Below are positions 1-64,000 of a stretch of 64,000 nucleotides of DNA, in pieces. Numbering within the stretch: the first letter of the stretch is position 1; each line of letters opens with the position of its first letter. The DNA is taken from the NCBI GenBank assembly GCA_038231135.1, contig JBBRLX010000006.1:104123-168122 (forward strand), given 5' to 3'. The position numbers and the translations under genes were made by a program. Below the pieces are notes generated by a model. It saw only the letters and a list, made by a program, of their open reading frames with translations. It was not told where the DNA came from and did not search any database. This DNA is from Candidatus Eiseniibacteriota bacterium. Lineage in GTDB: Bacteria > Eisenbacteria > RBG-16-71-46.

Positions 1-780
1 TTCCCGCGGTGTGCGACGGGTTCGAGCTGAACGAAGCGGTGTTCCCGGCCGGCAGCCCGTCGAGCACGGCGGTGAGCGACGCGATCGCCTCGCCGTCGGG
101 GTCGGCGGCGGAGACATCGATCCTGAGCGGCTGGTTCTCGGTGACGGTCACCGTCGCAGGCGCGGTGACGGCAGGCGCCCGATCGGCTGCGGCCACGGTG
201 ATCGACGTCGCGCCGGACCCCGATAGCGCGTTCGACGCCGTGAACGTCACCGTGTAGGGACCGGGCCCGTCGGACAATGTGGGAGTCCAGCTCAGCGTGC
301 CCCCCGTCTGCGACGGGTTCGGCGTAAAGACCGCGGTGTTCGCGGCCGGCAGCCCGGACAGATTCGCGGTCAGTGACGCGATGGCGTCGCCGTCCACGTC
401 GGACGCGGTCACGGCGACGCTGATCGGAGCGCCCTGCGTGCCGCTCGTGCTCGCGGGCGCGGCGACGGTGGGCGCGCGGTCCACGTGCACGACCGAGATC
501 GTCGTGGCCGTGGTGCCCGACAGTCCATTCGCGGCGGTGAACGTGACGGTGTAGGGCCCGGGTGCGGATCCGAACGCCGGTGTCCAGGTGAACGTGCCCG
601 ACGTGGCATCCGCGGACGAACCGAACGTCGCGTGGTGCCCCGCAGGCAGGCCCGCGAGGTTGGCCGTCAGCGTGCTGATGGGCTGGGCGTCCGATGCGGA
701 CACGGCGAACACCAGCGGCTGGTTCTCGCTCACGGACATGCTCTGCGGCGCGACGACCACCGGCGGCAGATCGCTGCCCA
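1..780 (-). repeat. At least three intragenic Ig-like repeats, period about 297 nt
   Basis: GTGAACGT.AC.GTGTAGGG.CCGGG occurs at 240 and 537 (297 nt apart); the third unit is truncated by the window edge. Confidence 0.8.
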
Positions 781-2299
781 CCGCATGCTCGAACGGCCCG
801 CGATCCATGTACGTCACGGGACCGATGCCGGCATTCGGGACCGACGGATCGTCCGCGCGCGGATTGCCGTCCGCGTCGAACGCGGGCCAGTACGGCAGCC
901 CGGACATGCCGTTGTCGATTGCCGCCGAGCCCCCCAGCAGATGGAAGTCGCCGATCGCGGGGTTCGCGAACCGCGGATTCGCCTCGAGCGTGTGAACGTC
1001 CTTGCCGCTGGCGGCGGTGTAGGCCGACACCGAGCTGTACAGCGTCTTCACGTACTTGACGGGATAGTGGCCCCATTCGGAGTTCCAGAACAGGTTGTAG
1101 TCCGACTGGAACCCGACCGCGGACGTCCCGTCGACCCACAGGTTGAACTCGGTCGTCGTGAAGCCGTTGTCGACCGCGATGCAGTCATAGAGCTGGTTGT
1201 TAGGCGACGAGCCTTCGATCGACCAGCCGTCCTTGTAGTTCTTGTACGCCAGGTCTCCGATGTACAGGTTGCCGACCGCGCCCAGGTTGTCGTAGCCGTG
1301 GTCGCCGTTGTTCCACGAGTAGTTGCCGAGGCAGATGTTGTAGTTGGCGCCGGTGTAGAGATTGAGGCCGGTGTCCTGGTTGTGATGCAGGTTGTTGTTC
1401 TCGAACCGGTTCCCCACGCCGTGCGACAGATAGATGCCGTTCGCGGCGCGCTCACGCGGACGCCAGTTGCCCCACGACTCCAAGTTGCGCACGACGGAGC
1501 TGTCGCAGGAGGTCAGGTAGACGCCGTGATCCGCGTTGAGCCACGCTCGGGAGTTCTGGATCAATTCGTAGGACGAGTTCACGATCGAGATGCCGTACTT
1601 GCCGCAATATGAGATCGCGAGACTCGCCAGCGTGCAGTGGTTCGCCGCGGCCGACAGGTAGATCGACTTGTCCTCGGTGCGCGTGATCGTGAAGCCCTGC
1701 AGCGTGACCCACGAGCGCGCCGGCAACAGGAATGCCGAGAGGCGCTTGCCCACCATCAACTGCTGCGCCCCGGGGTTGCCGCCACCCACGTTCACGTACA
1801 GGCCGGTGCCGCTCACCCACGTGCAGGAGTTCGCGGGGATCGTCGTCGGCGAGACGAACGTCGAGTCGAGCAGCCGGGCGCCGTTCGCGAACACCTGCAC
1901 CGGGCTCCAGTTGACGGTCGATGCGAGCCACACGTCGCCCGCGACCTGCGTCCAGCGGCTCGGCGAGCCGAAGTCGTCGGCGCCGTCGATCACCGTCGCC
2001 GGGCTCTCCGCCAGCACGGTGTACGGGCTGGCCGCCGTTCCGGAACTCTTGATCGTCACCTGTTCACGATAAACGCCGGCCTTCACCAGGATTGTGGTGC
2101 CGGCGGCCTGGCGCGCGGTCACCGCCGCTGCGATCGTCCGGTAGGGAAGTGCCGCGGTGCCGGGATTCGCGTCGTTGGCGGACGGGTTCGGGCCGTCCAC
2201 GTAGTACGTGTCCGCGGCGACGCGTCCCGCCGCCCACAGCATCAAGGCCAGCGTGACGACGACAATCTTGGATGTAGTGCGCGATAGGCGCAGGAACAC
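1..2299 (-). CDS. Secreted right-handed parallel beta-helix protein with tandem ~99-aa Ig/cadherin-like repeats; runs off the window start
   Basis: Manual translation: GTG at 2299 with AGGAG upstream; signal peptide then DTYYVDG..SANDANPGTAALPYRTI (DUF1565-like N-cap), Asn/Gly-rich beta-helix rungs (GNRFENNNLHHNQDTGL), NPRF..GDFHLLGGSAAIDNG, then repeated DRAP.V..P...TWTP...GPYTVTFTA units; the frame is still open at position 2. Confidence 0.85.
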   Translation of the reverse strand, partial: MFLRLSRTTSKIVVVTLALMLWAAGRVAADTYYVDGPNPSANDANPGTAALPYRTIAAAVTARQAAGTTILVKAGVYREQVTIKSSGTAASPYTVLAESPATVIDGADDFGSPSRWTQVAGDVWLASTVNWSPVQVFANGARLLDSTFVSPTTIPANSCTWVSGTGLYVNVGGGNPGAQQLMVGKRLSAFLLPARSWVTLQGFTITRTEDKSIYLSAAANHCTLASLAISYCGKYGISIVNSSYELIQNSRAWLNADHGVYLTSCDSSVVRNLESWGNWRPRERAANGIYLSHGVGNRFENNNLHHNQDTGLNLYTGANYNICLGNYSWNNGDHGYDNLGAVGNLYIGDLAYKNYKDGWSIEGSSPNNQLYDCIAVDNGFTTTEFNLWVDGTSAVGFQSDYNLFWNSEWGHYPVKYVKTLYSSVSAYTAASGKDVHTLEANPRFANPAIGDFHLLGGSAAIDNGMSGLPYWPAFDADGNPRADDPSVPNAGIGPVTYMDRGPFEHAVGSDLPPVVVAPQSMSVSENQPLVFAVSASDAQPISTLTANLAGLPAGHHATFGSSADATSGTFTWTPAFGSAPGPYTVTFTAANGLSGTTATTISVVHVDRAPTVAAPASTSGTQGAPISVAVTASDVDGDAIASLTANLSGLPAANTAVFTPNPSQTGGTLSWTPTLSDGPGPYTVTFTASNALSGSGATSITVAAADRAPAVTAPATVTVTENQPLRIDVSAADPDGEAIASLTAVLDGLPAGNTASFSSNPSHTAG

Positions 2300-2500
2300 G
2301 TCCACGCTCCTGAGGCACCGTCCATGGCACGGTGAACTTTGGATGGGAATACAAAACGGCACGCGCGGCGTTGCCCTGTAGTTGAACAAAGCGGTCGCCG
2401 CGTTCGATACCTGCGAGGTCTCTACAAAGCCGTCAACGCAACTTCCGTACCCTGGGGTCCGGACCGCGGACGCGACGGCTGCCAAGCAATTTGCCCGGGT

Positions 2501-2515
2501 TTCCTCTCGGGAAAC
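2501..2515. promoter_or_regulatory. Putative operator/enhancer site TTCCTCTCGGGAAAC (within the dyad GGTTTCC-N5-GGAAACC)
   Basis: Intergenic dyad; 14/15 identical to 5182-5196. Confidence 0.45.
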
Positions 2516-2607
2516 CTTTGGAAATCCGGAGGAATCGTCGAGATTCACGACAATTGCGCTGGGTAGTCATGCGATTTGAGTGCAGTCTGGCCAGGGTTCA
2601 ATTGGGT

Positions 2608-2626
2608 CTGTGGCAGTTCGCCACAG
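2608..2626. promoter_or_regulatory. Perfect inverted repeat CTGTGGC-N5-GCCACAG, possible regulator site
   Basis: Seen directly in the divergent intergenic region. Confidence 0.3.
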
Positions 2627-2866
2627 TCGCATCCGGAGTCCCCCGGATCGGCGGGGGAGGGAGTCCACCCCGGCTGGGGGAATTCACCCGTCGCTTGCGC
2701 CATGAGGCACGGGTCCCGTACCGCGATGACGCGCGCCGGCCGCGGCTCACGGGACAAATCGGGCCGTGGAGTGATGTATGATCGTGTCCGAATCGGAAGC
2801 ATAATCGTGACCCCTCGAGCGCCAGCGCGAGCCGGGCGATCATGGCCGCTGGGAGCTCCCACATTC

Positions 2867-4231
2867 ATGCCGGTGCATTTCGCTGAAGACGATGCCGGTG
2901 CGGCGCCGCGGCGGTTCGCGCAACGCGTAATGCTGCTCGGGGTCGTGGTGGTGTCGGCGCTCGCACTCGCGATCCCGCGATTCCACAACGACACGGCCGG
3001 CCCCGGTCCCGATCTGCGGGGCATCCAGGTCGCACCCGCGCCCGTGGGGACGCTCGGTAGGATGGCCCCCGACAGCGCCGTCGTGATCGTCTATGGCGAC
3101 AGCCGCACCGGGCATCGGGTGCTGACGCAACGATCGGGCGCCCGGATGCTGTACGAGGCGGCGCAATCGCATCGTCCGTCGATGTGGCTCGCCGGGCTCG
3201 AGAATCTGCCGGCGACGGCGCTCGAGGTCGTGTACCCGGACTTCATGGGTTTGCGCGACGTGTGGTCCACGTTCGTCAGCCATCGATTCACAGGCGGCAA
3301 TCAGCCGGGCGTGCTCCGCGCGCTCGAGGCCAACACAGCGGTCGATTTGATCGTGAACACCGGCGACCTGGTGGAGGACGGCCGGCAGCACGTGCAGTGG
3401 GAGGAGTTCGCCGGGTCCCATGCGGCGTTGCGCAACCTCGCGCCGTTCGTCGCCGCCCCCGGCAACCACGAGGCGCTGTGGAAGGCCGCGGCGCGGCGGA
3501 ACTGGGACGCGATCATGGGGCCGCCGCGCGCGCCATTCAGCTACTGGTCGTCCGTGGCCCTCGGTCGGCTGGCGCGGTTCGTCATCCTCGACAGCAACCT
3601 GTTCACGGATCCTCACGACCACTATCCGCCGGCGCTCGAGCAGGCGCTCGTCGACGAACAGCTCGCGTGGGCCGACTCCATGCTCGCCGGTCCCGAGCGG
3701 TTCAAGTTCGTGGTGCTGCATCATCCGCTGGTCACATCGGGGCACCACTGGGACGAATGGACATCGCAGGACGAGCACCCGGCCCAGGACCGCCGCATCC
3801 AGCTGCTCGAGATCCTGAGGCGCCGCCACGTCACCGCGGTGCTCGCGGGCCACGAACACCTGTTTCAGCGGAGCTGGATCTCGGAGCCCGGCGGCGGCGG
3901 ATTGTGGCACATCACCACCGGCGGTGGGGGATCGCCGCTGCACTATGTGACCGACGACGATCGCCGGCGGGCCCGGACGCAGTCGCTGCCGGACTCGGCG
4001 GCGATCGGCGAGATGTTCCCCGAGCAGTCGGTCTACCACTATTGCCGGCTCGTGCTGCGGCCGGATCCCGCGCCCGGCATGGCGGCCGCCGAGTTGCGCA
4101 TCTACCGGGTCGACAGCGCCGGCGCGGCACGGTTGATCGACACCGTGGATCTCGCGTCGCCGCCGGGCGGGCCGGCGGTGAGCGCCGCCGATCATTCCCC
4201 TTTACGCAGGCGGAGTCCGGGCCTACCGTAA
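2867..4231 (+). CDS. Membrane-anchored calcineurin-like metallophosphoesterase (start uncertain, 2774 or 2867)
   Basis: N-terminal hydrophobic anchor; motifs YGDSR, NTGDLVE, PGNHE, LHHP, AGHEH, ITTGGGG. Confidence 0.85.
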   Translation: MPVHFAEDDAGAAPRRFAQRVMLLGVVVVSALALAIPRFHNDTAGPGPDLRGIQVAPAPVGTLGRMAPDSAVVIVYGDSRTGHRVLTQRSGARMLYEAAQSHRPSMWLAGLENLPATALEVVYPDFMGLRDVWSTFVSHRFTGGNQPGVLRALEANTAVDLIVNTGDLVEDGRQHVQWEEFAGSHAALRNLAPFVAAPGNHEALWKAAARRNWDAIMGPPRAPFSYWSSVALGRLARFVILDSNLFTDPHDHYPPALEQALVDEQLAWADSMLAGPERFKFVVLHHPLVTSGHHWDEWTSQDEHPAQDRRIQLLEILRRRHVTAVLAGHEHLFQRSWISEPGGGGLWHITTGGGGSPLHYVTDDDRRRARTQSLPDSAAIGEMFPEQSVYHYCRLVLRPDPAPGMAAAELRIYRVDSAGAARLIDTVDLASPPGGPAVSAADHSPLRRRSPGLP

Positions 4232-4315
4232 TGGGAGTGGTGCGCCGCCATGGCGCGCCGATCGGGTGCAGGGCCGGACCGGGTCCCACGTTCCTCGACC
4301 GGGTTCGGAGTGGCA

Positions 4316-5041
4316 GTGACCGCACGCATCCCATTGTTCGAATTCATGCCGTACGGAGCACCCGAGCTGCATGAGGCGTCGCACCGCCACATGTTCCGCG
4401 CGCTGGCCGCCGCGAGTCTCGTGTGGGTCTTTGTGTTCGCGGCGGGCGTGATGACCGGCGCCCTGCCCGCGCCGGCGACTCGTTTCGTGACACCGACGGT
4501 CGAAGTGCTGCTCGCTCCACCGCCGCCCATGCTGCCGCCACCGCCGGCCCGGACCCAGCCGATCGCGCCCGCGACCTTGTCGCGTGCGCACGGCGCCATC
4601 ATCCCGGTGATCGACGAGCCGCCACCGCCGCCTTTGGCTCCGGACTGGCCGGGTGGCATCCGCGATGCGCAGGGCCTGCTGGGCGGCGAAGCCGGCGACG
4701 CGCCGCCCGTCACCGATCGCGGCGTCGTGGCCGAGCCGCCGCTGCCGAATCTTGGCGACAAGGTGCGCACCGACGAGCTGCCGGTCCTCGTCACCCTCAA
4801 CCAGCCCGAGTATCCGGACATCGCGCGCGAAGCCGGCGTAGAGGGTCTCGTCGTCGTCCACGTGCTCGTCGGCCGGGACGGTCGCGTGATCGACGCGCGG
4901 CTCGACGCGAAATTCTCGGTGCCGATGCTCGACGCCACGGCGCTGGCGTCCGCGCGCAAGCTGGTGTTCCAGCCCGCGATCGTGGACCACCATCCGGTGG
5001 CGGTGTGGGTCGAAATGCCGTACCGGTTTCACCTGCATTGA
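4316..5041 (+). CDS. TonB family energy transducer
   Basis: TM helix, Pro-rich linker, C-terminal PEYPDIAREAGVEGLVVVHVLVGRDGRV..LDATAL..FQPA; GTG start after GGAG. Confidence 0.9.
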   Translation: MTARIPLFEFMPYGAPELHEASHRHMFRALAAASLVWVFVFAAGVMTGALPAPATRFVTPTVEVLLAPPPPMLPPPPARTQPIAPATLSRAHGAIIPVIDEPPPPPLAPDWPGGIRDAQGLLGGEAGDAPPVTDRGVVAEPPLPNLGDKVRTDELPVLVTLNQPEYPDIAREAGVEGLVVVHVLVGRDGRVIDARLDAKFSVPMLDATALASARKLVFQPAIVDHHPVAVWVEMPYRFHLH

Positions 5042-5181
5042 GTGACCGCCGGCCGCGCGACCCCTTCGCGCGGCCGCGGTCCCGGAGCGTCCGACCCGGG
5101 TGCGGCAGGGGTTCGATGCCGCTGCACATCGTGTCGGGCGCGTTCGCCATCCCGTCCCACAACACTCCCGGTTGAAGTTTC

Positions 5182-5196
5182 TTCCACTCGGGAAAC
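5182..5196. promoter_or_regulatory. Putative operator/enhancer site TTCCACTCGGGAAAC
   Basis: Near-copy of 2501-2515, about 80-90 nt upstream of a sigma54-like element. Confidence 0.45.
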
Positions 5197-5274
5197 GCTG
5201 GTTGGGATGCGGCTCGCGCCGTCCCTCATCGCCAAGTTCTTAAGGCGAAGCGACTTAATAACTCCCACCGACGC

Positions 5275-5289
5275 TGGCACCAAAGTCGC
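5275..5289 (+). promoter_or_regulatory. Candidate sigma54 (-24/-12) promoter TGGCAC-CAAAG-TCGC
   Basis: GG and GC are correctly spaced, with one mismatch to TGGCAC-N5-TTGC; preceded by an AT-rich IHF-like tract at 5233-5258. Confidence 0.55.
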
Positions 5290-5403
5290 CTAGACCATGC
5301 CGACTGCAATCACCGCAGCATGGTCGAACCCATGCCACCGGCCGGAAGTTCGCGTCGTTAACAGCCAGACACGACCGACTTCACATCGAACGGACAAACT
5401 GCC

Positions 5404-6786
5404 ATGAATGCCATCGCACTCGCGATCCTGCTGCTGTCCGTGTCCGTGTCCCCCGTCGGCGCTGCCGCGCCTGCGGATTCGGACCGAGTGTCCGACCGCG
5501 CGAGCGCACCGCCGATTGCGGAGAACGCGGACAGCCTCGCAGCGTCCTATGCAGCGCCCTGGAATCCGCCGCGGCCCCTGCTCGCGCGCCGGCCGTGGGA
5601 GCGGGCGATGCTGTTGCCCGGGCGCATCATTTCGCTGCCGCTATCGGGCCTGGGATACCTCACGCGGCGCTCCATGCTCGTGATCGAGGACAGCGGCCGG
5701 GTGCCGATGGGCCCGCAGCCGCCGCGCGCGAAGCACTCGCCGTCCGTGGCGGTCGGATTGTCCCACTTCGGCGATCGCACGGGCGTAGGGCTGTCGCTGG
5801 AGCTGCGCACCCCGGAGCCGCGCCGCGAGTTCGTGCCACGATTCGGCGTCCAGTACTCAGCCACGACGCATTTTTATAACCGCACGCAGGCCACGCTGAC
5901 GAGCGGCCCCGCGAGCCTTCAGTATGCATATGAGTGGCGCCCGCAGGAGCAATTCCATGGCATCGGTCTCGAGAGCGCCGAGGACAGCCTGTCCGACTAT
6001 GCCATCGAGTTCGAGACGGCGCGCGCGGGACTCACCAGAGCCTGGGGCCGGGACCCGGATCGCAATCAGCCCCGGCTGACCCTCAATGCGTGGGGCGGCC
6101 CGCGCAGCGCCCTCACCAGCACCGGCCGCGACGCCAGGCAGGTGCCGTTCGACCGCCGCTTCCCCGGGCTGGCCGGGCTCACGCTCGGACGGCGCGTCGA
6201 GCACCTGACCTACGGCGCCGCGATCAAGCTCGACGAACGTCGGGGCGCTCCCCACTGGAGCCGCGGCGGCGCGCTGACGCTGGCGGCGGAGAACTTCACG
6301 GACCCGGTGCGCGCGCTGGCGCTCCACGATGCCGCCGCGACCGGAGCGGGGTTCCGCCGCTTCACCGGCCAGCTCGACGTGGGCACCTCGTTCATGCGCG
6401 ACCCGCGCTCCCTGCGGCTGATGGCGAAGGTCGTCGATCAGCAGGTCGACGCGCGCGCGGACCGGTTCCTGGTGGCCGATCTGGCCACGCTCGGCGGCCG
6501 CGACGGACTGCTGGGTTACTCGCCAGGACGGTTTCGTGACAAGGACCTGCTGCTCACGCGGCTGACGTATGTGTTCCCGCTCGCGCGGCGGTTCGAAGTC
6601 GATCTGCATTCTGAGTTCGGCGGGGTCTATGGCGACGTGTGGCACGACGTCCGGATCGGCGGGCTCAAACACTCGTTCGGCATGTCACTGAGGGGACGCG
6701 GGGATCGCACTGCGCGCGGGGCGGTCGGATTCGACATCAGCCCCGAATCGATCCGGATCAACTACACACTGGGGGTGCCGGAATGA
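5404..6786 (+). CDS. Omp85/BamA-TamA superfamily outer-membrane beta-barrel without POTRA domains
   Basis: Signal peptide; alternating beta-strands; LGGRDGLLGYSPGRFRDKD resembles the Omp85 loop-6 (LRGY..RFRD) motif; C-terminal strands. Confidence 0.7.
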   Translation: MNAIALAILLLSVSVSPVGAAAPADSDRVSDRASAPPIAENADSLAASYAAPWNPPRPLLARRPWERAMLLPGRIISLPLSGLGYLTRRSMLVIEDSGRVPMGPQPPRAKHSPSVAVGLSHFGDRTGVGLSLELRTPEPRREFVPRFGVQYSATTHFYNRTQATLTSGPASLQYAYEWRPQEQFHGIGLESAEDSLSDYAIEFETARAGLTRAWGRDPDRNQPRLTLNAWGGPRSALTSTGRDARQVPFDRRFPGLAGLTLGRRVEHLTYGAAIKLDERRGAPHWSRGGALTLAAENFTDPVRALALHDAAATGAGFRRFTGQLDVGTSFMRDPRSLRLMAKVVDQQVDARADRFLVADLATLGGRDGLLGYSPGRFRDKDLLLTRLTYVFPLARRFEVDLHSEFGGVYGDVWHDVRIGGLKHSFGMSLRGRGDRTARGAVGFDISPESIRINYTLGVPE

Positions 6787-8177
6787 GCCGCTCGATCGCA
6801 GGCGTGATGCTGGCAGTGCTCCTCGCCGGCACGGGTGCCGCGGGCGCGATCGCACGGGCGGCCGATACGACGAAGGAGCACGCCACGGCACCGGGCGCCG
6901 CGGCCGCGCGTGATTCGGGCTCGGCCAGGCATGCCGGCCCCGAGCCACATCCCTATTCCTATGCCTACGACATACTCGACAACAGTTTCGTGCGACCGGC
7001 CACCCGGGTGCTCGACGTGGCACTGCTGGCGCGCAAGCTGACCGGCAATCTCCGCGAGGCGGCGAACATCGACGACCAGGACCAGGTGCGGCTGCCGAGC
7101 ACCTGGTGGCAGCCGCGCCTGGGGTTCCGCCCGGTGACGGTCGCGCAGATGCTCACCGGCCCGGGGCCCGGCACCGGTCCCGCCCCCGGCAAGTGGACGG
7201 TGACGAAGGCCAAGGACCAGGGCGTGACGCCGGGATTCCAGATCGAGGATTCACACGGGGACAAGTTCCTGCTCAAATTCGATCCCGTGGGATGGCCCGA
7301 CCTCGCGTCCGGCGCCGCCGTGATCGGCAGCCGCCTCATGTGGGCGGCCGGCTACAACGTGCCCGACGACGCGATCGGGCAGTTCCGCCCCGAGGATCTC
7401 GAGATCAAGCGGGGCGCGACCTACACCGACGCCAACCGCCGCAAACAGCCGATCAACGACGCGTACATCCAGCAACTCCTCGCGCGGGTCGCGCGTCAGC
7501 AGGACGGCAGCTACCGCTGCATCGCGAGCCGGATGCTCGATGGCAAGCCGCTCGGGCCGTTCGAATATCATGGCCGCCAGCGCGACGATCCCGAGGACCG
7601 GATTCCGCACGAGCTGCGGCGTGAGCTGCGGGGGCTGTGGACGGTGTGCGCGTGGCTCAATCACGCGGACAGCCGCGGCCCGAATACGCTCGACATGTGG
7701 GTCACCGATCACGGCCGGTCGTTCGTACGCCACAACCTGATCGACTTCAGCGCCATCCTCGGCGCCGGTGCGACCGGCAAGCGGGCGTACGCCACCGGGA
7801 CGGAGTACTATGTCGACTTCGGCGTGATGCGCCGGGAGTTGACGACCCTGGGGCTGCGGCCCTTCGCCTGGGAATCCTCGGTGGATCCAAACATGAAGGC
7901 AGTCGGGTTCGTGGAGTCCGCGACGTTCGATCCCGTCGGGTGGCGGCCCGACTATCCCAACCCCGCGTTCGACGCGCGCACCGAGCGCGACATTCGCTGG
8001 GGCGCCCGGATCGTGGCGGGCTTCACGGATGACCACATTCGTGCCGCCGTCGACGCCGCGAAGTATTCCGATCCGCGTGCGGCCGCGTACATCACCCGCG
8101 TGCTGATCGAGCGCCGCGACAAGCTGGTGCGGCGGTGGCTCGGCGCGGAGGCCGCTCGACTGCAGGCTGGCCGATGA
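6783..8177 (+). CDS. Secreted protein with HipA/PI4K-like atypical kinase motifs
   Basis: ATGA overlap with the upstream gene; signal peptide MSRSIAGVMLAVLLAG..ARA; QGVTPGF, KFLLKFD, AGYNVP, WLNHADSRGPN, LIDF. Confidence 0.6.
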   Translation: MSRSIAGVMLAVLLAGTGAAGAIARAADTTKEHATAPGAAAARDSGSARHAGPEPHPYSYAYDILDNSFVRPATRVLDVALLARKLTGNLREAANIDDQDQVRLPSTWWQPRLGFRPVTVAQMLTGPGPGTGPAPGKWTVTKAKDQGVTPGFQIEDSHGDKFLLKFDPVGWPDLASGAAVIGSRLMWAAGYNVPDDAIGQFRPEDLEIKRGATYTDANRRKQPINDAYIQQLLARVARQQDGSYRCIASRMLDGKPLGPFEYHGRQRDDPEDRIPHELRRELRGLWTVCAWLNHADSRGPNTLDMWVTDHGRSFVRHNLIDFSAILGAGATGKRAYATGTEYYVDFGVMRRELTTLGLRPFAWESSVDPNMKAVGFVESATFDPVGWRPDYPNPAFDARTERDIRWGARIVAGFTDDHIRAAVDAAKYSDPRAAAYITRVLIERRDKLVRRWLGAEAARLQAGR

Positions 8178-9709
8178 GGCGAGCCGCCACCGTCGCGATG
8201 CTGCTGATGCTGGTGGATGGGTGTTCGCATATGGGCCGGCTGCGGTATCAGCCGCAGACGGTATCGCCCACGCTCACGCACAAGGCCGGCGAGGCGCCGC
8301 CGGCGAATCCCGCGGCCATGCAGCTCCAGCCGCTGTTCGGCGACACGCTGATCGGGCTCGTGCCCGGCACGGCGGATTCCTCGCGGCGCTACCTGGGCCG
8401 GCTGCACACCGGATTCACCGCCGACACGCTCAACCTCATGCTGTTCGGAGACAATCGCCCCGGCTGGCGCGCGTCGCGGCTGAGCACCGAATACACCGCG
8501 CTACGGGAGATGTTTTCGCCGAACCTCGCGAAGATTGGCCGCGGGCTCGTGACGATTCCGTGGGCGCTGGTGAAGGGGCTCTATCCGGACCTGGCGCTGA
8601 TCCGCGACATTCCCGACCGCCTTCGCAAGGCTCCGACCGCGGGTCGCGAACGGCAGGTGGTGAGCGCGATGCTGGCCAAGATCGATTCGCTGCAGGCGCA
8701 CGGCCAGTCGGTGGCGGCGGTGCTCAACACCGGCGACCTGGTGTACGACGGCCGTTACCCGTCGACGTGGGAGCGGTTCCTGCGCATTACCCGCCCGCTG
8801 TCGTCGCGGGTGCCCTACTTCCCGGTGGCCGGCAACCACGAGCGTACGGACACCGAGGACGGCCGCGAGAACTGGCGCACCGCGACCGGGCTGCCCGTCG
8901 GCGGCGACCGGCTCTACTACTGCTTCGACACCGCGGACGGCTGGCTGCGCGTCATTGCGCTCGATTCGAATCCGATCGTCGATCCCGGCAACCTCTGGAC
9001 CCGCGAGGTGCAGATCAAGTATTCCGCCGAGGAGTTCGCGTGGCTGACGGAGCGCGTGAAGGAGCATCGTGGCCCGGTGATCGTGTTCATGCACCACCCG
9101 CCATTCTCGGCCGGCTTCCATCGCGTCGAATGGCAGCGCGACTCGGTGCTGTCGAAGCGCCGCGAGACCATGGTGGAGGACCTGCACAAGTCCGGCATCT
9201 CGATCATCGCCGGCGGCCACGAACACGCGTACGAACGCGCCCTGCTGCGGTGGCCGGACGCGGTGCTGATCGCGATCGTCTCCGGGGGCGCCGGCGCCCC
9301 GCTCTACCCGCTGCCGCCACGGGCGGAGGCCGCGCGGGTGATGAGCGAATACCACGTCGCGGGCTCGACGGTGCAGCCGGCAGACGTGTTCACCGCCCAG
9401 GCATTCCACTTCATCCATCTGCGGTTCTGGTTCGGCGGCGGCGAGTTCTACACCTACGCCGTGGATGACAAGGCGAAGGCCACGCTGATCGACAAGGTGC
9501 AGATCGACCTGTCGCGCTACGGCACGCCCAAGATCGACCAGTTCAAAATTCCGATCCCGCCGGCGAAGGGCCAGACGAGCGCGTCCGAGGCCACGGAGGA
9601 GAAGAAGAACCAGACCGTCCACCCGGTGACGAAGGCGGATTCGACCGCGAGCAAGCGTCTGCTGTCGAAACCGGCGCCCGCCAGGAAGACGACCAGGCGC
9701 AAACCCTGA
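8174..9709 (+). CDS. Exported (lipoprotein-like) metallophosphoesterase, purple-acid-phosphatase-like
   Basis: ATGA overlap; MRRAATVAMLLMLVDGC; motifs FGDNR, NTGDLVY, AGNHE, MHHPP, GGHEHAYER, SGGAGAP. Confidence 0.85.
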   Translation: MRRAATVAMLLMLVDGCSHMGRLRYQPQTVSPTLTHKAGEAPPANPAAMQLQPLFGDTLIGLVPGTADSSRRYLGRLHTGFTADTLNLMLFGDNRPGWRASRLSTEYTALREMFSPNLAKIGRGLVTIPWALVKGLYPDLALIRDIPDRLRKAPTAGRERQVVSAMLAKIDSLQAHGQSVAAVLNTGDLVYDGRYPSTWERFLRITRPLSSRVPYFPVAGNHERTDTEDGRENWRTATGLPVGGDRLYYCFDTADGWLRVIALDSNPIVDPGNLWTREVQIKYSAEEFAWLTERVKEHRGPVIVFMHHPPFSAGFHRVEWQRDSVLSKRRETMVEDLHKSGISIIAGGHEHAYERALLRWPDAVLIAIVSGGAGAPLYPLPPRAEAARVMSEYHVAGSTVQPADVFTAQAFHFIHLRFWFGGGEFYTYAVDDKAKATLIDKVQIDLSRYGTPKIDQFKIPIPPAKGQTSASEATEEKKNQTVHPVTKADSTASKRLLSKPAPARKTTRRKP

Positions 9710-9750
9710 GCCCGCACGGCATCGTGTCGTCCGGCCGCGGAGGAACGGTC

Positions 9751-11151
9751 ATGAACTCGACAGTGACGGAAGCCACGCCGGACCCGGTCGCCAGGCGCCC
9801 GCTCGACCGGTTCCTCGGCATCTTCGCCGACGTTCGTGGCGGGGAGGCCGGCACCGCGCTGTTGCTGATGCTCAACATCTTCCTGCTGCTCGCGGCTTAC
9901 TACCTGCTCAAGACGATCCGCGAGCCGCTGATCCTCACCGTCGCCGGCGGCGCCGAGGTCAAGAGCTACGCCGCGGCGGCGATGGCGGCGTTGCTGATCG
10001 TGGTCGTGCCGATCTACAGCGCGGTGGCGTCGCGGGTGTCGCGCGTGAAGCTCATCAACGGCGTGACGCTGTTCTTTATCGCCTGCCTGATCGCGTTCTT
10101 CGCCCTCAGCCGTGCCGGCATCGAGATCGGCATCCCGTTCTTCATCTGGGTGGGCATCTTCAACCTGATGGTGATCGCCCAGATGTGGGCGTATGCGAAC
10201 GACGTCTACACCGTCGACCAGGGCAAACGGCTGTTCGCGATCGTCGGATTCGGCGCGTCGCTGGGTGCGATCGCGGGGTCGTTCGTCACCGGGCAACTGG
10301 TGAAGCAGTACGGTCCGTACCCGTTCATGCTCGGCGCCGCCGCGCTGCTCGGCGTGTGCATGCTGCTCACGAACTGGGTGAACATGCGCGAGCGTCGCGC
10401 CCGCGGCGGCGCCCCGACTACCGCGGGTGACCGAGGCGCGACGGAGAACGCCGCGACGGAGAACGCCCCGGCGGCCGGTGCGGACGGCGCCGTGAAGGGC
10501 CGCAGCGGCTTCGCGCTGGTGTTCTCCGACCGTTACCTGCTGCTCATCGCGGTGCTCATGACGGTGTACAACCTCGTGAACACGAACGGCGAGTACATCC
10601 TCGGCAAGACCGTGGTGAACCTGTACACCGCGGCCCACGGCGCCGCGGCTGCGGGGGGCCTCAACGAGAAGAAGGTGATCGGCGAGTTCTACGGCAACTT
10701 CTTCACGCTCGTGAACATCCTCTCCGCGCTGGTGCAGGCGTTCGTCGTGTCGCGGGTGCTCAAGAAGTTCGGCGTGCGCGTCGCGCTGCTGGTGCTGCCG
10801 ATCGTGGCACTGGGCGGCTACGCCACGATGGCATTCATTCCGGTGCTGTGGCTGATCCGCTCCGTCAAGCTGGCGGAGAACTCGATCGACTATTCGTTGC
10901 AGAGCACGACGCGCAACGCCCTCTATCTCCCCACGAGCCGCGAGGCCAAGTACAAGGCGAAGCAGGCCAACGACACGTTCTTCGTGCGGCTCGGCGACGT
11001 CATCTCCGCCGGAGTGGTGTTCGCCGGCACGACCTGGCTGGGATTCGCGCCGCCGCAGTTCGCGCTGGTGAACGTCGGGCTGATCGTCGTGTGGCTGGTG
11101 CTGGCGGTCGCGATCGGCAGGCGGTTCCGCAGCATGGCCGGCACGGCCTGA
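9751..11151 (+). CDS. NTT/TLC family nucleotide (ATP/ADP) transporter
   Basis: GGAGG RBS; about 12 TM; DVRGGE, YYLLKTIREPL, QMWAYANDVYTVDQGKRLF, K..ENSIDYSL...LYLP..EAKYKAK..DTFFVRLGD. Confidence 0.85.
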   Translation: MNSTVTEATPDPVARRPLDRFLGIFADVRGGEAGTALLLMLNIFLLLAAYYLLKTIREPLILTVAGGAEVKSYAAAAMAALLIVVVPIYSAVASRVSRVKLINGVTLFFIACLIAFFALSRAGIEIGIPFFIWVGIFNLMVIAQMWAYANDVYTVDQGKRLFAIVGFGASLGAIAGSFVTGQLVKQYGPYPFMLGAAALLGVCMLLTNWVNMRERRARGGAPTTAGDRGATENAATENAPAAGADGAVKGRSGFALVFSDRYLLLIAVLMTVYNLVNTNGEYILGKTVVNLYTAAHGAAAAGGLNEKKVIGEFYGNFFTLVNILSALVQAFVVSRVLKKFGVRVALLVLPIVALGGYATMAFIPVLWLIRSVKLAENSIDYSLQSTTRNALYLPTSREAKYKAKQANDTFFVRLGDVISAGVVFAGTTWLGFAPPQFALVNVGLIVVWLVLAVAIGRRFRSMAGTA

Positions 11152-11215
11152 CGACATCGGTGGCCCGGTCCGGCGTGATGCATCCCGCGCCGGCGCCTGG
11201 GGCGAGGGAGGCACG

Positions 11216-13933
11216 CTGAAGTTCCTGAACAAGTTCATCCGCCGCCTCGGCCTCGAGCGCGGCGAGGCCACGACGCTCGGCTTGATGGGCGTGCTCGTGG
11301 CCACGCTGATGTGCGCCTACACCATCGCCAAGGTCGTGCGCGACGCGCTGTTCATCACCGAATTCGGCGCGCTCAAGCTGCCGTATGGCTACATCGGCGT
11401 GGCGCTCGCCTCGGCCGGCTTCGTGTGGCTCGAGGGTCAGGTGGCCAGCCGGTTCACGCGCGTCGGCGCCTCGCGCTTCAACCAGTACGCGGCGATCGCG
11501 GTCAGCGCCGCGGCCGCGGCGGCGTTCCCACACGCGCCGCATCGCATCACCGGCGTGTTCTACGTGTGGACCGGCAGCCAGGCGATGATGCTGCTGCCGC
11601 ACTTCTGGGTGCTCGCGCTCGACGTGTGGGACTCACGGCGGGCACGGCGGGTGTTCCCGATTCTCGGCGGCTTCGGGCTGCTCGGCGGCCTGGCCGGCGG
11701 CGCGTTCGCGGGCTGGGCGCAGCCGTTCGTGCACCGCATGGGCCTGCTGTGGGTGCTGTTCGGCCTGCTCGTGATCGCGCACGTGCTCACGCGGTTCGTC
11801 GAGGTCCATCGTGCCCACATGCCGGGGCCGGCGGATGCGGTGTCGGCGCTGTCGAGATGGGAGATCATCCGGCGGTCCAAGTACATCCGGATCTTCGCCG
11901 TCGGTCTCGCGCTGTCGGTGATCGTGTCCACGCTGGTCGATTTCCAGTTCAAGCTCTACCTGCAGCACGCCTATCCCGATTCGCGCTCGCTCACCCAGTT
12001 CCTCGGCCGGTTCTACGTGGGATTGAACGCCGCCGCATTGCTGTTCCAGTTCGGCGTGGCGGGGTGGCTGATGCAACGGTTCGGACTCGCGGCGTCGACG
12101 GGTCTCCAGCCCACCGCGGTCATGGTGTTCGCCACCTGGGCCGCGATCAGCAGCGGCTGGTGGATCGTGATCGCGATGCGGTGGGTGCAGGGGGTGGTGT
12201 TCCAGACCCTCGGCAAGCCCGCGGCGGAGATCTACTACGCGGCCATCCGGCCGATCGAGCGGCGCTCCATCAAGCCCGCGATCGACACGCTGGTGGAGCG
12301 CTGGTCCGATGCCCTGGTGGGCGTGGTACTGGTGGTGGTGCTGCACGCGCTCAAGGCCCCGATGCCGGTGATCGCGATCGGCACCGTGGCGCTGTGTGCG
12401 ATCTGGCTGCTCGTGCTGCTGCGGTTGAACCGGTACTACGGCAAGGCGTTCCAGAACATCCTCAGCGCGCGCTGGATCGAGCCCGAAGCTTCTCCGGAAT
12501 CGTTCAAGATTCCATCCGCGCGGCGGGCGCTCCGCGCGGCTCTGCAGTCGCCCGACGAGGCCCAGGTGGTGCTGGCGCTCAAGCTCAGCCGCAACGCGCG
12601 GGATGCCGGCACCGCCGCCGCCGTGCGCGCGTGCCTGGGGCATGCCTCGCCGGGCGTGCAACTGGCCGCCGTCGAGGCGATGGAGGCGCTGCGACTACGC
12701 GATGCCGATGGCGTGATCGAAGGGTTCCTGGGCGCCCGCTACGATCGTCTGCGCCGCGCGGCCGTCAGCTACCTGCTGTCGCGCAGCAGTCAGCCGGCGG
12801 AGCTCGCCGGCCGCCTGCTCGAAGGCGACGACGCGGCGCTGCGCCAGCACGTGCTGGATGTCATGAGCGAGCGCCCGCAGGAAGCCGAAGGCTGGGTGGC
12901 GCCGCAATGGATCGATGCGCGGATCGCCGCCGGCACGCCCGAGGATCTACTGCTGGCGGCGCGGGCGCTCGGCACGACCGCCGCGGCCGGGGCGGTGCCC
13001 AAGCTGCGCCTGCTGCTGGCGCACGACGACCTCGAGGTCCGGCGCGCGACGTTGCAGGCCGCGGCCCGGCGGCCGCGGCCCCAGCTGCTCGAGATGCTGC
13101 TGCCCCTGCTGCTCGTGCCCGAGCTGAACTACGAGGCGCTCGATGCCGTGGCCGCGATCGGCGACCCCGCGGTGCCCGCGCTGCAGAAGATGCTCGAGGC
13201 CGCTCCGGACTCGCCGTGGCAGCCGATCGCGGCGCGCACGCTGGCGCGCATCGCCACATCCCGCGCCGCGGGCGTGCTGCAGAAGCTCGCGCGCAGCGGC
13301 GATCCGGGCATGCGCCAGGTCGGGTTGGAGTCGCTGGCCCGCATCCGCCTGCGCTCGGGCCAGCCGATGATCCCCCGCGGCCTCGCGCACCGGTTGTTTC
13401 TACGCGAGCTGGGTGACTATCGCGCCTGCCTCGAGCCCACGATCACGCTCGATGCCGTGCCCGCGGCGGAAGTCCGGCTGCTGTCCGAGAGCTACTGGGA
13501 GTCGTCGGAGCTGGCGCTCACGCGTGCGATCGACGCGCTCGCCTGCTGGTACGATCCACGCCCGCTGTTCGGCGTGATCGGGCGGCTGACGTCGAAGGAC
13601 GCCCGGCAGGCGGCGCCCGCGCTCGAATACCTGGGGCACGTGCTGCCGAGAAGCGTGTTCCGATCGGTGAGCCGGATCTTCGAGACTCAGGCGAGGGAGG
13701 ACCCCGCCGGTCCGCCCGACGACGCGGCTGTCGCGGCCTGCATCCGGTCGGCGTGGGGCAGCGCCGATGCCTGGTTGCGCGCCTGCGCCGTGCGCGCGTC
13801 CCGCGCGATCCCGGGATTCGACACCGGGCTGTTCGCGGGCGGCGACGAGCATCCCGTGGTGCGTGCGGAGCTCGAGGCGCTCGCGCACGGCGGTCGCCGT
13901 GGAACGGCGCTGCCGGCCGGGGCGGCCGCATGA
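11216..13933 (+). CDS. NTT-family transporter fused to HEAT repeats (probable CTG start at 11216; first canonical start is 11282)
   Basis: LERGE, KVVRDALF, FW.LA.DVWDSRRARRVFP, TLVDFQFK, KPAIDTLVERWSD, followed by HEAT-like helices (SPGVQLAAVEAM, DLEVRRATLQA). Confidence 0.85.
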   Translation: MKFLNKFIRRLGLERGEATTLGLMGVLVATLMCAYTIAKVVRDALFITEFGALKLPYGYIGVALASAGFVWLEGQVASRFTRVGASRFNQYAAIAVSAAAAAAFPHAPHRITGVFYVWTGSQAMMLLPHFWVLALDVWDSRRARRVFPILGGFGLLGGLAGGAFAGWAQPFVHRMGLLWVLFGLLVIAHVLTRFVEVHRAHMPGPADAVSALSRWEIIRRSKYIRIFAVGLALSVIVSTLVDFQFKLYLQHAYPDSRSLTQFLGRFYVGLNAAALLFQFGVAGWLMQRFGLAASTGLQPTAVMVFATWAAISSGWWIVIAMRWVQGVVFQTLGKPAAEIYYAAIRPIERRSIKPAIDTLVERWSDALVGVVLVVVLHALKAPMPVIAIGTVALCAIWLLVLLRLNRYYGKAFQNILSARWIEPEASPESFKIPSARRALRAALQSPDEAQVVLALKLSRNARDAGTAAAVRACLGHASPGVQLAAVEAMEALRLRDADGVIEGFLGARYDRLRRAAVSYLLSRSSQPAELAGRLLEGDDAALRQHVLDVMSERPQEAEGWVAPQWIDARIAAGTPEDLLLAARALGTTAAAGAVPKLRLLLAHDDLEVRRATLQAAARRPRPQLLEMLLPLLLVPELNYEALDAVAAIGDPAVPALQKMLEAAPDSPWQPIAARTLARIATSRAAGVLQKLARSGDPGMRQVGLESLARIRLRSGQPMIPRGLAHRLFLRELGDYRACLEPTITLDAVPAAEVRLLSESYWESSELALTRAIDALACWYDPRPLFGVIGRLTSKDARQAAPALEYLGHVLPRSVFRSVSRIFETQAREDPAGPPDDAAVAACIRSAWGSADAWLRACAVRASRAIPGFDTGLFAGGDEHPVVRAELEALAHGGRRGTALPAGAAA

Positions 13934-14625
13934 TCACTCCCGTCGAGCGCGTGCTGATCCTGAAGGGCGCCGATCTGCTCAAGGACGTCGGTCCGCGCCA
14001 CCTGCTGCGGCTCGCCGACGTCGCGCGCGAGATCCCGCTGACCAAGGGGGACACGATCTATCGCGAGGACGACCCCGCCGACGCGCTCTATCTCGTGGTC
14101 GAGGGCCGGGTGCGCATCACCGCCGGCGACCGCACGACGTCGGAGGTCGGTCCCGGCGAGGCGTTCGGCACCTGGGCGCTGGTCGACGATTCGAGCCGCG
14201 GGCAGCAGGCGGAGTGCCTCGAGGACGGCATCGCGCTCGCGCTCGGCCGGGACGAGTTCTACGAAGTGGCGGCGGGCGATCTGACACTGCTCCAGCAGGT
14301 CGTGCGCGTGCTCGCCAAGCGATTGCGCGCGATGGTCTCGGACCGGCCTGGTGAGGCGCGGGTCGAGGGCGAAGGCATCGAAAAGCCCGAGGCGAAGGTC
14401 GAGGCGGAGCAGGCAGCGGCCGGTGCAGCACCCGCGCCGCAGGGAACGGCCGCTGCGGGTGCGGCGCCCGGGCCCGCGGTGCCCGTGACGCCGGGTGCCG
14501 CGCTGGCGGCGGCGGCGCTCGGCCAGACGGTTCCCGAGGGCGCGTCTCCGGTCGCGGCGGCGCCCGCCGGCTCGAAGGATGCGATCGATGAAGCCTACGA
14601 CCGTCCGAACCCGGACCCGCTGTAG
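13930..14625 (+). CDS. Cyclic-nucleotide-binding domain protein with Ala/Pro-rich tail
   Basis: ATGA overlap; VERVLILKGADLL, IYREDDPADALYLVVEGRV, GPGEAFG; no HTH. Confidence 0.85.
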   Translation: MITPVERVLILKGADLLKDVGPRHLLRLADVAREIPLTKGDTIYREDDPADALYLVVEGRVRITAGDRTTSEVGPGEAFGTWALVDDSSRGQQAECLEDGIALALGRDEFYEVAAGDLTLLQQVVRVLAKRLRAMVSDRPGEARVEGEGIEKPEAKVEAEQAAAGAAPAPQGTAAAGAAPGPAVPVTPGAALAAAALGQTVPEGASPVAAAPAGSKDAIDEAYDRPNPDPL

Positions 14626-14793
14626 ATGCCACGTGCCTGCGATTCGCATCGGAGCCATGACGTGGTATCGCGGCGGCCCCGCGGCACTTGATTCCGCGGC
14701 CGGTCCGGGTCCACCCTTGGTGGGCTGCCGTGCGCTGCCGATGGAATGATCGAACGCCGTGAACCCCCACCCTAAGCTGGAGTCCCCCACGTC

Positions 14794-16695
14794 GTGAAGA
14801 CCGGTTCGCAGGATCCGAACGAACTCTTCCGCGCCCTCGTCGACGGGGTGCGGGACTACGCGATCTTCATTCTGGATCCCGCGGGCAACATCGTCACCTG
14901 GAACACCGGCGCGGAACGCATCAAGGGCTACCTCGCCCACGAGATCATCGGCAAGCACTTTTCGGTGTTCTACCCGCCCGATGCGCTGGCGGCCGACTGG
15001 CCGGCGACCGAACTGCGCGCCGCCACCAGCGAGGGCCGGTTCGAGGACGAGAACTGGCGCATTCGAAAGGACGGGACGCGGTTCTGGGCGAACGTCATCA
15101 TCACCGCGATCCGCAATCCGGCGGGCGAGCTCATTGGGTTTTCCAAGATCACGCGCGACCTGACCGAGCGGATGGAGTCCGTCGCGGCGCTGCGCGACAC
15201 GGAGTCGCGGTATCGTGGAATGTTCGAGGGCTCGCGGGACGGGGTGCTGATCGTGAACGCCGTCACGCACCAGATCATCGACGCCAATCCGGCAATCGCC
15301 GTGCTGCTCGGCCGGTCGCGCGAGGAACTGCTCGGCAAGCTGCCGTGGGAGATCGGCCTGTTCCGTGACGAGGACGCGAACCGGACGGCTCAGCGCATGA
15401 TGCTCGAGCAGGGCTATGTCCGGCACGACGACGTGGTCCTGTCGCGCGGCGATTCCGATCTCGAAGTCGAGCTGCAGGGCAACCGCTACGAAGTGGCGGG
15501 GCAGCCGGCGATCCAGTACAACGTGCGCGACATCCGCGAGCGCCGCCAGCTGGAGCGCGCCCTGCGGCAGACCGAGTCAATGGCCGAGGTCAATCGCCGC
15601 AAGGACGAGTTCCTCGCGCTGCTGTCGCACGAGCTGCGCAATCCGCTGTCGGCGATCACGAATGCGGTCGAGCTCCAGCGTATGCAGCCGGAAGCGGGCG
15701 GCGTGCCGGGGCAGATCCGCGCGATCATCGAGCGCCAGGTGGGCCGGCTGACGAGCATGGTCGAGGATCTGCTCGAGGTGTCGCGCATCGCGACGGGACG
15801 CCATCGGCTCAATCTCGAGTCCGTGGAGGGACGCGAGCTCGTGGAGCACGCCGTCGAGACCGTGCGCCCCCTGCGGGAGCAGAAGAATCACACACTGGCG
15901 CTGAAGTTGTCCGACGCTCCGATATGGCTCGACGCGGATCCGGTCCGGGTGGAACAGGTCGCGGTGAATCTGCTGACGAACGCCGTCAAGTACACCCCGA
16001 CCGGCGGCCACATCGAGGTGTGCTTCGAGATCGAGGACGGCAAAGCGGTGCTGCGGGTGAAGGACAACGGCGTCGGGATCACCGCCGATCTGCTGCCGCA
16101 CATCTTCGAATTGTTCACCCAGGCCGATCGCACCCTGCACCGCTCCGAAGGCGGACTCGGCGTGGGGCTCACCGTCGTGCAGCGCGTGGTACAGCTCCAC
16201 GGGGGAACGGTCGAGGCGAACAGCGCCGGCCTGAATCAGGGGGCGGAATTCATCGTGCGCCTGCCGGTCTCGAGCCCGCAGCACGGCGAGAGGCCGGAGG
16301 CCGATCGCGCGTCCGCCACCGGCAGGCGGCGCCTGCGCGTGGTGGTTGTGGACGACAACCGCGATTCCGCGGATACCATCGCGATGCTGCTGGAGGGCTC
16401 GGGACGCGACGTCCGGGTCGAGTACACGGGGCCGGACGGGCTCGAGACCGTGCGGTCGTTCCGGCCCGATGCCGTGCTGCTCGACATCGGATTGCCCGGC
16501 CTCGACGGCTACGAGGTGGCGCGCGCGATCCGGCGGGACCCGGAGCTGAGCGGGGTCAAGCTCATCGCCGTGAGCGGCTACGGTCAGGAATCCGATCGCC
16601 GGCGGTCGAAGGACGCCGGGTTCGACGTGCACATGGTGAAGCCCGTCGAACCGCAGACGATCGAAGATGCGCTGAACGCGGTGACCGGGACCTAG
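14794..16695 (+). CDS. Cytoplasmic hybrid sensor histidine kinase (PAS-PAS-HisKA-HATPase-REC)
   Basis: DYAIFILDPAG..WNTGAERIKGY; LSHELRNPL; NLLTNAVKYT; DNGVG; GGLGVGL; VVDDN..LLDIGLPGLDG. Confidence 0.95.
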   Translation: MKTGSQDPNELFRALVDGVRDYAIFILDPAGNIVTWNTGAERIKGYLAHEIIGKHFSVFYPPDALAADWPATELRAATSEGRFEDENWRIRKDGTRFWANVIITAIRNPAGELIGFSKITRDLTERMESVAALRDTESRYRGMFEGSRDGVLIVNAVTHQIIDANPAIAVLLGRSREELLGKLPWEIGLFRDEDANRTAQRMMLEQGYVRHDDVVLSRGDSDLEVELQGNRYEVAGQPAIQYNVRDIRERRQLERALRQTESMAEVNRRKDEFLALLSHELRNPLSAITNAVELQRMQPEAGGVPGQIRAIIERQVGRLTSMVEDLLEVSRIATGRHRLNLESVEGRELVEHAVETVRPLREQKNHTLALKLSDAPIWLDADPVRVEQVAVNLLTNAVKYTPTGGHIEVCFEIEDGKAVLRVKDNGVGITADLLPHIFELFTQADRTLHRSEGGLGVGLTVVQRVVQLHGGTVEANSAGLNQGAEFIVRLPVSSPQHGERPEADRASATGRRRLRVVVVDDNRDSADTIAMLLEGSGRDVRVEYTGPDGLETVRSFRPDAVLLDIGLPGLDGYEVARAIRRDPELSGVKLIAVSGYGQESDRRRSKDAGFDVHMVKPVEPQTIEDALNAVTGT

Positions 16696-16984
16696 AACCT
16701 GACGTCCGGCGCAGCGTCCGGAGCGCGATCGCGAACGAACCCGGTACCCGGCGCGACTTTCGTCCCCCGGTTCCCCGCGCCCATGCCCCCGCGTCGCCGC
16801 ACTCGGCCCAGTTATTCCCGGCATGACATCCCCGTGAGACGTGGATGGTGCCATGCGACCTCGCCGCGCAGCATGCTGGAACCGCGACGCCACCGGTCGC
16901 CGCACGATGGAGCCGAATTTCATGACCTCTCGATTCGTTCCGGTTCGCACCCGACTGCTGACGAGCTCCGCCGCTCCGCCGCTC

Positions 16985-19252
16985 ATGCGAATGTTGCACG
17001 CGCGGTGCGGCGCGCGGACCCTGGTGCTGGCGGTCGCGCTCGCCGCCGCCGTTCCGGGATCCGCCGCGCTCGCCGCGGCGCCCCAGCCCGGGCCGCCGAT
17101 CACGATCCAGCGCATCCACGGACCGATCACCGTGGATGGCGACCTGTCCGAGCCCGCGTGGCAGGGCCTGCCCGCGATCACCCAGTGGTACGAGACGCGG
17201 GTCGGCGACAACGTCGAGCCGCAGGTGAAGAACGTCGCGTACCTCGCGTACGACGACAAGTACTTCTACGCCGGGTTCGTGTTCGACGATCCCGCCCCGG
17301 CCGCGATCCGCGCGCCGATCGGCGATCACGACGTCGTGCCGTCGTCGACCGACTACGCCGGCGTGATCATCGACAGCCGGAACGACGGCAAGACCGCGCA
17401 GATGTTCCTCGCGAACCCCCACGGTGTTCAGTACGACGCGATCAGCAGCGACGTCTCGGGCGAGGACAACTCGCCGGACTTCTTCTGGGACGCGGCCGGC
17501 AAGGTCACGGCGACCGGCTGGTCGCTCGAGATCCGGATTCCGTTCTCGTCGCTGCGTTATGGCGACGTCGCGCAGCCCACGTGGGGCATCCTGCTCTATC
17601 GCAATTATCCGCGTGACCGCCGCTATCAGTTCTTCAACGCCCGGCTGCCCCGCGATGTGAACTGCTTCATATGCAACTCGAGCAAGCTGAACGGCCTCGC
17701 GAACCTGCCGCACGGCGAGCATCTGGTCGTGGCGCCGTTCGCGACCGCGGCGCGCAACAGCGCGCCCGGCGGGGACCTCGGCAGTCCGCTCGAGGACGAG
17801 AACATCAGGACGGACGCGGGCGTGGACGTGAAATGGAATCCGCTGGCGAACACCGCGATCGACGCCACGATCAATCCCGACTTCTCGCAGGTCGAATCGG
17901 ACGCCGCTCAGATCACCGCGAACGAGCGGTTTGCGCTGTTCTTCTCGGAGAAGCGGCCGTTCTTCCTCGAAGGGGTGGATCTGCTCGCGACGCCGATGCA
18001 GGCGGTGTACACGCGCACGATCACGTCGCCCCACGCCGGCCTGCGCGCCACGGGCAAGTTCGGTTCGACCGCGTACACCGCGCTCGTCACCGAGGACCGC
18101 GGCGGCGGCCTCGTGATCCTGCCCGGACCCGAGGGGTCGGACTTCGCGCTCCAGGACTTCAAGTCGCGCGTCGGGGTGGCGCGGGTCCGGCAGGACTACG
18201 GCAACTCGTTCGGCAGCTTCCTCGTGACCGGGCGCGACATCGACGGCGGCGGGCACAACGTGGTGTTCGGACCCGACGGCCAGTGGCGCCCGCGGCCGTC
18301 CGATTCGTTTACCGGCCAGGCGCTGTGGAGCGACAGCCGCACCCCCAACCGGCCCGATCTCGCGGCCGAGTGGGACCGCCGGCAACTGCAGGATCACGCG
18401 GTCACGCTGCAGTGGTCGCACAGCACGCCCCATCCCGACTGGTTCTTCCAGTTGCAGGACATCGGCAGGAATTTCCGCGCCGACGAGGGGTTCATGCCGA
18501 ACGTCGGCTATCGCGAGGCGTTCCTCGACGGCGGCTATACGATCCGCCCCAAGGACCAGTTCCTGTCGCGAGTCCGCGTGTTCACGACGGACTACTTCGA
18601 CGGCGACGCGAACGGCGGGCTGCTCAACCGCCGGATTGCGGTGGGCTTTGGCGCGGACGGCAAGCTGAACAGCTTCGTCCGGCTCGAGCTCAATCGCGAC
18701 GACATTCGCGTGGGGAACCAGGTGCTCGACCGGTTCCGGCCGCGGCTCTACATGGAATCGAGCCCTGGCCGCATCCTCAACTTCCTGTCGCTCGACACCT
18801 ATGCAGGACAGGAGATCGACTTCGCGAACGGCCGCAAGGCGCGCGGCCTGACGCTGATCGGCAGCCTGTCGCTGCGGCCCGGCGACCACCTGGAGCTGCG
18901 CGGCGACGCCAGCCGCCGGTTCGTGAACGTGAACGCGAACGGCGTGTCCGGCCGGCTGTTCACCGCCGAGGTCGAGCGCGTGCGCGCGACATGGTCGCTC
19001 AATTCACGGTCATTCGTGAGATTGATCGGCCAGTACGTCCAGACGCGCCGCGACACCGCGCTCTACACGGTCACGACCGGAGCGAAGGACGCCGACCTCA
19101 GCGCGTCCGGGCTGTTCGCATTCAAGCTCGACTGGCAGACGGTGTTCTACGTGGGGTACGGCGACAACCACACGTTCCTCGAGACGACGGACCGCCTCGA
19201 GCCATCGGCGCGGCAGTGGTTCACGAAGGTGTCGTACGCGTGGCAGCAATGA
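16985..19252 (+). CDS. CBM9-like/DUF5916 outer-membrane protein (start uncertain, 16841-16991)
   Basis: Signal peptide; ITVDGDLSEPAW, GWSLEIRIPFSSLRY, DATINPDFSQVESD, FFSEKRPFFLEG; C-terminal KVSYAW. Confidence 0.85.
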   Translation: MRMLHARCGARTLVLAVALAAAVPGSAALAAAPQPGPPITIQRIHGPITVDGDLSEPAWQGLPAITQWYETRVGDNVEPQVKNVAYLAYDDKYFYAGFVFDDPAPAAIRAPIGDHDVVPSSTDYAGVIIDSRNDGKTAQMFLANPHGVQYDAISSDVSGEDNSPDFFWDAAGKVTATGWSLEIRIPFSSLRYGDVAQPTWGILLYRNYPRDRRYQFFNARLPRDVNCFICNSSKLNGLANLPHGEHLVVAPFATAARNSAPGGDLGSPLEDENIRTDAGVDVKWNPLANTAIDATINPDFSQVESDAAQITANERFALFFSEKRPFFLEGVDLLATPMQAVYTRTITSPHAGLRATGKFGSTAYTALVTEDRGGGLVILPGPEGSDFALQDFKSRVGVARVRQDYGNSFGSFLVTGRDIDGGGHNVVFGPDGQWRPRPSDSFTGQALWSDSRTPNRPDLAAEWDRRQLQDHAVTLQWSHSTPHPDWFFQLQDIGRNFRADEGFMPNVGYREAFLDGGYTIRPKDQFLSRVRVFTTDYFDGDANGGLLNRRIAVGFGADGKLNSFVRLELNRDDIRVGNQVLDRFRPRLYMESSPGRILNFLSLDTYAGQEIDFANGRKARGLTLIGSLSLRPGDHLELRGDASRRFVNVNANGVSGRLFTAEVERVRATWSLNSRSFVRLIGQYVQTRRDTALYTVTTGAKDADLSASGLFAFKLDWQTVFYVGYGDNHTFLETTDRLEPSARQWFTKVSYAWQQ

Positions 19253-19289
19253 CGCGACGGCGCCGGCGCGCGCCGAATTCGGACGCGGC

Positions 19290-19961
19290 CTACTTCCGCC
19301 GCTCCCAGCGGCGGGTCAATTCGCGCATCAGCGAATCCCGCGCACGGTCCGGTGTGACGAGCGTCATGCCGTCGTATTTGAAATCGTGCACGGCGCGATA
19401 GCCCCCGCTGGAATCGCGCGCGACGACGGCCATGAACGGGTTGACCGCACGATAGTGCGGTTCCACGTGACTCCAGCCCCGCGGCATCACGGTTCCCGGA
19501 TACGGGACCAGGTTCACCATCGTGACGCGGCTCTCCTCGTCGCTCGAGATCCTGACGTGGATGTGCGGCGGTCCCTCGGCGACTCCGGGCAGCACGGAGT
19601 GGATGAAGAATTCGCCGCGCGCGCTGGTGCGCAGCACGCCCGCCAGGCGGGGGATGTCCGCGGGATCACCGGGGCGCGCGTAGTTGCCCTGAGCGTCGGC
19701 GTGATAGACGTACATCCTCGCGTGACCCAGCGGCGTCCGTCCATCCACGTCGTAGACCCGTCCCGAGAGCACGAATCGCGGGCCCGGCTCGCCGGGTGCC
19801 AGGTCCACGCGGTCGCCGGTGGGCTCGCGGTTCCACGGCAGAACGTAGCCGGTAGACCCGGGTGCCCGTTTCCACGGCGGCACGTAGGGCGCGGGCTTCA
19901 GCGACATGATCGCGACGGCGAGCCCCAACCATGCGAACGTACGGATCCAGTGACGCGTCAC
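19290..19961 (-). CDS. Exported intradiol ring-cleavage dioxygenase-like protein
   Basis: GGAGG-GTG; EPGPRFVLSGRVYD..G.TP, VYHADAQGNY, RTSARGEF...PG, PPHIHV. Confidence 0.7.
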   Translation of the reverse strand: MTRHWIRTFAWLGLAVAIMSLKPAPYVPPWKRAPGSTGYVLPWNREPTGDRVDLAPGEPGPRFVLSGRVYDVDGRTPLGHARMYVYHADAQGNYARPGDPADIPRLAGVLRTSARGEFFIHSVLPGVAEGPPHIHVRISSDEESRVTMVNLVPYPGTVMPRGWSHVEPHYRAVNPFMAVVARDSSGGYRAVHDFKYDGMTLVTPDRARDSLMRELTRRWERRK

Positions 19962-19989
19962 GGCGGCCTCCCGGACTCGAGAGTGGGGC

Positions 19990-20376
19990 TCAGTAGCTCG
20001 GATAGCTCTTCTCCTCCAGGAGCTCCGAGCCGAGTACGACGTTCAGTTCGCGCTTGATCGCGGCGCGGCGGTCGTTCGTGCGGTAGACCGAGCGCGCCAG
20101 CTCGATGAACTCGGCGTCGAACGCCTGGGCCGCTTCCTTGAGGCGGATGCGGTCCTCGATGTCCCACAGCGCCTCGTTCACCACCCGGAGCTGCGCGGTC
20201 AGCGCGCTCACGTCGCGGCCCGCCAGCGGCGACGCGCTCCACGTGGCACGCAACAACTCCAGCTCGCGGCGCACGTTGGAGAGCCGGGATTCGGCGGTGA
20301 TGCGCTCGGACTTGATCTCGAGGATCGAGAGCTTGTCGAGGAATTCGCCGGGGGACGTCCGAACGCTGAGCAGCAT
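19990..20376 (-). CDS. Conserved helical protein (DUF6165-like)
   Basis: SPGEFLDKLSILEIKSERI...VNEALWDIEDRIR...FIELARSVYRTNDRRAAIKRELN...EEKSY. Confidence 0.8.
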   Translation of the reverse strand: MLLSVRTSPGEFLDKLSILEIKSERITAESRLSNVRRELELLRATWSASPLAGRDVSALTAQLRVVNEALWDIEDRIRLKEAAQAFDAEFIELARSVYRTNDRRAAIKRELNVVLGSELLEEKSYPSY

Positions 20377-20682
20377 TGTGGGAATCTCCGCGTGGACGAT
20401 GGTGGCGCTCCGCGGATGCGATCTGCGCCGGCGGGGCGCACGCCGTCCGGAGCCGGTCCACACCGCCACGGGTGACTCTACGCGGCGGTACGCGTGCGGC
20501 GCCAGCGCCCGGCCGGCCCGGCTCGCACGGCTCGCCCGGCTCGCAGCGGCGATCCCGGGTGGGTGGCGGGGTGCGCGCGGTGAAATACTCGGGGTACACT
20601 TGCCGGGAATCCCGGCCCGGGATCGATCGCGAAGTGAGTTCGTGCAGGACTTCCCATGGGGCGATGGCACTCTGCCACTCCG

Positions 20683-22668
20683 ATGACGAACGACGGCCGC
20701 CTGTCAGCACTCGAGAGTGAGATCCTGCGTTTGCGCGAGGACAACGCGCGCCTGGCGGCGCAGCTCGCCGCGGTCGCCGGTCCGGCCGCGGCTCAGGCGC
20801 CCCTGGACTTCCGCGTAATCGCCGATGCCATTCCGATTCCGGTGGTCATCAGCCGGCTCTCGGACGGCCAGCTGGTGCACACCAATACACTCATGACCCG
20901 GATGTTCGGGCTGTCGCGGGAGGAATTCCTCCGCCATCGGTCGGTGAATTTCTATGGGAATCCCGCCGACCGCCAGAGGTTTATCGAGGCGCTGACCAGC
21001 TCGCCGCTGCCGATTCACTTCGAGATCGAGGCGCCGCCGCTGCCCGGAATGCCGGCCTGGGTCGGCTTGACCGCGCAGCAGATCGTGTTCGATGGCGGGC
21101 CCGCCATCTTCGTGTGCATGATCGACATCACCACGCGCAAGCAGGCCGAGCAGGCACTGCGCGCGTCGGAGGAGCTGTATCACGCCCTGTTCGACTCCAG
21201 CCCGTTCCCGACGTTCATGGTGGACGTGCAGAGCTGGGCGTTCCTCGCGGTCAACGACGCCACCTGCCGCCACTACGGCTACGCGCGCGAGGAGCTGCTA
21301 CAGAAGACCATTCGCGACATCCGCGCTGCGGGCGACGAGGCCATCCTGCAGAGCCAGGTTGAGGCATCGCTGCGTGAGCAGGGCCCGATGACCCACAAGG
21401 CCCGGCATCTCCGCAAGGACGGCACCATCCTCCAGGTCGAAGTCACGGCGCGCCCGGTGATGTTCCGCGACCGGATGGTGTGGATCTCGACCATCCACGA
21501 TGTGACGGACCGCATGCTGCTCGAGAGCCAGCTTCAGCAGTCCCAGAAGCTCGAGAGCGTGGCGCGGCTGGCCGGCGGCATCGCGCACGACTTCAACAAC
21601 CTGCTCACCGCGATCCTGGGATACACGGAATTGCTGGAACATCGGTTCCGGTCCCAGCCGGACGCGGTCGCCGATCTGGGCGAGATCCGCACGGCCGGCA
21701 TGCACGCCCGGGAGCTGACGCAGCAGCTGCTCGCGTTCGCCAGGCGTCAGAGCGGTGATCCGCGCGTGATCGACCTCTCCCGGCTGCTGCTCGATCGTAT
21801 GTCGCTGCTGTGCCGGCTCGCCGGGGAGGGCATCGAGGTGACCGAGCAGCTGGCGCCCGATCTGTGGTCGATAACGGCCGATCCCGGGCAGTTCGAACAG
21901 GTGCTGATCAACCTGGTGCTGAACGCGCGGGACGCGATGGGTGGGCGCGGCACCCTGACGCTCGTCGCCACGAACCGGACGCTCGACGACCATCAAGCGT
22001 CGTTGCGACCGCGCCTCACTCCCGGGGACTACGTGCTGCTCGAGATCCGCGACACGGGCGGCGGCATGTCGCCCGAGGTGCTGTCGCACGTGTTCGAGCC
22101 GTTCTTCTCGACGAAGGCCGACGGCGCCGGCACCGGCCTCGGTCTCGCCGCGGTATACGGGATCATGACCCAGGGCGGTGGTGATGTCTGGGTGGGGAGC
22201 GAGGTCGGCGTCGGAACGAGCTTCACGCTGGCGTTCCCGCGCGCCCAGGGCCCGGTGGCCGACGTGCGGCCGGCGGCACCCGTGGAGTCCCCGCGCGGCA
22301 CCGAGACCATCCTGCTGGTCGAGGACAACGCGGCGCTGCGATCGCTCACGTCCCGCATGCTCGAGGAGGCGGGCTATCGCGTCACGACGGCCGAAAGCGG
22401 GCCCGATGCGATCGAGTTGGCCGCGCGGGCGTCCGGGCGGTTCCGGCTGCTGATCACGGACGTGGTCATGCCGCACATGAGCGGCAAGGCGCTGGCCGAA
22501 CGCCTCACGGCGGAGGATCCCCACCTGTGTGTGCTGTTCGTGTCGGGGTTCTCGCTCGACATACTCGGCCGACACGGCGTCACCGGCGGATCCGGGCAGT
22601 TCCTCGCCAAACCGTTCACGGAGACGATGCTGCTGAGCAAGGTGCGGGAATTGCTCGACGTGAACTGA
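20683..22668 (+). CDS. Hybrid sensor histidine kinase (PAS-PAS-HisKA-HATPase-REC), CckA-like
   Basis: QKLESVARLAGGIAHDFNNLLT; NLVLNARDAM; FEPFFSTK..GTGLGL; LLVEDN..ITDVVMP. Confidence 0.95.
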   Translation: MTNDGRLSALESEILRLREDNARLAAQLAAVAGPAAAQAPLDFRVIADAIPIPVVISRLSDGQLVHTNTLMTRMFGLSREEFLRHRSVNFYGNPADRQRFIEALTSSPLPIHFEIEAPPLPGMPAWVGLTAQQIVFDGGPAIFVCMIDITTRKQAEQALRASEELYHALFDSSPFPTFMVDVQSWAFLAVNDATCRHYGYAREELLQKTIRDIRAAGDEAILQSQVEASLREQGPMTHKARHLRKDGTILQVEVTARPVMFRDRMVWISTIHDVTDRMLLESQLQQSQKLESVARLAGGIAHDFNNLLTAILGYTELLEHRFRSQPDAVADLGEIRTAGMHARELTQQLLAFARRQSGDPRVIDLSRLLLDRMSLLCRLAGEGIEVTEQLAPDLWSITADPGQFEQVLINLVLNARDAMGGRGTLTLVATNRTLDDHQASLRPRLTPGDYVLLEIRDTGGGMSPEVLSHVFEPFFSTKADGAGTGLGLAAVYGIMTQGGGDVWVGSEVGVGTSFTLAFPRAQGPVADVRPAAPVESPRGTETILLVEDNAALRSLTSRMLEEAGYRVTTAESGPDAIELAARASGRFRLLITDVVMPHMSGKALAERLTAEDPHLCVLFVSGFSLDILGRHGVTGGSGQFLAKPFTETMLLSKVRELLDVN

Positions 22669-22687
22669 GACGCACTCGGGGTTTCCG

Positions 22688-23434
22688 CTAGCGCGGCCCG
22701 CCGTAATGCCGGATCGCTTCCTCCGCGTGCGGACGGCCGCTCGCACGCAGGATGCGAACGTATTCGTTCACGTCGTACGGCACCCGGCGAAAGTCGAGGC
22801 TCACCCGCGCGCCCTCGACCTCCAGCACGGCGTACTCGGCCCAGGGATCGATGCGGAGCTCACCCGGCGATGCGTCGTGCCGGTAGGCGATGCCGATGCT
22901 GCCGGGGTTGAAATGCGTCGAGTCCCCGAAGCGCCGCGCGAACTGCAGATGCACGTGGCCGCCGGCCATGAAGTCGGCCGCGCACGGGGCGAACGCTCGC
23001 TCGAACGCCTCACGCGGGGTGTCGGGCAGCAGGATCTCGTCGAACGATGCGGGTGAGCCGTGGTAGCCGACGAACGAGCGGCCGCCGCAGTCGAGCGCCA
23101 CCATGGGCACGAACCCTGAGATGAATTCGCGATCGGCCGCGGTCAGCCGGGACAGCGACCACACGCGCACGTCCTCGAGGATCGCGCGCTGCTGCGGCGT
23201 CCTGGGCTCGGCACCGGTGTCGATTCCCGAGAACAGCCATGCGTCCGCATTGCCCATCACCACGGGGCACGCGAGCGACCGCAGCCGCTCGACGACTTCG
23301 GCGGGCTGGGCACCGCTCTGGACGGTGTCGCCGAGGCAGACCACCCGGTCGGCGGGCCGGCGCCCGAGGTCGGCGAGCACGGCGTCCAGAGCGGTGGCGT
23401 TGCCATGAATGTCGGACAGGACCGCGAGGCGCAT
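22688..23434 (-). CDS. Metallophosphoesterase (YfcE/MJ0936-like)
   Basis: MRLAVLSDIHGN, CLGD, GNAD, HGSP, GHVH, NPGSIG. Confidence 0.9.
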   Translation of the reverse strand: MRLAVLSDIHGNATALDAVLADLGRRPADRVVCLGDTVQSGAQPAEVVERLRSLACPVVMGNADAWLFSGIDTGAEPRTPQQRAILEDVRVWSLSRLTAADREFISGFVPMVALDCGGRSFVGYHGSPASFDEILLPDTPREAFERAFAPCAADFMAGGHVHLQFARRFGDSTHFNPGSIGIAYRHDASPGELRIDPWAEYAVLEVEGARVSLDFRRVPYDVNEYVRILRASGRPHAEEAIRHYGGPR

Positions 23435-23460
23435 CGGGTGTCGTTGAGTCCTTGAGGGGA

Positions 23461-24285
23461 TCAGTTCTTGAAGAGCAGCGGATTGCGGGCCAGGAACACT
23501 CCGGCCTGGAGCCGGTCCGCGAGCCCGAGCTTCGCCAGCACGTGCCCGACGTGCTTCTTCACCGTGGGTTCGCTGATCTCGAGCGAACTCGAGATCTCCT
23601 TGTTGGACTGACCCTCCGCGATCAACGCCGCCACCTGCAGCTCGCGGTCGGAGAACAACGGCCGGCGCCCGCCTGGCTGACCGCTGTCGCGGCCCGTCGC
23701 GGACAGCATGCCCGAGGCGGTCGTCGGGTCGTACCACGCCTGTCCGCCCGCCACGGCGCGAACGGCGCGGAACAGATCCTCGGGGTCGGCGCTGCGTCGC
23801 AGCGTCGCCATGGCGCCCTGACTCGCCGCGAGCTGCAGACAATCGATGCCGACCGGGCAGGTGCCGAGCGGGATCCCGGTCAGCCACTGGCGTGACGGCG
23901 GGTTGAGCACCACGCAGTTGTCGGCCCCGCGCTCCGACAATGCCAGGATGCGCAGCGCGGGCAACTGCGACCGGATGCCGGGAATCGCGGCCTGTCGGTC
24001 CTGGCCGGGCAGGTTGAGCGCGAGGATCAGCACGTCGGGCGCGAGCGCTCGGCACTGCTGGATGGTCTCCTCGACCGTGGCCGATTCTCCGACGATCTCG
24101 AATTCCACCTCGGACGCGAGCAGAACGATGAGTCCGCCCCGGTCGATCGCCTGGTTGTCTGCCACGACGATGCGAATCCGGCCCGGCGTGTCGGGGCCAG
24201 CGGAGCGTCGCGATTTCCGCGACGGGATGGCGCGCCTGCCCGCGGGCCGCCGACTTGCGGCCGCCGCCCGACCTCGTGGTGGCAT
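23461..24285 (-). CDS. NarL/FixJ-family regulator with a degenerate receiver domain and a Cys-containing insertion
   Basis: IRIVVADNQAIDRGGL..PDVLILALNLPG; LuxR HTH FSDRELQV..GQSNKEISSSLEISEPTVKKHV..KLG. Confidence 0.9.
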   Translation of the reverse strand: MPPRGRAAAASRRPAGRRAIPSRKSRRSAGPDTPGRIRIVVADNQAIDRGGLIVLLASEVEFEIVGESATVEETIQQCRALAPDVLILALNLPGQDRQAAIPGIRSQLPALRILALSERGADNCVVLNPPSRQWLTGIPLGTCPVGIDCLQLAASQGAMATLRRSADPEDLFRAVRAVAGGQAWYDPTTASGMLSATGRDSGQPGGRRPLFSDRELQVAALIAEGQSNKEISSSLEISEPTVKKHVGHVLAKLGLADRLQAGVFLARNPLLFKN

Positions 24286-24440
24286 TCCGAACACACTCCA
24301 GTTCCTGGTAGGTGCACGTCGAACATCGGACGGTACCCATGATACCAGAGGACCACGAGCGCGGCTCCCGAAGGCCCGTTGTGGCGGGCGCACGATAACG
24401 TCGAATCTGGATGCAGTCGCAGGCAACGAAGGAGGCGCTG

Positions 24441-24944
24441 GTGAAGGTCCTGATCGCAGTCGACGAATCGATCCATTCGGAGCGCGCCGTCCGGTTCGTG
24501 GCCGGCATGCACTGGCCAGGCGGCAGCCGCGTGATCGTGGCCACCGTGATGCCCGCCGTCCCGCCGCCCGCGATGGCTCCGTCCGATCTCGCGGAGGCCA
24601 GGCAGGGGAGTGTTATCGCCGAGTGCCGGCGCGGCTGTGACACCGTGATCGCACGCTCTCAGAGTCGACTACGCGAGGCCGGGCTCTCGACCGAGGGACG
24701 CATTCTCGAGGGCGACGCTCGCGAGCAACTGGTCGCCCTCGTTCTGGCCGAGCGGGTGGACCTGCTCGTGCTGGGTTCCCGGGGGCGGAGCGGTGTCGCA
24801 CGTCTGTTGCTCGGCAGCGTCTCGGCCCACGCCGTAACCCACGCTCCCTGCTCGGTCCTCGTGGTGAAGGAACGGCACGCCCGCGCGGCGTCCGCTCGCC
24901 GGGCGCCCCGGCGCGCCACGAGTGCACGCCGGCACCCTGCCTGA
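24441..24944 (+). CDS. Universal stress protein
   Basis: KVLIAVDES; DLLVLGSRGRSG...[20 protein letters not shown]. Confidence 0.95.
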   Translation: MKVLIAVDESIHSERAVRFVAGMHWPGGSRVIVATVMPAVPPPAMAPSDLAEARQGSVIAECRRGCDTVIARSQSRLREAGLSTEGRILEGDAREQLVALVLAERVDLLVLGSRGRSGVARLLLGSVSAHAVTHAPCSVLVVKERHARAASARRAPRRATSARRHPA

Positions 24945-24950
24945 ATCCAG

Positions 24951-25010
24951 CATCCGTTGGGACCGCACCACCCCATCCGTTGGTCCCGTTGCGGGCGGTC
25001 CGTTCTCACC
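24951..25010. promoter_or_regulatory. Three phased direct repeats (core TCCGTT, 23-bp period)
   Basis: TCCGTT at 24953, 24976 and 24999; a related CATCCATTTGGACC is at 29016. Confidence 0.45.
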
Positions 25011-25109
25011 GGCGGGATGGCTCCCAGCGTCCACTGGCATGCCCGGCCGCCCAGGCGGATGCTGACCCATAGAGGAGCAACTCGACAGCAGGCACGATAG
25101 GAGGAGGTC

Positions 25110-25550
25110 ATGAAGATCCTGATCGGCGTCGATGATTCGCCACATTCGAAGGCGGCGGTGGATTTCGTCCGGAAAATGACATGGCCGAGTGACACGAAAG
25201 TGGTGGTGTTGTCGGTGGCTCAGCCGGTGGTGCTGGCATACTCCGAAGTCTTCGTGCCCGCGGAGTCCCCGGTGGAGCTCATGAAGGGCATTACGGACAT
25301 GCATCAGGAGACGGCGTCGAGCGCCGAGCGCATTCTGCACGGCGCCGGACTGACCACGGAAGCGAAGGTGCTCCAGGGGGATCCGCGCACGACCCTCGTC
25401 GATGTGGCGTGCGCCGAGCGCGCAGACCTCGTCGTCGTCGGTTCCCACGGCCGCACCGGCCTCGCGAAGCTCATCATGGGCAGCGTGGCCAGTCACGTCG
25501 TGACCAATGCTCCGTGCAGTGTCATGGTGGTGAAGCTCGAGAAGCGGTGA
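25110..25550 (+). CDS. Universal stress protein
   Basis: [35 protein letters not shown]. Confidence 0.95.
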   Translation: MKILIGVDDSPHSKAAVDFVRKMTWPSDTKVVVLSVAQPVVLAYSEVFVPAESPVELMKGITDMHQETASSAERILHGAGLTTEAKVLQGDPRTTLVDVACAERADLVVVGSHGRTGLAKLIMGSVASHVVTNAPCSVMVVKLEKR

Positions 25551-25624
25551 GCCCGGTGCGAAACCGCGAGCTCGGACGGCCCTGACGTGCCGCGGTACGG
25601 GGCCATCTTCCAGTGGGAGTGCAG

Positions 25625-26746
25625 ATGAACCACGCGAACACAGTGCTCGAGAAGGGTGGCGCGCAGCCGAGCGCGCCCAGGGTTCACCGTTCGAAGACGA
25701 TGCGCGCCGCCGTGTTCGTGGAGCCGGGCCGGATCGAGCTTCAGGAGCGGCCGGTTCCGAACGTCGGCGCCACGGATGCGCTGGTGCGGGTGACGACGAC
25801 CACGATCTGCGGCACCGACGTTCACATTCTCAAGGGTGAATACCCCGTGGAGCGCGGGAGGATCATCGGCCACGAGCCGGTCGGAGTGATCGAGGAACTG
25901 GGGTCCGCGGTCACGGGCTACACGATTGGCCAGCGGGTGATCACCGGCGCCATCACGCCGTGCGGCCAGTGCCACTCGTGTCTCGACGGCCATGCGTCCC
26001 AGTGCGGCGGGAAGGCGATGGGCGGATGGCGGCTCGGCAACACGATCGACGGATGCCAGGCGGACTTCGTCCTGGTGCCGAACGCGATGGCGAACCTGGC
26101 TCCGATCCCCGACGGTCTCACCGACGAGCAGGTGCTCATGTGTCCCGATATCATGAGCACGGGATTCAGCGGCGCCGAGAGCGGCAGGATTCGCATCGGC
26201 GACATCGTGGCGGTGTTCGCGCAGGGTCCGATCGGTCTGTGCGCCACGGTGGGAGCCAGGCTGCGGGGCGCTTCGCTCATCATCGCGGTCGATTCCGTTC
26301 CCGAGCGTCTGGCCCGGGCACGGCAGATGGGAGCGGACGTGGTCGTCGACTACAAGCAGCAGGACGCGGTCGCCGAGATCCTGGCACTCACCGGCGGCCG
26401 TGGGGTCGACGTCGCGATCGAGGCGCTCGGCACGCAGGCGACATTCGAGAGCTGCCTGCGAGTGCTCCGTCCCGGCGGCGTGCTGTCGAGCCTCGGTGTC
26501 TACTCCGGCAAGGTGGAGATGCCGCTCGACGCGTTCGCGGCCGGGCTCGGCGACCACCGGATCGTGACGACGCTGTGCCCCGGCGGCAAGGAGCGCATGC
26601 GACGGCTGATGAACATCGTCGCCGCGGACCGCGCGGACATGAAGTCGCTCGTCACGCACCGGTTCAAGCTGGATGACATCGGCGCCGCCTACGATCTGTT
26701 CGCGGCGCAACGCGACGGTGTCGTCAAAGTCGCGATCACGACCTGA
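25625..26746 (+). CDS. Zn-dependent alcohol dehydrogenase (MDR family)
   Basis: ICGTDVH, GHEPVG, structural Zn site CGQCHSC..C, QGPIG. Confidence 0.95.
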   Translation: MNHANTVLEKGGAQPSAPRVHRSKTMRAAVFVEPGRIELQERPVPNVGATDALVRVTTTTICGTDVHILKGEYPVERGRIIGHEPVGVIEELGSAVTGYTIGQRVITGAITPCGQCHSCLDGHASQCGGKAMGGWRLGNTIDGCQADFVLVPNAMANLAPIPDGLTDEQVLMCPDIMSTGFSGAESGRIRIGDIVAVFAQGPIGLCATVGARLRGASLIIAVDSVPERLARARQMGADVVVDYKQQDAVAEILALTGGRGVDVAIEALGTQATFESCLRVLRPGGVLSSLGVYSGKVEMPLDAFAAGLGDHRIVTTLCPGGKERMRRLMNIVAADRADMKSLVTHRFKLDDIGAAYDLFAAQRDGVVKVAITT

Positions 26747-26812
26747 TCGTTCCGGATGCCGGAGGCTCCTGGCCTCCGGCGCATGTTCCAACCCATCGCG
26801 GAGGTGCGCACG

Positions 26813-28294
26813 ATGCGCGGATCCACTGCCAGTTCTCGGTCACTCCGGTGTTCCCGTGTCACGGCACGCACGACGCTGCTCGCCGCCACGCTGCTGCTCC
26901 CGGCGGGCTGCAGCCTGCGCGCTCATGACCCATACGACGAGTCGCGGATGGATCTCCATCCGAAACCCGCGACGGTTTCGGACCGCCGCCATACGGGCGC
27001 GTTCACCTCGGGTGCGTCGATCAGCACCGCCCCGACCGTGGCGCCGCTGGATGGCGCGACGGACCGGACGATTCAGATCGACATCGTCGATCGCGTCGTC
27101 GAACTGGCGCCCGGAGTGCGATTCAGCGCATGGACGCTGGGGGGGCAGGTGCCCGGACCCGTGGTTCACGCGCGCGTGGGTGACACCATCCACTTCAGCA
27201 TGACGAACCGCAGTGACGAGATAATCCCCGGCGTGGCCTCGTTCCCCATGCCGATGATGCATTCGATCGACTTCCATGCCGCGATGGTTTCGCCGCAGGA
27301 CAAGTACCGGTCGATCGCCCCCGGGCAGACCATCCAGTTCGAGTTCCGGCTCAACTACCCGGGCGTCTTCATGTACCACTGCGGCACGCCGATGATCCTG
27401 GAACACATCGCCTCCGGCATGTACGGCATGTTCATCGTCGAACCGCGCGACGGCTACCCCACGAAGGCGGATCGCGAGTACGCGGTGATCCAGAGCGAGT
27501 TCTACACCAAACCCGACCCCGCGGGCCGCAAGGTGGATGGCGAGCCGCTGTATGTGCTCGACACCGAGAAGGTCCGGACGAAGGTCTCGACGTATACGAT
27601 CTTCAACGGGGTCTACAACGGGATGGTCGAACATCCGCTGATGGCGAAGCCCGGTGAACGGGTACGCCTGTTCGTCCTGAACGTGGGGCCGAGCAACACC
27701 TCGAGCTTCCACGTCGTGGGCACGTTGTTCGACCGGGTGTGGATGGACGGAAACCCCGACAATCAGTTCCGCGGGATGCAGACTGTCCTGCTCGGCTCGA
27801 GCAGCAGCACGATCGTCGAGTTCCGCATTCCCGAGAAGGGCAAATACGTGATGGTGGATCACCATTTCGCCAATGCCTCGCAGGGGGCGATCGGAGTCAT
27901 CGATGCCACGGGGGAGACACCCGAGCCTGCGGTCGCCTCGATCGAACACAACAATTTTCCGGCAACGCCCGGGACCCCCGGCGATCCCGACGCCGTGCAG
28001 GGCAAATTGCTGTTCGAGAGCAAGTGTTTCGTGTGCCACACGATCGGTCAGGGGCCGAAGATCGGGCCCGACCTGAAGGATGTGACCCGGCGGCGCGCGG
28101 ACATGTGGGTGACCCACTGGCTCGAAGCGCCGGAGAAGATGCTCGCGGTGGACGACACCGCGAAGGCCCTGCTCGCCCGGTTCAAGATCCCCATGCCGAA
28201 CCAGAGCCTGTCGCCGGACGACATCCGGCGGATGCTCGCCTATTTCCACTGGACGGCAGGCGGGGAGCTGGCGGGCAAGCCCGCGGGCGAGTGA
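26813..28294 (+). CDS. nirK: Copper nitrite reductase with C-terminal cytochrome c domain; lipoprotein
   Basis: Lipobox LPAGC; HSIDFH, YHCGT..EHIASGMYG, SSFHVVG, VDH; heme motif CFVCH..GPDL..MPNQ. Confidence 0.85.
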   Translation: MRGSTASSRSLRCSRVTARTTLLAATLLLPAGCSLRAHDPYDESRMDLHPKPATVSDRRHTGAFTSGASISTAPTVAPLDGATDRTIQIDIVDRVVELAPGVRFSAWTLGGQVPGPVVHARVGDTIHFSMTNRSDEIIPGVASFPMPMMHSIDFHAAMVSPQDKYRSIAPGQTIQFEFRLNYPGVFMYHCGTPMILEHIASGMYGMFIVEPRDGYPTKADREYAVIQSEFYTKPDPAGRKVDGEPLYVLDTEKVRTKVSTYTIFNGVYNGMVEHPLMAKPGERVRLFVLNVGPSNTSSFHVVGTLFDRVWMDGNPDNQFRGMQTVLLGSSSSTIVEFRIPEKGKYVMVDHHFANASQGAIGVIDATGETPEPAVASIEHNNFPATPGTPGDPDAVQGKLLFESKCFVCHTIGQGPKIGPDLKDVTRRRADMWVTHWLEAPEKMLAVDDTAKALLARFKIPMPNQSLSPDDIRRMLAYFHWTAGGELAGKPAGE

Positions 28295-28296
28295 CC

Positions 28297-28773
28297 ATGG
28301 GATTCGAGGGATTGGCAGGCAGGGTGTCCGGTCTGGCGGCGGCCGTGTTGCTGCTGGCGGGCATGCGATCGCCGGCGGCAGCGTGCGGGCACTGCATCGA
28401 GGACAAGGTGGCGGCGACGTACGACTATGGGGTACTCACCCGCGCGGCGCGCCGCGGCCACGTCGTCGTGTACACCGAGATTCGCGGGCCGGCCGCCGGC
28501 GCCGGCCCTGCAGTGAGGGCGTTCGTCGTGCGCGCCCTCGCCGCGATGCCCCGAGTCGATCCGGGCACGGTGCGCGTTTCCCTCGACCCGCCCGCGGCGT
28601 CATTTGCATGTGACCCCGCCGGCGATGCACCCCGGAAGCTGATCGAGGCCGTCTCCCCCCGGCTCGCGACGAAGGGGCTGAGCCTCGTCCTGATCGAGAT
28701 CGATCAGGGCTCCCGCTCGTTGTGGAAGACCGGCCGTGAGGCAGCACGCCGGATCAACATCGTCGCGCGGTGA
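28297..28773 (+). CDS. Secreted CxxC protein of unknown function
   Basis: Signal peptide ending PAAA, mature N-terminus CGHCIEDK; starts 3 nt after the nirK stop. Confidence 0.7.
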   Translation: MGFEGLAGRVSGLAAAVLLLAGMRSPAAACGHCIEDKVAATYDYGVLTRAARRGHVVVYTEIRGPAAGAGPAVRAFVVRALAAMPRVDPGTVRVSLDPPAASFACDPAGDAPRKLIEAVSPRLATKGLSLVLIEIDQGSRSLWKTGREAARRINIVAR

Positions 28774-29186
28774 GATTTATCGTTCCGCATATGTCAAGCA
28801 TGCGCCATGGCCCCACTCCGACTCCGTCGCGAATATGAGTACGGACCAGACCGCAGTCGCAACGAATGACAACTGCGATGCGATTGGTGAGTTGGAACGT
28901 GGCGGCGGCACGAACGAAACGCGCCAGATCATTGACCACGGCCCCGTTCAGTCGTCATGGTGCTGATATCGTAGAAACTAACAGCCCAATGTGAATGCGC
29001 TGCGCGGCAGGGACTCATCCATTTGGACCATGCCAGGGGTATCCCGGGGTTTGCCGTCCTGCGGTTCGCTCACAGCACCCGCCCGTCTCCAATCGGCCCG
29101 TAGCCCCCCATTTCAACACCGGCGATCATGACGTCGAACGCGGACCCACCCCGAGCGAATCGGGACCTTCCGCCAAGGAGGAACGT

Positions 29187-29867
29187 ATGAGATTTCGCAG
29201 AGGTGCGATCGCCACCGCCGTCGCCTGTGCGTCGGCATTCATGTTCACCGGGGTTGCCGCCCAGGCGAGCCCCGCAACGCCCGCGGGAATCGGATTGGGC
29301 CCGGGGAGCACACTCTGGCTCCAGGGATCCTCGAACCTGCACGAGTTCGAGGCGCGCACGACCGCGGTCACCGTCAAACTCACCGGCGATCCCGCCCAGC
29401 ACGCGCCCTCGACACCGGCCGAGATCGAGTCCTACCTGCGTGCGTCCGGCGTGCGCGGTCTCGAGGTCGACGTGCCCACGACGTCCCTGCACTCCGGAAA
29501 GACCGGGCTCGACAAGAACATGTGGAAGGACCTGCGGGCCGACCAGTATCCGGCGATCCAGTTCCATCTCACCCACTATACGGTGACCCCTCATGAAGGG
29601 TCCGGCGACACGCTCGTCGCCAGGGTGGAGGGCGCGCTCCGGATCGCGGGCAAGGAATGCCCCGTGGCGCTGTCGGTCAAGGGCCACCGCGGCGACGGGG
29701 GGCTGTGGTTCGAAGGCAGTCACGCGCTGCGCATGACGGACTTCGGCATCAAGCCGCGCACGATGATGCTCGGCACGCTGCGAGTCCGGGACGACGTCAC
29801 CGTTCACTTCCGGCTGCTGCTCGTGCCGGCAGTGTCCGCAGCACCTCTATCCGAAGGGAGTCGATAG
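29187..29867 (+). CDS. YceI family lipid/polyisoprenoid-binding protein
   Basis: AAGGAGG RBS; signal peptide; GSSNLHEF, SLHSGKTGLDKNM..L...YPAIQF, G.L.IAG, LRMTDFGIKP. Confidence 0.9.
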   Translation: MRFRRGAIATAVACASAFMFTGVAAQASPATPAGIGLGPGSTLWLQGSSNLHEFEARTTAVTVKLTGDPAQHAPSTPAEIESYLRASGVRGLEVDVPTTSLHSGKTGLDKNMWKDLRADQYPAIQFHLTHYTVTPHEGSGDTLVARVEGALRIAGKECPVALSVKGHRGDGGLWFEGSHALRMTDFGIKPRTMMLGTLRVRDDVTVHFRLLLVPAVSAAPLSEGSR

Positions 29868-29909
29868 ATGCAGACGCCGAATCTGAACACCAGACGAGGT
29901 GACGTGCGC

Positions 29910-31247
29910 ATGGGACTCGTCATGGCGCTCATGGTGCTGTGCGCCGGTCGCGCGTCCGCCCAGGACGCCGACTCGACCGAGTTCCACAACCCGTCAGCCC
30001 CCAGGGCGACAGCCCGGGCGAATCCGCAGCCGATCGTCATCTCGAACTTCCGGGCGCACGACTCGCGGGGCTTGAACGTGTTCGAGCCGCCCAAGGAGGA
30101 AGGCGTCGAGTACACCGGCTTCAAGCTGGAATGGGGCGCCGCGTTCACGCAGCAGTTCCAGGCACTGCGCCACACGAATACGGCGACGCCCAACGTCGTG
30201 GGCGGCGTCGACCAGAACCAGTTGATCAAGATCGGTTCCGGCACCAACAACGCCGACGCGAATCTGTACCTGGACGCCCAGATTGCGCGCGGCATCCGCG
30301 TCGCGCTGACCAGCTATCTGTCGTCCCGCCACCACAACGAGACGTGGGTGAAGGACGGCTACCTGCTGATCGACGGCTCGCCGTGGGAGAACGCGGCGCT
30401 GGACCATCTGTTCAAGTACCTGACCCTGCGCACGGGACACTTCGAGATCAACTATGGCGACATGCACTTCCGGCGCACGGACAACGGCGAGGCGATGTTC
30501 AATCCACTCGTCGGCAACCTGATCATGGACGCGTTCACGACCGAGATCGGCGCCGAGGCGTATCTGCGGGCCAACGGCTTTCTCGGCATGGCCGCGGTGA
30601 CCGGTGGAGAGGTGCACGGTCAGGTGGTGCTGCCCGAGCAGCGCTCACCGAGCATCATCGGCAAGGTGGGTTTCGACCGGCAGTTGACGCCCGATACGCG
30701 CGTTCGCCTCACCGGTTCGATCTACACCACGAGCAAGTCGAACAGCAACACGCTCTATAGCGGCAGTCGTGCGGGGTCCCGCTACTACTACGTGCTCGAG
30801 AACGTCAACGCCACCGAGTCCGCGCAGGCGTGGTCGGGCGATCTCCAGCCCGGTTTCAATCACAAGGTGACGGCCTGGGTCGTGAACCCGTTCGTCAAGT
30901 TCCACGGACTCGAGCTGTTCGGCAACATCGAGGAGGCCAAGGGGCGGAAGATCGCCGAGACGACCGACCGCACGTGGAATCAGTATGCCGGCGAAGCCGT
31001 GTACCGTCTCTGCAGCAATCAATTCTATCTCGCCGGCCGGTACAACGTGGCCAAGGGCCGGCCGTTCGGTTTCACCTCGGACGTGACCATCAACCGCCTG
31101 CAGGCTGGCGGCGGCTGGTTCCTGACGCCCAATCTCGAGGCGAAGGCCGAGTACGTGAACCAGGAATACAAGGACTACCCGCTGACCGACATCCACAGCG
31201 ACGGCAAGTTCCACGGCGTCATGGTCGAGGGCGTGGTGTCCTTCTGA
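29910..31247 (+). CDS. Outer-membrane beta-barrel (porin-like) protein
   Basis: Signal peptide ASA-Q; amphipathic strands; terminal EGVVSF (C-terminal Phe). Confidence 0.75.
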   Translation: MGLVMALMVLCAGRASAQDADSTEFHNPSAPRATARANPQPIVISNFRAHDSRGLNVFEPPKEEGVEYTGFKLEWGAAFTQQFQALRHTNTATPNVVGGVDQNQLIKIGSGTNNADANLYLDAQIARGIRVALTSYLSSRHHNETWVKDGYLLIDGSPWENAALDHLFKYLTLRTGHFEINYGDMHFRRTDNGEAMFNPLVGNLIMDAFTTEIGAEAYLRANGFLGMAAVTGGEVHGQVVLPEQRSPSIIGKVGFDRQLTPDTRVRLTGSIYTTSKSNSNTLYSGSRAGSRYYYVLENVNATESAQAWSGDLQPGFNHKVTAWVVNPFVKFHGLELFGNIEEAKGRKIAETTDRTWNQYAGEAVYRLCSNQFYLAGRYNVAKGRPFGFTSDVTINRLQAGGGWFLTPNLEAKAEYVNQEYKDYPLTDIHSDGKFHGVMVEGVVSF

Positions 31248-31258
31248 ACAGGTAGGCA

Positions 31259-31984
31259 ATGATCGCCGCGAGCGACGTTCGCAACATCAGCATCGAATGC
31301 GGTGAGCCCCCGGTCAGGCCGGGGGCCGCTCGCCGCGACCGATCAGGCCCCGCCCGGTTTGCGATGGTCCTGCTCGTCGTCGCGGGGTTCACGCGGGTCG
31401 GGACGGTGCGGGCGAACGACCACGAGCCCCGGGTCACGGTCGACAACGCCGGCAGCATCTGCCGGGTGGTGGGAGAATTCGGGGTGCCGGTGCCGGATTC
31501 GATCGCGTGGAGCGTGCTCACCGATTATGCCCACATCAGCCGGTTCGTACACTCGATGCGCTCGAGTACCGTCGAGCGGCGCGAGGGTGACCGGTTGCTC
31601 GTCCGCCAGGAGGCGGTCGGCGGCGTGCTGTTCTTTCGGCGCCGCGTCCGCGTGCTGCTCGAGATTCACGAGGAGGCGGGCCGCCGCATCAGCTTCCACG
31701 ACGTCTCCGGGCAGGACTTCCACAGCTACTCCGGAGTCTGGCGGATCGCGCGCGTCGGGTCGGGGACGCGCGTGGACTACGAGCTGGCGACGGATCCCCG
31801 CGCGAGCCTGCCGAAGTCCATGTACCGCGGAATCCTGCGCAACATGGTTCAGGATCTGCTCGATCAGGTCCGCTCCGAGATGCTGCGACGCTCCGGCGCC
31901 CTGGGCGCCGCGGGGCCCGGCGGTCCCGCGCCGCACGTTTCCGTCGCGGATCGCAGCCGTGGCACCATGGCATCCTCGCCCTAG
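31259..31984 (+). CDS. SRPBCC/polyketide cyclase (START-like) family protein, possibly exported (alternative start 31364)
   Basis: AWSVLTDYAHISRFV..M, DFHSYSGVWRI...TRVDY. Confidence 0.8.
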   Translation: MIAASDVRNISIECGEPPVRPGAARRDRSGPARFAMVLLVVAGFTRVGTVRANDHEPRVTVDNAGSICRVVGEFGVPVPDSIAWSVLTDYAHISRFVHSMRSSTVERREGDRLLVRQEAVGGVLFFRRRVRVLLEIHEEAGRRISFHDVSGQDFHSYSGVWRIARVGSGTRVDYELATDPRASLPKSMYRGILRNMVQDLLDQVRSEMLRRSGALGAAGPGGPAPHVSVADRSRGTMASSP

Positions 31985-32041
31985 CTGCCTGCGCTCGTCG
32001 GAGGCAGCCGCGTGAGTCACAGCGTGGACGGAACGGTGACC

Positions 32042-33253
32042 ATGATTGAGTCCCTGCGCGTACTCTGCCTCAACAGCGGATCGTCGTCGCTCAAGTTCGC
32101 CCTGTTCGACATGGGCGACAGCGAGGCGCAACTGGCGTGGGGCGCGGTCGAGTGCATCGGGGCGGCGCCGGCACGGATCTGGACCCGGACGGCGGATTCC
32201 CGTGATTCCGTGCGCGCCGAAGCCGACATCCCCGACGCGCGGCGGGCGCTCGAAGCCGCGTTCCGCGCGCTCGGGATTCCCGGCCGCAGCCTGCCGGCGG
32301 CGGTCGGCCACCGGATCGTGCACGGCGGTCCCGATCACGATGCGCCCGAATGGATCGATGCGCCGCTCGTCGCCACGCTGCGACGATTGATCCCCATGGC
32401 CCCGCTGCACCTGCCGCCGGTGCTGGATTGCATCGAGGCCGTCGCAACGCAGTTCCCCGGCCTGCCCCAGGTGGCCTGCTTCGACACCGCGTTCCATCGC
32501 CGCATGCCGGAGCTGGCACAGCGCCTCCCGCTGCCCCGCCCGTTGTGGGACGCGGGAATCCGGCGCTACGGGTTCCACGGACTCTCGTACGAGTACGTCG
32601 TCGAGCAGCTGGGCGCGGCCGGGCTCGGCCGGCTGATCATCGCCCATCTCGGCAACGGCGCGAGCATGGTCGCGGTGCGCGACGGCCGGCCGCTCGACAC
32701 GACGATGGGATTCACGCCGGCGGGCGGGTTCATGATGGGGACGCGCAGTGGCGATCTCGACCCCGGAGTCCTGCTCTACCTCCAGAGCGCGATGGGCTAC
32801 GACATCGAGGCGCTCGACCACCTGGTGAACCACGAGTCCGGTCTGCGCGGGGTATCGGGCGGCAGCTCCGACATGAAGACGCTGCTCGCGCAGCGCGGCA
32901 CGGATCCCGGCGCCGCGCTGGCCGTCGAGTTGTTCTGCCATCATTTGCGCAAGAACATCGGGGCGCTGGCCGCGGTGCTCGGGGGAGTCGACACGCTCGT
33001 GTTCACGGGCGGCATCGGCGAGCGTGCCGCCGCGGTGCGGGAGGAGGCGTGCCGCGGGCTCGCGCATCTGGGCATCCGCATCGATGTGGAACGTAACGCC
33101 CAGAACGAGTCCGTCATCAGCGATGCCACGGGCACCTGCACGGTGCGGGTCGTCGCCACGGACGAGGATCTCATGATCGCGCGGCACACCCGCCGGTTGC
33201 TGGCGGCGGGGGCGAAGGGGCGGGAAGCCGGCATGACGGCTCCCGGGGGCTGA
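32042..33253 (+). CDS. ackA: Acetate/propionate kinase
   Basis: NSGSSSLKF, GHRIVHGG, FDTAFH, RRYGFHGLSY, HLGNGAS, MGTRSGD.DP, FTGGIGE. Confidence 0.93.
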   Translation: MIESLRVLCLNSGSSSLKFALFDMGDSEAQLAWGAVECIGAAPARIWTRTADSRDSVRAEADIPDARRALEAAFRALGIPGRSLPAAVGHRIVHGGPDHDAPEWIDAPLVATLRRLIPMAPLHLPPVLDCIEAVATQFPGLPQVACFDTAFHRRMPELAQRLPLPRPLWDAGIRRYGFHGLSYEYVVEQLGAAGLGRLIIAHLGNGASMVAVRDGRPLDTTMGFTPAGGFMMGTRSGDLDPGVLLYLQSAMGYDIEALDHLVNHESGLRGVSGGSSDMKTLLAQRGTDPGAALAVELFCHHLRKNIGALAAVLGGVDTLVFTGGIGERAAAVREEACRGLAHLGIRIDVERNAQNESVISDATGTCTVRVVATDEDLMIARHTRRLLAAGAKGREAGMTAPGG

Positions 33254-33317
33254 TGCTCGAGGCTTCCACGGGAGTCACGCGCAGATCCCCCGGCCCGAAT
33301 CGTGGGGGCGCCTCCCC

Positions 33318-35882
33318 ATGAACGGCAGCAAGGCCATGGCCGGCAGGGCCGCGAGCCAACCGGCGTTCTGGACCGAGAGCCTCCCGGCACTCGAGGCCAG
33401 GCTCGGCGCGGACGAGGCGGGCCTCGACGATGCCGAGGCGCAGCGGCGCCTCGACGCGAACGGTCCCAACGTGCTGCGACCGCGTCACGAGCGGGCGATC
33501 GCGCTGCAATTTCTGTCGCGATTCGGCAACCCGCTCATCGTGTTGCTGCTCGCCGCCGCGATCATCTCGGGCTTCACCGGCGACCGCGCGAGCCTCACGA
33601 TCATCGCCGTCATCGTCGTGCTCAGCGTCACGCTCGACTTCGTCCAGGAATACCGGGCGGGGCGTGCCGCGGAGCGACTCCAGAGTTCGGTGGCGCTGAA
33701 GGCCACCGTCATGCGGAACGGCCGCTCCACCGAGATCGGAGCCGACCGCGTCGTGCCCGGCGACCGGATCCTGCTCGGACCGGGCAGCCTTGTTCCGGCG
33801 GACGGCCGCGTGCTCGAGGCGCGCGATTGTTTCGTCAACCAGGCGCTGTTGACGGGCGAATCGTACCCGGTCGAGAAGCGTCCCGGTGAACTCGCCGCCG
33901 CCGGCGCGGACCTCGCCGCCGCCACCAATGCCGTGTTCATGGGAACCTCGGTGATCGGCGGATCGGCCACGATCCTGGCGTGTCGAACGGGGCTCCAGAC
34001 GTCGCTCGGCGAGATCAGTGACAGCCTGGCCGTGCGGGCCCCCGCGACCGCGTTCGAGGCCGGGGTCCGCAGCTTCGGGCTGCTCGTGCTCCGGCTCGCC
34101 ATTCTGATGGTGTTGTTCGTGCTGCTCGTGAATGCAATGTTCCACCGGCCGTGGCTCGAATCGTTCCTGTTCGCCACGGCCCTGGCGGTCGGCCTCACCC
34201 CAGAACTGCTGCCGATGGTCGTGTCGATCACCCTGGCGCGCGGTGCGCTCCGGATGGCGAAGCAGCGCGTGATCGTCAAGCGGCTGCCGGCGATCCACAA
34301 CCTCGGCAGCATGGACGTCCTGTGCACCGACAAGACCGGCACGCTCACCGAGGCCAGGATCCGACTGCAGCGCCATTGGGACCCGCTCGGCAAGGACAGC
34401 CCCCGGGTCCTCCAGCTCGCCGTCCTGAACAGCTCCATGGGCACCGGGCTCAGGAGTCCGATGGACGAGGCGATCCTGAGTCACACCGAGGTCGACGTCC
34501 GCGACTGGAAGAAGATCGACGAGGTCCCGTTCGACTTCGAGCGGCGCTGCGTCTCGGTGCTCGCCGACGACAGCCACCGGCGGCTGCTGGTGGACAAGGG
34601 AGCGTTCGAGGACATTCTTCGCCACTGCACGAGCTACGAAGCCGGCGGCCCGGAGCACACCCTGCCGCTGGACGACGCGGCGCAGCGGATGCTGCACGCG
34701 ACGTTCGAATCGCTGGGACGCGAAGGGTTCCGGGTACTGGGGGTCGCGACGCGCGAGACCGCGCGCGATCAGGTCCACGCGGTCGTCGGCGACGAATCCG
34801 AGCTCGTGTTCGCCGGCTTCGCCGCGTTCGAGGACCCGCCCAAGGCGAGCGCGGGCGATGCCATCCGGGCGCTCGCGGCGAGCGGCATCACGATCAAGAT
34901 CGTGACCGGCGATCACGAGCTGGTGACGCAGCACGTCTGCGCGGAGCTGGGCCTGCCGGTCACCGGCATCGTCACCGGCGCCGAACTCCAGGGCATGGCC
35001 GACACGGCGCTCGCCGCCCGCGTCGAGACCGCGAACCTGTTCTGCCGCGTCACTCCGCCGCAGAAGAACCGGGTGATCGCGGCGCTCCGCAGCCGCCGCC
35101 ATGTCGTGGGCTACCTCGGCGACGGCATCAACGACGCGCCGGCACTGCACACCGCCGACGTCGGCATGTCCGTGTCCGACGCGGTGGACGTGGCGAAGGA
35201 GGCCGCCGACCTCATCCTGCTCGACCAGGACCTCGAGGTGATCCACCGCGGCGTGATCGAGGGCCGCCGCACGTTCGGTAACATCATGAAATACGTGCTG
35301 ATGGGAACCAGCTCCAACTTCGGGAACATGTTCAGCATGGCCGGCGGCACCCTGATGCTGCCGTTCCTGCCGATGCTGCCCGTGCAGATCCTGGTCAACA
35401 ACTTCCTGTACGACCTGTCCGAGATTCCCATTCCCATGGACAACGTGGACGCCGAATACCTGGATCGGCCACGCCATTGGGACATGGCCTCGATCCGTAG
35501 CTACATGCTCGTCGTGGGTTCGGTCAGCTCGGTGTTCGACTTCCTGACGTTCTACGTCATGCTTCATGTGTTTCACGCCGGGGAGGCGCTGTTCCACACC
35601 GGCTGGTTCGTCGAGTCCCTCGCCACGCAGGTGCTCGTCATCTTCGTGATTCGCACGCGCGGCAACCCGCTGCGTTCGAGACCCAGCCCCGTACTGGCCG
35701 TGACCTCGCTCGCCGTGGTCGCCGCCGCGACCGCCCTGCCGTACACGCCGCTCGGAGCCCGGCTGGGGTTCGTGCCGTTGCCGGGGCTGTTTTTTCTGAT
35801 CCTCGCGGGGATGGTGGTCGTCTATCTCGCGGCGGTCCAGGTGGTGAAGCTGTGGTTCTATCGCAAGTTTGCGACGGCGTGA
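33318..35882 (+). CDS. mgtA: Mg2+-transporting P-type ATPase
   Basis: [61 protein letters not shown]. Confidence 0.93.
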   Translation: MNGSKAMAGRAASQPAFWTESLPALEARLGADEAGLDDAEAQRRLDANGPNVLRPRHERAIALQFLSRFGNPLIVLLLAAAIISGFTGDRASLTIIAVIVVLSVTLDFVQEYRAGRAAERLQSSVALKATVMRNGRSTEIGADRVVPGDRILLGPGSLVPADGRVLEARDCFVNQALLTGESYPVEKRPGELAAAGADLAAATNAVFMGTSVIGGSATILACRTGLQTSLGEISDSLAVRAPATAFEAGVRSFGLLVLRLAILMVLFVLLVNAMFHRPWLESFLFATALAVGLTPELLPMVVSITLARGALRMAKQRVIVKRLPAIHNLGSMDVLCTDKTGTLTEARIRLQRHWDPLGKDSPRVLQLAVLNSSMGTGLRSPMDEAILSHTEVDVRDWKKIDEVPFDFERRCVSVLADDSHRRLLVDKGAFEDILRHCTSYEAGGPEHTLPLDDAAQRMLHATFESLGREGFRVLGVATRETARDQVHAVVGDESELVFAGFAAFEDPPKASAGDAIRALAASGITIKIVTGDHELVTQHVCAELGLPVTGIVTGAELQGMADTALAARVETANLFCRVTPPQKNRVIAALRSRRHVVGYLGDGINDAPALHTADVGMSVSDAVDVAKEAADLILLDQDLEVIHRGVIEGRRTFGNIMKYVLMGTSSNFGNMFSMAGGTLMLPFLPMLPVQILVNNFLYDLSEIPIPMDNVDAEYLDRPRHWDMASIRSYMLVVGSVSSVFDFLTFYVMLHVFHAGEALFHTGWFVESLATQVLVIFVIRTRGNPLRSRPSPVLAVTSLAVVAAATALPYTPLGARLGFVPLPGLFFLILAGMVVVYLAAVQVVKLWFYRKFATA

Positions 35883-35996
35883 CGGAGGCGAGGCTGGTTC
35901 GATGCATGTTGCGGTGGGTCCGTCGAGGACGCCGCCGCCGCAAGTAATGGCAAGGGCCTCCCGTCCGGGAGTCATTCATGAACAGGAGACTGAACC

Positions 35997-36398
35997 ATGG
36001 CAACGCAGGCAGGCTTGTGGATCGATCATCGGAAGGCCGTCATCGTGTCGGTGGCGGATGGACAGGAGGCAACGACCCAGGTGGATGCCGACGTCGAGAA
36101 GCACGTCCGGTACTCGGGCGGCACGGCATCGGGATCTCACGGGTCGCAGTCGGGAGGGGGCGAGGACACGCGGGAGCGACGGTTCGAAGGCGAACTCGCG
36201 AAGTATTATGACGAGGTGATCGCACACGTTCACAATGCGGAAGCCATCTTCGTACTGGGTCCCGGCGAAGCCAAGCTGGAGCTGAAGGCGCGGCTCGAGG
36301 CCAAGGGGCTGGGGGCCCGCATCGTGGGCATCGAGACGGCGGACAAGATGACGAACCCCCAGGTGGCGGCGCGGGTGCGGGCGCAGTTTCTGAAGTAG
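35997..36398 (+). CDS. Small eRF1-domain/host-attachment-like protein
   Basis: GLWIDHRKAVIV; LAKYYDEVI; IFVLGPGEAKLEL; ETADKMT..Q. Confidence 0.7.
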   Translation: MATQAGLWIDHRKAVIVSVADGQEATTQVDADVEKHVRYSGGTASGSHGSQSGGGEDTRERRFEGELAKYYDEVIAHVHNAEAIFVLGPGEAKLELKARLEAKGLGARIVGIETADKMTNPQVAARVRAQFLK

Positions 36399-36471
36399 CC
36401 ATGGGCTGCTGCGGACACAGCGATGCCGCCGGTGATCGCACGTCGCGATTCCAGGTCACGAAGGAGGTGTC

Positions 36472-36915
36472 ATGAGGGTGCTGGTGGGTGTGGACGATTC
36501 GCCCCATTCGGAATTGACACTGGAGTTCGTGCGGTCGATGTCGTGGCCCGCAGGCTCCACGATCGTCGTCGCCTCGGCCGCGCAATTGCCGTCCGGGGCC
36601 TATTCCGAGACCTATGCGCCGGTCGCGGTGGACGTCAGCGTCTGGCTCAAGGAGCTTACCCAACTCCACGAGGGCATCGCGTCCCGCGGCGCCCGCAGAC
36701 TCGCGGAGGCGGGGCTGAACACGCGGGCACTCGTCCTGCAGGGCGATCCGCGCGAGACGCTGGTCGAAACGGCGAGGACGGAACACGCCGACATGGTCGT
36801 CGTGGGTTCCCACGGTCGTACGGGACTCGAGAAGCTGCTGATGGGCAGCGTGGCCTCGCACGTGGTGACGCACGCGCCCTGCAGCGTGATGGTCGTCCGG
36901 CGACGGGTGGACTGA
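36472..36915 (+). CDS. Universal stress protein
   Basis: [35 protein letters not shown]; paralog of the 25110 gene. Confidence 0.95.
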
Positions 36916-37000
36916 TGCGCGGTGTGATCATCGCCGGGTTCCGGAACGCGCGGAGTTCCTGACGGAACCCAAGCTGCGACATCAGCCGCCGCCGCGACAG

Positions 37001-38863
37001 GTGCGGGAATCGATGGCCGGTGTCTGGCGCCGCAAAGTCACCGTCATTGCGGCGTTCTCGCTCGCGGCGATCGTCGCACATCTCGTCATTCGCTTCGGCT
37101 TCCATACCGGCCCGCGCGCCTCGCAGCTCCCGCTGCTGGCCGCGCTCGCGCTCGGCGGCGGGCCGCTCGTCTACGAACTCCTCCGGAAGCTGCTGCGCCG
37201 TGAATTCGGGTCCGACCTGCTGGCCGGCATTTCGATCGTCACGTCGGTCGTGCTGGGCGAATACCTCGCGGGAGCCATCGTCGTCCTGATGCTCGCCGGC
37301 GGCGAGGCGCTCGAGAACTACGCGCTGACCAGTGCATCGTCGGTGCTGCGGGCGCTGGCCAAACGCATGCCGTCCATCGCCCACCGCAGGGTGAACGGCA
37401 CGATCGCGGACGTCGAGACCGGCGCCGTCGCCGTGGGTGACACCATCGTGATCTATCCGCACGACATCTGTCCGGTGGATGGCATCGTCATCGAAGGGCA
37501 CGGCGCCATGGACGAGTCTTACCTCACCGGGGAACCGTTTAACATCACAAAGACCTCTGGATCGGCGGTGATGTCCGGCGCGATCAACGGCGAGGCCGTG
37601 CTGACGATCCGCGCTACCCAACTCGCCGCCGATTCCCGCTACGCCAAGATCATGGAGGTGATGCGGGAATCCGAAGCGAAGCGACCCCGGTTGCGGCGTC
37701 TGGGGGATCAGTTGGGAGCGGTCTACACGCCGATCGCCGTCGCCGTGGCCGCGCTCGCGTGGCTGTTCACCGGCGACCCGACGCGTTTCCTGGCCGTGCT
37801 CGTGGTCGCGACGCCCTGCCCGCTGCTCATCGCCATCCCGATTGCCATCATCGGTTCGATCTCGCTGTCCGCACGCCGGGCGATCATCGTGAGGAGCCCG
37901 GTTGCGCTGGAGCAGATCGCCCAGTGCCGAACCGCGATCTTCGACAAGACGGGAACGCTCACCTACGGCGAACCCAGGCTCACGGAGCAGCTCATGGCAC
38001 CCGGCGTTTCACAGGTGGAGATGCTGACGCTGGTCGCCAGCTTGGAACGATATTCGAAGCATCCGCTGGCCCGGGCCATTCTGGATGCTGCGAAGGACGC
38101 CGGGATCGGGTTTCAGGAGGCAACGGAGGTCGGAGAGGCGCCCGGGCAGGGACTACGCGGTACGGTCTCCGGCCGTCATGTGCAGGTCACCAGCCGCGGG
38201 AACCTGGACCCGCATTGCGTGTCCGGCATCCAGGAGCTGCCACCCGCCGCGTGCGGGCTCGAGTGTGTCGTCGTGATCGACGATCGGTACGCCGCGATGT
38301 GCCGGTTTCGCGATGCGCCGCGGGCGGAGAGCGCATCGTTCGTGAAACACCTGGGACCCAAGCACCGGTTCGAACGCACGATGATCGTGTCGGGCGACCG
38401 CGAGTCCGAGGTCAGCTATCTGGCCGCGCAGGTGGGCATCACCGAGATCCATGCACAACAGAGCCCCGAGCAGAAACTCGCGCTTGTGCGCGAGGAGACC
38501 CAACAGGCGCGCACGCTGTACGTCGGCGACGGCATCAACGACGCGCCGGCCATGATGGCCGCCACTGTGGGCATGGCGATCGGCCAGAACAGCGACGTGA
38601 CCACGGAGGCCGCGGGTGTCGTGGTCATGGACAACTCGCTCCGGAAGGTGGACGAGTTCATGCACATCAGCCGCCGGATGCGGTCGATCGCCCTGCAGAG
38701 CGCGGTGGGCGGCATGCTCCTGAGCATCGCCGGAATGGCGTTCGCGGCGGCCGGCTACCTGACCCCCGTGGAAGGCGCGATCAGCCAGGAAGTCATCGAC
38801 GTGCTCGCGATCCTCAATGCCCTGCGCGCGGCACTGCCGCCCCGGGTGATCGCGGATTTCTGA
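37001..38863 (+). CDS. Heavy-metal P1B-type ATPase (TPCP/QExxD, P1B-5-like)
   Basis: [39 protein letters not shown]. Confidence 0.9.
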
Positions 38864-38906
38864 GGCGCGGGACGGCAGCGATCCGGCGATGCGAATCGCC
38901 TGCCGT

Positions 38907-39710
38907 TCAACGCAACTTTGCGACCGTGCGCGCCGTTCGGCCCGCCGGTGAATCCAGTCGCACGACGTAGAGCCCGGGCCCCGCCGCCGCACCGCTGTCG
39001 AGCCGACCATCCCACGACCTCACGTACGAGCCGCCGGCGAGCGATTCTCGGGCGCTGAGCGCCCGCACGCGCCGGCCCGTGATGTCGAAGACCCCCAGGC
39101 TCACCACGCCGCCGTGCGGGAGCGAGAACCCGATCTCGGTCGACCCCGAGAACGGATTGGGAGCCGCCGTGAGCACCGTCACGGACGAATGATCGCCGGC
39201 GCCTGCCACCTCGAGCGGCCTGGAGTCCACGACGAGCACCGAGTCGTGGCAGAATTCGCCGTGCAGCGAGATGCGCGTGGCGATCTGCGGGAATGTCGCA
39301 GCCGAGCGGACGAGCCCGCTGTCGAAGTGTTGCGGCGGGCCACCGTCGAACGAGAGATCGAGCGTCAGCTGCTCCATGTTCTCGAGCTCGCCGCCGTGCC
39401 GGTACGTTCCCGAGCCCGTGATCACGACGGGCTGGTTGTCATGTGCCGCCTTCCAGCGCACGTCGAGAACGTCGTAGGTGATGAACAGGGGCCCGATCCC
39501 CGACCGGCGCAGCAGGAAGTCTCCGGCGAGCGGCGACTGAATAAGCAGGGGGCACATGCAGGGCGCGAAGCAGCCCCATTCGAACTCACTCGGGGGCTGG
39601 TTCAGCACACAAAGGAGCGAATCGGGGGCCGCGCCCTGACCATGGGCGGGCGACGCGGTGAGCAGCGATCCCACGACCGCCAGGGTTGCGAGTGTGCCGA
39701 TGCGTTTCAT
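38907..39710 (-). CDS. Secreted protein with FlgD-Ig/T9SS-like C-terminal domain
   Basis: Signal peptide MKRIGTL..AHG; AAPNPF..F.LP..VFDITGRRVR..WDG..GLY.VRL. Confidence 0.8.
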   Translation of the reverse strand: MKRIGTLATLAVVGSLLTASPAHGQGAAPDSLLCVLNQPPSEFEWGCFAPCMCPLLIQSPLAGDFLLRRSGIGPLFITYDVLDVRWKAAHDNQPVVITGSGTYRHGGELENMEQLTLDLSFDGGPPQHFDSGLVRSAATFPQIATRISLHGEFCHDSVLVVDSRPLEVAGAGDHSSVTVLTAAPNPFSGSTEIGFSLPHGGVVSLGVFDITGRRVRALSARESLAGGSYVRSWDGRLDSGAAAGPGLYVVRLDSPAGRTARTVAKLR

Positions 39711-39944
39711 GCTCCGAATCCTCCAGACCTCGAACCGCACGATTGTCCTGCCGTAGCGGCCGGCCCCGCAAGTGTCTTTTCGTGGCGGCGCCGGTGACGG
39801 TCGAAACCTCGGTTCCTCGCCTGCTTTCGCAGTAGTCACGATTCGAATGGGGGCCTCGCCAGCGCCAAAAAGGCTGCCGGGAGCGGGTGTCATGGAGTAG
39901 CCTTGCCGTTGAAGAACCCCTCTTCCATGAACCGGGAGCACGCG

Positions 39945-41018
39945 ATGACAGCAAGCCGGGCTCGGTCTCTCGTGGCACTGCTGACGGCAGGATCGACGCT
40001 CGCCATGCCGGTGATCGCGCGGGGAGCGGCGAGCTACTCGATCACGCTCCAGGGCGGCACCCAGACCTCCGCGTCGCCGCTCCGCGACAGCTTCCATACG
40101 GCGACGCCCGGTGTGGCTCCGACCCTGATTTCCGAGGATGCCTGCGCATTGCCCGCCCACGTGGGCGCCCGCGCCCGGCTTCAGACGTTTTGGCCCTTCG
40201 AGATCGTCACCGGCATTTCGGGCAACGCGGCCGGGCACGCCTCGACGGATGACTTCCTGATCGCGGGGCCGCCGGGCGTGACGACCGTGAGCGGCGCCAT
40301 GCGATTTCACGCGGAGGTCCGGCTCGAACGCGGCGGAGGTCTCGCGGGCAGCGACATGCACATCGCGAAGGCGCTCGTCCACGTGACGGCCGCCACGTTC
40401 GCAGCCGACGGCTCGTGCTGGTCTGGGAACCTGAACGAGGGAGCCGACGGCGTGTTGACGGGTCAATCCCCGCCAGACCTCGCAGCGTCGTTCTCGCTGG
40501 CGGGCACGTTTCCGGTCGGCGTTCCGTTCGCCGTGTCCATGAACCTCGAGGCCGAGGACCAGACCTACGGCGATTCCGCCGTGTCGCCGGGGATCACCGC
40601 GACCGATGGCTGGACGGTGGGCCTCGCGCTCGGCGACACCGAAGGGCCGGTCATGGATCTACCGGACGGTTACACCGTGAACGCACCGAGTTGGGGCGTC
40701 ATCGCGAATCACCTGGCAGGCGTCGACGCGGCCCAATCGCGCGACCTCGAGTTTGCCCCGGCCACACCCAATCCCAGCGCGGCCGCCACGACGTTCGAGT
40801 TCACGCTTCCGCACACCGGGAGCGTCAGCCTCGTGGTGACCGATCTTCAAGGTCGGCGCGTACGCCGGCTCGCTGCTGGCCCGATGAGCGCGGGGCCGCA
40901 ACGCGAGGTCTGGGAGGGGCGAGACGAATCCGGCGGGCGCGCCGCTCCCGGGATCTATTTCGGCGTGCTACGGTTCGAGAATCGCACGATCACACGACGT
41001 GTGGTTCGCATTCGGTGA
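39945..41018 (+). CDS. Secreted protein with FlgD-Ig/T9SS-like C-terminal domain
   Basis: Signal peptide; PNPS..FTLP..DLQGRRVRRL..WEGRD..APGIYF. Confidence 0.8.
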   Translation: MTASRARSLVALLTAGSTLAMPVIARGAASYSITLQGGTQTSASPLRDSFHTATPGVAPTLISEDACALPAHVGARARLQTFWPFEIVTGISGNAAGHASTDDFLIAGPPGVTTVSGAMRFHAEVRLERGGGLAGSDMHIAKALVHVTAATFAADGSCWSGNLNEGADGVLTGQSPPDLAASFSLAGTFPVGVPFAVSMNLEAEDQTYGDSAVSPGITATDGWTVGLALGDTEGPVMDLPDGYTVNAPSWGVIANHLAGVDAAQSRDLEFAPATPNPSAAATTFEFTLPHTGSVSLVVTDLQGRRVRRLAAGPMSAGPQREVWEGRDESGGRAAPGIYFGVLRFENRTITRRVVRIR

Positions 41019-41029
41019 TCGGTCCGAGT

Positions 41030-43618
41030 TCAGCGGCAGACGACCAATCGTCGGGTCATCACCACGTTGCCCGCACGGAACACCAGCAGGTAAACGCTCG
41101 GAGGCAGTCTGGCAGGCAGCGATCGCCGGGTCGAGAACCGACCGGCGGCGTGCGATTCGTCAAGAAGGTCGAGCACCACCCGTCCCTGCAGATCGAGCAT
41201 TCGGATCTGCACCCGCGTCGCACGCGGGAGAGTCCAGGCCAGCTGAACCTGTTCGTGGGTCGGATTCGGCCCGTTCAGATCGAAGGTCGCAACTTCGAAC
41301 TGGATTGCCGCGGTGACGTCGATGGTGCCCAGCGTCAGGACGTGGCCGTCGAGTCCGGTTGCGCGTAGACGGTACCCATAGTGCGCCCCTGGCTCGACTG
41401 CCGCATCGAGGACCTGGCTGACGCCTCCAGATGAGGTGATCGGCGCGTCGACCGCGTTCCATCCCGTGGACGGGTTGGAGGATCGCTCGACCCGGGGATG
41501 CGTCCAGGACAGGGGATCCTCGAACTCCCAGGTGAGCCGTACGCCCGTGGCCTCCGGGACTCCGTCGAATCGGCGAAGCAGGGTCGGTGTCGGCAAGTCG
41601 GTCTGCTCGATGGCGTGCAGGATCCCCGCCGGGGTCACGATATAGAGCATGCGTTCCGCGATGGCCAGTATTCCACCTGCCGGGTACGACCACGTTGCTT
41701 CGTGGCTCGCGAGGTCGATCGCGTAGGTCGTGCCACCGTTCGAGACGAACGCATGAGAATTCGTCACGACGATGCCATCGATGAGCGAACCCGCCGGGGG
41801 CCGCCATGACCACAGCACCGTGTGCGTCAACTCGTCCAGCGCGGTGAGGGCGCCGCCGTCGTTGGAGTAGATCACCCCGTTTGCAAACGCGGGCTGACCT
41901 ATGAAATTCCGGTTCAACGTCCAGGCCTCGGCGTGTGACACGAGGTCGTAGCCACGCAGCCGGCCACGGCTCACCGCATATGCGCGACCGGGAGATCCGA
42001 GCACGGGTGAGGAGCTGCCCAGCGGGTTCAGGACATACGGGTCCGTGTCGACGATCGTATAGGCGAGGGCGCCGCTCGCGCGGTCGATCGCGTACAGGCG
42101 CGTATCGCTTGGGTTCATGAACACGTAGATGAATGCGCTGTCGACCGCCGCGGCCCACCGGTCGTACTGCGCCAGCCGGTCGTTCATCCAGAGATTGTCG
42201 CCGGTAACGGCGTCGACGGAGTACGCGCCGTCGAAAGAGCCGCCGGTTGTATAGAGCCGCCCGTCGGCGATGGTCGGGGCCAGGAACACACCAAATTGGG
42301 TGAACCCCTTGGAATGGAACTGCAGCGCCCCGGTGCCGGCGTCAAACGCCCACACATACATGTCGCTCGCGGTGCTGGTCTGAACGTACACGCTGCCGTC
42401 CGCGTAACTTGGCGGACCGACGTAGAACATCGATTGGAATTCGTGCGACCACAGCGTGGCTCCGGTAGCCCTGTCGAGTGCAACCAGCGTGGGGCCCGGA
42501 GTCTTGAGGCAGAACACCTTGTCTTCGGCGGCCGCGATACTCCAGTAGGCGGTCACTCCGAGGTTCGACGTCCAGCGCGGGACGAACGCCGCAGGATCGA
42601 TGGTCACGGGGCGATAACCGGTGTGGCGGGCGTCCGCCTGATACATCGGCCACTCTGCTCCCGGTCCCTCAGCCGGATCTCCCGACGCCGTGACGGTCAA
42701 CTCCCCCTGGAAATCGGCAAGCGTCGCCTGAAGCCTGAACGACGTGGTTCCCGCGCCGAGACTGTCCACGGTGACGAGTCCCTCTTGGACCGCGGCGCGC
42801 GAATCCCCCGACACGCTCCAGCTCGCCTGGGAACTCACGTCGATCCACAAGTTGCCGGGGTAATGCGCCCAGGCCGTATACGGGGTTCGGGACGGCGCCA
42901 GGATGCGCCGGGGGCCGCGGATCACGACCCCTTGAAGATCGACGGGTGGAATCGGGTGGGCGAAGTCGACACGTCCAGCCAACTCGTACGTGAACGTGGA
43001 ATCGAACGACGTCGCCGTCCATGGGGACGTGCAAGAATAGGTCGCGGCAAATGGCACGACGTTGGCGATTCGACTCGAGAAGTATCGAAATCCAGGCACC
43101 CCTCGCGAGATCGGCACATTCTCGAGGATGCGCACCACACCGCTCATGACCGCGACGTTCGAGCCCAGCGCGGCGGACAGCACGAGGGGTCCCGCCACGG
43201 CCAGTGCGCCCTCGGTATACTCGTCGAGCCGGTAGAACGCGATGCTGTCGCTGGGCGCGCGCATGATGTAATGGACCGAATCTGCCGTGACGACGACCTG
43301 GTCGAGGGTCATGTAGGCGAGCGGGGCGGACCCCGCACCGTTCTCGAACGAACTCCCGTCGCTCAAGAAGTACGTCAAGGACGTTCCAAGCAGTATGAGC
43401 GGTCCGCCGGCCGCGTGACCGCCGGGTCCGCGCCCGAACGTCACCATGAGGTCGATGGTGGGTGACGCGCTCGTGGCGTTGCCGTGCGGTGGCTGCGGGG
43501 GATTGAATCGGCTGGCGGCGTGCGCATATCGCACGCCCTGGAGGAGTCCGGCGATCTCGACCGCGATGACGAGCGCGGTAATGGCGCGCGACGGCCAGCG
43601 ACGAACGTGGGGTGACAC
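41030..43618 (-). CDS. Secreted PQQ-like beta-propeller protein with Ig domain and sorting-like CTD
   Basis: GGAGGAGG-GTG; WPMYQADARHTG, repeated ALD.ATG..LW blades; TPTLL..F..GV.L.W domain; PNP..DLQGR CTD. Confidence 0.85.
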   Translation of the reverse strand: MSPHVRRWPSRAITALVIAVEIAGLLQGVRYAHAASRFNPPQPPHGNATSASPTIDLMVTFGRGPGGHAAGGPLILLGTSLTYFLSDGSSFENGAGSAPLAYMTLDQVVVTADSVHYIMRAPSDSIAFYRLDEYTEGALAVAGPLVLSAALGSNVAVMSGVVRILENVPISRGVPGFRYFSSRIANVVPFAATYSCTSPWTATSFDSTFTYELAGRVDFAHPIPPVDLQGVVIRGPRRILAPSRTPYTAWAHYPGNLWIDVSSQASWSVSGDSRAAVQEGLVTVDSLGAGTTSFRLQATLADFQGELTVTASGDPAEGPGAEWPMYQADARHTGYRPVTIDPAAFVPRWTSNLGVTAYWSIAAAEDKVFCLKTPGPTLVALDRATGATLWSHEFQSMFYVGPPSYADGSVYVQTSTASDMYVWAFDAGTGALQFHSKGFTQFGVFLAPTIADGRLYTTGGSFDGAYSVDAVTGDNLWMNDRLAQYDRWAAAVDSAFIYVFMNPSDTRLYAIDRASGALAYTIVDTDPYVLNPLGSSSPVLGSPGRAYAVSRGRLRGYDLVSHAEAWTLNRNFIGQPAFANGVIYSNDGGALTALDELTHTVLWSWRPPAGSLIDGIVVTNSHAFVSNGGTTYAIDLASHEATWSYPAGGILAIAERMLYIVTPAGILHAIEQTDLPTPTLLRRFDGVPEATGVRLTWEFEDPLSWTHPRVERSSNPSTGWNAVDAPITSSGGVSQVLDAAVEPGAHYGYRLRATGLDGHVLTLGTIDVTAAIQFEVATFDLNGPNPTHEQVQLAWTLPRATRVQIRMLDLQGRVVLDLLDESHAAGRFSTRRSLPARLPPSVYLLVFRAGNVVMTRRLVVCR

Positions 43619-43863
43619 GGTGCGTCCTCCTCCGTGAGGCAGGAATCCAGCGGCCCCATCCCGGAGCCTGAGCGGGGAGAATAGCATGGTCCTCCGTCCC
43701 GGCCTGTCGGCGGCCCGTGCCGGGCAATCGGGCTATGCCGAGGGGAGGCCAAATGGCATCGTGACACGCCCTCGTCTAGGATGCGCACAGGTCTCCACTC
43801 CCGCGTGGCGGCCCCGCCGGCGCGCGGGCCATCTTCCACTCCCCCGATGGGAGAGGTGCCCCC

Positions 43864-46449
43864 ATGAGCCGTCGCTTCCTGCTCGCGCTGTTGGTCCTGT
43901 TGCTCGCCGCGACACCCGCTGCCGCCGCCAAGAAGGCGCTGTTCGACAACGCTCACGCCGAAACCGCCGGCAACGCCGACTGGGTGATCGACAACGACCA
44001 GCCCATCCCGGTTCCCGCGCAGAGTGGCATCACCGCCGGCACCTCCGAGACGTTCTGGACCGGCGCCGTGTCGGCCTGGGGCGTCGCGCTCGTCAAGCGC
44101 GGCTACACGGTCGAGACCAACACCGCCGCGATCACGTACGGCAACGGCAGCAATCCGCGCGATCTGACCAACTACGACGTGCTCGTGATCGACGAGCCCA
44201 ATACCCTGTTCACGTCGGCCGAGGCGGCGGCGATCCTGAGCTTCGTCCAGAACGGTGGCGGGCTCGTCGGGGTCTCGGATCACTCGGGCTCCGATCGCAA
44301 CAATGACGGCGCCGACTCGCCGATCATCTGGAACGCGCTCGATCCCACGCATCTGCTCGGCCTGCACTTCGGCGTGAGCGGCGACGCCAACAACAACATT
44401 TCGCAGACCAGCACCAACGTGAATGCGCTCGGCACCGACGCCGTGACCCGCGGACCGGTGGGGAACGTGACCGGGTTCGCGTTCCACAACGGCACGACCA
44501 TGACGCTGTTCCCGTCGGTCAACGCGACCGTGCGGGGCGAGGTGTGGATGAACGGCCTGTCGCAATCGAGCCTGACCGGCGTCATGGCCGCCTCGGCGAG
44601 CTACGGCGCCGGCAAGGTGGTGTTCGCGACCGACAGCTCGCCGGCCGACGACGGCACCGCCTCGTCCGGCAACACCGTGTTCAATGGCTGGGGCGAAGCC
44701 GGCGCCACCGACAGCACCCTGTTCATGAACGCCACGCTGTGGGCGACACGGTCGTCGGGCGGCGACGTGACGCCGCCGACGGTGTCGGTGACGTCGCCGA
44801 CCGGCGGCCAGACGTGGAAGGCCGGCTCGTCGCAGACCATCACCTGGACCGCCACGGACAACGTCGGCGTGACGACGGTGGACATCGCGTGGTCCACCGA
44901 CGGGGGCGCGAGTTACCCGAACACCCTGGCGAGCGGCCTGTCCAACAGCGGCAGCTTCGGCTGGACCGTCCCGAACACTCCCGGCACCACGAACCGCATT
45001 CGCGTCACCGCGCATGACGCCGCCGGGAACAGCGGCAGCGGCGCGAGTGCTGCGAACTTCACCATCGATCGCTGGACCATCACCGCGAGTGCCTCCGCCA
45101 ACGGTTCGATCAGCCCGAGCGGCGCCGTCGCCGTGGCTCAGGGAGCGAATCAGGGCTTCACGATCACCGCCAATTCCGGCTTCCACGTCGCCGACGTGCT
45201 GGTGGACGGTGGTTCCGTGGGTGCCGTGACCAGCTTCACGTTCACCAACGTCACGGCGAATCACACGATCGCGGCCAGCTTCGCCGTGAACGGCACGTTC
45301 ACGATCACCGCCAGCGCCGGCGCCAACGGCAGCATTTCGCCCAGCGGCGCGGTGGTGGTGGCGTCGGGTGGCAGCCAGACGTTTACCATGACCGCCAACA
45401 GCGGCTTCCACGTCTCGGGCGTGCTGGTCGACGGCGGGTCGGTGGGCGCCGTGACGACCTACACGTTCACCAACGTGCTGGCGAACCACACGATTGCGGC
45501 GAGCTTCGCGGCCAACGCCGGCGGCATCACGCCGTGGCCGCTGGCGAGCGGCAACTACCTCGAGAACTTCTCCGACATCGCGAACTGGACGAACAACTTC
45601 GCGAGCGGCATCGGAGCGAACACGTACGGTTCGGTGCCCGTCGAAGGCTCCGGAACCATCCCCGACGGGTTCCACACGACCACGAGCACGGCCACGTTCG
45701 TGACCGGCACCACGGGTGGCGTGCAGAAGGGCACGGGCGCCATCGTGCTGCTGTCGACCGGCACCACCGACAACACCACCGCCGATGCCATCGACCTGTT
45801 CCTCGACTACACCGGCGTCACCACCGGCACGCTCAGCTTCGACTGGGCGACCGTGTTCAACTCGACCGGCGACCGCAAGGGCTCGCTGCGGATCTACACG
45901 AGCACCAACGGAGCCACGTTCACCGAGCTGACCGGCGCCGACGTGCTGAATTTCACGAACAACGTCGCCGGGTCCGGTCACATAGGTCCGGTCTCGCTGC
46001 CCGCCGGCTTCACGCACTCCGCGACCGCGCGGATCCGGTTCTACTATCACAACGGCACCGGCGGCACGACCGGCTCACGGCCCAAGGTGAGCATCGACAA
46101 CGTGTCCGCCACCACCGCCGGACCCACGGCGTTCGGCATTCCTCGCGGTGGCGACGTGGTGCCGGCCGCGACGTACCCGCTCGACTGGTCGCGCCCGGTT
46201 CCGAATCCGGGCGCCGGCGCCATGCTGCTCGGATTCTCACTGCCCGCCGCCGGCCATGCGCGCATCGAGGTGCTCGATCTGACCGGGCGCCGGGTGTGGA
46301 TGAGCGAAGGCGAGTTCGCCGCCGGGTTGCACAGCGTGCGATGGGATGGGCAGATGGCTCACGGAACGACGGTGCCCGCCGGAATGTACTTCGCCCGTTT
46401 GAGCACGCGGTGGGGTGCGAGGATGGAGCGGCTCGTGCGAACGCAGTGA
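43864..46449 (+). CDS. Secreted multidomain protein: GATase-like/DUF4350-like N-domain, Ig domain, two InlB-B/Flg_new-like repeats, sorting-like CTD
   Basis: Signal peptide AAA-K; LFDNAHAETAGNADW, YDVLVIDEPN, GGGL...DH; TITASA.ANGSISPSG twice; PNP..DLTGRRV..WDG CTD. Confidence 0.85.
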   Translation: MSRRFLLALLVLLLAATPAAAAKKALFDNAHAETAGNADWVIDNDQPIPVPAQSGITAGTSETFWTGAVSAWGVALVKRGYTVETNTAAITYGNGSNPRDLTNYDVLVIDEPNTLFTSAEAAAILSFVQNGGGLVGVSDHSGSDRNNDGADSPIIWNALDPTHLLGLHFGVSGDANNNISQTSTNVNALGTDAVTRGPVGNVTGFAFHNGTTMTLFPSVNATVRGEVWMNGLSQSSLTGVMAASASYGAGKVVFATDSSPADDGTASSGNTVFNGWGEAGATDSTLFMNATLWATRSSGGDVTPPTVSVTSPTGGQTWKAGSSQTITWTATDNVGVTTVDIAWSTDGGASYPNTLASGLSNSGSFGWTVPNTPGTTNRIRVTAHDAAGNSGSGASAANFTIDRWTITASASANGSISPSGAVAVAQGANQGFTITANSGFHVADVLVDGGSVGAVTSFTFTNVTANHTIAASFAVNGTFTITASAGANGSISPSGAVVVASGGSQTFTMTANSGFHVSGVLVDGGSVGAVTTYTFTNVLANHTIAASFAANAGGITPWPLASGNYLENFSDIANWTNNFASGIGANTYGSVPVEGSGTIPDGFHTTTSTATFVTGTTGGVQKGTGAIVLLSTGTTDNTTADAIDLFLDYTGVTTGTLSFDWATVFNSTGDRKGSLRIYTSTNGATFTELTGADVLNFTNNVAGSGHIGPVSLPAGFTHSATARIRFYYHNGTGGTTGSRPKVSIDNVSATTAGPTAFGIPRGGDVVPAATYPLDWSRPVPNPGAGAMLLGFSLPAAGHARIEVLDLTGRRVWMSEGEFAAGLHSVRWDGQMAHGTTVPAGMYFARLSTRWGARMERLVRTQ
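45073..45510 (+). repeat. Two intragenic 75-aa repeats (225-nt period)
   Basis: Units start at 45073 and 45298: TITASA.ANGSISPSGAV.V..G..Q.FT.TANSGFHV..VLVDGGSVGAVT..TFTNV.ANHTIAASF. Confidence 0.9.
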
Positions 46450-46523
46450 ACACGGCGAAGCCAGGTCGGCGATCGATGTACTGCGGCCACCCTCAGGGTG
46501 GCCGCAGTTACAAAGTCGTGAAT

Positions 46524-47030
46524 TTAGCGCATCGCCGCATCGGCTCGTGGCGCCGAATTGGGTTTCCTGTCGAGGCCGAGCCGCATGCGTCCGGAAGCCA
46601 GCAAGTTCAGCAGCGGATGGTGCGCGACGAGGCGCTGGCGCAGTGGCCAGATGACCGCGATTCCGAACGCGAAGCCGGCGACATGCGCGACGAACGCCGT
46701 GGTTAGATGCCGGCCCGCGGGATCCACGAGGATCCCGAGGAAGTTGAACGCGAGCCACAGTCCAAACCACGCCCATGCCGACACGCGGCGTTGCACGACG
46801 ACGAACATCATCGTGAAGCGCGCGCTCCGGAACAGGATGGCGTAGGCGGCCATGACGGCCGCGATGGCGCCGCTGGCTCCTACCAGGGGCATCGTTACGT
46901 AGAGGAAGTACATGTTGCCGAGGAGGTGCACGAGATTCGCGTGCAGGAATGCGTAAGTGAGGAGAGCCGGAATACGGTCGGTCGCCGTGGCGGTGGATGG
47001 CGAGCGAACCGGCTCCCCCAGCCCTCTCAT
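46524..47030 (-). pseudogene. Rhomboid intramembrane protease remnant with an internal in-frame deletion
   Basis: FLHANLVHLLGNMYFL joined almost directly to PLVGASGAI; AHVAGF present; TM1 and the segment carrying TM3 are missing. Confidence 0.7.
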
Positions 47031-47099
47031 AGCGGCTTCGATGCCGGCGACGTTCACTTGGTCGCCGGGCCCGGTCGTGTCGTACGTTCCTGTCCAGCC

Positions 47100-48158
47100 A
47101 TGACCGACCCGCCCGACGATCCCAGCCCGCCGCACCGGCGGCGGCCGCGCTACCGCGGCACGCATCCGCGTCGCTTCGAGGAGAAGTACAAGGAGCTGGC
47201 GCCGGAGAAGTATCCGGAGCTCGTGAGCCATGTGCTCGCCAAGCGCCGGACCCCTGCCGGCCAGCACGTGCCGATCATGGTCGAGGAGGTCCTCGAAGTA
47301 CTCGCTCCCCGCCCGGGTGTGCGGGGCGTCGACGCCACGCTCGGATGGGGTGGACACGCGCAGCGCCTGCTCGAGCGGCTGGTTCCCGGCGGGCAACTGC
47401 TGGGGGTCGATGCGGATCCGATCGAGCTGCCCCGCACCGAGGCGCGGCTGCGCCGGCTCGGCTTCGACGAGGCGGCGTTCATCACCCGGCGCACGAATTT
47501 CGCGGGATTGCGCCCGGCGTTGGATTCGGCCGGCTGGCACGACGGCGCCGACTTGGTACTCGCCGATCTCGGCGTCTCCTCCATGCAGATCGACGACCCG
47601 TCGCGCGGCTTCTCGTTCGCCGCCGATGGTCCGCTCGACATGCGCATGAACCCGAACCGTGGCCTCCCGGCCGCGGCCTGGCTCGAGCACGCGTCCGTCG
47701 AGGCGCTTGCCACCGCGCTCCGCGATCATGCCGACGAGCCGCTGGCCGAGATCATCGCCGCCGCGATCATCGCCCGGCGCGGCGAGCTCACGACCACGCA
47801 GGCGCTCGCGAATGCGGTGCGGGCCGCGGTGAAGTCGCGGCGCCGTGACGACGCCGCGGAGCTGTGCGTGCGGCGCGTGTTCCAGGCGCTGCGGATCGAA
47901 GTCAACGACGAGTTCGGGACGCTCGATGCGCTGCTGCGCCAGCTGCCGCTCTGCCTGCGCCCGGGTGGGCGCGTCGCGGTGATCACGTTTCACTCCGGCG
48001 AGGACCGGCGCGTGAAGCAGGCATTCGCCGCGGGCGAGCGCGACGGCGTCTACGCGGGCGTCGCGCCCGAGGTGATCCGCGCCTCCGCCGCGGAGCAGCA
48101 CGCGAACCCGCGGTCGCGGGCTGCAAAGTTGCGATGGGCGCGGCGGGGGCCCGAGTGA
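47100..48158 (+). CDS. rsmH: 16S rRNA m4C1402 methyltransferase RsmH-like protein, standalone with N-terminal extension
   Basis: HVPIMVEEV, DATLGWGGH, ADLGVSSMQID..RGFSF..DGPLDMRM, FQALRIEVNDE, ITFHSGEDR, NPRSRAAKLR. Confidence 0.9.
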   Translation: MTDPPDDPSPPHRRRPRYRGTHPRRFEEKYKELAPEKYPELVSHVLAKRRTPAGQHVPIMVEEVLEVLAPRPGVRGVDATLGWGGHAQRLLERLVPGGQLLGVDADPIELPRTEARLRRLGFDEAAFITRRTNFAGLRPALDSAGWHDGADLVLADLGVSSMQIDDPSRGFSFAADGPLDMRMNPNRGLPAAAWLEHASVEALATALRDHADEPLAEIIAAAIIARRGELTTTQALANAVRAAVKSRRRDDAAELCVRRVFQALRIEVNDEFGTLDALLRQLPLCLRPGGRVAVITFHSGEDRRVKQAFAAGERDGVYAGVAPEVIRASAAEQHANPRSRAAKLRWARRGPE

Positions 48159-48392
48159 CCATGAGGTGGCGATGCGAACTGCACTGCCCCACGCAACGAG
48201 CGCCCGCAGGGCGCCCTCGGACTGCCTGAACGCCCGCCGGTAAAGATCCGTCAAGACGCGACCGCTGCCGCGGTCAAGCTCGCGCAAATGCACGCCGACG
48301 CAGCTTGCGACGCCGCCGTTCTGAGAGCATGCTTGGCAGGTCAAGGTGCCGCCGCGACGTTCCCCCGGCGAGCCCTGTGGAAGGAGTGCCAT

Positions 48393-49148
48393 ATGAAGAA
48401 CACCGACATGAGAATCGCGAGGGCTGCCGCGCTTCGGCTCGTTCTGCTCGCGGTGATGTTGACGGCGGTTGCAGGTAGCAGCTACGCGCAGCGCACGGGG
48501 CGCGGTGGCGGTGGCGGTTCGTGGAGCGGCGGTCACGCGTCCGGCGGCCGTGGGTTTGCCGGGAACGGCGGCGCGTCCGGCGGCCGCGGGTTTACCGGGA
48601 ACGGCGGCGCGTCCGGCGGCCGTGGGTTTGCCGGCAATGGCGGCGCGTCCGGGGGCCGCGGGTTTGCGGGCAATGGTGGCGCGAATGGTGGGCGCCGCTT
48701 CGTCGGTGGCAATCCCGGATTCAGAGGCCCCGCGGGCGGCGGCTACGTCGATGGCGGGCGGCGCTACTATGGCGGTGGTCACCCGTGGGCGGGTCGTCGC
48801 TACTATCCACGCTCGTCGTTCCGATTCGGGCTCGGCCTCGGTTTCGGCTACCCGTATTACGGGTATGATCCTTATCCCGTCTACGTCGCGCCGCCCGTGG
48901 TCGTGGCGCCGCAGGTAATCGACGAATCGATCCTCACGAACGATCCGCCGGCCGGCTGCGAATACTACGATCCCTACTGCGAGCGCACGTTCTCGACGCT
49001 CGACGCGTATCAGCGGCATCTCGACACGATCGATCACGATCTCGTTCTCGAGGTCGTGAGCCGCGATTCGGGCCAGCTGCTGCGCACGTTCGAGTATCGC
49101 CAGGACGGCGGCTGGACCCTGCGCGTGGACCGCAGAGGCTCGATGTAG
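48393..49148 (+). CDS. Secreted Gly/Arg-rich low-complexity protein with C-terminal zinc-finger-like motif
   Basis: AAGGAG RBS; signal peptide SYA-Q; (GGRGFAGNGGAS) four times; Tyr-rich segment; D-x2-C-x3-F-x5-Y-x2-H-x5-H. Confidence 0.75.
   Translation: MKNTDMRIARAAALRLVLLAVMLTAVAGSSYAQRTGRGGGGGSWSGGHASGGRGFAGNGGASGGRGFTGNGGASGGRGFAGNGGASGGRGFAGNGGANGGRRFVGGNPGFRGPAGGGYVDGGRRYYGGGHPWAGRRYYPRSSFRFGLGLGFGYPYYGYDPYPVYVAPPVVVAPQVIDESILTNDPPAGCEYYDPYCERTFSTLDAYQRHLDTIDHDLVLEVVSRDSGQLLRTFEYRQDGGWTLRVDRRGSM
48543..48686 (+). repeat. Four 36-bp coding tandem repeats
   Basis: GGCGGCCG(T/C)GGGTTT(G/A)C.GG.AA.GG.GGCGCG units. Confidence 0.9.
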
Positions 49149-49264
49149 CCATCCGGCCGACGACGGCCATCAGGCGCCAGGACCGCTCGGTCCTGGCGCC
49201 TGTTTGGTGAGCGGCGGGACAGTCCAGCCTTGTCTCGGGCCCGGCGGCATGCACAATCCCTCGA

Positions 49265-50563
49265 ATGATGACTACCGTCACTCGCATCCTGCGACCCATG
49301 GGGACCACCGTCCTCCTCGTACTCGTGCTGTCCCGGTCCGGCGCCTCGGCCGCCCCACCGGGACACCCGGTGCCGCACCCGTCACGAAGCACGTACGCCT
49401 CCCAGGACACCCTCGCGTGGGTCGGTACCGGTGCCGTCACCACCGCGGGCTTCGTGCGTCGGATCGAGATGATGCCGTGGCCGGGAAAGGGCGGCGGAGC
49501 GGCGGAGCTCGATTCCGCCAAGGTGCGCGCGCTGCAGTCGCTGGTGGGCGAGGAGTTGCTCGCACAAGAGGCCGAGCGCCAGGGGCTGGGCGACGCGGGC
49601 GGCGTGGCCAGGATGCGGGCCTCGCTCCGCAAGGCGCTGGTGCGGGACGCGCTCTATCACGAAGTCGTGGCGGCCACGCCCGAGCCCACGGCGGCGGAGG
49701 TGGAGCGCAGCGTGCGGCTGCGTTCGTTGCACGCCACGCCGGACGCGCGGCGCAAGTTGCGCCGGGCCGCCGCGGATTCCCTGCGCGGAGTGGGCGAGCG
49801 CCAGCGGGCCGCGGCGTTCATGAGCCGCATGCTCGGCGGCGAGCGGGCGGTCGTGGATTCGGCGACATTCATGCTGCTGGCTGATTCGCTGCGGAGTCTC
49901 ATGGCGGGCAACTCGGACGCTCCGCCGTCTCCCCGCGGGTACGAACTGCTCCCCGAGTACGTGGAGGTCCTGCGAGCCAGGCTGAGGCCCGCGCTCGAGC
50001 GGCCGCTCGTCCGGCTCCCGGGCGGACCGCTGCAACTGGGCGACGCGCTCGAGGAGTTGCGCTTCTATGTATTCACGTTGCACTCCCTCGAAGCGGGGCC
50101 GTTCGCCGCGGAGTTGAGCGTGCGGCTCCGGACCATCGTGGAAGGCGAGTGGATGGCACGCGAGGGCCTGCGCCGCCACCTCGACCAGCGCCCGGACGTG
50201 CGGCGCGATCTCGACATGTGGACCGCAGCCTGGCGTGCGAAACTTCTGGTGCAGTGGGTTGCCGCGGGAGCCGAGACGTCGTCGGCTTCGTCCCGCCACC
50301 TCGCCGCCCGCGCGTCGGAGCGCGCTCGCGATCAGGCTCCGGAACCCCGCGCCGAGCGTGTGGCTCGTTACGTGGCCACCCTCGCGGAGCGCAACCGCAT
50401 CGAGATGAACTACGCCGCGCTGCGCGGGGTCGACGTGTCACCCGTCAACATGGTCACCCGGCGCCGCCTCGGCTTTGGCGGCGGCATGGTGGCGGCCCCG
50501 TCGCTCACGCCCCTGTGGGACTGGGTGCCGATCTGGCGCGCGTCCCGCGCGACGCTGCCATGA
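49265..50563 (+). CDS. Exported protein resembling SurA/PrsA N-terminal chaperone helices
   Basis: Signal peptide; LAWVG...VT...F, ALQSLVGEELLAQEAERQGL, IVEGEWMAREGLRRHLDQRPDV; no parvulin motif seen. Confidence 0.5.
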   Translation: MMTTVTRILRPMGTTVLLVLVLSRSGASAAPPGHPVPHPSRSTYASQDTLAWVGTGAVTTAGFVRRIEMMPWPGKGGGAAELDSAKVRALQSLVGEELLAQEAERQGLGDAGGVARMRASLRKALVRDALYHEVVAATPEPTAAEVERSVRLRSLHATPDARRKLRRAAADSLRGVGERQRAAAFMSRMLGGERAVVDSATFMLLADSLRSLMAGNSDAPPSPRGYELLPEYVEVLRARLRPALERPLVRLPGGPLQLGDALEELRFYVFTLHSLEAGPFAAELSVRLRTIVEGEWMAREGLRRHLDQRPDVRRDLDMWTAAWRAKLLVQWVAAGAETSSASSRHLAARASERARDQAPEPRAERVARYVATLAERNRIEMNYAALRGVDVSPVNMVTRRRLGFGGGMVAAPSLTPLWDWVPIWRASRATLP

Positions 50564-50747
50564 AGCGAGCGCCGATTCTCGAGCCGAACTCTGAAGCGCC
50601 GGACAGCGCCGGAACAGGCGTTTGTCGGCGTCGTCATGCCGAGCGTAGTCTCGCGATCACGCGCCGAAGCGTCGCGACGCGAGGCATCACACCAGCCACG
50701 AGCGCGCGCAGATTGCGAGGAGCTGCAATGGTCGTCCGGGTCATGAC

Positions 50748-52097
50748 GTGAGCGAAACCTCCGGCAACAGAGTTCGGGCGATGAGCATGGTCGCCGCCCT
50801 GGTGGTGCTGGCCGGCGTCGGCTGGTGGGTGCTGAGAACCCGCAGCGTGAAGCCTCCGGAGTTCCGCTTTGTCGCCGTCGAGCGCGGCGATCTGCAGTCG
50901 ACCGTGTCCGCCACCGGCGCGCTCAGCGCCCTGAAGACCGTGCAGGTGGGCACCCAGGTGTCGGGGCAGGTGTCCGAGATTCACGCGGACTTCAATGCCC
51001 ACGTCACCAAGGGCCAGCTCCTCGCGCGCCTCGATCCGACGCTGCAGCGGCAGGCCGTGCAGGACGCGCAGGCGAACGTCGCGAAGGCGGCGGCCCAGCT
51101 GCTGCAAGCTTCGCAGGATTACGACCGCAACAAGCCGCTCTACGACCAGGGAATCATCACCGGGACCGAGTTCGGCACGGAGCAACTCAGCAAGTCGGTG
51201 GCGCAGGCGGGAATGAAGTCCGCGCAGATCGCCCTCGACAAAGCGAAGCAGAATCTATCCCTCACCAGCATTTTCGCACCGATCAGTGGTGTCGTCGTCG
51301 AGCGCGACGTCGACATCGGTCAGACGGTGGCCGCGAGTCTCTCGGCCCCGCAGCTGTTCCTGCTGGCGCAGGATCTGTCGCAGATGCAGATCCTCGCCGC
51401 GGTGGACGAGAGCGACATCGGCAGCATCAAGGAGGGTCAGACCGCGCAGTTCACGGTGCAGACGTATCCGGGGCGCACGTTCATCGGCACCGTCTCCCAG
51501 GTGCGATTGGAGTCCAAGACCACGGACAACGTCGTCAGCTACACCGTGGTCGTGATGCTCGGGAACGCGGACCAGAAGCTGTTGCCGGGCATGACGGCGA
51601 CGGTGGAGTTTGTCACGGGTTCGGCGAAGGACGTGTTGCTGGTCCCCAACGCGGCGTTGCGCTTCAAGCCCACGCCGGACATGCTCGTCGCGTCCGGCCT
51701 GCCGCCGACCGGGGCAGGCGGGTCGCGCCGCAACGGCCGCACAGCCGATTCGACGAGCCGCGGCGGGGCGGGCGCGCCTGGCGCCGCGGCGGGCGGCGGG
51801 GCCGGGAACGGTGGGGCGCCGGGCGCGAATCGCCCGCGCCGCGCCGGCTCCGGAGGCGGCATGGGAGGCGGGTTCGGCTCACTGTGGACGCTGAGCGCCA
51901 CGAAGAAGCTGAAGCCGGTTCACGTGCGCATCGGCATCACCGATGGTCAGCGCACCCAGGTCACGAGCGACAGCCTCGCCGCCGGCACGCAGGTCATCGT
52001 CGGCGCGACGACGGCGGCGTCCACGACGTCGAAGACCGCCCCGGCGGCCAATCCGCTCACGCCGCCGCCCGTTCGTCGCGGACCCGGCGGCCCATGA
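50748..52097 (+). CDS. MacA-like periplasmic adaptor (membrane fusion protein)
   Basis: VSATG....TVQVGTQVSGQV...DFN..V.KGQ, APISGVV, GQTVAASL.APQLF, VDESDIG, PGMTA, VPNAALRF. Confidence 0.93.
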   Translation: MSETSGNRVRAMSMVAALVVLAGVGWWVLRTRSVKPPEFRFVAVERGDLQSTVSATGALSALKTVQVGTQVSGQVSEIHADFNAHVTKGQLLARLDPTLQRQAVQDAQANVAKAAAQLLQASQDYDRNKPLYDQGIITGTEFGTEQLSKSVAQAGMKSAQIALDKAKQNLSLTSIFAPISGVVVERDVDIGQTVAASLSAPQLFLLAQDLSQMQILAAVDESDIGSIKEGQTAQFTVQTYPGRTFIGTVSQVRLESKTTDNVVSYTVVVMLGNADQKLLPGMTATVEFVTGSAKDVLLVPNAALRFKPTPDMLVASGLPPTGAGGSRRNGRTADSTSRGGAGAPGAAAGGGAGNGGAPGANRPRRAGSGGGMGGGFGSLWTLSATKKLKPVHVRIGITDGQRTQVTSDSLAAGTQVIVGATTAASTTSKTAPAANPLTPPPVRRGPGGP

Positions 52098-52885
52098 CGC
52101 CGGGTGACGTGGGTGCCGCGCAGGGGATGCCCGTCATCGAGCTCCACGGCGTCAAGAAGATCTATCAGATGGGCACCAACAAGGTGTTCGCGCTCAACGG
52201 CATCGACCTCGCCGTCGCAGCGGGTGAGTTCCTCGCGATCATGGGCGCATCCGGATCGGGAAAGTCCACGCTGATGAACGTGATCGGCTGCCTCGACGTG
52301 CCCAGCGAGGGCAGCTACGTGCTCGATGGTACGCGCGTGAACGGCCTGAATCGCAACGCGCTCGCCGATCTGCGCAACCAGAAGATCGGGTTCGTGTTTC
52401 AGGGCTTCAACCTGCTGGCGCGCACTTCGGCGCTCGAGAACGTCGAGTTGCCGCTGCTCTACGACCGCAATCGCCGCTGGCACGACACGAAGGCGCTCGC
52501 CCGCGAGGCACTCACCAAGGTCGGCCTGGGCGAGCGGCTGGAGCATCAGCCGAGCGAGCTGTCCGGCGGCCAGCAGCAGCGCGTCGCGATCGCGCGCGCG
52601 CTCGTCACGCAGCCGACCCTGCTGCTCGCCGACGAGCCGACCGGCAATCTCGACAGCCGGATGTCCATCGACGTGATGAGCATCTTCCAGGCGCTGAACG
52701 ACCAGGGCATCACGGTCGTGCTCGTGACGCACGAGCTGGACGTGGCGCAGTACGCCCGGCGGATCGTCGAAGTGAAGGACGGCAGGCTGCGGAGCGATCA
52801 CCCGGTGGGGGCCCGGCACAACGCCGTCGATGACCTCCGTGTGCTCGACGCCGCCAACCCGGAGCCGCAGGAGGGGGTGGCATGA
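52094..52885 (+). CDS. MacB/LolD-like ABC transporter ATP-binding protein
   Basis: [48 protein letters not shown]. Confidence 0.95.
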
Positions 52886-54096
52886 CTCAGAAGACCCTAC
52901 TGAAGCTGGCGTGGCAGAGCATCGTGAAGAACAAGATGCGCACGCTGCTCACGATGCTCGGTATCGTCATCGGCGTCGGGGCCGTCATCGTGATGGTCGC
53001 CGTCGGACAGGGCGCGCAGTCGCAGATCGAGGCGCAGATCAGCAGTCTCGGCACCAATCTCATCGTCATCACGCCGGGGTCGACCGCGGCGGGCGGCGTC
53101 AGCCAGGGGGCGGGGACGTTCAACCGGCTGACCGTCGACGACGCGATCAAGCTCAAGGACCAGGCGACGACCCTGACCGGCGTGTCGCCGGTGATCAACG
53201 CCCGGGCCGTCGTCGTCGGGCCGCAGGGCAACTGGCGCACCAGCATCAATGGAGTGAGCACGGATTATTTCACCATCCGGAACTGGGCGCCGACGTCGGG
53301 CGACCTGTTCGTCGACGCGGACCTCAAGTCCGGCCGGAAGATCGCGCTCATCGGGGCCACCGTGGCCAGGAACCTGTTTCCCGACATCGATCCCGTGGGT
53401 GCGGAGATCCGGATCGGCCAGGTGCCGTTCACGGTGGTCGGACTGATGGCGCCCAAGGGCCAGAATGCCGGCGGCCAGGACCAGGACGACGTCGTGCTCA
53501 TGCCGTACACCACGGCGCAGACGCGACTCAGCGGCAACGTGCGTATCGGTCAGATTCTCGCGAGCACGTTTTCTCCCGGTGACATCCCGGCGGCGCAGCA
53601 GGAGATCACGGACATCATGCGTGAAGCGCACCGGCTCGGGGACAACCCCGACGACTTCACCGTGCGCAACCAGTCGGAGATCGCGGCCGCGGCCACGAGT
53701 ACGACCTCGGTGATGTCCGGGCTGCTCGCGGCCATTGCATCGGTGTCGCTCATCGTGGGCGGCATCGGCATCATGAACATCATGCTGGTGTCGGTGACGG
53801 AGCGCACCCGCGAGATCGGCATCCGCATGGCGATCGGCGCGCGGGGCTCCGATGTCCTCGTGCAGTTTCTCGTCGAGAGCATCGTGATGAGCCTGATCGG
53901 TGGCATCATCGGTCTGTTGGCCGGCTATGGAGGCTCGCTGCTGCTCGGCAGCCTGACCGGGTGGCATACCGTGGTGCCGATGTCGGCGGTGTTCCTGGCG
54001 GTCGGCTTCTCGGGGGCGGTCGGCGTGTTCTTCGGATTCTATCCGGCGCGCAAGGCGGCGGGAATGAACCCGATCGAGGCGCTGCGCTACGAGTAG
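52882..54096 (+). CDS. MacB-like ABC transporter permease
   Basis: NKMRTLLTMLGIVIGV, GGIGIMNIMLVSVTERTREIGIRMAIGA, PARKAA..NPIEALRYE. Confidence 0.95.
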   Translation: MTQKTLLKLAWQSIVKNKMRTLLTMLGIVIGVGAVIVMVAVGQGAQSQIEAQISSLGTNLIVITPGSTAAGGVSQGAGTFNRLTVDDAIKLKDQATTLTGVSPVINARAVVVGPQGNWRTSINGVSTDYFTIRNWAPTSGDLFVDADLKSGRKIALIGATVARNLFPDIDPVGAEIRIGQVPFTVVGLMAPKGQNAGGQDQDDVVLMPYTTAQTRLSGNVRIGQILASTFSPGDIPAAQQEITDIMREAHRLGDNPDDFTVRNQSEIAAAATSTTSVMSGLLAAIASVSLIVGGIGIMNIMLVSVTERTREIGIRMAIGARGSDVLVQFLVESIVMSLIGGIIGLLAGYGGSLLLGSLTGWHTVVPMSAVFLAVGFSGAVGVFFGFYPARKAAGMNPIEALRYE

Positions 54097-54141
54097 CGCG
54101 GGGGGCGAGAGCGCCCCGCGGGGTTGCACCCGTTCCGAAGG

Positions 54142-54537
54142 TCAGCGCGCGAGGTCGATCCGGATGGGGCCGTCCCGCACGGTTTCGACCGGCTCCCCGA
54201 GCAGCAATTCGCGGGCGCCGATCTCGAGGCACAGCGGGCCCGGGATCGGACGAGTGCGGTAGCCGGCTCCGATCTCGAGCGCGGCGGCGGTCCGCTCCTG
54301 GCCCGCGGAGCTCGTAGTGACGCCGGAGCGCGAGTTATGAAACCGCGACGGGCCGTGGGCGAGGGGAACCTGGAAGCCGACCGACCCGCCGTCGCCACCA
54401 TTCCACACCGCGGTGGGCCCCATCGTGGGTTCCGCCCATGTGTGCGCGTAGGCGACATGAACCGAAACGCCGGGGCCGTCGGCGCGGGCGGACGCCGGCA
54501 GGATCAGCAGGGCGATGGCGAAGGCACGGGTGCGCAT
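54142..54537 (-). CDS. Small secreted hypothetical protein, possibly a truncated beta-barrel
   Basis: Purine-rich RBS-like sequence; signal peptide MRTRAFAIALLILPASARA; ALEIGAGYR strand. Confidence 0.45.
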   Translation of the reverse strand: MRTRAFAIALLILPASARADGPGVSVHVAYAHTWAEPTMGPTAVWNGGDGGSVGFQVPLAHGPSRFHNSRSGVTTSSAGQERTAAALEIGAGYRTRPIPGPLCLEIGARELLLGEPVETVRDGPIRIDLAR

Positions 54538-54674
54538 GGATCCCCTGGTGTCTCAGCGGCGCAGAGCCCCACCCGGATGCGGAACGCGCCGGAAGGCTAA
54601 ATCGTAGCCTGCCGTGGCCGTTTGTGTCACTCCCGACCGTTCGGCACAATGCGCGCGTGGACCCCACGAGCGGC

Positions 54675-55532
54675 ATGAGTGTTCCCGCGCTGGTTTCGAC
54701 CGGCTGGCTCGCCAGCCACCTCGCCGATCGCGATCTACGCGTGGTGGATGTGCGCTGGTCGTTGCTCGAGCGGGACAAGGGACGAAACGCCTATCTCGCG
54801 GCGCACGTTCCTGGCGCCATATTCATGGATGTGGACACCGATCTGGCGGCTCCGCGCGGACGGGGCCCCGGCCGCCATCCATTGCCCAGTGTGGCGTCGT
54901 TTGCCGCGAGCGCGTCGCGGGCCGGGATCGGCGCGGACACGCACGTCATCGCCTATGACTTCGGCGACGGCTCGACGGCCGCGCGTCTGTGGTGGTTGCT
55001 GCGCTACTTCGGACACGATCGCGTGTCGCTGCTCGACGGTGGGATGGCGCGCTGGGTAGTGGAGGGCCATCCGGTCGAGAGCCGCGTCCTGTCGGTTCCA
55101 CCGAGCGCGTTCACCGCCAGACCGCGCCCCGAGATGACGGCCGACGCCGAAGCCATCGAGCGATGGCGCGGCGATTCGCGCACGCTCATCATCGACTCGC
55201 GAGCCGCGGAACGCTATGCGGGCGCCGTCGAGCCGATCGACCCGGTTGCCGCGCACGTCCCGGGGGCGAGGAACCACCCGTATCCCTCGAATGTGCGCTC
55301 CGCGGACGACCCGCGCTTTCTGGAGCCCGAACGACTACGTGAACGCTTCGTCCAACTCGGCGCCGATTCCGCCGAGCGCGTCGTTTGCTACTGCGGCAGC
55401 GGCGTCAACGCGTGCCAGAACGTCTTCGCGCTCCAACTCGCCGGATTCGATGACGCCGTGTTGTACGAAGGCTCCTGGAGCGATTGGTGCAGCGTCGCGA
55501 GCCGAGCGGTGAGGACGGGTTCCGAGCCTTAG
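54675..55532 (+). CDS. Double-domain rhodanese / 3-mercaptopyruvate sulfurtransferase
   Basis: HVPGA, GRHPLP, AARLWWLL..GH..V..LDGG, YCGSGV.AC, LYEGSWSDW. Confidence 0.93.
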   Translation: MSVPALVSTGWLASHLADRDLRVVDVRWSLLERDKGRNAYLAAHVPGAIFMDVDTDLAAPRGRGPGRHPLPSVASFAASASRAGIGADTHVIAYDFGDGSTAARLWWLLRYFGHDRVSLLDGGMARWVVEGHPVESRVLSVPPSAFTARPRPEMTADAEAIERWRGDSRTLIIDSRAAERYAGAVEPIDPVAAHVPGARNHPYPSNVRSADDPRFLEPERLRERFVQLGADSAERVVCYCGSGVNACQNVFALQLAGFDDAVLYEGSWSDWCSVASRAVRTGSEP

Positions 55533-55570
55533 ACCGAGACCATTGAGAGTGCGCACGCGGGCATGGCCGA

Positions 55571-56176
55571 CTACTCCTTGCCGGCTCCGTGTCGCGCGAG
55601 CCTCAGCTCGAGATGTCTCCGAACGTCCGGCCATTCGGTGGCGAGGATGCTGTACATCACCGAGTCACGCACCGTGCCGTCGCGGCGCATGCCGAAGTGA
55701 CGGATCACGCCGTCCTTCTTCGCCCCCAGAGCCTCGATGGCGCGCTGCGACCGGAAGTTGAAGTTGTCCGTCCGCAGGCCGACGACCTTGCAGCCGAGCG
55801 AGTCGAACGCATGTTCGAGCAGCAGCAACTTGCAGGTCGTGTTGACGCCCGTTCGCTGGCGGCTATGCGCGTACCAGGTGTAGCCGATCTCCACCCGATC
55901 CATCTTGGGCACGACATCATGAAAACGCGTCGAGCCGATGATGGCGCCGCTCGCCACATCGCGCACGGCCCAGGGGAGCATGTGGCTGTCGCGTTGGCCG
56001 CTCAGCGCATCGGTCACGTAGGCCCGCATGCCCTCGGGAGCGGGAACAGTCGTGAACCACAACTCCCACAGGCGGCCGTCGGCCGCCGCGGTCGCGAGCG
56101 CGTCATGGTGGTCAGCGGTCAGCGGCTCCAGTCGAATGCCGTTGAGTTCGAGAACGACGGGATGGACCTCGATCAT
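55571..56176 (-). CDS. GNAT acetyltransferase (RimJ/RimL-like)
   Basis: IIGSTRF, VEIGYTWY..S.QRTGVNT.CK.LLL.HAF, N.RSQRAIE.LGAK.DG, RD.V.YSI. Confidence 0.93.
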   Translation of the reverse strand: MIEVHPVVLELNGIRLEPLTADHHDALATAAADGRLWELWFTTVPAPEGMRAYVTDALSGQRDSHMLPWAVRDVASGAIIGSTRFHDVVPKMDRVEIGYTWYAHSRQRTGVNTTCKLLLLEHAFDSLGCKVVGLRTDNFNFRSQRAIEALGAKKDGVIRHFGMRRDGTVRDSVMYSILATEWPDVRRHLELRLARHGAGKE

Positions 56177-56340
56177 GCAGTGCAGGCTAGCAAGTCGATG
56201 GGCGTCTCCGCCAGCGACGGAGCAGGATCGTACGTCTTTTCGATTCGCGTACTGGGAGGGTTCTGTCAGATGTTAAGGATTTGGCGACCGGAACTAGGGA
56301 GTGGGATACTCTTGTTCGGATACTTCAATAGGGGCACCCC

Positions 56341-58311
56341 ATCAAAATTTCCGCCGGATTTCCGCAACTCGCTGCCGCGTGCCTCGTGCTCTGCACGACT
56401 CCAGCCGTTGCCCAATGGTCGACGAATGGGATCCGGGTGTGCCCCGCGGCCGGACGCCAGACGAACGTTGTTGTTGCCAGTGACGACGCCGGCGGCACCT
56501 ATCTGGTATGGCTGGACGATCGTCGCGGAAGCATCGGCGTGTTCGCCCAGCATCTGACTCCTACTGGCACGATCGCCGCCGGGTGGCCGGCGCTCGGGCT
56601 GCCGGTGCGCGACGTCATCGGCAGTTCCGCCTCCGATCCGGAGATCGTGCCCGATGGCAGCGGCGGCGCGATCATCGCATGGCGCGACCTGCGACAACCG
56701 CCGGGCAGCATCTACGCCCAGCAGGTGAGTGCGGCCGGGAATATCCAATGGGCCGCGAATGGTATTCCGGCTACCGGGTCCGCCGCCGGCGGCTCCTGTT
56801 TTGGATTGGCCACGGATGACGCGGGCGGCGCGTTCTTGTGCTGGTCCGACCTCCGAGCACCTCATTCGCACGTCTACGTGCAGCATCTGACGACGGCAGG
56901 CCAGACCTCGTGGCCGGCGGGCGGCGTCTCGACCAACATTGTGAGTTCCGCCGACCAGCAGTGTCCGAGGTGCATTCCCGATGGCGCCGGTGGAATGATC
57001 GTCGCATGGTCGGACTGGCGATTCGACTATTACGACGTTGCCCGTGAAGGGACGGTTCAACGTGCCACGACCCTCATGCAGCGCGTCGACTCGCTCGGCA
57101 CTTCGCAATGGGCTGATTCGGGTGCGGTGATCGCCCCGGGTGCGACGATGGGACTCGCTTCGGACCACGCCGGTGGCGCAATTGTCGGAATCGATGGTTT
57201 CTACAATGGCGGAACTTTCTTCCGTACCCAGGTGTTCCGCATCCGCCCGACCGGTCAACCGCGGTGGAGCATGGTGATCAGCGCGGACCTCGTCAGCACA
57301 AGGGTTGCCGCGCTGCTCGGCGATGATGCCGGCGGTGCGATTGTCACAATGGCTCACAATCGCTCGGTCGGCGACAGCTCGATCTATGCGGAGCACTACG
57401 CCGCCGATGGGGCCCCGCTATGGGGCTGGACACGCGTCTGCTTTGGCGCCCAGGTCCAGAACGGCCGCACGCCGATGATCTCGGACGGCGCAGGCGGCGC
57501 GCTGCTCGTGTGGCAGGACGGGCGCGCGGACGCAGGCAACCATCCTCCCGAGTCGTCATGGGACATTTACGCGCAACATGTCACCTCGGTCGGCCAAATC
57601 GCCGACGGTTGGCCATTGTCAGGCCGGCCAATCTGCACCGCGGACAGCCTTCAGGAGCAACCGGGTCTCACCATGGATGGTGCGGGTGGGGCGATCGTCG
57701 CATGGAACGATGATCGCGCAGGGAGCCCGAATGTATACGTTACGAGGCTCACGAATGACGCCGTCAGCGCGACGCTGGTTTCGTTGGTGTCGGCCGCGGC
57801 CGCCTCCGATCACGCCACGTTGATTTGGAGTATCTCGAACGGAGCCGATGGAGCGGTTGTCGTGTACCGCTTCGAAACGGGAAGCTGGCAACCCATCGCG
57901 ACGTTCGCGCCTGATGGCAACGGGCGCATCACCTTCATCGATCGCAATGTCGTCCCTGGCGCCCGATACGAATATCGGCTGGGGATCCGCGAGCACGGCG
58001 TCGAGGCGTTCTTCGGTGAAACCTGGCTGACGATACCGATCGCGGCGGAACTCGCATTGCGGGGGCTGCAACCGAACCCTGCGGAAGCCGGCCTGACTTT
58101 GGCGTTCTCGTTACCCGACAACCGGCCGGCGCGCCTCGAACTCCTCGACGTTAGCGGCAGGGTCATACGGGCACGCGAGGTCGGGTCACTCGGCGCGGGC
58201 AACCATATCGTTACGCTCAATGGCGGCGCGCGGGTGCCTGCGGGCATCTATTGGGTGCGGCTGACTCACGGCGGCAGTGCGCTCGTTGCGCGCGGCGCAG
58301 TCGTGCGCTGA
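56341..58311 (+). CDS. Secreted DGxGG-repeat (putative beta-propeller) protein with sorting-like CTD; probable ATC start
   Basis: In-frame TAG at 56329, then AGGGG-N6-ATC giving (M)KISAGFPQLAAACLVLCTTPAVA-QW; about 8 repeats of D(G/D/H)xGGA..(AW.D.R); PNP..F.LP..DVSGR CTD. Confidence 0.8.
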   Translation: MKISAGFPQLAAACLVLCTTPAVAQWSTNGIRVCPAAGRQTNVVVASDDAGGTYLVWLDDRRGSIGVFAQHLTPTGTIAAGWPALGLPVRDVIGSSASDPEIVPDGSGGAIIAWRDLRQPPGSIYAQQVSAAGNIQWAANGIPATGSAAGGSCFGLATDDAGGAFLCWSDLRAPHSHVYVQHLTTAGQTSWPAGGVSTNIVSSADQQCPRCIPDGAGGMIVAWSDWRFDYYDVAREGTVQRATTLMQRVDSLGTSQWADSGAVIAPGATMGLASDHAGGAIVGIDGFYNGGTFFRTQVFRIRPTGQPRWSMVISADLVSTRVAALLGDDAGGAIVTMAHNRSVGDSSIYAEHYAADGAPLWGWTRVCFGAQVQNGRTPMISDGAGGALLVWQDGRADAGNHPPESSWDIYAQHVTSVGQIADGWPLSGRPICTADSLQEQPGLTMDGAGGAIVAWNDDRAGSPNVYVTRLTNDAVSATLVSLVSAAAASDHATLIWSISNGADGAVVVYRFETGSWQPIATFAPDGNGRITFIDRNVVPGARYEYRLGIREHGVEAFFGETWLTIPIAAELALRGLQPNPAEAGLTLAFSLPDNRPARLELLDVSGRVIRAREVGSLGAGNHIVTLNGGARVPAGIYWVRLTHGGSALVARGAVVR

Positions 58312-58547
58312 GCGAGAGCAACTATCCTGTCGAATAGGGTGCGTCCTGACGAACGATCGGGAGATCGTTCCCGCTACTTCGAACCAGCGATGTCTTGGGT
58401 CTGGCAAACGGGGTCGTTCCAGCGGCCCGAGGGCCACCGTCTTGAGACTTCCAATGTCTTGATAGGCCATTTCAGCAATTTGGATGGCGTCACTGTTCGA
58501 AGTGAACGCGTCCGCGGATCTTCTCCTTGGCAAGTCATATGCAATGA

Positions 58548-61223
58548 TCACTGCATAAGCACGAACTTCCGTGATGCCTGTCGACTTCCTTGGTGGAGCG
58601 TCACGAAATAGAGCCCGGGATCGAGACCCCGGCAGGGCACCGCGACCGATCCGCCGGCCGGGCCTTCACAGTTCCGCCCGCCGATGCGCCTGCCGCCGAG
58701 ATCGTAGACGTCGAGCCGATAGCTTCCCGGTGCTGTGGCCACCATGACGTTCAGCGCCCCTGCGTCTCGCGCCCGCGACACGGCAGTAATCCCAAAATTC
58801 ACACCCCTCACTGTCGCGCCTACCTCGACTGAATGCATCGATCCGTCCGCGCTCGCCAGCCGGTAGTCGTAGGATCGGCCCGGAACGACATCGGCGTCGG
58901 TGGTAACAATCACGTCACTGCGAGTGCCCGCCACTTCATGGATCCGGGACCAGTCCGATCCCAAGCTGCGCCGCCAAAGCTCATACCGGCAGGCCGTGCA
59001 TGACGGAGTGTCCCATTCGATCACCACCGGTCCGAGGTCGCTCACGACGTGCCCGTCCGGCACGAGCACGGAGGTGACAGCATCCGCGAGTCGCAGCAAC
59101 GTAACGACCGACCTGCCCACGCAGGTCACCAAATCCGGCAGCCCGTCACCATTTCGATCCGCCCAGTCAAGGCCTTCCGCCTGTCCCCCGGCGCCGTACT
59201 CTGATTCATGATCGCACGTCCCATCTGGCAAGTAATGGAGATAGGTGATTCTCCGCTCAGAATTCATCACGGCCACATCCCAGCCATTCCCGCCCGGATA
59301 TGCGCGGATCCCCCCAGACGGGCAAGGAAGAGACGTGGCCCGAACCAGGGCATTTCCCTCGACCCGGAAGCTCCAGATCAAATCCGACGCCAGCCCGTCA
59401 ACATAGCTCCCGACCCAGATCAAAGGTGGGCTTCCTTCCCCAATGGTGATCGCGCTGCTAACGCCGGTGATCGATGTTCCCGGTCCCCGAAGAAAGGTTC
59501 CGTCGCGCGCACCCCAATACACCAAGACAGAACCCCCGTTGGATGTGATCGCCAGGTCGGGAATCCCATCACCGTTCATGTCCCCTACCGCCATTCCGTG
59601 GAGGACAGTCAGGCCAAGGACCGTCGACACCGGTGAACTGAACGACATCCCCCCCTCATTCAACAGCACGTCCACCTCGTACTGGTTTGCCCAAACGACG
59701 TCTAACCGGCCATCACCATCCATGTCCGCCAGCGTCACTACAATTGGAGCCGTCGCAGCCAAGTGCCCAGTCACCGTCCACGTACCACCCACATTTCCAC
59801 GATAGAGATCGATTCTACTGACACCGTTGGTGCTACCCACAATGTCCGGCTGGCCGTCCCCATCCAGGTCGCCCACCGTACTCAGATATGTATAATTGCT
59901 GAACGTTGTGATTACCGGCGCACTGAATGTCGCCATTGCTCCTCCAAACAGGGTGCTGTAGGCCGTGCTGCCGTTTACGATGGCGTCGGGGTATCCATCG
60001 TGATTGATGTCCGTCATCCGAACATCAGTGCCCACAATTCCGGCGTCTGACGTGATACTTGATCCCAAACCGCCGCTCGCATTCCCGAGAAACACGTCGA
60101 GGGCCGATGAGGTGATGAGCGCGATGTCGAGGCGGCCGTCCCGATTGGCGTTACATGGCGCGATGACTTGAAAGGGTGTGTGTGGACTCGTGATCCATGA
60201 ATTGCCGACGACGAGATGTCCCAATCCGTCATTGGTCAGCGCCTGAACCGAGACAGTGCTTTGAGAGAAGATATAGAAAAGCATAGCAATGTCGTTGCTC
60301 CCGTTTCCATCCAAGTCCGCCAGGCAGAACTCGCCGCCGCCGGTAAACCGATCATCCTCCAGCAGGCTCAATCCCCCGTGGCCATCGTTGATAAACACCG
60401 ACACGTCGGATCTCGAAAGGCTCACTTCCACCACGTCCGGCACCCCGTCTCCATTCATGTCGCCCACCGCCAGCGGTCCCGCCATGTCCGGCACTGGATA
60501 GGATGTCGCCGATAGGATCCCACCCACGGAGCCACGCCGTACGCCGAGAACGCCATGAGTTGTGGGATACCCTACAGATCCCACCGTATAGATGACGTCG
60601 GCGTACCCGTCGCGGTCCAGGTCCGCAACCTTCACCCGAGACACCGTTCCCGACTCTCTGAGGGTCGTCACCGCCGCGAACTGTCCGCCACCCGTTCCAT
60701 AGAAAACGGAGATGCTGCTGTCAGCGCCGTTTGCGCTCACAATGTCCGGAATGCCGTCCCCATTGAGGTCTCCAACGGCCAACCGCTGTGGCCGCCCCTG
60801 TGCCACGGTGCTCGACACGAAAGAGAACGTTCCATCTCCCACCCCGCCGTACACCTCTACCCTCGAAGGAAATCTCGCACCGACCACGATGTCGAGACGC
60901 CCATCGCCGGTGACATCGGCCACGACAACTGCTGTCGGTTGCTGGCTCGCGAGCGACGTCACATTGAACGACCCGTCGCCCCGCCCCATCAATACCCTGA
61001 TCCCCGAGGAAATGGGGTACACCGCAACCAAGTCGTCGAAACCGTCCCCGTTGAAATCGCCGACGCTCATGTCCGTCGGGGTGAATCCCAACTCCGTCGT
61101 GATGAAGGGTGCTGCGAACTTAACGTCGCTCCCAACCGCGCACCAACCAGCACCTGACCACATTACCATCAGGGTGCCGGCCAAGAGCGCGCCCGTCACG
61201 GCCCGCCTCACAATTGCTGCCAT
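58548..61223 (-). CDS. Secreted FG-GAP/VCBS repeat protein with divergent sorting-like CTD
   Basis: GGGAGG RBS; many (G/A)D(L/M/F)NGDG..D repeats; VYDLGGRR...PGLYFV C-terminus. Confidence 0.9.
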   Translation of the reverse strand: MAAIVRRAVTGALLAGTLMVMWSGAGWCAVGSDVKFAAPFITTELGFTPTDMSVGDFNGDGFDDLVAVYPISSGIRVLMGRGDGSFNVTSLASQQPTAVVVADVTGDGRLDIVVGARFPSRVEVYGGVGDGTFSFVSSTVAQGRPQRLAVGDLNGDGIPDIVSANGADSSISVFYGTGGGQFAAVTTLRESGTVSRVKVADLDRDGYADVIYTVGSVGYPTTHGVLGVRRGSVGGILSATSYPVPDMAGPLAVGDMNGDGVPDVVEVSLSRSDVSVFINDGHGGLSLLEDDRFTGGGEFCLADLDGNGSNDIAMLFYIFSQSTVSVQALTNDGLGHLVVGNSWITSPHTPFQVIAPCNANRDGRLDIALITSSALDVFLGNASGGLGSSITSDAGIVGTDVRMTDINHDGYPDAIVNGSTAYSTLFGGAMATFSAPVITTFSNYTYLSTVGDLDGDGQPDIVGSTNGVSRIDLYRGNVGGTWTVTGHLAATAPIVVTLADMDGDGRLDVVWANQYEVDVLLNEGGMSFSSPVSTVLGLTVLHGMAVGDMNGDGIPDLAITSNGGSVLVYWGARDGTFLRGPGTSITGVSSAITIGEGSPPLIWVGSYVDGLASDLIWSFRVEGNALVRATSLPCPSGGIRAYPGGNGWDVAVMNSERRITYLHYLPDGTCDHESEYGAGGQAEGLDWADRNGDGLPDLVTCVGRSVVTLLRLADAVTSVLVPDGHVVSDLGPVVIEWDTPSCTACRYELWRRSLGSDWSRIHEVAGTRSDVIVTTDADVVPGRSYDYRLASADGSMHSVEVGATVRGVNFGITAVSRARDAGALNVMVATAPGSYRLDVYDLGGRRIGGRNCEGPAGGSVAVPCRGLDPGLYFVTLHQGSRQASRKFVLMQ

Positions 61224-61279
61224 GTTAACCTCCCTAGCTACTAGGGTCGTCCTGAGATCTGCCTATGACGATACCACGA

Positions 61280-61629
61280 CACGCTCACGGTTCACCGCAC
61301 GAAGTCTGGGAAGGTGCGCCGTGTGCAGTTGCCGACGACCGTGCTCGATGAACTGCGGCTGCGGGTGGGGCGCATCAATCCACTCCGGAATGCCGGATCG
61401 AACGGTTCCACGCCCATCAGTTGCGGCACACCTTCGCGTGCCGTTGGCTGGAGGTGGGTGGATCGGTGGATCGCTGGCCGCACTGCAGGAGATCCTGGGT
61501 CATGCCTCGATCGTGACGACTCAGCGTTACGGGCGCCTCGGTGAGGCGCACGTCCAGGCCGAGGCGCAGCGGATTCAGGGACGTTTGGTCACAGAAGTGG
61601 TCACACCCCTCTTGCACCAAAACCGCTAA
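61280..61629 (+). pseudogene. Tyrosine recombinase/integrase C-terminal remnant with two frameshifts
   Basis: TKSGKVRRVQL in one frame, RFHAHQLRHTFA in a second, LQEILGHASIVTTQRY in a third; 8-bp duplication GGTGGATC at 61457-61472. Confidence 0.85.
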
Positions 61630-61701
61630 AACTGATTCGTGTCATGAACCTTGGAGTTCGCTCAAACCCCTCGAAGACATTGCGCGGCAACGAAGTCAGA
61701 A

Positions 61702-61733
61702 GAGCCCCATGAGGTTGGCGCCTCGTGGGGCTC
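61702..61733. terminator. 13-bp stem-loop, probable terminator between convergent units
   Basis: GAGCCCCATGAGG-TTGGCG-CCTCGTGGGGCTC (one G-U pair). Confidence 0.55.
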
Positions 61734-61862
61734 ATTCAATTCCGCGGACACGGACGGACAAACGCGGGCAATAAAGGGCGCTGAGTCGGTAGCAATTCGG
61801 TAGCAGGGAATGATGGCGGGAGCAGGCCCCTAATCGACAAGGCACCAGAACAACACGCAACG

Positions 61863-63752
61863 CTATCGGGATCGGACCATGCGTCGAGTCTGCTGGCCAT
61901 TCGGGAACTTGTACCGCAGCAGATACAACCCAGAAGGCAAGACTCGATTACCCGATGTTGCCGTCCACCGAACGCGGTGCTGACCGGCGGTCAACGCGCC
62001 GTGGAAGATTACCGCAGCTACGCGACCTTGGACGTCAAACACGTCCAGTTCGACTACTGCAGACCGGGCCAACGTGAACTCCAGGTCGACGGGACCGCCG
62101 CCTGGGTTCGGGCTGATGCGCGTGAGGGCAAATGTCGACGCACCGGCCGGCACCATGACAGAAGCCCCCAACGCCACGACACTCTGTCCTTCCCTCATCG
62201 CGAGACGGTACCAACACACCTGATCGGTAGGTGCAGTTGTGTCGAGTTCCACGATCGCATGCCCTACCAATGATCGTATCGTCGCTGGGACGATCCATGG
62301 GCCACCCTCGGAAACGCCCCGCTCAAGCCGCACGCTAGGAATTGCACCCCCATCGGCCAGCTCCCATACCACGCGGATCCCATCAGGCTTGCGCTCAGCC
62401 GTGAATCGTGATACGAGCGTGGCCGTTGTCACTGTATCCCGGCAGCCTGTACCGAGTGCGCCGATGACACCGCACACGGACTGTGTGAGCAGTGGTGAAC
62501 CTGCGGCTAAGTGGAAATCCCCGTTCGGCGTATCACAGAACACCGGGTCCAGAGCGAGATCCTGACTAGAAGGAGTCCGGCCGGATTCGGGGCCCTGGCT
62601 GTTGCCGAACAAGTCGTTGCACGCCACCGAGGTTGCATCCGGTGAACCCCAACGCACTCCATACTCGCCATTGCCTAAAGCGATATTGCGCTCTAACTCG
62701 AAGTAAATGGCTCCCTGGGTGGGAGCGTCGCCGGTAGCACCGATTCCGGACCGTCCGTTGAAACAACTGGTGTTGTTCGTGATGCGTACCTGCGCGTGGG
62801 TCGCGCCCACTACGATTCCGTCCCAACTGCTCAGCCAAACGACATTGCTGTCGACGACAGCTGCTTCGTTCGTGATCAAGTACAGGCCATATTGGCTCGC
62901 GGCTTCGACTCGATTCGCAGTAATTGCCATGCTGTCACTGGGGTCAGCATATATCCCTTCGCCGCAGCGCCTCGCCACATTGTGGGACACGAAAATTGCG
63001 CCTCCGCTTACTGAGAACCCCGTAAAGCTGCAATCGTCTGCGACATTGTTTGAGATGGTGGCGGTGTCGCTAACGCGCGCCAGCACCCCATACCTGTACC
63101 CTCGAAAAATATTGTCGTGGATCTGGCACGACCACCATGAGCCCTCGTACCCTAGCGCAGCTCCGAACCCGGCGCCGGTAAAAGTGCAGTATTGCACCGA
63201 AAGACGACAATCGCCCGCGCCCGCTGACACGGTGCCGTTGATCACGCACGAATCCAATAGGCAATATCCATCCACCACGATGGATGACGCCCCTGTAATC
63301 AAGCATTGCAACAATTCCAACCTGGCAGTCGAGACATAACGCGAGAGATCATGCAGGCCCGCATCAAGTTGACACCGTTTCAATGTGATTGCACAGAGGA
63401 CGTAGTCGTTACGGACGTACAGCGGCCCCGTGCACCGAATGCCTTGACAGATAAACGTCGGATTGAAGCCCAAGTCCAACGGTTCAATGCTGATGCCAGC
63501 TATCGAAGCCACTGCTTGACCGGAGTCCGCCCATGACGCCAGGACCACTTGCTGGGTGATGGTGACCGTATCTGGGTACGTGCCACTGCGAACCAGCACT
63601 GTATCTGGAACGGCATTTAAAGCGTCTTGAATCGTCGCAGCTTGATCCGGGACGAGAAGCGAACTGGCAGAAGCAGGGGGCGGCATCGTGGACAGGGCGA
63701 GTGTGCAGAACGCCACTGTCCAAACGCAGATTTGGCCGCGGATTGCTTTCAT
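61863..63752 (-). CDS. Secreted right-handed beta-helix protein with sorting-like CTD
   Basis: GGAGG RBS; VPDQAATIQDAL...DTVLVRSGTY; NN-rich rungs; DPVFC...DFHL..GSP..C..IGA..GC; TATLVSRF domain; PNP..VFDVQGR CTD. Confidence 0.9.
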   Translation of the reverse strand: MKAIRGQICVWTVAFCTLALSTMPPPASASSLLVPDQAATIQDALNAVPDTVLVRSGTYPDTVTITQQVVLASWADSGQAVASIAGISIEPLDLGFNPTFICQGIRCTGPLYVRNDYVLCAITLKRCQLDAGLHDLSRYVSTARLELLQCLITGASSIVVDGYCLLDSCVINGTVSAGAGDCRLSVQYCTFTGAGFGAALGYEGSWWSCQIHDNIFRGYRYGVLARVSDTATISNNVADDCSFTGFSVSGGAIFVSHNVARRCGEGIYADPSDSMAITANRVEAASQYGLYLITNEAAVVDSNVVWLSSWDGIVVGATHAQVRITNNTSCFNGRSGIGATGDAPTQGAIYFELERNIALGNGEYGVRWGSPDATSVACNDLFGNSQGPESGRTPSSQDLALDPVFCDTPNGDFHLAAGSPLLTQSVCGVIGALGTGCRDTVTTATLVSRFTAERKPDGIRVVWELADGGAIPSVRLERGVSEGGPWIVPATIRSLVGHAIVELDTTAPTDQVCWYRLAMREGQSVVALGASVMVPAGASTFALTRISPNPGGGPVDLEFTLARSAVVELDVFDVQGRVAAVIFHGALTAGQHRVRWTATSGNRVLPSGLYLLRYKFPNGQQTRRMVRSR

Positions 63753-64000
63753 CGTCAGGCACCTCCCGAGTCGTCTGGGATCGCCCTGGCGGTGGCGGCG
63801 AAGGATGCGAAGGCTTTTGAGTCTCCTATGTCGGAGTAGTCAAGTCAACGTCAATGGCGTGATCAGCGACAATCAGAACTCCCGCCCGTGTTGCCTCAGT
63901 TGGGAATGTTACCAGCGAGGCAGGTTACGGTGCATCACCTCACTGGCGCCGATCAGAGGGCCGCAAAGTTCGGCCGCGTGAGCGCGCCGGTATCTATGCC

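Follow-up and report, generated by a model that had tools for sequence, protein, structure and literature searches.

A recurrent gene block joins a predicted exported kinase-like enzyme and an Omp85-family barrel to relatives of ATP/ADP carriers in Candidatus Eiseniibacteriota

Energy for the bacterial envelope is usually relayed from the inner membrane by TonB, Tol or ABC bridges, or supplied by donors of the undecaprenyl pyrophosphate type, and to our knowledge the textbook view regards the periplasm as free of ATP. In animals, the kinases of the secretory pathway receive their ATP through a carrier of the ER and Golgi. Among the bacterial carriers of the NTT family, NTT-HEAT proteins that are followed by, or fused to, a cyclic-nucleotide-binding (CNB) domain are described, with function unknown, in the available part of the work of Major, Embley and Williams (2017; PMC5381601). 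According to the available text of a second study, on engineered endosymbionts, canonical plastid and chlamydial NTTs that are expressed artificially act as bacterial inner-membrane exchangers, and in cyanobacteria and E. coli they release ATP when ADP is supplied outside (PMC11632070).

We analysed a window of 64,000 nucleotides (the whole stretch of DNA under study) from a Candidatus Eiseniibacteriota genome, in which eight open reading frames of the same orientation occupy positions 2867-14625:

g1, 2867..4231, + strand: membrane-anchored calcineurin-like phosphoesterase (Pfam Metallophos, 55.6 bits)
g2, 4250..5041, + strand: TonB-family protein (Pfam TonB_C, 65.2 bits)
g3, 5404..6786, + strand: predicted POTRA-less Omp85-family outer-membrane barrel with signal peptide (AlphaFold and Foldseek)
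g4, 6783..8177, + strand: predicted exported protein-kinase-like enzyme of an uncatalogued family (model, fold matches and conserved residues)
g5, 8174..9709, + strand: lipoprotein calcineurin-like phosphoesterase (Pfam Metallophos, 52 bits)
g6, 9724..11151, + strand: inner-membrane NTT/TLC carrier, a remote member (Pfam TLC, 62 bits, and MFS_1)
g7, 11282..13933, + strand: NTT-HEAT fusion carrier (TLC, 26.1 bits; HEAT_2, 44.9 bits)
g8, 13930..14625, + strand: cytoplasmic protein of the cyclic-nucleotide-binding fold (Pfam cNMP_binding, 60.5 bits)

The operon form given in the available text of PMC5381601 is matched here, with g7 an NTT protein fused C-terminally to HEAT and the start of the CNB gene g8 overlapping the stop codon of g7 (ATGA at 13930). 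That text, as far as it is available, reports no Omp85 barrel, exported kinase-fold protein, phosphoesterase or second plain NTT alongside the pair, and it proposes control of ATP uptake, whereas we propose export. The locus also differs from the engineered systems in the available part of PMC11632070, in that the carriers are native and remote members of the family in free-living bacteria.

The initial annotation had presented all eight genes as one system. Re-checking of the open reading frames bore out their positions and shared orientation, the three ATGA start/stop overlaps that it listed are present in the sequence (6783-6786, 8174-8177 and 13930-13933), and its phosphoesterase, TonB, NTT, NTT-HEAT and cNMP-binding assignments are upheld by the Pfam scores. 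The extent of the system was narrower than claimed, since six genes, g3-g8 (5404-14625), form the conserved block in tblastn searches against 30 related loci and recur together elsewhere, whereas g1 and g2 are local neighbours. No counterpart of g1 was found at the same position in the other genomes, and g2, which scores over the cut-off of NCBIfam TIGR01352 (48.5 bits), had zero matches across the 30 loci, so that by sequence comparison the TonB gene is not conserved with the module. A gap of 362 bases separates g2 from g3. A scan of 2400-17000 for transcription signals was uninformative, with no promoter-like site where 0.9 would be expected by chance and 4 terminator-like ones where chance gives 4.8; a look through public sequencing runs listed none of RNA that carries the sequence.

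The model of g3 identifies it as an Omp85-superfamily barrel without POTRA, as the initial annotation had proposed in calling it Omp85-like. The AlphaFold model (pLDDT 71.6) contains 16 strands over residues 114-456, and Foldseek returned 109 matches at E<=1e-3, headed by the BamA barrel 7nrf (1e-9), with Sam50 and TamA next. Residues 1-111 are modelled as a signal peptide, a single helix and coil of low confidence; a POTRA-like beta-alpha-alpha-beta-beta unit is absent from the model, and the N-terminal ~110 residues are conserved although model confidence there is low. By sequence, g3 has no Pfam or NCBIfam match, falling below the PF01103 gathering score, and a PDB search returned nothing meaningful; distant homologues at the same position in Acidobacteriota and Kofleriaceae reach 27-55 bits against the PF01103 cut-off of 24. 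The 16-strand barrel is thus held in common with BamA, TamA and Sam50, whereas the lack of POTRA, the sub-threshold Pfam score and the genomic position set g3 apart: in aligned coordinates, the barrel gene lies directly upstream of the kinase-fold gene in 26 of the 32 copies with room for it.

The protein encoded by g4 has no Pfam, NCBIfam or PDB sequence match, and its model (pLDDT 83.9, pTM 0.85) shows a two-lobed protein-kinase-like fold, for which we predict kinase activity. Foldseek returned 8 matches at E<=1e-3, every one a kinase, and the weaker matches are kinases too; they comprise actin-fragmin kinase (1cja), CtkA (3akj/3akk/3akl) and Fam20C (4kqb), with further matches to Rio2, HipT, HipA, Vps34, PI4KIIalpha and MavQ. 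Across 40 family sequences from three phyla (33-75% identity), K165, D296 and D321 are invariant, H294 and N301 are nearly invariant (at least 90%), and a glycine-rich stretch, K144/G147/G151, is invariant as well; D296 lies within NHADSRGPN and D321 within LIDFG/S, the catalytic roles being assigned by motif and secondary-structure position and not by superposition. Searched against Pfam HipA_C, HipA_2 and PI3_PI4_kinase, g4 reached 0 families at E<=5, and HipA_2 was touched by 4 of the 40 family members (best E 0.13). The family comprises 1359 matches; a search for fused long forms of g4 (813-2320 aa) gave none at E<=1e-10, a negative that carries little weight. The predicted cleavage site of the signal peptide lies close to Ala-Arg-Ala, at about residue 25, and a signal-like hydrophobic N-terminus was seen in every one of the 25 full-length members, 4 of which have a lipobox; both Kofleriaceae kinase copies carry one. 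Both parts of the initial description of this protein, a kinase fold and a signal peptide placing it outside the cytoplasm, therefore agree with the model, the fold matches, the conserved catalytic-type residues and the export signal.

With the HipA/CtkA-type and other atypical kinases (3akj/3akk/3akl, 1cja, HipA 4pu5, HipT 7ab3), g4 has in common the fold (Foldseek E 1.4e-4 to 1.5e-2, TM-score up to 0.57 on target), a catalytic-loop-like HxDxxxxN and a DFG-like motif, and it differs from them in its export signal, its extra conserved N- and C-terminal regions and its Omp85 barrel partner. Fam20C matches the fold at E 8.8e-4 and is the nearest named protein-atlas cluster (0.84, a lead only). 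The Fam20C secretory-pathway kinases are alike in that a kinase-fold enzyme outside the cytosol would need an ATP carrier there too; the carrier family is a different one and the compartment is the bacterial periplasm, so that the likeness is an analogy of logic and not a demonstrated homology of the system.

The constancy of the barrel-kinase unit, which persists even in copies with no NTT close by (as in one Terriglobia clade), and the presence of the secreted kinase CtkA among the best fold matches of g4 fit a different explanation, in which the Omp85 barrel translocates the kinase to the surface or the outside, the substrates belong to other cells or to the exterior, and the linkage with NTT genes is regulatory or unrelated. 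Omp85 proteins do export their partners in two-partner secretion, and H. pylori CtkA has been reported to act on other cells or outside substrates. We consider secretion by the barrel distinctly unlikely, given that the barrel lacks the POTRA domain that could take up a passenger, that the kinase has a conventional signal peptide or a lipobox with no recognised domain of the two-partner type, that there is no ATP source outside the cell, and that secretion would not explain why NTT genes co-occur with the module and lie close to it in three phyla.

Both g6 and g7 lie above the gathering cut-off of PF03219 (TLC; 21 bits) and far under the cut-off of the NTP/NDP exchanger model TIGR00769 (54.5 and 18.5 bits, respectively, vs 387.2), and since both are thus remote TLC members their substrate may not be ATP. 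Against PDB 9j3n, 'ADP,ATP carrier protein 1', g6 scored E 5.8e-9 and g7 E 3.7e-4, the latter also matching alpha-Rep HEAT designs. In g7 the TLC match covers residues 185-282 and the HEAT_2 match residues 613-686, and the HEAT part is probably cytoplasmic. Colinear orthologues of g7 at 56-61% identity occur in six loci (L003, L004, L007, L008, L011 and L012), and orthologues of g8 come after g7 in L003, L004, L007, L011, L012 and L030. The canonical CNB phosphate-binding cassette reads FGE...R[ST]A. In the colinear layout it is FGT...R[G/D], with no Glu, and in the divergent layout FGEL..., with no Arg; the ligand of g8 is uncertain because each layout is without one of the two canonical cNMP-contact residues.

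Conserved linkage in other genomes, by which the initial annotation had proposed that its interpretation be judged, is strong and extends over three phyla. In a sample of 151 genomes from the window's phylum, the kinase was found in 83 and the g6-type NTT in 74, with both in 71, the kinase only in 12, the NTT only in 3 and neither in 65; the carrier is therefore present in 71 of 83 kinase-positive vs 3 of 68 kinase-negative genomes. Of the 74 genomes in this sample that have the NTT, 58 place it no more than 5 kb from the kinase gene, and in 57 it is encoded downstream in the same orientation. In Acidobacteriota, an NTT-family gene is present in 31 of 36 kinase-positive vs 47 of 165 kinase-negative genomes, the g6-type NTT is missing from 23 of the 36, and the carrier gene is within 10 kb of the kinase in only 7 of the 36. 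In Myxococcota the figures are 18 of 18 vs 50 of 183, with an NTT within 10 kb in 12 of the 18. Fisher odds ratios of 128 in the window's phylum, and of 15.6 and 7.2 in Acidobacteriota, overstate the case because related genomes are not independent. Strict dependence of the kinase on an NTT gene is counted against by Acidobacteriota, where 5 of the 36 kinase-positive genomes had no NTT-family match at E<=1e-15. In one Terriglobia clade, the seven copies (six with full flanks, one on a short contig) had no NTT within 6 kb.

Several layouts of the module were seen. A divergent NTT-HEAT(-CNB) unit adjoins barrel-kinase-phosphoesterase-NTT in L009, L013-L015, L017, L019 and L020, and the genome's own second copy of the module (L036) likewise has a divergent NTT-HEAT(-CNB) beside barrel-kinase-phosphoesterase-NTT. 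Kofleriaceae have barrel-kinase-NTT-NTT-HEAT, and in Acidobacteriota barrel-kinase-NTT is convergent with an NTT-like gene. At one locus (L028), a PPK2 gene adjoins the kinase gene.

Both phosphoesterases exceed the Pfam PF00149 gathering cut-off (21.5 bits) and carry, in their translations, the metal-binding blocks GD[SN]R, GDLV[EY], GNHE, HH and GHEH. In g5 these take the purple-acid-phosphatase-like form GDNR, GDLVY, GNHE, HH and GHEH, and a PDB sequence search matched it to diphosphonucleotide phosphatase 1 alone (3zk4, E 4.9e-6). A hydrophobic segment can be read at the N-terminus of g1, which is 38-44% identical to the lipoprotein phosphoesterase of the module's second ('type B') layout; by tblastn, its relatives are the phosphoesterase after the kinase gene in L010 and L013-L019. 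Lipoproteins predominate among the phosphoesterases of the module: a lipobox Cys occurs in 9 of 10 orthologues of g5, and 6 of 7 in the other orthologue set are lipoproteins as well. The phosphatases adjoining the module belong to several unrelated families (Metallophos, PAP2, PF04185, PhoD and DSP-PTPase), for which reason general phosphate chemistry fits as well as the specific reversal of a phosphorylation.

These neighbours bear on a scavenging function, in which the barrel would admit organophosphates or nucleotides, the phosphoesterases process them and the NTTs import the products, with the kinase-fold protein as a binding or processing factor. Metallophos, PF04185, PAP2 and PhoD enzymes are typical scavenging exoenzymes, g5 has a diphosphonucleotide phosphatase as its one PDB relative, a TonB gene stands just upstream in the window, and all NTTs characterised in nature import, according to the available part of PMC5381601. 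The TonB gene, however, is not conserved with the module, and the constant partners of the NTT are the kinase and the barrel and not a phosphatase, the NTT following the kinase gene directly, with no intervening phosphatase, in 18 of the 58 linked genomes of the phylum sample. Scavenging also fails to account for an exported enzyme that retains the kinase-type Lys, Asp, Asn and Asp in three phyla, and the genome is self-sufficient for purines, pyrimidines and ATP; on balance we find this explanation unlikely. Energy or nucleotide parasitism was rejected for this 4.1 Mb genome, which encodes purH, pyrF and ATP synthase, so that the carriers are not needed to steal either.

The distance of g6 and g7 from the characterised exchangers leads to another explanation, in which g4 uses a donor other than exported ATP, or is a pseudokinase or nucleotide sensor, and the NTT relatives carry a different solute, be it some other nucleotide, a compound activated by a nucleotide, or an anion that is not a nucleotide. 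Lipid A is known to be phosphorylated in the periplasm with undecaprenyl pyrophosphate as donor, the kinase-positive Acidobacteriota in which no NTT gene was found agree with such a donor, and so does PPK2 beside the kinase gene. Against it, the full catalytic-type set and the invariant K144/G147/G151 stretch are as expected for a nucleotide-using kinase, and the linkage is specific to NTT-family genes. A different donor or cargo accordingly seems to us improbable.

The co-occurrence and linkage of the kinase with NTT genes make the export of ATP to a periplasmic kinase a well-founded inference. We regard it as a serious possibility, somewhat short of an even chance, that in g3-g8 the carriers export ATP in exchange for ADP and a periplasmic kinase phosphorylates some target in the envelope. 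The g6 and g7 carriers would move adenine nucleotides, ATP outward against ADP, and the g4 kinase would use the periplasmic ATP to phosphorylate the envelope target, with the g3 barrel perhaps holding or presenting it. The g5 phosphoesterase might reverse the mark or degrade stray nucleotide, and the NTT-HEAT carrier and its CNB partner could act as a gate on the supply at its cytoplasmic end. An argument against export is that outer-membrane porins would be expected to let ATP escape, and the reading is weakened because g1 and the TonB gene fall outside the conserved unit. The observation reported in the initial annotation is real, and its interpretation as an ATP-fed extracytoplasmic kinase module is partly supported. 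More generally, we put forward, with rather less than even confidence, that some free-living diderms deliberately energise the periplasm in this way, using a native ATP/ADP exchanger, an Omp85-docked kinase, lipoprotein phosphatases that reset its marks and a HEAT/CNB-gated carrier; the substrates of the kinase may then be envelope proteins, lipids or glycans.

Our literature search found no paper on the whole g3-g8 module, and none that treats NTT carriers together with a kinase of the periplasm or one linked to Omp85; the NTT-HEAT and CNB pair is already described in PMC5381601 (Major 2017). Whatever the fate of ATP export, the kinase-fold family is large and uncatalogued, its constant association with an Omp85 barrel that lacks POTRA has no earlier description, and the tie between kinase and NTT calls for explanation even if export is wrong. 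An exported candidate kinase together with relatives of ATP/ADP carriers makes ATP in the periplasm a directly testable idea. If it is true, NTT and NTT-HEAT genes, which are widespread in free-living bacteria, would gain a first physiological role, reversible phosphorylation would join envelope biology, and bacteria would possess in this module a counterpart to the secretory-pathway kinase system of eukaryotes.

We confirmed the eight co-oriented open reading frames proposed by the initial annotation, in a region of ~69% G+C, and Pfam names six of them:

2867-4231, + strand: g1, Pfam Metallophos
4250-5041, + strand: g2, Pfam TonB_C
5404-6786, + strand: g3, barrel; no Pfam, NCBIfam or PDB sequence match
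6783-8177, + strand: g4, kinase-fold protein; no Pfam, NCBIfam or PDB sequence match
8174-9709, + strand: g5, phosphoesterase, Pfam Metallophos
9724-11151, + strand: g6, ATP/ADP translocase-family carrier (NTT), Pfam TLC and MFS_1
11282-13933, + strand: g7, NTT-HEAT, Pfam TLC and HEAT_2
13930-14625, + strand: g8, cyclic-nucleotide-binding (CNB) domain protein, Pfam cNMP_binding

All three ATGA overlaps, at 6783, 8174 and 13930, are found in the sequence. An intergenic gap of 362 bases separates g3 from g2, one of 14 bases separates g6 from g5 and one of 130 bases separates g7 from g6. Judged by this spacing, g1-g2 would form a transcription unit of their own, and g3-g8 one or two more. The block is flanked by a beta-helix/Big_9 protein (2-2548, - strand) and, at 14794-19252, by a PAS histidine kinase with a receiver domain (g9) and a DUF5916 protein (g10), none of which is kept beside the module in related loci.

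Next, we examined g4, whose description as a secreted kinase-fold protein is borne out by its fold matches, conserved residues and signal-like N-termini. The structure model is confident (pLDDT 83.9, pTM 0.85), and the 8 Foldseek hits at E<=1e-3 are kinases without exception (actin-fragmin kinase, H. pylori CtkA, Fam20C), followed by Rio2, HipT, HipA, Vps34, PI4KIIalpha and MavQ. Across an alignment of 40 family members (33-75% identity), K165, D296 and D321 are invariant, and nearly so are H294, N301 and, within a glycine-rich segment, K144, G147 and G151; the conserved residues lie at the expected positions of the model (strand 161-166; loop past helix 285-292). A signal-like N-terminus is present in 25/25 full-length members, with a lipobox in 4 of these, and both Kofleriaceae copies carry a lipobox. 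The family is large: of the candidates scored, 1359 match at E<=1e-3, and the top 120 of these are 59-75% identical, none of them with a Pfam domain. Near matches in the protein atlas are only unnamed "secreted protein" clusters, and the nearest named ones (Fam20C, HipA_2 and PI3_PI4_kinase, at 0.82-0.84) serve as leads only. In one Vicinamibacterales copy (L028:9407-11509), an in-frame stop interrupts the gene, through either gene breakage or misassembly; 2.5 kb downstream of it, a barrel-kinase pair is intact and has PPK2 after it.

The assignment of g3 as a POTRA-less Omp85 protein also holds, as its model has 16 strands without a POTRA domain and BamA, Sam50 and TamA barrels top its 109 Foldseek matches at E<=1e-3. 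Because several positions in its first ~110 residues are nearly invariant despite low model confidence, this region is a possible docking segment.

When scanning reference genomes, we obtained 30 loci, in which the window proteins were placed by tblastn, and relatives labelled Candidatus Eisenbacteria displayed two layouts. The colinear type A has the same order as the window (barrel, kinase, g5-type phosphoesterase, NTT, NTT-HEAT, CNB) and is complete in L003, L004, L007, L011 and L012, other copies being cut by contig ends. In the divergent type B, barrel, kinase, g1-type phosphoesterase and NTT share a strand, and NTT-HEAT(-CNB) is encoded on the opposite one (L013-L015, L017, L019; variants L009 and L020). 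Both layouts are present in the window's own genome, where the second copy, on contig 12 (L036:9301-15266), has NTT-HEAT and CNB divergent from a kinase and a barrel that are 58% and 37% identical to those of the window. This copy lacks a phosphoesterase and a plain NTT after the barrel and kinase; genes for a DAO oxidoreductase and an Rce1-like protease come next. By tblastn across the 30 loci, g2, g9 and g10 are not kept with the block and g1 was not found upstream of the barrel in other loci; the conserved unit therefore comprises six genes, so that of the proposed eight-gene unit g3-g8 stand as a block, whereas g1 and g2 fall outside it.

In a further type A copy, L030, from an Eisenbacteria genome, the barrel, kinase and CNB genes are matched only in fragments, which suggests frameshifts or poor assembly; its genome also holds an intact type B copy, L019. 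Contigs L009, L010 and L011 are labelled Limnocylindria, Verrucomicrobiia and Saccharimonadaceae, and their kinase genes (62-68% identical) fall within the Eisenbacteria clade of the kinase tree; mis-binning seems a likelier explanation for this than recent transfer.

The g5 translation shows purple-acid-phosphatase-like blocks, its sole PDB sequence relative being the plant diphosphonucleotide phosphatase 3zk4 (E 4.9e-6). A lipobox is found in 9/10 g5 orthologues and in 6/7 type B phosphoesterases, and g1 has a hydrophobic anchor without a lipobox. Within TLC, both carriers (g6, g7) are distant members. In the alignment of CNB proteins (A4; window 13930-14625), those of the colinear layout read FGT, not FGE, and those of the divergent layout lack the cassette Arg. 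Since each layout is thus missing one of the canonical cNMP-contact residues, the ligand may be other than cAMP or cGMP.

We then sampled 151 genomes of the phylum, of which 83 carry the kinase family (E<=1e-10) and 74 a g6-type NTT (E<=1e-60). Both occur in 71 (including the unpublished G020, without which the count is 70/82), the kinase only in 12, the NTT only in 3 and neither in 65, with a Fisher odds ratio of 128 that is descriptive only, because related genomes are not independent. In 58/74 NTT genomes, the kinase gene and the NTT are no more than 5 kb apart, with the NTT downstream on the same strand in 57. There the NTT is either directly adjacent (gap 57-621 bases, 18 genomes) or separated by room for one gene (1.1-2.4 kb, 40 genomes). 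Kinase and NTT go together in 71/83 kinase genomes, and their association is repeated in two further phyla. In Myxococcota (201 genomes), any NTT-family gene (E<=1e-15) occurs in 18/18 kinase-positive and 50/183 kinase-negative genomes, within 10 kb of the kinase in 12/18. In Acidobacteriota (201 genomes), the corresponding counts are 31/36 (including the unpublished G203), 47/165 and 7/36, and a g6-type NTT (E<=1e-120) is found in 13/36 versus 12/165; no NTT match at E<=1e-15 was found in five kinase-positive genomes (G183, G199, G239, G277, G296).

Acidobacteriota and Kofleriaceae scan loci contain a kinase homologue 33-42% identical, preceded by an Omp85 barrel reaching Pfam PF01103 and flanked by phosphatases (PAP2, PF04185), a beta-lactamase-family gene or PPK2. 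By aligned coordinates the barrel is directly upstream in 26/32 kinase copies with room, and Pfam adds L024 and L027. A second Kofleriaceae stretch, on the same contig, begins with barrel, kinase lipoprotein, PAP2 and DUF2252 and continues with another barrel and kinase lipoprotein, followed by NTT and NTT-HEAT; a DSP-type phosphatase and a further PAP2 are found alongside. In L051, the DUF2252 protein (13181-15114, - strand) lies with a PAP2 phosphatase between the two Kofleriaceae barrel-kinase pairs, and the DSP-type phosphatase (4630-5379) and second PAP2 (5347-6321) are past the NTT-HEAT gene. In two Acidobacteriota genomes, an NTT comes after the kinase gene, and the two face an NTT-like gene and a multi-pass Hanks kinase in convergent orientation; L053 has an Omp85 barrel ahead of the kinase gene, and L052 a PhoD phosphatase upstream. 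Three Acidobacteriota loci share the combination of an NTT or NTT-like gene with a Hanks-type kinase after it:

L050, 4541-6118, - strand: Hanks-type kinase beside carrier
L052, 11371-13065, - strand: Hanks-type kinase beside carrier
L053, 7602-9299, - strand: Hanks-type kinase beside carrier

Their kinase domain follows about six predicted membrane helices and, from charge and helix count judged by eye, would be cytoplasmic. In a tree of 35 kinase copies, NTT-linked copies fall in several deep branches, whose order is unsure because of long branches; of the seven copies in one Terriglobia clade (six with full flanks, one on a short contig), none is within 6 kb of an NTT.

NTT-HEAT with a CNB gene after it is described in PMC5381601 as a conserved operon, or fusion, of unknown function; the portion consulted mentions no barrel, kinase, phosphoesterase or plain NTT beside it. 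No paper on the whole module was found in full-text literature on periplasmic or extracytoplasmic kinases, periplasmic ATP, and Omp85 with ATP/ADP translocase, and within this coverage, which excludes subscription journals, it is without a described counterpart in bacteria.

Overall, the barrel and the exported kinase are the constant core, which is joined most often by NTT-family carriers. The rearranged gene orders across three phyla argue for a functional tie among barrel, kinase and NTT rather than inherited synteny. In the simplest reading, which is that of the initial annotation, the carriers would bring nucleotide, most plausibly ATP, to the exported kinase-fold enzyme and take ADP back from a compartment where ATP is otherwise missing. 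In support of this reading, the window's genome has purH, pyrF and ATP synthase and therefore no need to import nucleotides or energy. ATP export is weakened by some kinase-bearing genomes without any detected NTT and by the remoteness of g6 and g7, whose substrate may not be ATP, within TLC; the neighbouring phosphatases, of several unrelated families, also fit phosphate scavenging, and the missing CNB contact in each layout weakens the reading too. In favour of export, canonical NTTs expressed in cyanobacteria or E. coli let ATP out once ADP is supplied outside (PMC11632070). We hold the ATP export mechanism only tentatively: the envelope system first proposed is supported in part, in that linkage, kinase fold and protein export signals are established, whereas we infer ATP export by the carriers and the target of the kinase. 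With much greater confidence, we consider barrel, exported kinase and NTT carriers to be coupled in a genuine functional module.
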